From Bispira polyomma (Eukaryota), in NCBI GenBank assembly GCA_965649765.1, contig OZ287751.1, positions 70,680,001 through 70,744,000 on the forward strand: a stretch of 64,000 bases of DNA, given 5' to 3'. Below, piece by piece: positions 1 to 64,000 of the stretch; within the stretch, counting starts at the first letter, position 1, and every line of letters starts with the position of its first letter. The notes under the pieces are model-generated. The model made no database searches and was not told where the DNA came from. It was given only the letters and a program-made list of their open reading frames with translations. Position numbers and translations under genes: made by a program.

Positions 1-11519: not shown

Positions 11520-13105
11520 TTTTTATCCAATTGTAAAGTTTAATTTAACAGAATTTTGAGACTTTTTGTTTTCAATGCTAGCTTTACATTTTTCTTGGAC
11601 ATGGATAGATTCTCTAACATTTTCCTAGTAATTAACAAAATTTTCTTTTAAAGTCTAATTAGACTGTGTATGAATCTCCATACACTAAGTTATATATTCA
11701 AATTTATTTAAGTTGGTGATTTGAAGAATTTTTAATTCTGTACTTGTAATTTTCCTAAATTTCAAGAAGTTTTGATTAAAGAATTTGTGATTTTTTCAAA
11801 AATTTGAAGAAGTTTTGATTCAAGAAGTTATCATTTTCCTAAATTTAATGTGAATACGTTGTACAATTTAAGATACTAAATCAGTAATTTACAGAGTTAA
11901 GTAAAATCAAACAATACAACTAAAACACATGAATGTTAAATTTGAAATAAAACCAAATATAGTTACTTACATCTTCATATTTTTCAATGATCTTTTCAAG
12001 AACCTCAGGGTGATTGTTGATGGATCAGTCATATCCAATCAGTGTGTAAGTCATGCTTCATGGGTCTCAGAGACCTCAGGAGAATCAGGAGGTACCTTCC
12101 AAAATCGGTTGCAATAACTGCAGAAAATGCTCTGGTTGGTAGCAGACTGGACTACTGCAATTCACTGTATCGCAGCTTGACCAAAAAGGATCTAAAGAAA
12201 TTGCAATGCATCCAGAACTCATTGGCACGTCTGGTCAGTTGTTCTGCTCAGCTTTCAAATGCTTCACCGATTCTGAAGTCACTCCACTGGCTCCCTGTTA
12301 GGTATCGGTGTGTTTTTAAAACAGCTACAATAGTATATAAGTTTCTCGATTCAGGTTTGCCTAAATACTTTGAACCACACTTGAGTTACTACAAGTGCAA
12401 TGTCAACACCAGGAGAGCCACTCCCAAAAATAGATTCCTTCTTGTTCCAAAATATAAGTCCAAAGTACACAGGTCAAAGGTTCACTTTGATAAAAGTTTT
12501 GCAAATGATGCCCCTACCCTATGGAATAGTTTGCCTCAACACATTAGGACAGCTCCGTCCCTGTATTCCTTCCGGCGCAGTTTAAAGACCTATCTGTTCA
12601 ATGATGCATTCCCTCCATAGTCTCTTTCCCATTCTCGGTGGAGGCATTGATGACGACTTCCTTATGTCTATCACCTATGTTTTTCGACTCTGGCTGTGGT
12701 TTTTTTTGCGCTTTAGAATTTGTTACAACGAAAATAAGCACTAAAAAAGTCTGATATATTATTATATTATTATCTTGTCTTAGCCCATTGTTGTATCATA
12801 TCCACATTTGGTTGAGCTCTAAGTTATTGTCTTTCAACAGTAGTAAGATTAGCATAATTCTCTGCCATCTGGAAAGTAAATTGGTTATTATAGACTTTTC
12901 AGATACAAGTGGTCTTTTAGATTATTTTGCAAAACAAAAGTTGTTTATTTTATATAGTTTTAATAACAAAATATACACTTACTTTTGCAGTTTATCTTTG
13001 AAAGTAATCCTTTATTTCATGTATTCCCAAGCTGATACTAATCACAAATCCTTTGAAATGTTGGAAGTAAAATCAGTCATATGTATAATCTTGCTGTGTT
13101 CTAAT
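11520..13105 (-). pseudogene. Decayed intron-containing Polinton accessory gene interrupted by a LINE
   Basis: Minus-strand GTAAGT donors near 12982 and 11970, TTTCCAG acceptor near 12869; the reading frame continues across the LINE once it is removed; contains stops. Confidence 0.35.
11995..12771 (+). mobile_element. 5'-truncated LINE (CR1/L2 group) 3' end inserted in the Polinton
   Basis: ORF 12042-12620 with SRLDYCNSL, LQCIQNSLAR, LHWLPV, APTLWNSLP, LKTYLF; TAT-rich tail; ATCTT duplicated at 11990-11994 and 12772-12776. Confidence 0.92.
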
Positions 13106-13284
13106 ATCAAACACACACACAGTTCACATTATCAACAAACTGGTTAAAAAAAAAGAAAGAAATCACACACTTTCACATATGTGTAATACTATAATTTGTT
13201 TTAAACAAGTCAAATTCCTCTATAGTTCACCAAGAAGTGAAAATAGTGAAGAAGTATTGCCTGGTCTCTATGCCAAAACAAATA

Positions 13285-13500
13285 CATACACACTCACACA
13301 CACACACACACACAACACACACAGCTATATATACATATATGATGTATAGAAGCCCAGGTACTTATTGAAGGTATACAAGCACAGGCATGTTTGCACTACA
13401 CCTTCACACACATCACAACTCCCCATATGGGTTTTGACCTATACCATAATAAAATAACCATTCACCACACACACACACACACATACATACACACATACAC
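13285..13500. repeat. (CA)n-rich microsatellite tracts
   Basis: CA runs at about 13285-13323 and 13467-13500. Confidence 0.85.
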
Positions 13501-14244
13501 AGAGTACCCAGGGAGCTAGGATAGAGCTATACAATCATCCATTAGTGTATATCATGAACCTCAAACCATTATCAGATACAAGGTTAATATCCCCCCTAAA
13601 TACTTAAGCTAAAGAACAAACATACACGCTGGGTTAACTCAATGAACTCTATTTATGGAGAAGTAAAAGAAAATCTGTCTTTATGCGTTTGAATTAATTT
13701 CATTATAAATCAACTTTGATAGCTTGTAAATCCAAAAGAAATAACAAAGATAGTTTCATGATGTAGCCCTTATATTAGTATAATTAACATTTATCTAACA
13801 AAGACTTGATAAAAGTTAGTAGATAAGAAAAAAAAACAATGTTTTATGATTTTCAGATGCAAAGAAACTGGTTATTTCTTTAGCTCTCTTTATTTGATTT
13901 ATGTGTAGCATTAGGTGAGAATGAAGGTAAGAAGAAGAAGAAGAAAAAATGTGCTTATGGTTTTCAGATGTAAAGAAACTTGTTATTTTCTTTAGCTCAG
14001 TTTATTTGATTTATGTCTATCATTTAAGTGAAAATGGTCTTTTCTCTTTTGGTTGGCGTAGTCACATACAAATACACATACCCCTCCTTTACAATTGTAT
14101 GTAATAAATTCTCTTCCGGCCAATATAAATACTAATAACCAAAACCGAGAAAAAAAAAAAACTGAGTTGAGTCAGTCTTCCTTAGAAATTCAGCTGGACA
14201 GAACAGTTAAAAAGTATTGTATATTCAAAACAATTTTTGCAAAT

Positions 14245-15527
14245 ATGTATGTCTCTATGTTTTTTCTGTTGTTGCTAATTGCAAAAGTTTGGAGTAATGA
14301 CTGCTTCAAAGATGACAAATGTTTGTGTTTTGAAAGGCAAATCAATTGCTTGAACATTTTTGGGGAACCTGATGTTAGTATGGTTCATCCAGAGAAGTTG
14401 TTATACTTCTTTATTACTAATTCCTTTGTAACAAAATTGGATTTCCTGGATAAATTCCAGAATTTGGAGTTATTCTCGGGTGACCAGACAGTTAATATTA
14501 ACTGTAGTCTTGTTCATAAAAAACAATCTCAAACGAAAGTTAAACTGGAATTAAGTAGATGTGCAGGTTGGTTTTTACAAAAAGTTCTTCCACAACCGTT
14601 GAAGTTCCTAGAGGAAGCTTCAGTATGGGTATTCCGTTTACTTCACAGTTTTATGAATAGAATATCGGAACTATTCGGATATCCGAAATTCGGTTAACCG
14701 CACATGTTCGGATAACCAAATTTGGGATAACCGAAAAATGTTCGGATAACCGAATTTCGGATAACCGAAAATGTTTGAATAAATGTGTTTCAATAAAAGC
14801 AGGTAAAGATTATGAAGATAACTGTTTGTGTTTAGAAAACCAAAGCACTCTAGAACCGTCAAAAACAACTGAGATGACCACTTCTGTCTTTACTTTGATA
14901 ACAGATAGCTCTACAAAAAGTTCTTCCACACCCGTTGAAGTTCCTAAAGGAAGCTTCAGTATAGGTATTCTGTTTAGTTTATAGTTTTACGAATAGAACA
15001 TTGGAACTGTCCAGTTAACCAAACATTTTATTAGGTTAAGCCCTTTGAAGTTCCTAAAAGAAGCCTTAGTATATGTATTTTTCATAGTTTTGTGAATAGA
15101 ATATCGGTGTTTGAATGTTTGACTGACCCAAAATGTTTTGATGTAAAAATTAATTTTGAAATTTGAAGATTGATGTAAGATTTTGGAGTTCTGTTAAACA
15201 GAAATAATCAAAATGTTCGAATAAACAAAACGTTCAGATAACCGAAAATGTTTGGATAACCAAAAATGTTCAAATTTTTTTAAGATTCAAACTTTTATGG
15301 TAAGAGCTTGGAATGATATTTTACATATAACAGTCAATATATCTCTTTTGACAGATAAATGCGTTATAGCTTTAACAACTGGATTGGCTTTCGTGGTATT
15401 CCTTACTAGTGTTGGAGTTAGTTTGTGTCTCTTCAAATGCTACCACAAAAGACAGCGAAATAGGAGGGAGACATCACCAATTTTCTTGGAAAATATGAGT
15501 TACGGAAGTCATGAAACTGATTTATAG
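14245..15527 (+). CDS. Spliced type I membrane protein B (signal peptide, LRRNT-like cap, Ser/Thr stalk, TM, tail ending ETDL); exons 14245-14566, 14836-14964, 15355-15527
   Basis: MFFLLLLIAKVWS signal, C....C.C.....C cap, LDFLDKFQNLELF LRR-like segment; both introns are GT..AG phase 1 and keep frame; TM IALTTGLAFVVFLTSVGVSLCLF followed by KRQRNRR. Confidence 0.75.
14660..14780. repeat. Short tandem, partly palindromic repeat (TTCGGATAACCGAA-like) in an intron of membrane gene B; further copies near 15210-15270
   Basis: Six or so degenerate units of TTCGGATAACCGAA. Confidence 0.8.
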
Positions 15528-15803
15528 GTGTCTTCATATTTATTTATTTGTTAAATACATTATAAAATGATATTTCTGAGTATAACAAGGATACTCAACT
15601 TGTATATTTAAAAGCTTTTAAACAAACCACTTTTGGTGTAATATTTAAACAGTCTCTTTTATTCTAAATTTTATATTCAAGAAAGTCCATTCTAAAGAAA
15701 CACTTTGATAATAATATTTAAAACAGTCTCTTCTCAATCTTGTGAATTTAACAGTCTCTAAACAAATCAAAACACTTCTCCTGTGGATTGTTCATTTTTT
15801 TTT

Positions 15804-17743
15804 TTACATTTTGTTTAAAAAGTCTATGAGGTTTTGTACAAAAACATCTATTTCATCTTTTTGCACTACAAATCCTTTTCCTGGGAGTGGGTAAATCCCT
15901 CCTTTGAACAACTTCTCAAACCTCCTGAATGATATGTACGAGTGGTTGGTATCTACACAGGCTTTAAGACCGTCATCAGCTATATCAACCCTAAGGTTCA
16001 CACAACGGTCTTGTTTGGCTCTATTCACTGCTTGTACAAGCACATCCAAATTCCTGAGTATAGCCTCACAGTGCTCAGGATACAGCCTTAGTCCACTGTC
16101 TCTGTACTCTGTCCTGATTGTGTATTCACCATCACCTGTGTCTTTTTTCATGGTGAAGTGATCATTGATGATTTCCACAAACGCATAACTGTAACAAAAA
16201 AATATAATAAAATTGATTAGTTGCTAATAAAACACAAAATTTTATATACTTACTTCTTTTCTCCTGTATTAGGTGTAACTATAATTAGAATAAGACCAAA
16301 ATATAAAGATTATTTTCAATTAAAAACTCAATTATAAACTTAAACACTATTAATATAGTTTTATTTCCACGAATTACAAGATTTTATCTTCCTACATGAT
16401 TATGAATATACTCACACAAAAATTTATGAATTACTTATTTCATCATTAAAGAAAATTAGACATAATTAAGATGTTAAATATACTCACTTTGTGGCTGTGT
16501 TGTTGTTTGTTGCTGTTGTTGTTGTTCTACTTGTAGACATCTGTTTCTGTAGAGGTTTATTGACAACACTGCATGCTGGAGGTTGGATGGACTGAGCCAT
16601 TGTGGCTAAAGCTTGATAGCCAGTTACCACATTGGAGGGACCAGATTCGAGAATAATTTTGGGTTTTCGGGGTTTTGAGGGTTGTTTAGACTTTTGGGGA
16701 TTTTGGGGAGCTTTAAGAGGTGTGTAGGGTTCCACGCACTCTAGGTCCGAATCCTCTTTAGCATCTACCTGCTCGCTGGGAACTTCATCACTCATGTCGT
16801 CATTGAACAAGGAACTGTAAAAAAGAAAGATATAAATATTATAAATATGTTAAACTACAGTACTAAGAACCTTTCAAAACAATCTAAACTATGTATCACC
16901 TATTAAAGTTTAGAATTTGTTTTCTAATTAGGCTATAATTCTAACAAAGACAGCTCTTTACTTTTCTAACGTTATAACTTCGAAAAAGTGTTTCCAAATG
17001 CGCTTTTTCCATCTGAATCAAAAACTTAATTTAGTGACAAAGTTATTTTTCTTTAAATTTATGTAAAAATTATTAAATAATATATATTCCTAGAGTTTCC
17101 ACAGCAAGAAGCTCTAAAACTCAAATTTAACTACTTATTTATAATTAGAAATTCTTTCACAGTTTAATTAGTGGGTTTCCAATCAAACTCATGGTGAAAA
17201 TATTGATATGTTGTATTTTATAGTGTTGTTAGTAGTTATATTTACACATATTTCTACTAAATAACAAAATGGGTATAATGTTATTTACCTGTCGGCTTTC
17301 TTTGGCTTCCTAGTCAATAACTCTTTCTCTTCTGTTCCTGCTTTTCTCTTCCTGAATAAATATATACAAATCTTGTTTAGTTTTTAAAATATAATCAGTC
17401 TTGATTGTCTTTTATACATATTAGTTTTTTCCATGAGTCGACAAAATAAATAAAATCTTGAGACTATAAGAACCTTTTATTCAAATTTACTTTTCCAAGA
17501 TTCTTTATAAGAAGTTTGACTTATATTACGAAAACAGAAAAAAACAAACAAAAATCTTAAGTATTTATCAATTTGATTGGTGTAAATAAATTATAATTGT
17601 GTAGTATATAAATATATATATTATAGTTATGTCGCATTTTCATAAAGTTTCAAGTATTAAATTTCTAATTATAATATTACAATAATTAATTTTATTAAAT
17701 AAATTTAAACAAAATAACTTTGTCATACTTACATTGAAGCCAT
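15804..17743 (-). CDS. Four-exon gene: NLS-like basic N-terminus, disordered linker, C-terminal PC4/p15-like ssDNA-binding region; exons 17743-17733, 17351-17289, 16814-16488, 16188-15804
   Basis: Three GT-AG introns (GTAAGT, GTAAAT, GTGAGT donors), all phase 2, give one open frame; C-terminal VDT...YISFRRF......P..GKGFVV...E......NL resembles PC4. Confidence 0.7.
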
Positions 17744-18399
17744 TTCTTTTCACAAAAGTTGTTGTTATCCAAACACAAAATTTATCCAAACTATCTCACA
17801 ATTTGTAATAAATTCCTATTTCAGATGAATATAATTTAAGCTGATCGGTTCTTTCATAAACTACAACTTGTTAACAAACACAGCAACTGGAAATCCAACC
17901 AATGAAATAATTCACTCAGAATTAAGAACCCTACCAACCAATAAAATAAAATGTTTATTCTGTAGTGTGCTTCTACACCAATTTGTATAATTATGTGTTA
18001 AGTGTTTAATGTGTTTGTATTTGTACAAAAAAAAATCTAATCTCTTTAAAGTGTGTGTTTTCTAACATCTAAGATTTCTAAGTGTAGTTTTACTTAGAAA
18101 ACCAAACTTAAAAGTTAGTTATTAATAAAGATTTAAAGGGTAGTTAGTTCTTTTTGCATTGTTAAAGAACATCAAATAAATATGTGCATAAACATACTAT
18201 GTAAAAGTTCTTTTAGTGTTTTAAGAGATCTTAACATATAATCCTGTAATATAAAGGAATTTTAACTGATCTTTGATTTTCAATCTATTTTGAGATCTTT
18301 TCCAGGTCATGAGTATTTCAACTAAATAAACAGACCATTTATCAATCAACTTAAAACAGTATATTGTATCTTTTACCCAGTAGAGCGGGTTGTATTTGC

Positions 18400-18910
18400 T
18401 TTTGCTTTAACTTTAAAAAGATTTAGCTTTAACTTTAAAAGGATTCCCATACACAAGACTGGGTCTAAGGTGTTTCAATCCTTTATTATACCCTTAAAAG
18501 ATCTAAAAGGGAGGGGTCAAAGGATTGTAACCAATTCACCCTGCAGGGGTTATTCAAAAGGATTGTAACCAATACACCCTTGATGGTGATTTACCTTTAA
18601 AGTTGCATTCCTCAGAATTATAAGATCAGACAAGGCTACTTACCTGGTGTTATTTGGTACATGATTCTGCTGTAACCTTTTGTAAGATCAGACAAGGCCG
18701 CTTAGGGTCTGGTGTTTATTTTAGAGTGAACAGAAGTGTGCCGGCACACGATTCTACTCATGGGGGTGGTTTATTAGATCTTCAGGGGGGGCTCATCACG
18801 ATTCTACTCATTGGGGTGGTCTATAAGATCCTCCGGGGGGCTTATCATGATCATGGGGGTGGCACATACTCCTCCGGGGGGTTCGTCGAATCCTTCAATA
18901 CGCTACTACT
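18400..18910. repeat. Probable right terminal inverted repeat region of the Polinton with internal direct repeats
   Basis: Paired repeats AAAGGATTGTAACCAAT.CACCCT, TAAGATCAGACAAGGC and CACGATTCTACTCAT.GGGGTGGT, ending in CTACTACT; inner boundary approximate. Confidence 0.7.
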
Positions 18911-20060
18911 CATACATGTAGCTCGGTCTATTTAAAAAGATTTTATGATCAACTGTGTCGAAGGTTGCTGAGAGATCATGAAGTGTTAATAGAACAACCT
19001 TCTTGTTATCCAGTTCAAACAGAATATCATTTACAACCTTCAATACTGCTGTTTCAGTGGAGTGACAGGGTCTGTATCTAGATTAATAAGGTTCATTTAG
19101 GCTATTTGAATCTTTCTATTACGGAATACAACCTTTTCTACGAGCTTTGAGAGAAAAGGTAGGTTTGAAATTAGATGAAAGTTTTTGAACACAGGATCAG
19201 CCCCTTGTTTATTGAGAATTGGTGTGACAATAGCTTGTTGGAAAAACAAGGCGTTTTTCCAGTTTGCAGAGACATATTTATAATGTTGGCTATGCAGGGT
19301 AAAAGATCAGACAAGCAATGCTTCAAAAGACAAGTAGGAATAGGATCCAAAGAGCAGGATTTGGATGGGGCTCTGGTAATGAGTTCAGCTACCTCATTCT
19401 GAGACAATGTCCGGAACTGTGTAAACTGAGCTGTAAATGCTCCAATAGAGTCCCCTCCCTTCGTTTGTCTACAGTCCAAAAAATTCTTTCTAATGTTATT
19501 AATCTTTTTAACAAAGAAACCACTAGAGCTATTCACCACATCCTGTCTGTAACTGTTCAGTGGCAAGAGTTGAGGAGCCTTAAAGTGAGTAAGTTGGGCA
19601 TCTGTCTTGAAAAGGGCCCAATGGTTGCCTTTGTGAGAGTCTATGTAGGTGCTGAAATACTCTGATTTGGCAGATCTTATGAGGGCTTTAACCCAGTTTG
19701 GCTGAGCCTTAAATGAATATCTGTCTGTTTTTTAGACTTCCTCCATGCCCTTTTAAGTTTTCTGAGATTTCACTTTTCAATCTTTATTTGGTCACATTTC
19801 CATTGTTGTTTTGGCTTACTTCTTATAAAGCAGTCAATAAGAGGTGCATAAATATCCAAAATGTTAGATAAACACTGATTGTATTGATCAACAAGTAAAT
19901 CCAGATCATTGGTAGATTTAGTAATAACTTCAGATGCCTGTATGTCCTGTCTAAAAAGGCCAATGTCTATGCTGTTAATTTTTCTGTAAGATACTCTTTT
20001 CTTTTCAGGAATAGGTTTAGGTAGATGAATATCAAAGATAAGTGACACATGATCTGCGAG
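18911..20060 (-). mobile_element. Decayed LINE (CR1/L2 group) ORF2 fragment, cut at the Polinton terminus
   Basis: KSCSLDPIPT.LLK, ISNLPFLSKLVEK, HSTETAVLKV.ND and DLSATFDTVDH motifs on the minus strand. Confidence 0.9.
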
Positions 20061-20062
20061 GT

Positions 20063-20770
20063 CTAAGGAATTATTGCTAGTCGTTTGCCTTTTCCACTTG
20101 GAATATGGTATCGGCACATATCTGCATATAAGATCTTCCTTGGAGCACTTGAGACACAACTCCAATATGCTCATATTTAAAGTAACACAGAAGAGTCAGG
20201 TAACACATTAAGCTATGCTAAATATAGAGTTTATAAACATCATCAAACAACAGGAGATTGAAAAAGATGTCACACAAGGTAGCCATTAGTAGTTTGGGAC
20301 CACAACACTGGACAGATGAAGAATGTGGACAGTGTGTACTGGGAAGTTTACTGTTATGTCCTCTGTTAATTGTGCAGTAAAAGTCCTATACCTATTTGAT
20401 GGACGGAGTATTTGACTGTATGTAAAGAATAAGTGTGGTTGTGTACTTGAGGACCTTCAATAAAATTGTTAATTACCAGTTTAGTTCCTGAAATTTGGAA
20501 TACTAGTACTATTACCATTTAAAGAAGCAGATTGTAGAAAATATTTATTTTGTAAGCAATGTAATCTAAAACATTTAGTTGAGTTGGAAGTTTAACACTT
20601 GAACTCAATATTTACACTACAATTGAAGATGTCAGTTCAATATTCTACTTAAACTCAATTTTTAGATATCACTTAAATTTACAAGTTGAAGCTACAATAA
20701 ATTAAAGTTCACCATAACTGTAAAGATGTCAAGAAAGGGAACTACTACGCTAGATCATGACCAAATCTAT
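20063..20770. repeat. Dispersed non-coding repeat; inverted copy at about 41500-42200
   Basis: Long reverse-complement similarity, e.g. TGTGGTTGTGTACTTGAGGACCTT vs AAGGTCCTCAAGTACACAACCACA. Confidence 0.85.
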
Positions 20771-20878
20771 GTTTTTCCCCAACGAAGTCAAAGTCAGACG
20801 GTAATATGCACTACCTTTACTATTAGGCTAAACATCTACTATCTGAATACTTATGTACAATCCCTAACTATACTAGAA

Positions 20879-20879
<1 letters not shown>

Positions 20880-20915
<36 letters not shown>
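20880..20915. repeat. (TA)n microsatellite
   Basis: Pure TA run. Confidence 0.95.
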
Positions 20916-20918
<3 letters not shown>

Positions 20919-22176
20919 ATATAGAAAATACATTTCTCCTTCCAGCTTTACTAATATTGCAGTGTCTACTTAGTTTTTTTTTTTGTTGGGTAACATGTTA
21001 CCTATTACACAACAAAGGTCCCTTTTATGGACACTAATAAGTCACATGCTTTATAGTGTAGCCAATCTGGTGCTTGGATTTGCTGAAATATAAAAATCCT
21101 GAAAAGGTTTTTTCAGCATCAGCAAACTTTATTTTTCAGAGTGCCATCTCCAAACTCTCGGCTACATTTTTTGTACACCTATAAGATTTTATGGTCACTA
21201 TAACCAGATGTATTGCAGTGGGATATAATATAGCCTTTGTGTTCAAACTGCCCTGGAGACGCTGAAAGTATTCTTATTGAATAGGAGTAAATTCTTAAGG
21301 TTAATAAATAAATAAAAATGAAAGAGTTGTTGTTTTTTGTTCCTTTTTCCCTAACACCCAATACTAATAACTTTAAAAACAAATACACATATTTTCCGCC
21401 AGATAATCAAGAGTAATTACATTGTCATTTCCATTTGCTTAGGTAGTCTCATATATTTTTGTAATATATTTCATACATACCTCTCCCTAATTAATAATTT
21501 TAGAACACAGTATTTGAAGTGAGATAATCCTTGTGTTTAATCGATTGACTGAGGATAACATTTGTCACTGTAACTGTTATATACAAGTATGAAGATTATC
21601 AATAATTTACATCACTGCCTCTTGTGATGAGTGTGAATTTTTAATAAGACAAGAAAAAGATCCCAATTGGGAAATATTAAAATTTTATTCTATGTTAGCT
21701 TTCTACTTCTATGTACATACTGAGAATAGGGCCACCTTAAATTGAAGACAAGTCACTTAAGGTGACCTCAACTTGAGGTGAATGTTACTTTTAGCAGAGG
21801 TAAGTTTATGGTGACCTTAACCTAAGGTGAACTTAACTTTTAAGATTGGTCATTTGAGTTGACCTTAAATTAAGTTATGTCAAGGTTGTGGTCATTTGTG
21901 TTGACCTTAAGTTTAGCTTCGTACATTACGTAAACCTTTGGGGTCACTTGTAGTGGCCTTAGTGCAAGTAAACTCTGCCAAAGTTATAAACTTTTCAAGT
22001 TAAGTTAAATACAAGTACATGTAAAAGTTATATTTAAGTATACAATGTTTACGTAAAAGAGATAAAATAAATGCAATATAAATATAAGGTGGCCCTAAAT
22101 ATAGACATGTAAAATTTTAGTATAAAATATATGATGGTTTTGTATTATAAGTGAGAAAAAGAGACCTCAAGCCCAA

Positions 22177-23154
22177 CTAGTAGGTAGTAGTGTTTTCAAG
22201 AGCAGCTTTGAAGGCCAGCGCCACCTGGGGAGAGGTATTATGGTCTTGGTTGATATATTTCCACACACAGTCCGACGTCCAGGTGCCATGGGCTTGGATA
22301 TCCTGTAACGGGACCTTTTGGTTGAATGCATATGTGGCACCTGAGCGTCGGAAGGTGTGGAAGGTTATATTTTCTGCCTGGCAGTGTACCCGTGTGAGTA
22401 TGGTTTGCAGATTTCTTCTGACGCTTGTGTCTGTAAGTGGGGTCCAGAGTGCATTGTGTTTAAATTGGACTAATGGTGAGTTGCTGGATCCAGGTGTTCC
22501 TAACTGTTGTGACTGGGCAGAGGGAGGAAAATGGTAGTAATGGTAATTTGATGATTCTGATTGTATTTTTTGACTGGAGTGTTTTCGACCATTTAACAAT
22601 GATGTGCATGCCAGGAGGTGCAAATAGGATGTCACCTCTGGAAAGCTGCTGAAGGGGTGTGTAGCCGGCTACACTATGTGGAACCAGATTGGATATCCTA
22701 AGGAATAAAAAGAAAGCGACCAGGTAAAGAGCCTTGAATACTTGGCCCATGTACATTGTGTCAGCAGTATTAATTATTTGTGTGAGAAGTGGTATGTCTA
22801 TGATGTTTTTTAGCTTGGCCCTAAAAGGCTTGTTAAGGGCAATTGCTTTTTGATAATACTTTAGTCGTGGGCCACTGAAGCAAGAGGTATTGAGCCCAAA
22901 CCGAGCAATTTTTGCTCTAATGGCAGAAAGGTAATTTGCAATGGATGAACTAGAGACATTGCTTGTAACTAATACTTCTTAAAAGGAGAGGATAACTAAT
23001 GGAGTAATTGCTGTGAGGCTGATGTTTGTGAAACAGGTAAAGGCCAGGAAAACCCTGAACATATTGGTATACGCCTTTTGTGTGAAGGGTCTAAAGGCTT
23101 GGTGTGTCCTGGAGGCTGCCTTGGCAGCCATGGATGCCAGTTGAGGAGGTAAAC
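22177..23154 (-). pseudogene. Tyrosine recombinase, copy 1 (frameshifted)
   Basis: FLRISNL, KWSKT, FHTFRRSGAT, HGTWTSDCVWKY. Confidence 0.92.
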
Positions 23155-23161
23155 CTACAAT

Positions 23162-25649
23162 TTAAATTGACCAATTAATATTCATGATATCATCATTCAC
23201 ATTTATCCATTGTGGTTCTGCTATGTATTCTCTTAGCCTGTTAGGGCTATCAGTGTACATATGCCATCTGGAGAGGTCAGCCACTGTATTATTTTTTCCT
23301 AAAATATGAATTGTGCTAAAACTGATATCTGCCATTGCCGTTTCCATATAGATGTTTCTGGCCATGGCCCCCAGTGTATGATCTTTTGTTCTGCCTGAGT
23401 TTAATATGGTAACAACAGCTTCATTGTCACAGTGTATTAATAGTCGCTTGTTGCCCCACTGCTTTTTCCAGAGCCTGACTGCCAATAGTATGTTTAGCAT
23501 CTCTAGGTGAGTAATGTGGTAGCTTTCATAGCCCTTGGGGAGTTGTTTTTTTATATACTTGATTGTTACAGCGGCCCACTAGACCTTCTAAACAGGCATC
23601 TAGTTCTATACAATCCGTGATTGGTGTATGATCGAAAAATGCTTTACCATTAAACGAAGGGAGAAATTCACAGAACCAGTTAAGGTCTTGGTGAAATTTA
23701 ACCCCTAGGTTGATTGTGTGTACAGTGTGGGCCGCACGTAATACTTCCAACATTCTGTTGAGAAAAACCCTTGATACTTTGACACATCCAGATATATAGA
23801 GCAATTTGCCTAGAAGTGATTGTAACTCGCGTTTTTTGCAGTTGCTTTTTGCTTTCCAGGATTTACACATTTTTTTGGGGGGAACTGAAACTGTAAAATT
23901 TTCCATATCAATTAGGACACCTAGACAGACTACCTGAGTGCTTGGGCGCACTATTTTCTTTTTGCTAATTTCGAAACCTAGCTCATGGAGAGTATCATGA
24001 AGGAGATCAAAAGAACGTTGTATTTTGGACGGAACACCAAAACCTATGATATCGTCAATATAATTTATGACGTCACAGTCGTGACGTTTCATTATAAAGC
24101 GAACTGCGTCACTGAGAGGCTGGAATATCGCACTACCATGGCGATACCCGAAGGGTAGGCATGTATCGACAAAGTATTGCTCATGTTTGAGACCTAGCAG
24201 ATTGTAGTCTGCAGGGTTGATTTTTACGTGCCTGAAGGCCCTGCTTATGTCTGTTTTGTAGAGCAAGGACCCCCGGCCAAGCTGACGTTTTTTTTGCGTA
24301 ATAGTGTCCACTGTTGGGAGTGTTAACACAAATGGTGTATCTAGGTATTTATCTCTGGCCACGGCCGCGTTTACTGAGTGACCTTGAGGGAAACTCAAAT
24401 CTATTATGACCCTTCTATGGGGTGCGCCTGGCTTTTCACGGGTCATGAACAGTGATACATGTAGATTATCACAAGGGGAGCTGAGTATGGACCCAACATG
24501 GCCCCGAATCTTGATTCTTCTTCCAGATAGGCGTTAATGTCATTAGGGAAATCCCTAGCTGATTTATGGTTTTCTTCCAGGTGGACTAAGGGATTATTTT
24601 TGTCGACGTCCAGCGGGAAGCCATATTTTATGATATTTCAATTGGGTGTCCCAATAGCCCTGTAATTAAAAATCCCATTTATTAGCTTTAAGCTGGGATT
24701 CTACCTGAATTTCTTCCCTCATGAAGTTGGGGATTTTAGAGTTTTTAATTTTTTCGTGCATAGTGAATACTGGCTCAGAACTGATATTTTTGAGATCAAA
24801 CACGGGGACTGTTAAGCCTCCCAAAGGAATAAAGTCAAATTTATCAGGCGTCTGCCTGTCCCAATTTTGGAAACACTTGTTTTGTTTGGCTAATTTTATA
24901 AGTTCCTTGCTTTTAGGCTTTGCATGTAACTCTAAGTCATATTTGTCAATGTTTTGTGTTTCACACTGATCCCCTTGCTGAATAGGTTTTGTAGACTTGT
25001 TATACCTTGCCTTTGTCATTTGGGTTGTGCCATTAGTGTGTTTAACTTGGGTGTCACTTGAGGGATTACTTTGTTCCTCTTTGTGTGTTTCCCCATCCCC
25101 CTCAGTGAGTGTTAGTAGGGGGGCAAATCTATTGTGGTCTCGACTGATGTTATTACCCCAATTAGTGCCAACACCTCCCAATTGTGGGAGTTGGAAAGTG
25201 CGACTTTCTGAACTATGGGTTTTGGTAAACAACCTTGAGGACTTTGTATTACAAAGGGAGGGGGGGAAGGGTGTTTTGTTGACACTTCGTTCTCTCTGGT
25301 GGGAGCTTGTTAAGCCCCCAATTGTATGAACTGGTGGCACGTCAATTGCTGAAATAATCGTATGTACATTTGATTCCACACTTTTTGGTTTGAATTTTTG
25401 ACGACCATACATTTTATGTCTTTTTACACTGCTCTGCAGATTCTTAACATTTATGTGGGGTGAGCGATAGTTGGAGGTACTGGGTGGTTTGTTTTCTCCT
25501 TTAAATGTTTTACCTTTAACTGAATTGACACCCTTTAAGACCGCTTGAGCATAGCTTTTTATTTTTATTTTAAACCAGTCCGCTCTCCAATTTTTGCTCT
25601 CGTTATTTACACACATGTTACTTTTGACTACTCTACTGGCCCTATACAT
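23162..25649 (-). pseudogene. pol: Pol (long disordered N-terminal extension, RT, RNase H), copy 1
   Basis: RVIIDLS, DISRAFRH, LPFG, YIDD, ELDACL, HCDNEAVV, NTVADLSR. Confidence 0.92.
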
Positions 25650-25677
25650 GACATTTGTGTTAACACTTTCTATGTTT

Positions 25678-26400
25678 TTAAACTTTTAACATTACATTTA
25701 CTGTCAGGACCTGAAAATCTACTTTTGGGCACTGCAAAACTGCAGTGCCCTTTTCGTTTTTTGCACTGCTGTTTTTTCTACAGTCTTTAGCCGAGTGTGG
25801 GAAAGAGCGACCTGTAGTGAAGCAATTGGCACACACATGTGTGTATAATTGCCCTTTGTTTTCATGGTCTCCTTTTTGGGGACAAGTGCCCGTCTGAAAA
25901 AATTTCTCACTACTATTCTTGGTTGAGCCCACGGACCCAGTTTGACCCACTAAAATTTTCTGGGCATGTGCCCTTCTAACACGATCAATTTTTGCAGTAT
26001 CTGCCCAAGTTATTTTTCCCTCTTCCATTTTACATGTTAATACGGCATGACTTCCCTTAGCTGCTGACCAAGAGAAATCGTGAGAATCCTCCATTAGCTC
26101 TGACATGTATTCGAGCATTTGGTTTTTTGTTTCTAAATTTGCTTCTTCTTTAATCATGGCACTAAAACCTGCGACCCATTGGGCCATTGATATTGAGTCA
26201 TATGACAAGTGAGACTTATTGTTACCCCCTAAAATACCTGCTTTTTAACCCAAATAGTATCTGAACCGCCATGTTGTGAGCGGAACGTACCTGATTCGTT
26301 AACTTGTTGTACTACCTGAGTTTGTACTGTTCACCATGGAAATACTGTTCGTTTCCTTTATCAGGACTTTGCATTTATCATTTATAGGCTTTTGGTGATT
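25678..26400 (-). pseudogene. gag: Gag-like protein with C-terminal Cys/His knuckle, copy 1 (5' part deleted or decayed)
   Basis: YDSISMAQWVAGF, LMEDSHDFSW, IDRVRRAHAQ and C.....H......H.C..C motifs shared with copy 2. Confidence 0.8.
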
Positions 26401-27149
26401 TCCACCACACGCCTCACAATCGTAAGTTTTTGTGGCAGCCATAACACTGCAGACATAGAATAAGGCTGTTTTGATACGTGTGACTATTGGTAAGAGGTAA
26501 TTTGTCAGAATTTTGAATAAACGTTTGATATAAGTTAGAATGAATGGCCTGGTAACTTTCCTCTACTTTTGCTCCAACAAGTGGAGCCAATGATCGCAAG
26601 ACTCAAAACAGAGTAATAAGACACAGGAGCGCTGCTACACTGGATTCATAAGCACAATCGTCCCAATTCAATGAGAATTCAGGTCAATTGGTCAAGGGAT
26701 ACATGCTAGTATACTTGTTGAAGCACTGACCTTGGTAGCCCCTTCCCGCTACCTTGCAGTTTCTCTAATATACAAATGGTATAGCATATCAGATATATTG
26801 TAATATAATATTTCACTTATAGGCATTCATCTCTTAATGATAAGAAGATGTTAATTTATATTAACAGAAACTATCATAAGGATAATCTTTGTGATTAATC
26901 GATTACCCAATGACAACGTCAGTGATAATTGTTATACACTAGTATGAAGTTTGTCAATAATTTTCATGTTACCTGTTTGCTTGAACCTTGTGACACCTTT
27001 TGTTTAAAACAGAAGTTTCTTTTCAAAGGAGTCCCTGTTCATTTATATCAATAGAAACTATTAAAAGGATATGTAAAAATATTTACAGGCATGTAAGCTT
27101 GAACTGTCTTTTGTTAGTTAGTATCAAATATCTGCCTGCATAAAGCCTT

Positions 27150-28130
27150 GTGGCAGTAATTTGATACTAGTGTTTAACATGACACATAGGCTCAAGTAGT
27201 TCTGGGTAAAAAATCCATCTATTTATTTGATGATTCTGTAAACAAAATGCTCATTATTTAGATGTCACTGTAACAAATACAATCTATCCATCTATATGGT
27301 ACTACAATGTCACCAGTTCCAGTGAGTCTTGTAATCTGTGAAAAACAACAGTTTTCTGTGAATCTAATAAACAAAGTAGTGTTCAAAGTGCCATATGAGC
27401 CCAAGTAAAAATTGTTTATTTTTTTGCATGTCACAGTAATAATTAAAATTTGTCTATGTAAATAGGTAATATAATATAATGTCTTGGGAAAAATTCTAGA
27501 GGGATTTTAGATCTGTAAAAAAACTGTTAAATCAATGATTAGGCTAGATAAATCTATTTGTTTGATTAATTATTTACATGGATTTACATAAAATCTATAT
27601 ATCTATAAGATAGTATTGTTAATTATTTACACATCACAAAATGTGCAATACATAGTCTCTGGACAGGTTCTAGTGAGCTTATTTTGTATCTGTAAAAATA
27701 AAATAAGTCAGAGTGACACAGACAGTTGCCACCTTTGATCCCACACCACATGAGTACATTAAATAATTGAGGTAATACCATCATCCAACCTACAACTCTT
27801 TTGGGATCTTTAAATGTCAGTATGTCAGTCTTTATGTCTCTGACTAGCACATTACATTCAGACACAACTGGTGGGTTTTTTGGGGGGCACTTAATTACTC
27901 TGTGATGAATGAATGTTACATGCTTTATTTATACATGTGTCTTAATGCANNNNNNNNNNNNNNNNNNNNNNNNNNNNNNNNNNNNNNNNNNNNNNNNNNN
28001 NNNNNNNNNNNNNNNNNNNNNNNNNNNNNNNNNNNNNNNNNNNNNNNNNNNNNNNNNNNNNNNNNNNNNNNNNNNNNNNNNNNNNNNNNNNNNNNAATTG
28101 ACTTTTTGGGGTTACAGCCAATGGGAAAGA
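27150..28130. repeat. Dispersed non-coding repeat A; inverted copies at about 52335-53170, 61780-62290 and 62900-63290
   Basis: Shared blocks such as GGGATCTTTAAATGTCAGTATGTCAGTCTT in all copies. Confidence 0.88.
27950..28095. other. Assembly gap (N run)
   Basis: Run of n bases. Confidence 1.
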
Positions 28131-28509
28131 CAAATGAGAGATAATGTAGCAAAATTTTACAAGGGTTCAGTTCACAATAAGGTTGGTTTAAGCTTTTTCT
28201 TATCAATTTGTAGTATCAGCCTGTATCAAACTTGTGTGGTTTTTTTTAATAATTCAAAGAAGTATGTGCTTTTAATTTTAACTGTACGTAATTTTCTTTG
28301 TAGATTAAACAAGAATTTGGGGAAATCTAGCACAATTTTGGTGACAGTTTGACTAGAAAATTTATATATATTTTGAAGATATTTAAATATATTTCTGCTT
28401 AATGTGTGCCTGGTATGTTACAGCCAAATCGGAGTAATGTATTCCAGACAATCATTTCAAATCCAAATTCAAAAAGCTTTGTCAGCTATTCCATAGGTTC
28501 CTATTGTGG

Positions 28510-28625
28510 TGGGCTGACGCCTCGGCATCAGCCCCCTCAGTTCTGGTACCAGGCTATTGGGGGCCAATTAGGCCACCTGGGGTCACGAGGACAAGTATAA
28601 AAGGCTTTGGCGCCCAACCAGCACC
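28510..28625 (+). promoter_or_regulatory. Putative internal Pol II promoter of copy 2
   Basis: GC-rich block followed by TATAAAA at 28596-28602 upstream of gag; block conserved in copy 4 at 58736-58850. Confidence 0.5.
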
Positions 28626-28729
28626 ATCATTATATTTTAAGAATTCATACAATAAGAGTGTGTAACAACTGGGGCTTTACTACCCTATTTTATGTTTTCA
28701 TACCTCTTTTAATTTGTTAATGTGTGATC

Positions 28730-29733
28730 ATGCCTTCTAAAAAGGAGTTTCATTGTAGTAGTTGCTCAGGAAAGCATGAACGATCTGTAGGAAAGAGATG
28801 TCGATTCAATCTTGATGCCAGTGTCGCCGATGATGTGCCCACCGTTGGTCTTGCTTCTGAGGTAATTACTGATTCCGTCTCTGAACAAATTCTACAGCAA
28901 TTACGGTCACTCAACAAGAAAATGGAAAGTATGGACCAACTTGTGCAGGTGACAGAGGCGGCGCTGTGCACACCCAGCGCCCATAAGGCATGTAGTACTT
29001 CTAATGTTAATACTAATGTTAGCAGCAGTGTTGCCAGTAATGTAGTCAATTCAGTAGAGGCGGTAGTACCTTCCTTAGATTTCCTACGATCAAACGAAAG
29101 TTTACAGTCCCAAGTCGACCAACGACTGCTGCAGTTACAGCAGCTTAATGAGCTCACTAGAGGTAAACTCAAATCCCAAAGAGGTGGTACTGAGGCCCCT
29201 ATTAAAAGAAGTGTGGACTGGCCACAAAATTTTGTATTGTCGGGGGTTAAGAAGGTACGTCCTACATATGACGACCTGTCTCTAGTGCAGTTTACTTCTG
29301 GGTTTATAAGGTGTGTACAAGAGCAAAAGGTTCCCAAGGTCAGGAAAGCCATGTTAGAGTATTTGGCCAATTTAATGGATGACGCCCACGATTTCTCGTG
29401 GGATGCAGCTAAGGCATCTCATGCTATCCTGTTAACAAATATGGAACTAGACCACCTTAAGTGGACTGACACGGACAAGGTTGACCGTATACGCCGGGCT
29501 CATGCCCAACGCCGTGTTTCTCATAGTTCAAATGGAGCCAGTGCTTCCAAGGCCAGTTCTGGTAGTAAAATTAAATCAAAAACAAAAACCTCAGGGGTAA
29601 ACTGTCGGAGGGTAACTGTAAGTTCAATGCTAGCCACCGAACCTCAGGACAGTGGTTTAAGCACTGCTGTGAAACATGTGAGGGTCCTCACCAGACTAAG
29701 TTGTGTACAAAAAAGGGTATAGCAAAAAAATAG
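28730..29733 (+). pseudogene. gag: Gag-like protein, copy 2 (frameshift near the C-terminus)
   Basis: N-terminal C..C...H......C, KSQRGG, WPQNFV, YDDLSLVQF, LMDDAHDFSW, VDRIRRAHAQ. Confidence 0.85.
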
Positions 29734-29809
29734 GGAGCCACTACAGTAATGCAGTGGATAAGCCAGTGTTTCAAAGACTGTATATAACTAAGAGTTCAAA
29801 GATTTTAAA

Positions 29810-32060
29810 TTGTGTGATAAAATGTATTTTAAACAGTATATATGTTTTAACAGAAATGTGAAAAGGTCTTATAAAGACATGGTTGTGAAAGGGAAACTTT
29901 GTGTTCCCAGAGGTCTCGAGAAAGGCTCAGTGGTGGGCGAAATTGGGGGGAACAGTGTAGTAAAAAATTGGTTGGTTACAAACACAAAAAGAATCTGCAC
30001 TAAAGTGAGGGACGTTACATTTGGCAAGGGGTTTAACAACAAGCATGTAAACAAAACTGTGCAGTCCCCCAAACAGTCCGTCAGCAAGCAAAAAACTCAC
30101 CAGAACAAAAGAAATAGTATTGATTGTCAACGGGGTGTCAAAAACAAATCAATGAGTGTAGAGAAACCTCTCGGTGTGGATACTTCATTGTCCCCCTCCA
30201 AGGGTTTTTTTGCCTCGAGTGAAAACAATGGCAGTGGGTGTCAGGTTTTCCAATTACCCCTCCACAATAGATTTGCTGTGTTAAACACACCCGACGAGGA
30301 CGTGGTGGGTGTTGCTGACACGGGCTATTGTGTGGGGGCTCCCCCACGTGTAAAGACTTGTACAAAAACACCTAAACAAACAGAGTTAAATAATTCTGAT
30401 GACAAGTATGCATTGGCAGTTCAAAGATCTTCTGATGAAAGATGACGTCTTAAGGATGCCAACCAATGTGACACTTATAAATTGTGGGATATACAAAACA
30501 GTGGGAAGTTTGGCTTTATCCCCCTCGAGTCTTGAGGAAAACCTATAATAGACAAATCAAATAACCTACTACCAATAGATGTGTTTACACTTCACAAGCA
30601 TCTTAAACTGGATGGGCGCCCTAATTATAGTGGACTTCAGGTCCCTGTGGCTTCTCAACTTAATGCCTCCATGTGGGCTGAGTATTTGAGGGGCTACTGG
30701 GACTGGAAACTCCCCCTGCTTGTAAAATATAGGTTTCCACTAGATTGTGTGAATGATCACGAGTTTAAGTCAGAACTTAATCACACCTCAGCTATTCAGT
30801 ATCCGACTCACGTAAAACAATATTTAGAAGAAGAATGTCAGTTGGGTGCCATGTACGGGCCCTTTGAGGTGCCACCAATTTTAAAATTGCATACCTCCCC
30901 CTTCATGACCAGGGAAAAATCAAGCTCAGTTAACCGTCGAGTGATCATTGATCTCAGCTGGCCTAAAGACCATTCAGTTAATGCAGCTGTGTGTCCCACT
31001 TCTTATTTAAACAAAGAATTCATGCTAACTTACCCGTCAATAGACACTATAACTTCACAAGTTATTAAAATGGGCAAAGGTTCACTGATTTTTAAAGCTG
31101 ACATCAGTTGCGTCTTTAGGCATGTGCCTATGGATCCAAAAGAACTGAACTTGTTGGGGTTGTATTGGGATGGTTACAATGTGGACGGTTCGCTGCCCTT
31201 CGGGTACAAGCATGGCTCGGCCATATTCCAAAGGTTATCGGATGGTAGCAGATATATAATGCACAAGGAAGGCTACCATATTACGAATTATATAGACGAC
31301 CTCCTTTGTAGCTTGATTCCGTCGAAAATATACCATACCTATCGCCGGCTTCAAGCCCTATTGGCTGAACTAGGTTTGACCTTGAGTGACAAAAAATTGG
31401 TCCCTCCAGTGACCCGGGTAACTTGTCTCGGTATCGTTATAGACAAGGTCGATTTCACCACCTCCATCCCAGATGAAAAATTACAAAATATCCAAGCCAT
31501 GTGCGACAATTTGGCTGGCAAAAAATACTGCACAAAAAGGGAACTCCAGTGTCTACTGGGTTCGCTCCTTTATGTATCTAAATGTGTCAAGTACTCAAGA
31601 TTTTTCTTGAATAGAATGCTTCACCTCCTCAGAAGTAATCATAAGAGCAAACATTTCAAAATTACTCCGGATTTCTATGAAGATTTGACGTGGTTCAGAA
31701 CTTTTTTTGAAACAATTCAATGGTGTCTCTTTTTTCCACCATAATCCCACAACTGCCCTCATAGAACTGGACGCTTGTCTGACAGGTATGGGGGAGGGGT
31801 CTATGGACAAAATGTGTACACTTTGCCTATACCTGCTCGATTACAGCATCAAAATATCGCTTCTTTGGAGATGTTAAACATTTTTGTGGCAATGAAATTA
31901 TGGGGTGACCCGTGGCAGGGTCAGAAGGTCCTCATAAAATGCGACAATCAAGCTGTGGTCAGTGTCCTTACCAATGGCAGGACATAGTGTCCTTGCCCTG
32001 TATTCACGTAACATATTTATGCTAGCTAGCCATTTTGATGTAGAACTAAAAGTTATTCAC
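29810..32060 (+). pseudogene. pol: Pol (N-terminal extension, RT, truncated RNase H), copy 2
   Basis: SPFMTREK, RVIIDLSWP, LPFG, YIDDLL, ELDACL, KCDNQAVV. Confidence 0.92.
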
Positions 32061-32993
32061 AGTAGGTCCACTGCTAGATCTTACAGAGCTATGTACAGAG
32101 TGTATCTGGCTTATGCTGCCTTCATGGATCGGCCTATAAATCAGGTGACTGTGTCTGATCTTCTATGTTTTTTGGAAGTTTTACAATTTTACTCAAATGT
32201 CAAACCTGCACACATGGCTAACTATTTGTCTGATATCAGAGCCGAATCCATTGTGCATAATGTTCAAATACAGGCTTTCAGTGACCATCGTCTTGCCTAT
32301 TACCAAAAGGCTGTGCAAATGGCTGCCCCTCTCAATGTTAAACTAAAAAAGGTAATAGATATCCCCACTCTGCAAAACATTGTAACAGTTTTGAATACAA
32401 CTTACATGGGGCTTGTTTTTAATGCAGTCTATCTGCTCAGTTATTTTTCATTTCTCAGGCTATCCAATCGTGTACCACATTCAGCTGCTCAATTCTCTGC
32501 TCTAAAGCATTTAGCTAGGGCAGATGTCATGACCCATCCGGATAAAGCCGTTCTGTTGATTAAGTGGTCAAAAACAATGCAAAACAACAAGCAGATCAAA
32601 CTTTTGACCATCCCTCATTTACCGGGCTCACCATTATGCCCTGTGGGGTCACTGGAGGCCATTCTGGCCCTCACTCCATCAGGGCCTAACTCACCGTTGT
32701 TTCAAATTAAAGTCAATCACAAATGGGTGCTTCTAACTGACACCAGAGTGCGTCTCCACCTTAAAGATGTATTACTTAGACTAAAGTTGGAAAACTCTGT
32801 GCTTACCTTCCACGCTTTCCGTTGTTCAGGTGCCACTTTTGCTTTTAATCATAACGTTAGCATACAAAATATACAAAATCATGGCACCTGGACTTCGGAC
32901 TGCGTGTGGAGGTATGTCACAGATACTGTTGATGCTGGCCACCAAGTGGCTGATTCCTTTAGGCGTCATCTATCTGCATCTGTCATTTCCTAA
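32061..32993 (+). pseudogene. Tyrosine recombinase, copy 2 (N-terminus deleted)
   Basis: FLRLSN, KWSKT, FHAFRCSGAT, HGTWTSDCVWRY. Confidence 0.9.
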
Positions 32994-33179
32994 CCCCTAC
33001 TATTTTGGGGTTTGGCTGATTCTAATCAATTACTAGCTTTACTACATCTTTTTTTAGTCATTCTGTTAGACAGTTACATAATAGTACCTGTAAGTAATAG
33101 TAGTGTGACGTTTCCATTACAACTTCTTAATTCAAATTAGCAACTTATGCTTTTACTTTTAATTGCTATACTGTAATTA

Positions 33180-33430
33180 CTTTAACTTATGATAAACTGT
33201 GTTTATTATACTGAAACTAGTTAGTAATGTCTTATTAGACGTTACAGTACAGTAACGACTTGAAAGTAAATTTAACTATAGTTTAACTTATCATAAACTG
33301 TGTTTACTGTAATTAGTCAGTAATATACTCTTAAACGTTACAGTACAGTAACAACTTCAAAGTAAATTTAACTATATTAAACATTACAGTACAGTAACAA
33401 CTTCAAAGTAAATTTAGCTATATTAAACTT
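33180..33430. repeat. Tandem repeat downstream of copy 2 YR
   Basis: Three copies of TTACAGTACAGTAAC.ACTT.AAAGTAAATTTA.CTATA. Confidence 0.85.
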
Positions 33431-33739
33431 TGGATTTAAGGTCACCTTTGCTCATGCAACTGCCAAGGGCTGAGTAAATTTTACAACCTGGATTGTAAAT
33501 TCTTGTTCTAAGGTGACCTTACTAAAATTTATCTTTAATGCTAAATAAAACATTTATCACTTTAAGGTGGCCTTTAAGTCACCAATCATTTGGTAATTTA
33601 ATTTAATTACAGTGACCTTAAGTCAGGTTGTACATAGTAGTAGTAGTCTAACACTTAGTTTTAAAAAAAAATGTTGTACCGCATTCTGTCGTATGTTTAC
33701 CTTGTCTTCTTGACCTCTGGGCCTGTTACTGAGGAAATG

Positions 33740-35460
33740 ATATATAAACTCTGCACAAAAAGTCCTGCCCATATCTATTTTCAACACAATTTTATAGCTA
33801 CACTAGACGTCTTAGATGCCACAGTTCTGAAAAACAAAAGTAGGTAGGTGGTTTACAAGCACTGTTTTGTTCCACCATTGGATTTTGTCATCGTGATAAG
33901 ACCTAAGCTGTTAAAAGCCACTTAAAATTCAAATAAAATTCAAATTCTAAAAATTCTAAAGATACTGGATTAGCCCTTCTAACCAGATCGGGTAAAAACA
34001 TAACCACCAAGATTTTTTTTTAATTTACAGATTCGTGTGCAACAAAAATGATTTCTTTATGCAAAGCTTTTACTGCATTGCACAGATTTGTAGAAATTTT
34101 CCCAGATTCGCTATAATTATGGAAGGCATTATAATCGGATTAAATAAAATTGCATATTAAACAATAAGGGTCTTAATAGAACACTAAGCTTTGGCTGGAA
34201 TTACTCAAAACAATTGACATAAATTTTGTATGCGTTACAAAAAACATTCGGCTTAAATCAACCCAAACCTACTAAATTACTGCCTAAGTAGTACATTTAT
34301 AAATCTAACCTCATCTTCCAGTCCATAAAGAAGTCCCTGACATGTCTTTACAGGGGCACTGTGTAAAGCGATACCATCACCTGTTAGTCACAACAAAGCC
34401 AGCAAATAGACCAGTTTCCGGGGGTTGTTCCACAATCTACTTTTAAACAATATAAATATTCTCTTCCTTTGCAAAAATGGATTATGTAAGGCTGAATCTA
34501 TGCAAAGGAAAATGAAAAAAAGTAAGCAAACTCTTTGGAAACACAATCATTTCAAAAGGTGGAAGAAAAAAAAATATTTTGGAAAAGGATATTTTTTTAA
34601 TGTAAATGTGGTTCCAAACAATACAACTGCAGCTGCAAATGATATTGAGTAAAATGGTGTAAACTTTTTGTTTTGTTACCTGTCTGCATAATAAAAATGG
34701 GAAATTGCACTATTTTGGGTATATCAGCCAGACAATTTAGCAGACTGAATCGATGTCACCATCTAAATTGGGCTAACACCTGTTGATTTTGTGTTTCTGA
34801 GATTGTCATTTAAAATAACAGTTTTAATGTCAGTCCTAGGTTGAAGAAAAAATTAGATTACTGATAGACATTTCCATATTTTGTGTATGAATTTATTATG
34901 AGTATTTATTTGTATGAATTGTGTAATTTACAAATTTGAATGCCTTACAGCTATCACTATGTGCCAAATATCTAGCTGACAGATTAATTTCACAGATTTC
35001 ACAACAACTTAACTAGATTTGTGTCTGTTCTAATATAATTCACCTCTAAAGACAGTGGGATAGAATACAACTACTTTCTTTGAGTGGCAAGGTTCGGCAA
35101 TGGGCTAACACCTGGACCCCAACTCAATTAAACTGTCCTTGTTAAAGAAAGAGTAACAACCATCAAGACATGAAGTCAATTTGCCTCTGGATCGCCATAT
35201 TAGATCACAAATTATTTGCTGAATTTTCTTATTTGCCTCTTCAAATGAATGTCTCTTAAAGATTTTCCATTTGACTTATTTTAAAATCTCTTTTAAAAGA
35301 TTATTTAACATTCCTTCTTCCATTCTTTGACATTAAAAAAACTTTTATTTCTAAAGATCTGTGATTCCATAAATATCACAGGCTACAAGCTACTCTGGCA
35401 GCTTTGTCATTAATCCTAGTTAATGGTTTAAGTTCCTAAGGGTTAATGTAGTGTGTGAAA
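33740..35460. repeat. Dispersed non-coding repeat B; inverted copy at about 59455-61400
   Basis: Colinear reverse-complement blocks, e.g. AGTCCCTGACATGTCTTTACAGGGGCACTGTGTAAAG vs about 60647-60685. Confidence 0.88.
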
Positions 35461-36245
35461 GAGTTATTTAGTTTTTTGTCTTTTACCGTCAAATGTGGTA
35501 AAATAAAATAAATAAGACAAGGCAATAAATAAGTACAATACTGCAACCTACTGTATGATCCCTTAAGTGACTGTCACACATACACAATCTTATCTCCCGA
35601 CCGCTTCCGATTGGACAATTGGTAGACATCGGGAGAACAATCAGGACACTCGGGGAGTTGTTTCTACTTATCAGGGTCAATTGGGACACTCGCGATCACT
35701 CGTGTAAAATAACTAATATGCTAGAGAACCTCAGCAATTGGATGCTCTGTGGCCAATAAATCGGGCTTGATTGGGGTCAATCGTAAGCTGCTAACAAGTT
35801 ATCTTAACCTTATAACGACCTATCATTCCGATCGTCATCTAAATCGGGGAAAAATATTGCCATTTTGGAAAGGATTATTCACCCAAATCCCTCCCAATTG
35901 GTCGGAACCATTACCAGTTATCGTCTACTTCTTCTAAGTTATTCTGCCAAATGTTAAGGACAGGTCTTTAGAAATGCCCCGAGTGTAAAGATAACTCTGA
36001 ACAAGCAGCGGGTAAATTGAAAAGAAGCCCCGACTGCACAGATACCTTGGGAAGAATAACGATAGGTGGGGGAGCAACAAAAGATAACTCGAGGGCAAAT
36101 GGGGGGCGGAGCTGACTGTATAAAAGGATGACGGCACTCTCGATTTTTATCAGATTCATTCAAGCTGTCACCGAGTCAACATCTACTTGTAATTTTTAAT
36201 ATAGAGGAATATAACAGGCTAGTTTTTCCTATAAAGTCATCCAAC

Positions 36246-36922
36246 TTGGCCTCATCGAAGTCTTTGGCCTTTGGATCCTCTACCCCTATCCAGGAGAGAC
36301 AGGAGAGACAGATTGGGATTGAGGTACCAGATTCCATTGGGAGGTTGGAGCAGACTATTACAGGGATACTGACGGAGGCAAAGAAACCTAAAGATGAGGG
36401 AGCTAGAGCAGCCTGTATGAACTGGTTGAGCAAGGGAGACGGAAAAAGGCAGAACGTTCCTTCCAGCACCAATGGTATTCAGCAGAGCCACCAAGTGATA
36501 TCTGGAGACAGCTCAACTGGTGGAGTGTACTATAACCACCATCAGTAGGTCCAGCTAGAGCAGCCCATATGAACTGGTTGAGCAAGGAGACGAAAAACGG
36601 CAGAACGTTCATTCCAGCACCATTGGTATTCAGCAGAGCCACTAAGTGATATCTGGAGACAGCTCGACTTGTGGAGTGTACTATAACCACCATCAGTAGG
36701 TCCACTGATATCTTGAATACCTCAGGAGCTTCCTCATTTGCCAGAGGATTCAATTTAAATGCACCAGACACCAGCTTCCAGAACATTAGGACTCCTGCAG
36801 GTTTCAGGGATAATGCTGACATACGGCTACCAACAGACGACACCATCACAACCACCACCAATTCAACATTATCAACCACCACGGCTTCAACATCATCAAC
36901 CACTACCACCACCAAGGATTAG
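36246..36922 (+). pseudogene. Remnant of Harbinger second (accessory) ORF with a ~152 bp tandem duplication (about 36402-36553 and 36554-36703)
   Basis: Low-complexity S/T-rich frames convergent to the transposase; near-identical duplicated block. Confidence 0.45.
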
Positions 36923-37399
36923 CCACTCCTGTCCTCCCCCATTGGTCATGTGAACACCAATTGGCCCTTTGCAGGACCAACCAAAAACATTATCTAAAGC
37001 TTTTTGTTGAATGAAAACAAAAAACCCTCACTACAAGAAGCATACTGGCCCCACAAATAAATTATCTCACTCACACACAAAACACAATACACTTTCCCCC
37101 ACACACAAGAATGAAAATAATTTTTAAAATATCAAACATACAAAAGCCCTTCGAAATGACATCCCCCTTATAATATAAAGCCCTTCCAAATGAAATCCCC
37201 TTTATCATATGAAGCCTTTTAAAATAAAATCCCCTTTATAATATGAAGCCTAGCAAAACATATTCTCCTTTAAATTTGAAAACCCATCCAAGCAAAAGTA
37301 GGAGCTTCAAACATGAAGTAGTCCATCAGGTCGTCTCTCTGTTCCTTGGCTACTCGGCTAGGATTTTCAATCAGTGCAACCTGTGGGAGGGGGGTGGAG

Positions 37400-38400
37400 G
37401 GTCATTTGCTGGGTTTGGATGCTCTCCTTCCTGGTTGATAATTTTACTTCTGAGCATGTTGTGGAGGACTACACAGGCTCCTACACAGGCTAGCGTTAAG
37501 GTGGCTACCACAGGTGATTCCTTCTGCATCATCAAGAGTAAAAGTCAAAACCTGGCCACTAATAAACCATAGGCACTCTCCACCACCCTTCTGCCCTAGG
37601 ATATCCTGTAGTTAAACTTCCGTTGACTGGGGTCCAGGCCTCGTCTAGAGAAGGGTTTCATCATTCAGGTCTTTAAGGCAAATACGTCTCCCATGATGAA
37701 GTAGGGAGTGGGGGGCCTACCATGGCTTATGGATTCAGGAGGGGGGAAGTTGATCGACTGATCCTTAATCTTTTTTTTAAAATTCAGATTGGTTGAAAAT
37801 CTGTGAATCAGACCAGGAACCACTGAAACTCCGGTCCACCCACATGAAGTGGTATGGAGTGGAATCTGTTGTAGTTGTATAACTCATCCCCCCTTTCTTG
37901 GACATCTCATTGCTATGTGTTTGTAATCTATGGCCCCCAGGGCATTGGGGACATTCCAGGTGTCTCTGTATACAGCGGCGACCTTCTTCCAGTTCTCTCG
38001 GGTGGTGGGGCAGTAAAGAAATTCCTCCTGGAATTTGTTAATAGCCTGGCAAACCTCGGAAACAAACGTGGTGATGGTTGAACTCCCCACCAGGAATGCA
38101 TACTGAAGTGAGGTGTATGACTCCCTAGTCGCCAATTGTCTTAAACTTATTGCAATCTTCAGTCCAGATGACAGTGCCTTGCGGTACCAGGTCATGTTAT
38201 TTGCAATCCTGTGGGCCACCCTCCTATCCAGTTTTTGGAAAAATTCCGGGATCATCCTCCAAAAATTCCTATACGACCGTGCATCTTGTGCCTTTATCCG
38301 TGTCAGAAGTGCCAAGTATTGACCAAGCTCCTACCTATCCCTGAGTAATGGCTTCACCCAGAACCTCCTTTGTGCTCTGGCTGTCCTGATCCCGACATTA
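37400..38400 (-). pseudogene. Harbinger (HARBI1-like) DDE transposase
   Basis: FWVKP, NF.RM, LKIAISLRQLAT.ESY.SL...F, WNVPNALGAIDYKHI..RCP, G..SD..IF, MGD, FNYR.S..RRVVE.A.G. Confidence 0.9.
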
Positions 38401-41400
38401 CTATCCTGATTCTGATTCTGTACCAGTATGAGATTTTAATTCTTCTAATTCTTTTTCAAGCTTAAAAATCTCTAAGTAAGTAATTGTATCCGCACAAATG
38501 CTAACAAAGCTTGCAGAATTTGGGCAATTTCTATAATCCTTTGGGGTATCATGTTGCTCAGTTGACTTTTCAATAAAAACTGTGTGAATTTGTGTGCTCT
38601 CACCCTATATATATGGTTTTGGAGGCGAATCGCGAGGCTCTGTATGTTTTCCGATTGCAAAATTAAAAGATCTATCTCACCGAGGTAGTGAGTTATCGGG
38701 ATCGAGGCACCGACCTATCAGAAGCGAGGTATGGACAGGTATGACAACAACCTATCTTTATGGTCGTAACTGGTTGTCTCGACTTATATTGGTCAAATCT
38801 GTCCCGATCTATCGGGCCTTGCTCCCAAACTATCATTACAATCGGGAACTATTACAATTATAGTCGTGGGACGTAAAATTTCCCACCATTTTTCAAATTT
38901 GGGGCAAAATGCTAAAGATTGCTCCCGACCGCATTGTCAGGGTCTCCTCCCGATAAGTCTTGATAGTGTGAAAGCATCTTATGAAAAATCTGTCAGTTTT
39001 CTATTATTTTAAATGTTTTGTCACAGTTCATTTATAGTTGCTTATGTTACACAACATTGCATTAAACTGCATTAAAAGGAAAATGTTTTATTTAAAAGTC
39101 TGATGGAAAGACGTTGTGTAAGTCAATATTTGTTGAATACTACTTACCATTTCTCTCTTTTTAGACCTAAAATGCATTTTTGTATATTTTTAATACAGCA
39201 TTGATAGGTTTAAGTAGTATTTATCTTAGGGAATTGCAAAAACCAAAAACCTCAAAGATCCAATTATAGATTAAATGCAAGTTCAAAACAAAGAAGGTGC
39301 TCAAGTTATTGAATGATTTACTTTAAATAAAGGGTCTACCTTTTACTGTTGCTCCAGATTTAACTGATATTCTTGGGTGTTAGGGACTGCACTAAAAAAG
39401 TATATGTTTAAACTACTTTGTTTATTCTTAAGAATTCCAAGCAGTATTATTATGTGGATGTGACGTGATGTGATGTGATGTGATTAGTTGTATGGATTCA
39501 CAATTTGCCACAATTTGGTATTTTTGCGGGGTAGCATTTTAGGGACCAGCTTGTATCTGACGTAAGCCCCTCAGATATCACTGTAAATAGCAGAAGTATT
39601 TAAATGTTGCCATTTTTGCCACCACGCAGCATTGAAATACATTGCACATTTTTGTATACTTAGGTGGCTATTTACTCGATTTTATGTCTAATTTGTATTC
39701 CAATTTTAATTGTTTTTATTTTCTAATCATGCAGCATGCTAAGACTAAACTATACTATTGTTCTACTTTTCATCTCAAACACTGCCCACTGGGAAGAGGT
39801 GTAACTACTAGGGCAGTCAGTGTGAAAAGGGTCCAGGCAGAAGTCTTCTCTTTTACAGAGTCCAGTCCAGTAGCAACTGCTACTAATGACAAGAGGATTC
39901 GGGTAAAAATGTGTCTGTTCAATTTGTAAGTGAACTACATACTTAAAAAACTGCATTAGATTCTTATTCATTATCAAATTTTGTTTAAAATTAATGTAAC
40001 CACTTTCAAAGCCGTTATCTCTCATCAGGCCTCCTACTTTGCTACTGGGCTTTCCTTCAGTAATCTTAAAAGGGAAAAAGACCTTTCTGTTTCCCCTGTT
40101 AAACCAAGGAGGCTGGATCAGAAGTTTTTTCTGTTTCTGCCCTTATGTTATGCAATAGTGTCCCGGTGAAGTTAAGAGTCCTTGAAACACTTTCTCATTT
40201 TAGGAAAAAGTTTAAAATGTATATATTTAAATTTGGTTATCCCCTTAGCTCCCTCCCTGTATACCTCGAAATCACTCTTTATAACCAGGTCATGATTTTC
40301 TGGACTTCTCGATTGGTTTAATAATTCTGTTGTTGCGCTTTATAAATCCAAAATACAATACAATGCTCTCTGAGTGTCAGCTGAACAACACGGGGGAGAC
40401 AGTGAATGTCACCGAATCATTACTTTCTTGGTCAACAGACACCAAACTGACACAAATTCAGATTTCGAAGTCACTGTCACAAGGCATGGCTTTCCAGTCA
40501 CACAATTTAGCCACTTTATTGTCGTTAGGGTTTAAAACCCTCACTGCAGCCAATTAATTACTTTTCTCTTAATTATTAAACCCACAGCCAAAAGGTACAC
40601 ACGGCGAAATCACCTCACCCACCCTACCTGTATTAAGTAGTACACCTAGTTTGTAACAGGCATGCAAGTCCAAATCGACTTCGGAACCGTGTTGTGGTTT
40701 TGAGATCATTTCTTTCATGTACTTGCCCTTTAGCATGGCCACTAAGGGAATTCAGAGCTCTACCGGGAAGTATCGCGACTGCTAGTGTGTTGGTGTTGCA
40801 GGTTCCGAGTTTGAGTCTTTCTTTGTCTGTCTTGCATATCTTACATGTGTAGTATTTGGTAAACTTGGTAAGACAACTTTTTGTAACTTCTTTGAGGTGA
40901 ACAGGTTTAAAGTTTGACAGGAAAAATTTATTTTAAATCTAACGTATAAATTTTAAGTTAAAAGTTTAAATGATTAGACTTTACCTTACTATCTATGAGA
41001 CTTTCACTATATTGTGTTATGTATTTTATGTATTAAAAGTAAGCCGTATTACCTTTTAAAATTTTAAAAATCATATATTTTAAGATTTCTGTATAGTTGT
41101 AAAAAATTATCTGTAATAAAACTCTCCAAACAGCATCACATCTTACAACTTCAACTATACCACTACCACTTCATCTTAACCTTCACATAAAGGTCCAAAC
41201 TTTCAGATAATATCCTGACTACTATTTTGACCTTTAGTCACCAGCACCTTGTGAGACTGGTCCTGGTAGTTTAAATACTCATGTCTACTCATGTATCATG
41301 GTATGGCAAATTTAAGCTGGATGGAGAAATGTATTATCTGCTAGGTATATATACTTGCAGTGTTGTAGATTTTCACTTGTTGGATGAGAAATACATAGTG

Positions 41401-41499
41401 AGGGGCTGTAAATAAGTATTTAGATGGTAGATTGTTTAGCCAATCAGTAAAGGTAGTGCATTTGACAGTCTGACGTTGACTCTGTTGGTTATTTTGTTT

Positions 41500-42200
41500 A
41501 GATTTGGTCATGATCTAGTGCAGTAGTTCCCTTCGTTGATATCTGTAAAGTTATGGTGACCTTGTAGCTTGAACTTGTAACTTCAAATGATATCTAAATA
41601 TTAAGTGTAAATATTGAGTTCAAGTGTAAACTGAAACTTCCAACTCAACTAAATGTATTTATTACAAAATAAATATTTCCTACAACCTGCTTCTTTAAAT
41701 GGTAATAGTATTAGCATTCCAAATTTTGGGAACTAAACTGGTTATTAATAATTTTATTCAAGGTCCTCAAGTACACAACCACACTTAATCTTTACATACA
41801 AACACTCAATTCATCAGATAGGACTTTTACTGCACAATTAACATAACATAACAGTAAACTCCCCAGCAAATATAGTTTCTTCGTACACACATTGTCCACA
41901 TTTTTTACCTGTCGAGTGTTGTGGTCCCAAATTACTAATGGCTACCTTGTGTGACATCTTTTTCAATCCCCTGTTGTTTGATGATGTTTATAAACTCTAT
42001 ATTTAACATAGCTTTAATGTGTGACCTGACTCTTCTGTCTTACTTTTGGAGACAATATGTCCTCCCTTTTTCGCTTTCAAACTTTAAATCTGAGCATATT
42101 AATGTTGTGTTTCAAGTGCTCCAAGGATTATCTTACGTGCAGATATGCGTGGATACCATTTCCAAGTGCAAAAGGCAAACGACTGGCATTAATTCCTCAG
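41500..42200. repeat. Inverted copy of the 20063-20770 repeat
   Basis: Reverse-complement similarity throughout. Confidence 0.85.
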
Positions 42201-43749
42201 AACACAAACAAGAAAGTAAACACAGATGAAAATTTACTATATGAATTTATTGAGAAATATAAGAAAATAGTATATATAAACAAAAAAAGTTTTTTTACAA
42301 TTTTACCACCATAACTTTTTGTCGCCGCCATCTTGATTTCCAAGTACACCTTATCAAAGTGAAGATTATGCTGCACAGCTAAATTGTTGTGGCGAAGATC
42401 AATTCCATGGTGTTCGACTTCACTTTCTCACTTGACAGATCACCTGCCAAGCCACTCGACTTCCATTGCCTAATATGCTTTTTGGGTGTAAGTGATGCAG
42501 AATTAAGCTGGAATTTTGTTTTTCTTACATAGTTTTATTTATCTTGTGCCAAGATGTAATAGTAAAAATAAATATTATTAAATCAAAAACAATGGTGTAT
42601 GTATTCTTTAAACTTACTGAAAGTTTTAGTCAATTATAGTCAGTACTCATTATTTCAAATGCACAGGCGACACAATAAAATGTATTACACATTCTTTTTT
42701 ACATGATAAAACAAATTTTTACAACCTCAAGCCACTATAAGTGGTTGTAACCTCCATTGCATTTAAAGGAAAAGCGGCAACACACTAAAAAACGATTGTT
42801 AGTAGCTATCGTATTTTATGGCACACAGAATTACAAGGGATTGTTTTGCTGTGAAAAGCATTAAGTAGCTACACTTTGGAAATCTCTTGAGACCTTCAAA
42901 TGCCATAGTTTGTGAGTATAGGGAAGTTACTATTTAAACTTAGATAATATTTTTGGAAATAAAGTTCCGTTTATATTTAAACACTGATGTATTCTTCAAT
43001 CTACTAATAGATGTTGATGTAGTTTATATATGCTACATGTGTATAGGGTTGTCAACAGAAATATAATTCCTGTTAAGTTTTAATGTTTTGGATCAATATT
43101 TGCTGTTTAAGTTGTTTCTGGGTTGCCATATTAAAGATTTCAAACAGATACAAACCTTGTTTTATATATTTGGGTTGAAATGAAATGTGTTTATGTATTA
43201 AAGGGCTTATTTGATGTCTATGATAAATCTTTTCCTAAAAACTAGATAGTATTGTCCTTATAATATGAGCATTTTGTGAATAACAACTATTTTTCATCTT
43301 TGATATTATTTTTCCAGTGGATTAAGCGAGGCAATATCACTGCATTTTGCATTTCATTAAAATCCTACCTTTTAAAAGTTGTTTTTTCTTTTTTTTTTTT
43401 TTTGTAAAGACTGTGTAATTTAAAATCATAAATCTACATAAACAGATTTTAGATTGTTCAGAAATATTGACCAATTGTAAGGTTTAGCTAGACATTCATA
43501 TTTTGGTGACATATTAAATTATCTCCAGATTTTGTGCCTTCTTAAGAGAATTTTAACATCTGTCACGATGAATCTCATTTCTTGCAAAACATAATTGTAT
43601 ACTAAAATAATGATTGTTTTTTATAGATTTTTGCTTTTGTAAATGTTTGTCATCTTACTTACATGTAGTGTTGTTGCCAATGTGTCCAAAATAAAGCAAA
43701 ATTGCTTCTTTAAATTAATTTGTGTGGTGTCTTGCACAAAGAATTTTAA

Positions 43750-43964
43750 TTTGGATACTTAACGCCCACTCTAGTACCTGTTTAGGTTATATTGGGACGG
43801 GTAGTTGGAAATGCTGCAGGAAACACTGCATACAGTTGATCAAGGTTCTGCACTGAAACCAGTGGCCCACAGTAAGGAGAGGAGTCGAATCCACGCCGCC
43901 CAGAGGTAAGAGACCAGTTATTGTGAAGCACAATGCTTGCTAACCATTAGGCCACCGTGGCCCC
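43750..43964 (-). mobile_element. tRNA-derived SINE
   Basis: Minus strand starts GGGGCCACGGTGGCCTAATGGTTAG (A box), has a GGATTCGACTCC B-box-like motif, then a non-tRNA body. Confidence 0.75.
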
Positions 43965-44270
43965 CCTTGCATAAGGAAAGGTGAAGGTTACAGCAACAGT
44001 GAAACCATGCTATCAGCTCTGATCCCACATACAATTACAAACACTCCAAAAGCTAAATGTTGGAATGTGTGGGATCTCCCAAAAATCAGTATATATTGCT
44101 GTGAATAGAATGCCCAAAGGTTTGGTTCAAGTTGTTGCTATGAATATACTTGTCCTGTTTACATATAAGAAACAGAAGTGTCTGCAGAATTATATTTATG
44201 TATACATTTTACTACTGGGTGGTGACATATAAATGGTGCTACTCTATATACGTAATACTGCACTCCTTAA

Positions 44271-44796
44271 TGCCGTGGTCACGCTGGCCTTATGTTTTGA
44301 TTATGCACCAAAAATGGCTAACCTAAGCTAAACGTAAGCTAAACGTAAGTAAATGTACGCAAAACGTGAGTAAGATAGTACCTTAATTTTAGTTATCTCC
44401 TGTTTTTTAAAAAAATGTCTTAATTTTCATACTGCTCAAATTTTTTTACGTTTTTAGCCTTTAGCTAAATAACTATACCTACAAATAATATTAAAAGCGA
44501 GGAGAACGAGAATGAAACAGGTTTACAAATGTTAAAAACATGGAGAACAAGTTTAGAAATGTGGCTAACATATTTCTAAAATTTGGCTAACGAGGCTAAC
44601 ATATTATTGAGTTAAATTGAGTTAAACATAATTGAAACAGCTAATAAAACATTTTAAATGCGTACTAAACGTGTACAAAACAGCCCATACTTTTGATTTT
44701 TGCTACGTTTCTCGAATTTCCAACGGTTTTTCACTTCGTTTTCTTCCATTTACGAAAAAACTATGTAACGCAAACATACTCGGTGTGACCATGGCA
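44271..44796. mobile_element. MITE with Harbinger-like termini
   Basis: TGCCGTGGTCAC ... GTGACCATGGCA inverted termini, flanked by TAA / CAA, no ORF. Confidence 0.65.
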
Positions 44797-47742
44797 CAAG
44801 CAGAAAGTATGTCAGATCACCAGAAAGAGTGATACACAGAGTTGCTAAAAGTGGTACAAACCCCCTAAAATTGAGAAAATTGGATTTATTTATTAAGCAC
44901 CTTTTGGTTGCTTTAAGGGGTGTTCTGTCTTCAAAAACTTCACATTTATTTGAATTGGAACAAGCTTTACAGGAAGAGTGAAGAAATTAACCCACAGAAA
45001 CACAGACCATCTAGCATAATGTAACCTTCAGAAACTTTGCAGACCACATAGCATAACCTTCAAGGATGGTTGATATTGTGCAGACCGGAAGCTTTGACAA
45101 AAAATATTAAACAACTGAACCATAGACCAATGTCTCATAAGTAAAGTAAGGTGTGTTTCATTAAATGTAATTAATAAAGCCCCTGAACATCATGAGCTAT
45201 CATTACAAATACATTCGGTTAATGTTTCAGTATAATTAAAAATATATTTCTATTTCATTCAAAATTTCTATTTTCATTCAAGATAGAATTGATTCTAATA
45301 CTACCATTATTTAATTCTGTTCTTATAACTATGACACACATTAGGTTTATGAGTTTAAGTTCTCTTAAACGCCAACTGGATTTATCGTTTATCTTAGACA
45401 TTTAAGTTAAACCACCATAACATATTTAACTTTAAAGGCTCTGCAGTGACCATAAATTAAAGTGTTTTACCGAAATCTTTACTTTCTGAAATCGATATAA
45501 TAACAAATTAGCCCGCAATATTACTAACTGTTACACATTGATCACGTTGCATATTATACTCTCACCTCAACGTCATTTAACTTATTGAAATAGAGTATAT
45601 ACTAAAGAATGTTATTGTTGGCATGTTTAACATAACAACCTAATGAATAAAACCGAAAATTTACATCCTTTATTCACCTTTATAGCTGTTTTTATTACAG
45701 TAGTAAAAGGTTGCACCCATTGCCTGAATACCCTCTGAATCAACACTCGACAGGTCTATTATTGTAAACTACTAAAAGAAAATACAGCAATAAAGCCTAG
45801 TACATCAGTTTTCTTTACACAAAGTACCAAACAATACCATTAGATGGGCTATCAAGGTCAGTACTAGGACAGGAATCTTATAAAAACATCATACTCACAC
45901 CACTAAAGCAACTATGATTTGTAGTTTTACCAAACACAAAAAATTACATGAAGTGCTATCATGAACAAGTGTATCACGACTTGTTTTAAAACAATCTACT
46001 TAATGTTATTGAATTTTGCAGTTCATGTATTGAAGCATTGTTTGCCTAAAGAAAATTACTTAACATACATTAATCATTTCTAAACAAAGATACCCATAAA
46101 TTTCTTTCAATATCCGGGGCACTTTTAATCCCTATTTGTGCCAAAAAATCTAATAACACAATGTTCTTGTGTTACTGTACAGAGAATTTACAAAAAAGCC
46201 CATCAGATAACTAGAAAAGGGCTAAAAAAGCCTTTAATTCCTATTAGTGCAAAAAATCCATTTACACAATAGACTTTTGTAAATATAATATACTATAAAC
46301 TCGATCCAATATCTACACATTACAATCATTTAATACTCTTGCTTATGCATCTCGTACAGTTCCCAAGTGAGAGTGAAGTAAATTAAATGTGGAGATATTA
46401 TTTGTTTAGAGAAAGTTTTATTCTGTACATGTTAGTTCTATATACACGTTGATAAAATAAAATAGATTAAAATTCAACTTGAGTAAAATTTTAAAATAAA
46501 CCTATAACATGACTGGTATGGAAGGAAACACTGTGAGTGGGACTAGCCCAAAACACAGAAATACATAATAATAAATCCCTGTATAAGCCTAAGAATAAGG
46601 AGAGTGGCCATATGACCACAACCACAGTAGAAATACTACAATAACTGGAGGTAATAAAAGGGGAGGAAGGTGGGAATATTTAAAATTTCTTGATGTTGAC
46701 CCCTGAATGACTTAAATTAATATGGTGGAATTCAGCAGGGAGTGCAGAAAGGTAAAACAAGGAGGCCCCTTAATTGACCCTTACAATAGGAGTGAGAGAA
46801 GAAAAGAGAGGATACCTAAACTAGTTAAGGTAGTGATATAAGAGAGGAGGGTTTGGAAACTGAACTATCAGACCCCTATTGGGTCATGATGTGCATGGTG
46901 CATTAATAGGGTTTGATAGTCAAACAGTGTCACCTTTTTAGTTTGTGAGTTATGGGTTCATGAATTTTTATTCAGCAAAATGGAATAACATCGAATAGCA
47001 ATTTCTTAACAATGAATGAGTTTAAATTCAAATTTGGTACAACCATGGTAACTAGTTAGTTAAGGTATTTTTGTTTATCATATTTTATTTAGATGTAAAT
47101 GACATACAGTGTGTCACATATTGTACTTGTAACCACCATGTTTATAGGGTGACAGAGATGTTCTAATTATATCTAGCAAAGTGACAATGGGGCAGCATGT
47201 ATCATTAAGCAATACAGGTTCTTTTCAACCCTAATTACAAACTCTTGGTACAAACTCTTGGTATATATAATACCAGTGACCATATGTTTTTGTGTTGTTT
47301 GCAGAACATTGTAATGACTCTTATTTATCATAAAATCATAAAACGCTCAATAGTGTTATACAGATGTGTTTTATTAAACCCTTGCAAGCATTGAAGTTTG
47401 GGGCCACGTTCATACAATGAATTTGCCAAGTTTTAGTGAAAATATTCACTTGTATAGTATAGATGGTGAGTGACTAAATCCGTGTTATACATCAACTGGT
47501 TAATATCACATACTTCCTGTTCCTGTTTAACCATCAAGGACAACACCCGTTCCCTTAGGTGATGACTTAAGGCCAAACTTTATTAAGGTTGAGTTGTTGG
47601 TGTAAATTTCAGTTGAGGTAAAACTAAGATAGGTTTTGCGAATTTATTATTCCTGTACAAGTTAGTATCTATGTACAGGGTTATATATAACATTTAAAAT
47701 TTGTAAAATATATGGAAAATTTTAAAGAGTCCAAACCCAAAA

Positions 47743-48719
47743 TTAGAGTGAGTGGAGAATGATGGATGCAAATGTGGCAGGGACAATAGCCACTGCCTGT
47801 GAGGTAGACTGTAAGTGTGACCACACGGCGGAACTTCGCCATAATCCGTGAGCCATGATGTTTTGGAGGGAGACATTATTATTGAATGCTAGTGTAGCTC
47901 CTGATCTACGGAAAGTATGAAATCCATGTATAGTATGGTCAATCCCTATGTGCTGTAAAACTGTTCTAAGAGCTGCCCTAATGTGGGAGTCCACTAATGG
48001 GTGGAAAGGTGGTGTCCCTGTCACAAACAGTGGTGAAGTAGGTGAAAGTTTCCTAGCTTTTATGAGTTTGGAAAGTGCCAAAACTGGACATAAAAGAGGA
48101 GATTTTATGGTTGGCAGTTGTATGGCATGTGATTTGGTCCTATCTTGCATGTTTTTAGCCCATTTGATTATTATGTGGACTCCAGGTGGTCCAAATATGA
48201 GGTCCTGCAGTAGCAGGTGCCTTGATGGGTCAAACTGTTTTCTAGAGTGAGGGGCTATATTTGACATGCGCAAGAACCCATAAAATGCCACCAGGAATAT
48301 TGCTCTGTACATTATAGGATCGTTAAGAATGTCACATGCCTGTGAAATCTTGAAAATTTGTTTTAAATCAAAGACTCCTTTTGGGGCTGGCCTAAAAGCA
48401 GAATTGTGAATCAAACTGCGTGTATACAGTGAGATGGAATTATGTTCCATAACTTTGTAATTTAGGTTGTATTTCAAGCACATGAATTTCAAAGCAGCCA
48501 AATAATTGTTGACCACTTTGGGAGAGATATTGTTTTGGGTTAAATACTCCAAGAAAGCTAACACAGAGTGAACACTGATGTCCTGTATGTGTACATATTG
48601 TAGGAACGCTAGAAAAGTTCTGAACTGATTGGAATAAGCTGCAGTAGTAGCAGGTCTTAATGCAGAGTCAATCCTATCAATGGCAGCCAGTCCCACAGAG
48701 TCTGAAGAGGTAGTGGCAC
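47743..48719 (-). CDS. Tyrosine recombinase, copy 3 (open frame; catalytic Tyr position reads His)
   Basis: FLRMSNI, KWAKN, FHTFRRSGAT, HGLWRSSAVWSH. Confidence 0.9.
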
Positions 48720-48725
48720 CTGAAA

Positions 48726-50752
48726 TTATACATTAAGATCTAAATTAAAGTAGGATATTGGGACTAGTTTGCGTTTGTATTGGCTCAGCAATTGTAACAT
48801 CTGTTCCTTAGGTGGGTTATCTGAATATATTCTTGACAAAGCATCTGCTATTACATTAGTCTTACCCTTAATATGTTGAATATCTATAGTAATGTCGTGT
48901 AATGACGCTATAAGCCAAATGTTTCTTATGCATGCTGCTAGGAAGGAATCCTTAGTCTTGCCGGTCTGTACGACTAGAACTACGGCCATGTTATCGCAGT
49001 GAAAAGTGACCCTTTGATGAGCCCAATCCTTAGCCCAAATCTTTAAAGGTATCACTATATTAATCATTTCTAATTGTGTGATTGGAAGTTTTTGTTGGTA
49101 TACATTATATACTGGGGTATAATATACCTGATCACCCCAAATTCCCCCAAGTCCAGTCAAGCAAGCATCTAAGTGCATTTCTTTGTCTGAATCTGTAGGT
49201 AATGGGTTTATGAATGTAATGCCATTGTAGTCATGCAAAAATTTCATAAACCAGTCTAGGTTATGTTTTATGTTATCTGTCATCTTAAAATGCTTTGCGC
49301 CTGGGGATGCCCTAAAGACAGCTAAAAGTCTGTTTACAAAGCACCTAGCAGGTTTTACGCACTTGTGAATGTATAACAGTTTACCCAAAATTGACTGAAA
49401 ACTTGAACGTGAAAATCAGGATTTTGAACGTGCTTCTATACAACTTTGAAATATCTCTGCAATTTTTTCTTTGGTAATGCTAATTGTGCCTTCGTTAATA
49501 TCAATATCGATGCCCAGGTAAGTCACCCTCGTCGATGGGGAACATACCTTGTCTGGGTTCATGGGCAGATCGAGGTCATTCAGAAGGTCACATAAAGTTT
49601 AAATCCCGCTTCTGCCTTAGATTTGTGGCAGATGCAAACGTAATCGTCGATGTAGCAGTGCAACTCAAAACCAGCTTTTCGCATGTAGTCTGCTATTATA
49701 TCTGAGCATCTGTGAAATACTGCACTGCCGTGGGCCCAGCCGAACGCCATGGCAGCGTCAATGTAATACTTATCCTTATGCTGTATTCCAAGTTTTAACG
49801 CATCAACCGGATCAACTCTTAAGTTTTTAACCGTGCGAGCCACGTCTACCTAGCTACGTAAAGCCAAATTTTAAATACTGCACTATTATCTTATCAGAGT
49901 GATTTTGAGTGATTTTCTCCCAAACACTTATGTTCAGTTGAGATGTGATGGGAATACAGTTGCAGTTTCAATAAGACTTTTGACATTGTCTGTTTGTGCC
50001 GAACACCTGTCTGGTCCAATAAACTCAAAGTCATTCTGAGATAGCTTTATAAAACCTACGTCCTTAGAATTTTCAGAAATATCCTTAGCCTTACATTTTG
50101 AAGAAGAAGTGATTTCCATTTCAGGGCTGACCAGCCCGTCCATGTCATTTGTATTCGACATTCACACATGTGTAACACTTGTGTTAGTTGTGACAATATC
50201 TTGTGGCTTACCAGCGTGTGTGTTTTTTATCACACGACTGATGCCATCTTGATCAATGATTTTATCAATTATATCACACATGTAATCTGTGTAGTTACAC
50301 TTGTAATCCTTATAGCATGCCAGGTCTCTTTTATAACTATCATAATCCGTGTTTGCTTGTTTTTGTTGTAACTCGGTGTATTGATAGACATTGCTTCTGA
50401 TAAGTACCAACATTGTTACTGTTACAGTACTCGACACCTCGAGTGGTATACCCGGTATACCAATTAGCCGAATGTATCTCTTTTCATTACCCCTGTTATT
50501 TACATAGCAAAAACCTGACATACTATTTAGTGGACCAAAGTTCAGGTGTACCACCTGATAACCCATTGTGCCCTGTTGCACACAATAGGTGTAATTAATA
50601 TTGGAAACCACACATGAAACTTTAGTATAACTCTCATATATCAGAGCATTATGGTCATACAAGTCATTCTGTTCATATACATGACATACAGGTGATTGGG
50701 TTGTACTTTCCCAATAGCTATCACTTTTTCTATTAATATTATGATTTACCAT
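48726..50752 (-). pseudogene. pol: Pol remnants (extension, partial RT, RNase H), copy 3
   Basis: MAFGWAHGS, YIDDYV, HLDACL, HCDNMAVV, ADALSR; N-terminal RT missing between about 49860 and 49930. Confidence 0.88.
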
Positions 50753-50790
50753 TTTCTGATTGTCATTTTCACAGACTACTTTATCATCAC

Positions 50791-51822
50791 TTATATGTGT
50801 TTAGCAGTGGTTACAAATGTGCCTGTACTGCCCGTGGTCACTGTCGTTCGAACAGGATCCGTTATTGTAGAACTTACACACGGTTTTGGGCTTCTGTTGA
50901 TTCTGAAGACTTGCGAAATCTGTGGGTTCACTAGTGCCAACTGGGATGTACTTAGCCCATTGAGTGCCCACTGTGTCGAATTCGACCAATCTAGTCGTCC
51001 TTCCTCGAGTTCCTGCATGTTTGCCCCCCAGGCAGCTCGTACTGCTGGCCAGGGTAGGGACGCCGCGTCTCTAAACGTGTAAATCATCTGATGGATCATG
51101 TCTCTCATCATAGTCGGGTCTGATACCTGAGCTACGTTCGCTAATTGCCCAGCCGCCCATTGGGGAAGCGTTAACTCATCAAAATTTGGCCTTTTCTTAG
51201 CTGTGCCCCCCAGCCAGCCCTCATTCGCCCATCTCGACTGGGGGTCAGCGACACAAACGTCGGTTGTATTATATCTGCCTGATTTATGTCTAAGTGAGGT
51301 CTTACCTTGTGACAAGTCTTGTCTCAATTGCGTATCATAGGCGGCTAGTCGCTGGTTCACAGCAGCAGTCACATCAGGTATGGTTTTTAAGACGTCCAGT
51401 CTCGGTACTATCCCGTTACGCTGGTAGTCGTTGTGTGATCCATGTTGCGAGGCCGCTCGGCCGTATAATGAGTAGGGCAGTGTTGGTCGCAGATTCTGTG
51501 GTAGTATCGGGGCTGTATGTTGCTCATGTTGTCGTAAATCGAGCATGGTATCGTTTCTAGCCGGGGACGTCAATGGAGTAGAGTTTGACGCTCCTTTCAT
51601 CTCAACTCTGTCCAACCGTTTATTAATGTCTGCATTAGCAGATTCGAGGCGTTTGAGAATACCCATTACCTCTTGCATGTCATTGTTACCATTACTGGTT
51701 GGTGATATGTCCTCCTGCAGATTCCTAACGATCGGGTCGGCAGTCTTCTTTTTCCTCGTTATAGTTGACGGCTTTTTTCTAGCCTGTGGAGCACTACCGG
51801 GAACTACCTTACTTTTCCCCAT
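50791..51822 (-). pseudogene. gag: Gag-like protein, copy 3; CCCH-type finger in a shifted frame
   Basis: KSGRY, FDELTLPQW, DAASLPWPAVR; alternative frame CKFYNNGSCSNDSDHGQYRHICNHC. Confidence 0.8.
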
Positions 51823-52199
51823 ACTCTCTGTGTTGTAGTTTATAGTATAGTATATTTGTAAAGTTATCTCAACGTAAAAAAATAAAATCCTAAAATAATT
51901 TTCACAAATACAAAATCACAATGTTAACTCCTTGAGATCTTGTACAAAATGGTGCTCAACTTGGGGCAGCATATTCAATTTCAGAGAGGGGGTGATTGGT
52001 GATTGGTTATTGATTCTATGTGGGATGGACAGAAAGTGGAACAAGAAAAATGCTTTGAAAAAGGGGTTGCTAGTGGGAGGGTGAACTGACACAGTAGGCC
52101 CCTAAAGTGGTCATGCAAGTCAAACCCTTCAGAACCCTTGACTGTGTATAGTTGAAACTGAAAGCACATATTTGTTTGAATAAATTAAGAAACCCCTTA

Positions 52200-53170
52200 A
52201 ATGCAAGTTTAATACAGACATATGCTACAAATTGATAGAAAAGATTAAACCAGCGTTATTGTAAAGTCAACACTCATTGTAACAATTTCCCACATTATTT
52301 CTCATTTTTTTGTATTTATATATATATATATTCTCTTTGGCTGTAACCCCAAAAAGCTAAGAGTCAATTACTTTAAATTCAATAACCATAAATATAGACA
52401 TAGGATGAACATCAACCATGTATTAAGACACGTGTATAATTAAAGCATGTAACATTCATTCATCACAGAATAATTAAGTGCCCAAAATCCCAACTCAGAC
52501 CACCAGTTATGTCTAAATGTAATGTGCTAGTAAGAAACATAAGACTGACATACTGACATTTAAAGATCCCAAAAGAGTGTTGGGGTTGGGTGATTGGATT
52601 CTCCCTCCATTATTCAATGTAGTCATAATGTGGTGTGGGATCAATGGTGGCAACTGTCTGTGTCACTCTGACTTTGTTTATTTTTACAGATACAAAAAAG
52701 CTCACCAGAACCTGTCCACAGACTATGTATTGCACATTTTGTGACGTGTAGATAATTACCAATACTATCTTATAGATTTTTAGATTTTATGTAGATACAT
52801 GTAAACAACCATATTTTTAAAAATCATTAAACAAATAAATAGATTTATCCAGCCCAACCATTGATTTAACTGTTTTTTTGTACAGATCTAAAAACCTTCC
52901 GAAACTTTTCCGCAGACATTATATTACTATTTAACATAGAGAGATTTTAATTATTAGACTGACATGCAAATAATTAACATTTTTATATAAAAAAATTTGA
53001 ACAATTAGATTTATCTAACCCTACTTAGGCTCATATGTGACTTTGAACACTACTTTGTTTATTAGATTCATGGAAAACTATTGTTTTTCACAGATTACAA
53101 AACTCACTAGAACTGGTCTACATACATTGTAGTACCATATAGATAGACAAATTGAATGTTTAACAGTGAC
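52200..53170. repeat. Inverted copy of repeat A, upstream of retrotransposon copy 3
   Basis: Reverse complement of 27250-28130; also matches 61640-62290. Confidence 0.85.
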
Positions 53171-53174
53171 ATAA

Positions 53175-54140
53175 ATGATAATAATAGAAACAATTATATA
53201 GCGCAAAATTATAAGAATCCCCTAATGCGCTGAGTCCCAAAAAGGGATTGTCTGTTGTCCAGCAAAGGTTGTTACCCAGTGAGCCCCAACCAGTGAGTAA
53301 GTAAGGTGGGGGATATGCCAGTTTGAACAAGTGAGTCTTGAGCTGGCTTCAAAAACCTGATATTGTCTGCTGTGATCTGACATTTTGTGGTAACCTGTTC
53401 CATTCCACCGGTGCCGCAACAGCAAAGCTGCACCTTACAATTTGTGGTTTAGTGCGGAAAGAAACCAATAGCCTATGTCCACAAGTAAGGGTGCTGGACT
53501 TGAATAAAGACGATATGTAGGAAGGTTGGGAGTAGTTAATAGCCTTAATAACCAGCAGGTTGTACTTAAAAAAAAGTGATATTCAATGGGAAACCAGTGG
53601 AGTTTTTAAATGTAGAGGGTGACATGACTGAATATGTCAAGCCTGTAAACAATGCGACAGAGAGCATTTTAGACTCTCTGAAGTTTGGCAATATTAGCCT
53701 TACTGACCCCATATAGTAAAGAGTTATAATAGTGCAAGCCACTACTAACCATAGCATTTGCCACCAGAAAAGCAGTATAAACTCTGAGGAACCTACAAAT
53801 TCGTCGCAAGTTGCGTATATGATAGTAACAGGCAGGGCAAACCTCGGCAATATGGTTGTTAAAAGGAGTTGTCTGAGTCAAAGATGACACCCAGGTTTTT
53901 TACCTCCACTGATAGAGTGATATTGTTTTAGAGGAATGGAATAGGAAATTTTGATGTGAGTGACTTTGTGGTGGGTTTGTTACCTATAATGATGAACTGA
54001 TGTTTTATCTGGGTTGAGTTTTTATTTTGCACAATCCATCCACTCCTGGAGTAATTGTAAGCAGTCAATCAGCTCAGCAATAGTCAAAGTTCCTGGAGTC
54101 CAGTGCCAAATATATCTGTGTTTCGTCAGCATACAGGTGA
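53175..54140 (-). mobile_element. LINE (CR1/L2 group) 3' fragment, decayed
   Basis: KLNPDKT, VKNLGVIFD, YYHIRNLRRI, YNSLLYG, LQRV, LHWFPIE. Confidence 0.88.
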
Positions 54141-57100
54141 TGGATAACATTAAAATTTGAAATGACTTGACTGAGGGGGCCAGCATATAATTAATTTTAA
54201 GAATTAACCTCCATTCAATATAAATACCCTCAGCGTCTACAGGGCAGTTTGAACACAAAGGTTATATTATTTCCCACATTTGGTTATAGTGACCATAAAA
54301 TCTTATAGCTGTACAAAAAACGTAGCCGAGAGTTTCGATAAGACAATTTGGAGATGGCACTCTAAAAGCCAATGTTCACTGATGCTGGGAAAACTTTTTT
54401 AAGATTTTTATTTTTCAGTAAATCCAAGTATCAGAGTGGCCACACTAAAAAGCATGGGACATAATATTGTCCATTAAAGGGGCCTTTGTTGTGCTATAGG
54501 TAACATACTCGTCTCCCACCTCTGCACTGTGGGTTCTACTGTTGGCCCTGGAAAGTATGTGAGAAAGTTGGAAGTATACTTGGTGAAAGTCGGTGGTTTG
54601 CAGAGCAACTTGACCATCCACCAATAAACTCCCCATCATGAGGAGACACAAAACGTGTTAAAAGCAACGTCAACCCCAATTTAAACCAAGCAAAAAGGAA
54701 AACACATATATTTTATCAACTTTGCAAGATTTAAAGAGTTCGTAAATCTTTTAGAAAGGAAGTAGCAAAACATTAAGTGAAGCATGAATTATTAATATAC
54801 GTCTTATTAGTATCAAATATAAAGCTGTATATTCTGTCACAAAACCATAGTTATCTTAATCACAATGGTCAGAGATATTAGTAACCACCGAGTTTAACAT
54901 GGATGGGAAAATTGCCTGTGACCATGACAATTGGCCTCAAAACTAAAGCCTGGTTTTCTAGCATGTGGCTTGTTTTAGTCCTCTTTTGCAAAAAGAAAGT
55001 TACATTTAAATTGAAATTTGATTTTGGAGTTGATCAACTACATTCAGCATTTGTCCTGGGTATGGTCTAAGGCCAATCATGCCCTCCGGCTCTTCTGTAC
55101 AATTAATTTTGTCTATACAGTTTTAAGATGGTTTTCAACATTTTCCTGTTTTAACATGGTTTATCTGTTCACTATTTCCATGGCTTAGGCAGTTTTTACC
55201 AAGCTGCATTTTGCCTACAAAGGTAAGACATAAATTAACTATTCCGCCATGTTCAGATTGTTTCTGGGTCATCCGTGTGTCTGCAGCTATCACTGCAGTA
55301 TTATTTACTGGTTAATAAATCTTAAGTTTAGATATCTATGCTTCGATAAGATGAGTGTCCATTAGTACACAGCTGTTAACTGGTTTGCCATCACTTTACA
55401 GCAGTGCTTGAAAATACAAGCATCAAGCTTTATTAGGAGGCAACACTTCCTCATCTACCTAATATCACTATTAGACCACCATTCAAAAATTTATCAATTT
55501 GTGATGTGACTTATATAGGCCATAGTTTTATATCTAACCCCTATTTTGCTTTCGAAAAATTACCATCTTGATGCCTCAATCAGTTGGCGAATTTTACCCC
55601 TATTGACACAAAGCAATGGATGACCTATTTTTCAAGCCCTGTGGAATGCTCATTAAGGTAGAATTCAGAAACTGTATTTATTTGGGTTTGTCTCATTTTC
55701 CCCCAGTGAGAGCATTGATAAATGGGTTGCTATTTATACCCATGGGTACATTGTTGTTCCATGTTAAATTCTCTTCTTCTTGACCGCCGCCCACTGGCGC
55801 TAAATTCAGAAGACAGTTAGCACCAGTATTGGGCATTGTATATCTATATAATCATTCACACTTTCTTGAGGCTCAGGTTTCTCAATCGACTACAGTGCTA
55901 ATGTGAGTGTACATGAAATTCACAATTATGACAGCGATCTTGTACTTATGACATGTTACTTACCACTTCTAGTCCACGGTATGAATGTGGAAAGTTGGCG
56001 GTTTATTTGCTGAAGGCTAATAATTCGCAATGCAGAAATCTTATGCTTTCCTCCACCAACAAATTTCCTGTTATGATATTATATACAGGTTTGTTTTCAG
56101 GCAATGCAAATGTAGTTTTCCTTACCTCCTCTGCAATCGAAAATACTATTTTGGGATGGTGACAGTTAAACTTCTAATATTAGTAAAAAGCTACAATAGC
56201 TATGTTGTTAAGATCTTACAAAAGGGACACAAAGTATATACAGAAGGAAGCAACACTAAAATATTGTACACAGGCGATACACAAAGATTTCAGCATTATT
56301 TTTTTATTTATATTTTGGATAAAATTCAATAAACTGTAAATTTTAGGAAATACTGTAACATAATTTCTCAGGAAAAAGTTTTCTTCGCATATCTTTGAAA
56401 TATGGTGTACGATGTCTGTGGGTATTTCAATTATTTAAAAATTAATATTAAAGTTGTTTCTACCTGACATCATTAGAACAAAATCTTCACTTAAAGCCTA
56501 TGTTAAGGCCACCACAGGGTAAATATGGATTTAACACAAAACTATTTTTTAATTCGAATGTCACTTTTTTCCTGCAGAATAGGACTAAAATAGGCCACAA
56601 ACTAGAAACCCGTACTTTGGATGTCAATTGTCATTGTCACAGAAAAATTTTCCACACACCCATGTTTATTCTGATTTTGTAGTTAATTCTTAGTTTTCGT
56701 TCTTAGTCTTAATTGTCCTAGTTTTTAAACACGACAAATTAAAAGTGATACACACTTCTCACTAGATGAAAAACAATGAGCAGTATATCACTCATTGTCT
56801 CAGACATTAGACATACCCTTGGACATTTTATTTTTGCCTTGACATTTTTAAAGTCGTGTCACATAATTTAGAATATATTTTAGACTGCATACTAGCAGAA
56901 TTCTGTAAGAATTCAGTAGTGGGGACAGTGTTACCACTAACAGTAGCAAGCATTGAGACATGAATATTTGAACTATCAGATGCATTGAGACATGAATATT
57001 TAAAATATCAGGATGATCCTGAATTTGTGTCAGTTGTGAGTTTGAGGACCCAGATAGTGCTGGTTCTGTGATTCACTCTGGCCACAACGTTGTTCTATCT

Positions 57101-57479
57101 TACAACCTCAGAGCATGACGTTCACTTACAATTTGATCGGAAACATTCTAACCCAAAACACCCTTGTCACTAGTAGCAATTGTTACTCGCCTGGACTATG
57201 TGGATGAGAAGACTGCAGTCTTTACCTTCTGCACACTGACTGTTCTGGTAGTTACACCTCTTTCCAGGAGAAGCCTTGTCTGAACTGACAAGTATATTTT
57301 ACCTTTATCATGTGGCATAGTAGGAAGTAAAACTAAAAACAATTAAAATTGGAATAACATGTAAATATTAAATTAAGTAAATAGCCACCTAAGTATACAA
57401 AATGTGCAATGTGTTGCAATGCTTGGTGGTGAAAAAAACCAGCATTATTTAATTGCTTATGCTATTGTTAGCCATATCT

Positions 57480-58850
57480 GACAGGGCCACCTGCCCTACA
57501 CAATGAATTGTCAGAAATGAGCTGGTCCTCAGAAAGCTACCCCGCAAAATTATCAAGTTGTGGAGTTTGATCCATATAATTAATTGTCACATCGGTATAA
57601 TAATACCACTTGGAATTTTAGAAATAAACGAAGTAGTTTGAAGATATACTTTTTAAAATACAGTCGATTAGCCCAAGAATATAGTGAAACAGTAAAGGGG
57701 TGACCGTTTATTTGAAATAAATCAGTCTTTGACTTGACCTTCTCTTTTGTTTTAAACTTGCATTTTGGAAACAATTAAATTTTTGGGGTTTTACGTGTAA
57801 TAAGCCAAGAGGAAAATCCTTTCCCTTTGTGATTATTTTTGTTTTATTTACAACAGGGCGAGTGGACACTCTGCCATTTCTCTCAATATCGCCTGTAGCA
57901 GGTTTTTTTGAGCTACAGGGGCTCAGTTCTTTCCCTTTTAGCACGTCTCTATACGACTTTTTCACACTTTTGTTAGACCATGGAAATTGGTTAAAATACA
58001 GTTTATCGAATAATGTAAAATCTTTAAACTCAGAATTATATACAACCCTAGAAAACGTCCCATCAGTCTGTATTTTCACATCTACTGCATAACTGCATTG
58101 GCCCCTTAGTTTTTTGACGTCTCCTTTTTAGGGTACAACTTTGTCTGATGCACAGAAAAATCATTGGCGTCTTTGTCTGATGCACAGAAAAATCATTGGC
58201 GTCTTCCATTAAGTTTGCTAAATGATAGGGCATAGCTTCTCGCACCTCAGGAGTTTTCAACCTGCGAGTGCAAATTCTCATTGGAGCAAGACATCTAAAG
58301 AAGGTACAACAGCCTCAACTACTGGCTCAGTTACATTACTGGTACTACCGACACTTGACTGAATAGAAGCTATACATGCCTTCCTGGCGCTGGGTGAACA
58401 CAGCGCCACCTCTGTAACCTGTACGAGTTGGTCCAGGTTATCCACATTTTTATTTAACGACTGCATTTGTAAAAAAATTTGTCCAGATACAGAGTCAGCG
58501 ATTTCTGCAGTAGCATGGCCAACTGTGGGCACATCATTGACGAGGCTGGCATCATGATTATACCAGCACCGCTTTCCAACAGGTAGTTCATGTTTCTCTA
58601 GACACATACTACACTGATACTACTTTCTAGGAGGCATATTTTTTTTCATAAAATGAGGTTAAAATACTAAAGTAGGGTAGTAAAAGTAAAAGTCCTTATT
58701 GTAAAATACTCTAAATGTAAAATAATAATAATAGTGCTGGGTGGGTGCCAAACCCTTTTAAACTTAGCCTCGTCACCTCAGGTGGCCTAATTGCCCCTAT
58801 CAGCCTGGTACCAGAAATGAGGGGCTCTCGCCGAGGCATCAGCCCACTAA
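57480..58850 (-). mobile_element. Tyrosine-recombinase retrotransposon copy 4: internally deleted 5' remnant closely related to copy 2
   Basis: VGKRC, DVPTVG, DSVS.QI, EAVVPSLD and LANLMEDA.DFS match copy 2 gag; promoter block conserved. Confidence 0.85.
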
Positions 58851-59009
58851 ACCCTGTCCATGATGTATTTAAAAATATAATAATTTGCATTTTAGGTCTA
58901 AAAGGAAGAAACCACAGATTTTTTTTTAGTGAAGTAGAAAGATTTGTCATATAAATCAACTTAATAATATTTAACCAATATTAAATTACACAAGTTTGTT
59001 CTATCAGAT

Positions 59010-62000
59010 TTTCAAATAAAACATTTTCTTTTTGATGTAGTTTTATGCAATGTTGTGTAACATAAACAACTATAAATGAACTAAACAAACAACAAAATAT
59101 TACAAAAAAAAACTGAAGACACAACAAAATATCATGATTGTTCACAAGATGTATGTGATATTTTTTAGACTGGGGGACAAATATATTAATATTTTTAAAA
59201 AAATGATTTGTTTAATGTCTGACACTTATAACACCTTCAGTTGAATGCATTTAATGTATTATTTTACTCTGTCATAAGTAAAAATTGTCCCATTCTTGGT
59301 AATTGTAAGCAACACAATGATAAAGCTTATAAATTTTATTTTCCAAAAGGGATCATACAGTAGGCTGTAGTATTGCAAAAGTGTTTCTGTCTTGTTGATG
59401 GATTTTATTTTACCACATTAGATGGAAAAGCCAAAAAACCTGAAGAACTCTTTCATACACTGCATTAATCCTAAAGAACTTAAACCATTCACTAGAATTA
59501 ACGATAAAGCTGCCAGAGTAGCTTGGAGCCTGTGATATTTATGGAATTACAGATCGTTAGCAATGAAACATTTTGTTTTATGTCAAAGAATGGGAGAAAG
59601 AATGTAAAAGAATCTTCAAAAAAATGTGTTTTCGTCAACAATACATAAGCAATAACTCAAATAGGAAATCTTTAAGCGAGCAATAACTCAAATAGGAAAT
59701 CTTTAAGCGACATTCATTTAGAAAGGCAAGGAAAAACATTCATAAATAATTGTTAAATAAACCTGAAATTTGTAATCTAATATGGCTGTCCAGAGGCAAA
59801 TTGGTTTCATGTCTAGATGGACAGTTCAATTTAGTTTTGAGCCACATTCAACACCTTTAGTCATAATGTGCTGGTCAAATTTACTGTTGGAGGAATGTAG
59901 CACTATTTGAAACTTTGCCGCACAAAGAAATTGGCTGCAATTAACCCAACTGTCATTAGAGGTGAGAGGTTAACTACATTGTAACATATCTAGTGCACTT
60001 GTTGTTGGTAAATTTGTTCAATCCATAAGCTTGACATATGGCTTCAGCTATAAGGCATTTCAATTTGTACTTGGATATTTGGTAAATTACACAATTTATG
60101 TATTTTCCGTTAAAACAGAATATATACCTATAATATTTGAAATAATCTGATTATGAAATGGGTTGCACAAAATAATATAAGTTTCACTATAACAATCTCA
60201 GACACACTATATCAACAGGTGATAGCCCATTTTAGATGGCGACATCAGTTCAGTCTGCAGAACAACAATAGCACATGATGGTCAAATAGCCCTACATTAC
60301 TTTGGTCTACCCAAAACAGTGCAATTTCCCATTTTTGTTATGCCCACAGGTAACATCAAGTTTACACAATTTATTTTACAGCTGCAGTTGTATTGTCTGG
60401 AAACACATTTACATAAAAACTTTTAATTTTCTAAAATAATTTTGTTTATTTTTCTCCACCTATAAAACGATTGTGTTTCTAAAGAGTGTGCTTACTTTTG
60501 ATTATTTTTCTTTGTATCGATTCTGCCTTACATATTACACATTTCTAAAGGAAGAGAATATAAAGATGCTTTAAATTAGACATTGAAACAACCCCCTGAA
60601 ACTGGTCTATTTGCTGGCTTTGTTGTGACTGACAGGTGATGGTATCACTTTACACAGTGCCCCTGTAAAGACATGTCAGGGACTTTTTTATGGACTGGAA
60701 GTTGCAGTTATATTTTTTATTTTACTACTCAGACATCAGTAAAGTAGGTTTAGATTGATTTAAGCCTGGTGTTCTTTGTAACACATACAACATTCATGTC
60801 AATTGTTTTGTGTCTTTCTGACCAAAGCTTAGTGTTTCTTTAAGACCTTTATCTGTAAATATATAAGGTATTTTTGGCACACCAATCTGTAAATTCCAAA
60901 AAAATCTTGCTGGTAATGCAAATGACGATAACTTGTTTTCTTCAACCAAGGTTATGTTTTTAATTGATCAGGTTCGAAGGGCTGATCCAATATCTTTAGA
61001 ATTTTAATTTTAGTTCGATTTTACGTTGCTTTTAACAGCTTATCACAACGGCCAGATCCAATGGTGGAAGAAGCCAGTCCTGTAAACCACCTACCTACTT
61101 TAGTTTTACAGAACTGTGGCATCTAAGACGTCTAGTGTAGCTGTAAAATCAGGAATTCTTGGCTATGTCTTTTATAATGCAAACTTTATCATAATACAAG
61201 TGAATTATATTATTTATTATTTCAGTTCATGTGTAATGTATCATAGTTTTATTGTTGACACTTTTGAAGAACAGAACCATCAACACTCTATTCAAATACA
61301 TTCAGTCATTCCATGTATTGATTTGATCCAAAAAATGAGAAGAAACAATGATGTTGGAAATATCTACATGGGCAAGACTTTTTGTGCAGAGTTTATATGT
61401 AAATAGAAAACCATGGAGTAGATGACTAGTGTTATTGCAGTTCACTAGTGTTCAAGGATTGTCAAAAATACATTACTCCGATTGGATTGTAAGACACCAG
61501 GCACACATGAAGCAGCAATACCTTTAAATATTTACAATATTCAGAATTTATCCATTTTACGGTCAAATTGCAGGCAGTTACTGTTTAACCTTCAATTAAA
61601 AAAAAACAGATACCTTGACTGTGTAGAGGTGAAATTAAAAGCACATAGTTTAATACAAACAGATGCTACAAATTGATAAAATACAGAAACTTAAACCAGT
61701 CTTATTGAAAACTGAATACTCATTGTATCATTTTTATCTCTCATTTTTCTTGTTTTCATATATATATATTTTACCTTGGGCTATAACACCCCAAGTTAAG
61801 AATCAATTACTGTAAATTCCATAGCCATAAATATAGACATAGGATGAATATCAACCATGTATTTAAGACACATGTATAAATACAGCATACAATATTCATT
61901 CATCACAGATTAAGAAGGGGTAAAAAAACTCAAACCACCAGTTGTGCCTAAATGTAGTCAGAAACATAAAGACTGACATACTGACATTTAAAGATCCCTA

Positions 62001-63290
62001 AACTACTCCACAGACAGTATGTTACCTATATAGATATATAGATTATAATTAGTACAGTGACATGCAAATAAATAACATTTTTTAGATAAAATCTTTGAAT
62101 AATTAAATTTATCAAGCCATACTTGGGCTTATATGTCACTTTAAACACTACTTCGTTTATTATATTGACATAAAACTGTTGTCAGATTACATAGCTCACC
62201 AGAACTGGTCTACAGATATTGTAGTACCATATAGATTGATAGATTATTTTACAAAATCATCAAATAAATAGATAGATTGTTACCTAGCGTGTCTATGTGT
62301 AGACAATTGTCGAGAATTAGGAGTTTCTTTTAAATTAATAGTCCGAGCCGAAGCGGAGAACAATTAATTTGAAGAAAGGCAAATTGCTGACTTAAACTGG
62401 TAAAACCTAAGGTGACACTAACAAATTGTAATTTTAGGTCCTTTTAAATTTGTAAATACACATATACCCATTATAAATACAAATAAAGGAAAGGAGATAC
62501 AATTTGATGTTAAGATAATAATAGATAATATATAATAATTTTGATGAATAAATGTAATATTTATTTAAAAGTTACTAAATATGATGTACCAATGTTAACT
62601 AGAACTGATTAATTTATTAAACAAGGCAATTAATTAAATTAATTATTAGAAATGCACTGATATGTGACACAGCTATAAAGGGGTTAATTTTAATAAAGTA
62701 TTACCATTTTCAAACATGCCAGGGAAAGTTAATGATCCAAAATGTATTTAGTAACAACTTGGAGAGTGACAGTGACAGGGTTGAAGATGTAGCTGATTTT
62801 TTTTCTAAATATTGAACATGGAATACCGAATAGTGCTCAGAAAAAAACATGTAATCAGTATTTGGACATACATGTATAATACCATAGATTCGTTGCTAAG
62901 AGTCAATTACTTTAAATTCAATAACCATTAATATAGATATAGGATAAAAATTAAAGTTTTATTAAAACATGTGTATACATACAGCATATAATATTCATTC
63001 ACCGCATATTTAATTAAGTGACCAAACAAAGCTCTGACTACTGGTTGTGCCCAAATGCAATGTGCCAATCAAAGACATAAAGACTGACATACTGACATTT
63101 AAAGATCCCTGTGGAGTTTTGGGTTGGGTGATTGGATTCTACCTCTGTTATTCAATGTACTTATAATGTGGTGTGGTATCAAAGGTTGAAACTGTTGTGT
63201 CACTTATTTTTTAAAGATACAAAAAAAGCTCAGTACAACCTTACCACAGCCAATATATTGCACATATGGGGACATGTAAATAATTAACAA
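59010..63290. repeat. Inverted copies of the non-coding repeat blocks (matches 38985-39090, 33740-35460 and 27150-28130)
   Basis: Colinear reverse-complement matches. Confidence 0.8.
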
Positions 63291-63339
63291 GCGTATATTA
63301 TCCACATATAAATATATATATTTTGTAAATAATTAACTA

Positions 63340-64000
63340 TAACTGATTATCCTGCTGATAATGCCACTGACCTATACACACAGTACTGCGCTGACCTGCA
63401 GTCTCTTATAGAACGCCATGCACCATGTAAATCAAAGACATTGAAGAAGCCGGCACCTGAGTGGATCACCAGTAATTATCGTGAAATGAAGATGCTGCGC
63501 AGACAAGCCGAACGAACATGGCGCCAAAACAAAACTACTACAAATAGATCTAGACTACACCAATGAATCACCCGGTGCAATAACACTATAAATGACTCAA
63601 AACGTGCCTACTATGCCAACATGATATCACAAAGCGAGGGTGACCCGAAGAAACTTTGGCAAAAACTAAATAGCACCCTCCACCGTAAAAAACAGACTAT
63701 ACCACCCGAAAATTCCAATAGCAAATCACTGGCAAACATTTTTAATACTTTTTTCACTGATAAAATTACCAGAATCCGTGACGGTTTTACATTAGCTGCC
63801 CCAAATGCTCCTATACAAACAGCTCTACCAACCATCTTCAACTGTTTCTCCACAGTAACTGTTGATGAAGTCAGGAAAATTATACTGGCATCACCCGTAA
63901 AATCTTGCTTGCTAGATCCGTGGCCCACATTCCTTGTCAAAGAATGTATTGACATTTTATTGCCCTCAATCACAAAACTTATCAACCTCTCGTTGATAAA
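63340..64000 (+). mobile_element. LINE (CR1/L2 group) ORF2 fragment running off the window
   Basis: PEWIT, DPKKLWQKLN, FNTFFTDKITRIR, KSCLLDPWPTFLVKEC.D.LLP.ITKLINLS. Confidence 0.88.

What the first reader, a model, noticed from the sequence alone, without database searches (positions are those of the whole stretch)
14245..15527. Second, apparently paralogous three-exon LRR-cap membrane protein with mucin-like stalk and C-terminal ETDL
Seen: three separate ORFs join through two phase-1 GT-AG introns into signal peptide, Cys cap, FQNLELF segment (cf. FPNLQSV in protein A), S/T stalk, TM and tail. The final ETDL fits the class I PDZ-binding consensus (S/T-x-hydrophobic), a motif used by several animal viruses. 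Inference: a small family of Polinton surface proteins engaging host scaffolds.
Basis: partly seen in the sequence, partly recalled or inferred. Interest (0 to 1): 0.75.

Follow-up and report, generated by a model that had tools for sequence, protein, structure and literature searches.

The report
Spliced mini-LRR surface proteins of Polintons
Virus-like Polinton elements in this animal genome carry, in well over a hundred copies, a conserved gene whose splice signals and domains predict a small leucine-rich-repeat surface glycoprotein with host-sorting motifs in its tail, which likely lets the element modify the surface of the cells it is active in.

Summary
Three exons (14245-14566, 14836-14964, 15355-15527) join in frame through phase-1 GT-AG introns into a signal peptide, Cys-capped domain, S/T stalk, membrane helix and a tail ending ETDL. 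The gene lies in a decayed 21-kb Polinton (236-bp terminal repeats, 6-bp target duplication). At least 150 copies occur in the genome at 32-100% identity. Splice donors are kept in 57 of 59 copies examined and dN/dS between lineages is 0.07-0.26. Proteins A and B share a predicted minimal capped LRR fold and five invariant cysteines. There are two corrections. "Three exons" is specific to this copy, which lacks an extra mucin exon found in 17 of the 20 closest matches. The best-conserved tail element is P-I-[FY]-x-x-N-x-x-Y, not ETDL, although a class I PDZ-type end persists in 10 of 11 lineages. No RNA data were available, and no binding was tested. Best reading: an adenovirus-E3-like surface glycoprotein, likely sorted by host FERM/PTB and PDZ adaptors. 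My literature searches did not find it described for Polintons.

The parts
14245..14566 (+). Gene B exon 1: signal peptide plus about 90-aa capped mini-LRR ectodomain (mature part from 14296)
   Evidence: donor conserved
14567..14835 (+). Intron 1 of this copy; shorter than in sister copies (about 520 bp including a mucin exon absent, junction near 14578-14584); holds a duplicate of the 3' part of exon 2 (14576-14687)
14836..14964 (+). Gene B S/T-rich stalk exon (phase 1-1, 19 of 42 residues S/T)
15355..15527 (+). Gene B last exon: transmembrane helix (about 15363-15434), basic stop-transfer stretch, tail
15477..15503 (+). P-I-F-L-E-N-M-S-Y motif (contains NxxY); P, I, N, Y invariant in 11 of 11 lineage representatives
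15513..15527 (+). C-terminal ETDL plus stop, class I PDZ-type motif
10120..10670 (+). Gene A exon 1: signal peptide, homologous mini-LRR domain (10183-10416), acidic linker, TM; phase-2 donor at 10671
10788..11505 (+). Further exon-like pieces of the gene A tail (from 10788, and about 11316-11505); internal junctions not resolved
12023..12772 (+). LINE-like reverse-transcriptase 3' fragment inserted between A and B (label recalled); contigs of other copies skip it
   Evidence: joint 12023-12772 and very high depth
18675..18910 (.). Right terminal inverted repeat (236 bp, 98.3% identical to the left one about 2.2 kb upstream of the window), followed by target duplication CATACA
724..1455 (+). 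rve-type integrase
   Evidence: PF00665 33.6 bits, cut-off 32.6
2614..3507 (+). Major capsid protein, in three frames (broken)
   Evidence: Atlas 0.95-0.96 to Sputnik_MCP_1st and DJR-like clusters for the first piece
4583..9912 (-). Protein-primed DNA polymerase B, in five pieces (broken)
   Evidence: PF03175 E 0.002, below cut-off
15804..16223 (-). Conserved convergent neighbour (PC4-like label recalled; no Pfam match)

Best explanation
Gene B is a conserved Polinton accessory gene with intact splice signals that is predicted to encode a type I membrane glycoprotein, which likely sits on the surface of cells where the element is active and likely uses its tail motifs to be held and recycled there by host adaptors. 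Shown: the element context, exon layout, conserved splice sites, purifying selection and tail motifs. Predicted: host splicing, signal-peptide entry into the ER, a disulfide-capped one-to-two-repeat LRR head, and an O-glycosylated stalk whose length varies by gain and loss of symmetric phase-1 exons. Inferred: NxxY binds a FERM/PTB adaptor such as SNX17, and [DE]-[ST]-[DE]-hydrophobic binds a class I PDZ protein (SNX27, Dlg/Scribble/MAGI or NHERF type; which one cannot be told). Inferred: the raised LRR head binds a host receptor or immune ligand and dampens recognition or killing of the infected cell, as adenovirus E3 glycoproteins do. The same element also carries an IAP-type BIR gene. My odds: real spliced membrane-protein gene about 0.93; tail engages such adaptors about 0.65; host-modulating role on the cell surface about 0.5.
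For: 150 of 150 scored candidates match exon 1 and exon 3 in the own genome. Order polB< A> B> neighbour< in 40 fetched copies: A in 39, polB in 37, neighbour in 31. 104 of 109 fetched loci hold another Polinton gene within the 10-kb stretch. Donors 57 of 59; acceptors 33 of 44 against 0 and 1 in control phases. dN/dS 0.08-0.19 (exon 1; 15 unsaturated of 28 pairs) and 0.07-0.26 (last exon; 13 of 28). Distances of B track A (Spearman 0.88) and polB (0.73) over 32 loci. AlphaFold pLDDT 91.8. Fold searches return almost only LRR proteins. A 37-sequence profile hits a variable lymphocyte receptor at E 4e-5 and Slit2 at E 7.5e-4. Atlas neighbours are all LRR clusters. Tail P, I, N, Y and an upstream R are invariant in 11 of 11 lineages; [ST]-x-hydrophobic ends in 10 of 11 lineages and 61 of 69 copies against at most 8.5% of 1013 ORF ends, with synonymous changes in these codons. 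Far lineages end DSEF, DSDW, ETDI; an unnamed intronless homologue ends ATAV. Motif definitions: passages of PMC9006456, PMC11589680, PMC9987997. BIR domain PF00653 E 6e-18 in the same element.
Against: No transcript evidence. This copy sits in a broken element and has a non-consensus GTTGGT donor (shared by 10 of 59 copies), so it may be silent. No Pfam family matches B. Foldseek has no hit at E<=0.001 and best VIA Z is 7.3, which the tool calls possibly only a common arrangement. Tail exceptions: ENTL/EDTL in one lineage and EEEF in 5 of 10 distant tails, which also lack NxxY. W in DSDW is an unusual PDZ terminus (recalled). Copies are related, so counts are not independent. A multi-copy subfamily keeps A and the tail exon but has no B ectodomain match (9 of 9 loci L062-L070). 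One within-family pN/pS was 2.0, on very few changes. Nothing here identifies a ligand or an immune role.
Confidence: 0.55

Rival explanations
1. B (with A) is an attachment or egress protein of a membrane-wrapped particle: the tail would concentrate it at budding or vesicle sites and the LRR head would bind the next cell.
For: Near-universal retention beside core genes. Head-on-stalk layout resembles attachment proteins (recalled). Nematode Polintons encode a proposed fusogen and may be enveloped (passages of 10.1101/2023.08.22.554363).
Against: No fusogen-like fold was returned. The tail motifs are of the host recycling and scaffold type. The genes lie apart from, and are separated by polB from, the capsid genes in this lineage.
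Confidence: 0.2
2. B is a superinfection-exclusion or anti-competitor factor that would mask or remove the receptor used by related Polintons or larger DNA viruses.
For: Many coexisting, diverged lineages each keep their own version. A mucin stalk and sorting motifs suit steric shielding or receptor down-regulation (inference).
Against: Many lineages have invaded the same genome. The ectodomain is under purifying, not diversifying, selection.
Confidence: 0.12
3. The protein is real but the terminal residues are not a PDZ ligand; the acidic, hydrophobic-ended tail would bind another sorting factor (for example Retriever directly), or only the PIY/NxxY part matters.
For: EEEF and EDTL ends break class I while keeping an acidic-hydrophobic end. 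Retriever binds acidic tails ending in L (PMC11589680 passages).
Against: The Retriever motif needs I/L/V six residues from the end, and B lineages have S or Y there. S/T at -2 is kept in 10 of 11 lineages.
Confidence: 0.1
4. A captured host gene riding passively as cargo, or a chance exon-like arrangement.
For: Introns and an LRR fold suggest host origin. 5 of 109 loci showed no Polinton gene in the fetched stretch.
Against: Purifying selection between lineages, co-divergence with polB, phase-specific splice sites. 29 of 30 most distant homologues fetched lie beside Polinton genes.
Confidence: 0.03

Closest known systems
Adenovirus E3 membrane glycoproteins (E3/49K = CR1-beta, CR1-gamma, RID alpha/beta)
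   Same: Paralogous type I glycoproteins of a non-enveloped related virus, with a folded head, a disordered stalk and a short tail with sorting motifs, acting on host immunity (PMC13437282 passages).
   Different: E3 CR1 heads are Ig-like and B's is LRR-like; no sequence homology shown; function here untested.
Platelet GPIb-beta / GPIX (single-LRR proteins) and GPIb-alpha (LRR on a mucin stalk)
   Same: Smallest capped-LRR membrane proteins. Top VIA row for A (3rfe, Z 5.7, rmsd 3.2, 78 aligned); Z 6.0 (8wfs_X) and 5.4 (3rfe) for B. Architecture per PMC8976409 passages.
   Different: 11-17% identity, tied with other LRR rows; vertebrate haemostasis proteins; B's C-cap has only two Cys.
LRRNT-capped extracellular LRR proteins (variable lymphocyte receptors, Slit, LRIM1, TrkC)
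   Same: N-cap C-x-C-x6-C plus LRR sequence match (E 4e-5); best structural rows LRIM1 Z 7.3 and TrkC Z 7.2.
   Different: Those have many repeats; here one to two; no specific orthologue.
Known Polinton/adintovirus accessory genes (PLA2X, GasderminX, Cupiennin; nematode fusogen)
   Same: Membrane-related accessory genes in animal Polintons (PMC8502044 passages).
   Different: Those are virion-module membrane-active proteins or fusogens; no LRR or spliced surface protein appeared in the passages read.
Viral PDZ-binding motifs (HPV E6 ETQL/ETQV, influenza NS1 ESEV, HTLV-1 Tax)
   Same: Class I motif with acidic -3 (PMC9987997 passages).
   Different: Those three are not type I surface proteins (recalled); here the motif is paired with NxxY on a membrane protein tail.

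Membership tests
Polinton/Maverick | Terminal inverted repeats and 6-bp target duplication | tested here: met
   236 bp at 98.3%, AGTAGT...ACTACT ends, CATACA on both sides; about 21.1 kb
Polinton/Maverick | Retroviral-type integrase | tested here: met
   PF00665 above cut-off
Polinton/Maverick | Double jelly-roll major capsid protein | tested here: met
   Atlas 0.95-0.96 to clusters where 23% and 10% of members carry Sputnik_MCP_1st and DJR-like_dom; gene broken here
Polinton/Maverick | Protein-primed polB, packaging ATPase, adenain protease | tested here: inconclusive
   PF03175 E 0.002 below cut-off; ATPase and protease labels rest on recalled motifs, no library match
Extracellular LRR proteins | LRRNT cysteine cap | tested here: met
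Extracellular LRR proteins | LRR repeat sequence and parallel-strand fold | tested here: met
   profile E 4e-5; model pLDDT 92; VIA Z 7.3, modest; single B sequences match no Pfam family
Extracellular LRR proteins | Canonical four-Cys LRRCT cap (definition recalled) | tested here: not met
   only two invariant C-terminal Cys
GPIb-beta/GPIX | Specific sequence relationship | tested here: inconclusive
   11-17% identity in structural rows tied with other LRR proteins; not among the 60 rows shown
GPIb-beta/GPIX | Heteromer of two single-LRR subunits | not tested
Class I PDZ-binding motif | [ST]-x-hydrophobic at the free C-terminus, conserved | tested here: met
   10 of 11 lineages, 61 of 69 copies
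Class I PDZ-binding motif | Physical binding to a PDZ domain | not testable with these tools
   needs pull-down or holdup assay
SNX17 cargo (NPxY/NxxY) | NxxY/F in the cytoplasmic tail | tested here: met
   N and Y invariant in 11 of 11 B lineages; absent in the distant EEEF/DSEF group
[quoted passage not shown] | [ILV]-x-[DEQN]-x-x-L | tested here: not met
   S or Y at the first position in 11 of 11 (definition)
Adenovirus E3 CR1 family | Ig-like CR1 domain | tested here: not met
   model is LRR-like; CR1 fold

The most novel reading that the evidence does not exclude
Animal Polintons carry their own adenovirus-E3-like host-modulation cassette: a spliced family of minimal LRR receptors (A, B and a third type), perhaps an A-B heteromer in the manner of GPIb-beta/GPIX, raised on exon-shuffled mucin stalks and routed by SNX17- and PDZ-type signals. 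Together with an IAP gene this would mean these 'transposons' run a somatic infection in which the host cell must be shielded from immunity.
Probability: 0.3. Interest if true: 0.8.

Novelty: new variant of a known kind. Interest (0 to 1): 0.6.

Why it matters
Whether and how animal Polintons live as viruses is largely open. A conserved, selected surface glycoprotein with host-sorting motifs makes sense only if the element is expressed in cells whose surface matters. It gives concrete handles: splice junctions as expression markers, a tail peptide for adaptor pull-downs and a 90-residue head for ligand screens. It also suggests that intron-containing accessory genes are missed when Polintons are annotated by ORF calling, and it adds a very small capped-LRR domain family with no Pfam model.

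Tried and rejected
RNA support: no RNA holder listed; the three runs laid cover introns and exons alike and showed no joint at the predicted junctions among the rows shown, so they read as DNA and say nothing on splicing. Word-index protein searches with the B alignment found nothing, longer or near length; the broad alignment returned only two already known unnamed proteins. Scans of viral contigs and metagenome contigs confirmed no relative, so the context of the external homologues is unknown. P0016 (1461 aa, 8 short repeats) among the 23 hits was set aside as a spurious repeat match. Direct Retriever binding was rejected on motif grounds. CD34/podocalyxin-type sialomucins (recalled: mucin stalk plus PDZ end) were considered; their recalled domain order differs and nothing was tested. 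Three look-ups of earlier findings returned nothing. Literature searches for prior description: Polinton + leucine-rich repeat + transmembrane gave 2 unrelated papers; Maverick + Polinton + introns + spliced gave 13, none on this by title or abstract; adintovirus + membrane protein gave 2; two searches were broader. The host was not identified.

Full report
Observation. Exons 14245-14566, 14836-14964 and 15355-15527 total 624 nt, both introns are GT-AG and phase 1, and each exon is open. They give a signal-like N-terminus, a six-Cys domain of about 90 aa, a stalk with 19 S/T in 42 residues, a hydrophobic helix, a basic stretch and ETDL-stop.

Context. The window comes from a 1.035-Gb, 75-contig genome, an animal by inference. 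The gene lies in a Polinton of about 21.1 kb: 236-bp inverted repeats at 98.3% identity, AGTAGT/ACTACT ends and a CATACA duplication. It carries an rve integrase, a broken capsid gene that resembles double jelly-roll clusters, polB in five pieces, a BIR-domain ORF just upstream of the window and a LINE-like insertion at 12023-12772 that contigs of other copies skip. This copy is recent by its repeats but decayed.

A family, not a one-off. Exon 1, exon 3 and protein A each gave 150 or 151 matches in the own genome, the scoring limit, at 32-100%, 38-100% and 28-100% identity. I fetched 40 copies spread over this range. A lay upstream in 39, polB upstream in 37 and the convergent neighbour downstream in 31. 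Over all 109 ten-kb loci fetched, 104 held another Polinton gene and 87 a core gene; five showed none within the stretch. Using a distant external homologue as query exposed further lineages; 29 of 30 fetched lay beside Polinton genes, including a third type placed next to the ATPase gene. Pairwise distances of B follow A (0.88) and polB (0.73) over 32 loci and the three trees recover the same lineage clusters; kin share history, so this shows joint inheritance and not co-function. Outside this genome, a profile search of 1.84 billion representatives found 23 proteins at E<=0.001, all unnamed where looked up (10 of 23), one set aside as spurious. Most end shortly after the last Cys, as if read into the same intron (inference). 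One, P0018, is an intronless 214-aa signal-LRR-stalk-TM protein ending ATAV.

Splicing and selection. A phase-1 GT follows the ectodomain in 57 of 59 copies, mostly GTAAG/GTAAT/GTATG/GTGAG. A phase-1 acceptor precedes the last exon in 33 of 44 under a strict filter, against 0 and 1 of 44 in control phases; one search shows the AG in place in six of the 11 misses, with in-frame stops or a weak pyrimidine tract. dN/dS between lineages is 0.08-0.19 for the ectodomain (15 of 28 pairs unsaturated) and 0.07-0.26 for the last exon (13 of 28). Within families pN/pS was 0.21, 0.33, 0.14 and 2.03, the last on near-identical copies. Intron 1 diverges faster than exon 1 at depth (0.38-0.52 against 0.62-0.63) but hardly at all between close lineages (0.81 against 0.82). 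No RNA run was available, so splicing is strongly predicted, not shown.

Correction to 'three exons'. Sister copies have a further S/T-rich exon of about 70-95 codons after exon 1. It was found in 17 of the 20 best-matching loci (one of the three without it is this copy) and nowhere in the window. The window lacks about 520 bp there. Stalk exons are symmetric phase 1-1 and vary in number across copies, so stalk length is variable. One subfamily keeps A and the tail exon but shows no B ectodomain (L062-L070).

Fold and paralogy. AlphaFold with 30 homologues gave pLDDT 91.8 and pTM 0.82 for B (two of five models above 85), and 78 and 0.68 for A (one of five confident). Foldseek found nothing at E<=0.001 but its lists are dominated by LRR proteins. 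VIA-align ranks LRIM1 (Z 7.3, rmsd 2.5, 80 aligned) and TrkC (7.2) first for B, with a GPIb-IX chain at 6.0, and the GPIb ectodomain 3rfe (5.7) first for A. These Z values are modest. Sequence support: a 37-member profile hits a variable lymphocyte receptor at E 4e-5 and Slit2 at 7.5e-4, and the Atlas neighbours are LRR clusters at 0.89-0.92. A and B align over 68 columns (probability 51%, E 1.5e-4), and five Cys are invariant across A, B, the third type and external homologues. A's first intron lies in its tail and is phase 2, and its last piece ends SLFQK, so only the head is shared.

The tail. Among 11 lineage representatives, R(-7), P, I, N and Y of P-I-[FY]-[LM]-x-N-x-x-Y are invariant, while most membrane-helix columns reach 4-8 of 11. 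Ends are ETDL, ETDF, SSEL, DSEL, DSEV and EDTL: 10 of 11 fit [ST]-x-hydrophobic, 61 of 69 copies, against at most 8.5% of 1013 ORF ends, a background that includes these tails. Synonymous variation in these codons points to protein-level constraint. Farther lineages end EEEF (5 of 10), DSEF/ESEF (3 of 10), DSDW (13 of 13) and ETDI (1). Passages of PMC9006456 and PMC11589680 state that SNX27 binds class I motifs and SNX17 binds NPxY/NxxY for recycling to the surface, and define a Retriever motif that these tails do not fit. PMC9987997 passages give the class definitions and viral examples.

Mechanism. Most likely the gene is spliced by the host, the protein enters the secretory pathway, its capped LRR head is lifted on a glycosylated stalk, and the two tail motifs keep it at or return it to the surface, where it binds a host receptor or ligand. 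The nearest functional analogue is the adenovirus E3 set of glycoproteins (PMC13437282 passages); it works like them by inference but is not a member, since their heads are Ig-like. Rivals are an attachment or egress protein of a wrapped particle (0.2), superinfection exclusion (0.12), a non-PDZ reading of the tail (0.1) and passive cargo (0.03). Whether A and B bind each other is open.

Novelty. I read term-matched passages only, no full texts or supplements, of PMC8502044, PMC11071296, PMC11131425, 10.1101/2023.08.22.554363, 10.1101/2025.02.07.637071, PMC8976409 and the four papers above. They list PLA2X, GasderminX, Cupiennin, a nematode fusogen and candidate envelope glycoproteins, but no spliced LRR surface protein. 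Searches showed none by title or abstract start. Supplementary gene maps of the adintovirus papers and Repbase entries, which I did not see, may already hold this gene under an arbitrary name. Verdict: real, a new variant of viral host-modulating surface glycoproteins, interest 0.6.

Noticed in passing
L061:8260-8715 (+), just upstream of the window inside the left end of the element: BIR (inhibitor of apoptosis) domain ORF, PF00653 E 6e-18; BIR matches also in L089 and L097.
   Followed up: partly
L108-L112, L117, L119, L122, L123, L126, L127, L132-L135: A third mini-LRR gene type lying divergently beside the ATPase gene in other Polinton lineages, most tails ending NDRYYxRDSDW, one ending ETDI.
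   Followed up: partly
L082, L083, L084; paired hits such as G000:C11:22650765 and 22664740: Inverted (palindromic) duplications of element halves in a subfamily that lacks the B ectodomain; probably non-autonomous derivatives.
   Followed up: no
L089 (G000:C2:7891500-7901400): Three tandem repeats about 2.2 kb apart carrying the B tail exon, two with the ectodomain exon in view.
   Followed up: no
window 4583-5779 (-): The last polB piece runs into a NADAR-like domain (PF08719 E 5e-6, below cut-off; TIGR02464 E 1e-5).
   Followed up: no
window 14671-14771 and 15210-15270: Short tandem 33-34 bp repeats rich in TTCGGATAACCGAA inside the introns of gene B, recurring in sister copies.
   Followed up: no
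window 22177-26244, 28721-32993, 47743-51915: Three decayed elements with reverse-transcriptase-like and tyrosine-recombinase-like ORFs, DIRS/Ngaro-type by recalled motifs.
   Followed up: no
P0018 (cluster of 3 unnamed ENA proteins, contigs up to 5760 bp): Intronless full-length homologue ending ATAV; could belong to a free virus or another host's element; context could not be fetched.
   Followed up: partly
window 27950-28095: Run of N, unrelated to the finding.
   Followed up: no

Follow-up and report, generated by a model that had tools for sequence, protein, structure and literature searches.

The slippery heptamer A_AAA_AAC is used for -1 ribosomal frameshifting in MMTV and HTLV. It is described as one of the most shift-prone heptamers for mammalian ribosomes in the part of PMC5009743 that deals with such sites. 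Two stop codon readthrough signals are set out in the relevant section of PMC3159437: the Type II motif UGA-CUA, and the combination of UAG-G with a pseudoknot that serves the gammaretroviral gag-pol junction. Among retroelements of the DIRS order, the Ngaro superfamily is delimited in the defining passages of PMC8547959, PMC9210276, PMC4157794 and PMC3266345. For these elements, a -1 shift at the overlap between RT/RH and the tyrosine recombinase (YR) gene was proposed by Poulter and Butler in 2015, as quoted in a passage of PMC13003380, and ORF1 is reported in a passage of PMC8547959 to decide the integration site. The expression of pol and of the start-less recombinase in DIRS-order elements is little studied. 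A full-text search of the DIRS/Ngaro literature returned no gag-pol slippery site, no UGA-CUA readthrough and no Gag-YR splice, and the older Ngaro papers or Repbase could contain part of this. In this work, comparison of a heptamer-hairpin site in animal DNA with the DNA and proteins of its relatives indicates that the site is very probably a programmed -1 ribosomal frameshift cassette of Ngaro-like retrotransposons.

The window, i.e. the whole 64-kb stretch of DNA analysed here, has a GC content of about 30-45% and the character of animal genomic DNA. Four decayed retroelements are found within it (Table 1). The gag ORF of copy 2 is broken ahead of the knuckle, and most of the copy 4 gag is deleted. 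The gag-pol junction of copy 3 is not readable, its knuckle being short and its heptamer absent; in this region (50165-50800) the knuckle breaks off early at CNHC-TAA and a same-frame ORF leads on from there toward pol, reflecting either a deletion or a same-frame junction. In copy 2, a deletion (31938-32100) fuses the end of RNase H to the start of YR and removes the pol stop together with the acceptor region.

Table 1. Features of the four retroelement copies, in positions of the window
Feature	Position	Strand	Remark
Copy 1	about 22.2-26.4 kb	minus	decayed element
Copy 2	28.7-33.0 kb	plus	decayed element
Copy 3	47.7-51.9 kb	minus	decayed, more distant element
Copy 4	57.7-58.6 kb	minus	fragment, rest of element deleted
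Copy 1 gag 3' part with zinc knuckle	25678..26244	-	extends beyond the stop position of the other copies
Copy 1 heptamer A_AAA_AAC	25756..25762	-	gag codon phase A-K-N
Copy 1 10-bp hairpin	25727..25750	-	5 nt past heptamer
Copy 1 pol pieces	23162..25685	-	N-terminal region 24666-25685, RT 23526-24533, RNase H 23162-23578
Copy 1 acceptor-like site	23154..23170	-	just past pol stop, weak pyrimidine tract, phase 1 to YR frame
Copy 1 tyrosine recombinase (YR), in pieces	22177..23154	-	
Copy 1 upstream direct repeat, A1-like	26881..26967	-	78% over 91 nt to 21523-21612
Copy 1 downstream direct repeat, A2-like	21523..21612	-	B pair not found
Copy 2 whole	28721..32993	+	gag 28721-29722, pol pieces 29792-30445 and 30536-31744, YR 31938-32993
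Copy 2 heptamer A_AAA_AAA and gag stop	29724..29733	+	
Copy 2 eroded hairpin	29738..29757	+	one mismatch
Copy 3	47743..51915	-	gag 50791-51915, pol pieces, YR 47743-48732
Copy 4 -1 frame ORF	57708..58127	-	through heptamer into pol N-terminal region
Copy 4 heptamer A_AAA_AAC and stop	58106..58115	-	
Copy 4 eroded hairpin	58082..58101	-	two mismatches

Several other features were noted in the surroundings of these copies. A fragmented Maverick/Polinton-like block (724-9912) contains an rve integrase (724-1455), pieces of a protein-primed DNA polymerase B (4583-9912) and further ORFs, and ORF fragments at 12021-12620 and 19171-20195 resemble, by eye only, the ends of non-LTR retrotransposon proteins. 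An assembly gap of 146 N lies at 27950-28095, between copies 1 and 2. The flanks of copy 2 (27168-28456 and 33789-35564) recur adjacent and in the same order at 59347-63336, and those of copy 4 (58846-59082 and 57112-57792) recur joined at 39025-39943, in both cases with 70-85% identity; these joined flanks could represent solo A-B repeats or unoccupied copies of repeats targeted by the elements. The upstream flank of copy 3 is common with that of copy 2, although their gags are distant.

The elements have gag, RT/RNase H and tyrosine recombinase ORFs in this order on one strand. Pfam detects RVT_1, RT_RNaseH/RVT_3 and Phage_integrase in order in copies 1 and 3, and RVT_1 only in copy 2; gag, which matches no Pfam family, was assigned by its position, knuckle and homologues. 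The pol of copies 1 and 3 ends directly past RNase H, with no methyltransferase of the kind that DIRS1-like elements carry in pol, and RT and RNase H are the only Pfam families, again with no methyltransferase, in the best 120 of 274 long Pol homologues. A pol without a methyltransferase after RNase H indicates Ngaro rather than DIRS1 or PAT, following the definitions given in passages of PMC3266345, PMC9210276 and PMC4157794. Of the split direct repeats (A1-ORFs-B1-A2-B2), copy 1 has an A-like pair only and none were found within copies 2 and 3; the full pattern is present in two of 12 self-compared relatives (L063 and L033, neither placed on the tree). Because the split repeats of the window are only half seen, the elements are named Ngaro-like; the RT trees discussed below are composed of relatives only.

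The initial annotation had described a candidate -1 frameshift signal conserved in three copies at the gag-pol junction, and it had given the positions and letters of the heptamers, and the positions of the stems, in copies 1, 2 and 4 correctly. The copy 1 stem is, as described there, a perfect 10-bp hairpin behind a 5-nt spacer; it has a folding energy of -20.4 kcal/mol, ranks first among the 990 canonical heptamers on both strands of the window, and reaches a z of -3.55 that none of 200 shuffles equals. Homologous stems are present in the two other copies, but they do not stand out statistically: the copy 2 hairpin ranks 7/990 (z -0.25, equalled by 75/200 shuffles), and that of copy 4 ranks 211/990 (z +1.52) and is not part of the 60-nt MFE fold. 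The conservation in three copies thus holds for hairpin homology, with statistical support in copy 1 only. The three stems align without gaps on a core of eight pairs, of which four are unchanged, one is compensatory (G-C/C-G) and three are each broken in a single copy, as expected from independent decay. The check for compensatory changes thus yielded one supporting pair between the window subfamilies, against three broken ones.

Downstream of the heptamer, the -1 frame has no stop over its first 25 codons in copies 1, 2 and 4, a condition that holds in 24% of random 25-codon window frames and is seen here in a set in which copies 2 and 4 are related; the +1 frame has five, three and two stops, respectively, over the same distance. 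In copy 4, the -1 frame runs unbroken into a pol-like ORF (135 codons), as had been claimed. That frame ends after 30 codons in copy 1 and after 45 in copy 2, by which point it has run into the beginning of the pol ORF, which lies in a different frame; the copy 1 pol ORF now sits in +1. These two copies had been said to need a later decay indel to rejoin pol; for copy 1, none between the hairpin and the pol ORF is among the 12 of 25 indel rows listed. As the copy 1 pol is now in +1, the window alone cannot fix the frame, and its evidence taken alone is suggestive, not decisive. The heptamer of copy 2 is in phase with the zinc-knuckle frame and not with the long, broken gag ORF. Copy 1 has no stop directly past its heptamer; in contigs from three runs of one study (9, 9 and 13 contigs), a stop lies one codon past the copy 1 heptamer in 92-98% of the depth, which makes the longer gag end of copy 1 unusual. 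A raised contig depth over the junction bin was not counted as evidence, because the parts of a gene cannot be ranked by contig depth. Rfam frameshift families had no match in 21-34 kb of the window, and an alpha_tmRNA match in the copy 2 gag (18.9 bits, gathering 50) was taken as chance. The copies in the window are decayed and probably no longer make Gag-Pol.

The phase of the cassette can be read directly in the DNA of wider relatives. Using the Pol alignment, 81 loci were collected, comprising the best 80 of 115 metagenome-contig matches and one genome-contig match; metagenome contigs searched with the gag alignment gave no relatives, nor did viral contigs, for which the queries were one RT sequence and the gag and Pol alignments. 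Junctions were read from both gag and pol ORFs in 31 loci and from the pol side in the other 50, and 41 of the 81 gave no readable junction. A_AAA_AAC is found at the gag end in 14 of these 81 loci, with the gag stop 0-12 codons past it. In ten of the 14 (L009, L016, L020, L022, L023, L026, L036, L046, L065 and L079; eight distinct at 90% identity) the heptamer lies, in -1 phase, in a frame that stays open as far as RT. Five of these ten have a truncated or interrupted gag upstream, and for them the gag phase rests on the adjacent stop. The remaining four (L042, L043, L053 and L072) are broken downstream, the -1 frame of L053 closing after four codons and the others later. All unbroken carriers of A_AAA_AAC therefore have pol in -1, where pol in frame 0 or +1 of intact copies had been named as the outcome that would speak against the signal. 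An in-phase A_AAA_AAC occurs at only 2 of 7,748 codon positions in gag bodies, compared with the last 15 codons of 5/5 gags with a -1 junction versus 0/17 same-frame gags; no other canonical heptamer is in phase in the last 15 codons of those 17 either. Seven distant loci have other junction layouts, including gaps, long +1 overlaps and, in L080, a -1 arrangement without a canonical in-phase heptamer.

Downstream structure is less constant. A 3' structure 5-9 nt downstream is seen in copy 1, and folding with z below -2 was obtained in 5/14 cassettes at 60 nt and 1/14 at 40 nt, with positive z in L016, L020 and L046. The subfamily of L026, L043 and L065 has a 15-pair stem about 10 nt downstream of the heptamer, with one compensatory pair. 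A stem-loop as a family-wide feature does not withstand this comparison, being non-significant in 9/14 cassettes at 60 nt, and a universal downstream hairpin was rejected. In the sequences compared, the heptamer appears as the constant element and the stem as specific to subfamilies.

The proteins of the window's own clade give a second reading of the junction. Among proteins of at least 330 residues, 16 Gag homologues were found, of which nine end in xKNE-stop and one in xINE-stop, the other six being truncated or shifted; the xKNE and xINE ends follow a variable stretch and align to A-K-N-E of copy 1. Pol N-termini were read in the best 120 of the 274 long homologues. Nine of these 120 have HC-x(1,2)-AV at the N-terminus, which is the copy 1 hairpin read in -1 (G-H-C-x-x-A-V-P), and eight others have KKR..CP..G, where KKR, like KKL, is A_AAA_AAC read in -1. 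In total, 17 of the best 120 start with the -1 reading of the cassette, and neither pattern has a match in 88,734 control residues. One member of the HC-x-AV group, P0130, reads VKKLGNHCRNAVD, in agreement with copies 2 and 4 when these are read in -1; on the tree it is placed with copy 2. Among 48 N-terminally complete Pol homologues, 23 start with M-P (background P 3.9%); these starts would correspond to gene callers beginning at the Val codon of the hairpin 3' arm (A-V-P in -1). The N-terminal -1 readings imply that, in relatives with a long unbroken pol, the pol ORF extends back across hairpin and heptamer in -1. For this clade, gag and Pol are unpaired protein records rather than genes joined on the DNA of one intact member. 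When stems were back-translated, peptides of the KKR group could encode stems of 12.0 bp, against 8.6 bp for control peptides, a comparison that is partly circular for this group and circular for the HC..AV group. The proposed Gag-Pol expression by -1 frameshifting is thus supported, by sequence inference, from the motif phase in the DNA of relatives and the Pol N-termini of the window's clade.

Frameshifting does not account for all relatives. In 19 loci, gag and pol lie in one frame with a single stop between them, so the -1 mode applies to the A_AAA_AAC loci and not to these. Sixteen of the 19 are unbroken to RT; L044 is broken further on and was classed by context, and L001 and L028 have short gag tails. 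All 19 differ mutually at 70% identity. The junction stop is TGA in 19/19, with C next in 16/19; the following triplet is CTA in 12, CTT in two, and CTC, CCA, AAT, GAT and TGT in one each. TGA ends pol in 0/15 of the same-frame elements, compared with 14/69 over all loci. The occurrence of TGA, mostly as TGA-CTA, at frame-0 junctions points to readthrough. Local structure within 100 nt past the TGA reaches z below -2 in at most 1/19, and no Rfam family, SECIS included, was found at gathering score in 20 loci scanned, 17 of them same-frame. One intact same-frame TGA-CTAG element (L081:1-7824) comes from a bacterial MAG contig; the bin has most likely picked up host DNA.

On a 33-row RT/RNase H tree, four rows of which were classed as -1 by protein only, the two modes require three changes, all forced by well-supported branches. 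In none of 200 bootstrap trees does either mode form one side of a branch, and the window's clade is the sister of a readthrough clade. Constraining the -1 class to a single group was rejected for a 29-row set used earlier (p-AU 4e-64); the -1 group for this test was named from junction sequence, though following sight of a first tree, which was a quick one that included two long rows. The later trees omit L081, copy 3, L017, L025, L043, L061, near-duplicates and most ENA rows. This distribution suggests that the -1 and readthrough modes have replaced each other at least three times.

The recombinase appears to be expressed in a different way. Relative to pol, the YR frame of 35 near relatives is -1, 0 and +1 in 14, 13 and 8 cases, and such a scattered frame means that a fixed frameshift cannot express YR in them. 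Readthrough at the pol-YR junction was likewise rejected: YR is in frame with pol in 13/35, but the stops are mostly TAA or TAG, have no CTA context, and the frame is scattered. The best pyrimidine-rich YAG past the pol stop is uniquely in phase 1 in 26/35 near relatives and tied in four more, compared with 1/10 in the distant group; the best donor near a conserved gag position is in phase 1 in 22/23 rows, with one tie and with two near-identical loci included. These splice scores are crude consensus counts made for this analysis, and the acceptor figures replace an earlier count that included duplicates and used a window from upstream of the stop (phase 1 in 24/39 near and 5/13 distant relatives). 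Donor-like GTs in phase 1 are also present at 29163 in copy 2 and at 51305 in copy 3, the latter with a phase-1 acceptor-like site at 48719. The idea that YR is made as a spliced Gag-YR product, already put forward in the initial annotation, gains support from this phase match of donor and acceptor. A search for longer YR proteins yielded a single protein, which had an RT domain, and no Gag-YR fusion; this absence is weak, since the searched gene calls are unspliced. In the distant group, YR overlaps pol in -1 in 9/10. In eight loci (L049, L052, L055, L056, L064, L066, L074 and L080) this overlap is about 100-170 nt and a phase-1 acceptor is absent. The distant group matches the layout described for classical Ngaro elements, and its gag-pol junctions are gaps or long overlaps.

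From these features we infer the following expression scheme. Most ribosomes would end Gag at the stop 0-12 codons past A_AAA_AAC. A minority would pause, which in this subfamily would happen at the stem 5-7 nt downstream; with the AAA and AAC codons being decoded, these ribosomes would shift one base backwards and go on to translate pol. The product, Gag-RT-RNase H, would be present in a constant, low proportion relative to Gag. Sister lineages would obtain an equivalent fusion by UGA readthrough, mostly at UGA-CUA. For the recombinase, splicing would remove pol from the RNA and fuse the coding region of the Gag N-terminal part to YR.

Other ways of expressing pol were weighed against this scheme. 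A quite improbable one is that pol has its own RNA or start, through an internal promoter, a splice into pol or leaky scanning, while the heptamer and stem serve packaging, termination or priming. The element does seem to use splicing for YR, the downstream structure is not conserved across clades, and copy 1 has an acceptor-like run just past the hairpin; this run is absent in copies 2 and 4, and a separate pol RNA leaves unexplained why the heptamer occurs only with pol in -1 and TGA-CT only with pol in 0. Termination-reinitiation, with restart on an AUG overlapping the gag stop (AUGA or UGAUG), a free Pol and an incidental A-run, is very unlikely as a general explanation. It could draw on the MRHC start of 6 of the best 120 Pol homologues, which corresponds to an ATG over the K-N-E-TGA stop (codons inferred from protein), and on TGATG directly past the heptamer in L016, L020 and L036. 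The overlapping ATG is absent, however, in the three copies of the window and in L009, L022, L023, L026, L046, L065 and L079, each of which has retained the heptamer. In ten Pol homologues the frame stays open in the upstream direction, through KKR or KKL, and reinitiation has no need of a phase-locked heptamer. Reinitiation fits a minority (6/120 Pol starts, one locus family) and may coexist with frameshifting.

Transcriptional slippage on the six-A run, which would add a base and so join gag to pol, has very little probability. An A6 run is present in every -1 junction, and bacterial IS elements are known to use slippage as an alternative, according to a passage of PMC5009743. It would require neither a codon phase nor the final C of the heptamer, but three separate clades all have the phase locked, and 13/14 folded sites retain the C. 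RNA polymerase II is not known to slip readily at an A6 run. For the same-frame class only, the TGA at all 19 junctions could also be taken for a selenocysteine codon or an altered genetic code, a reading to which we give hardly any credence: the Rfam scan with SECIS gave nothing at gathering score in the 17 of these 19 loci that it covered, the +4 context is of the readthrough type, and the long pol and YR ORFs of unbroken members contain no in-frame TGA. Programmed -1 frameshifting at A_AAA_AAC, with readthrough in the sister lineages, is the explanation retained.

Taken together, the sequences make it somewhat probable that one Ngaro-like clade has swapped two unrelated recoding modes at least three times, in every case settling on A_AAA_AAC or UGA-C(UA), with YR made only as a spliced Gag-N/YR fusion. 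If true, the Gag N-terminal part of the fusion would steer the recombinase directly, providing a mechanism for ORF1-determined integration, and the clade would form a natural replicate series on the interconversion of recoding modes. The scheme of Gag, Gag-Pol by recoding and Gag-N/YR by splicing is a testable plan for a widespread animal clade. It comes with a large set of natural cassettes, of the -1 and the UGA-CUA type, from marine-type hosts, and with recurrent changes between frameshift and readthrough, which are rare in one clade. Annotation pipelines would score such junctions as pseudogene lesions and so call intact elements defunct.

In comparison with known systems, the elements resemble the Ngaro superfamily in the order of gag, RT/RNase H and YR on one strand, in the absence of a methyltransferase and in the split repeats of two relatives. 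The -1 overlap between RT/RH and YR proposed for Ngaro, as quoted in the literature, fits the distant group and not the window's clade, in which the YR frame is scattered and splice signals are kept. The cassette appears analogous to those of retroviruses and Ty3/gypsy elements in heptamer class, position at the gag end and purpose and, for copy 1, in spacer and stem, whereas the element is Ngaro-like, has neither a protease nor a DDE integrase, and uses a tyrosine recombinase. Unlike retroviral env, the third gene here is seemingly spliced to the N-terminal part of Gag. The same-frame junctions share with Type II readthrough (UGA-CUA/UGA-CGG in alphaviruses, tobraviruses and furoviruses, as given in the section of PMC3159437 on this motif) the TGA in 19/19 and the following CTA in 12/19, but they stand at a retrotransposon gag-pol junction, and the 100 nt that follow show no local 3' structure. 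As mechanisms, these are textbook cases; what is new is their setting and their pattern.
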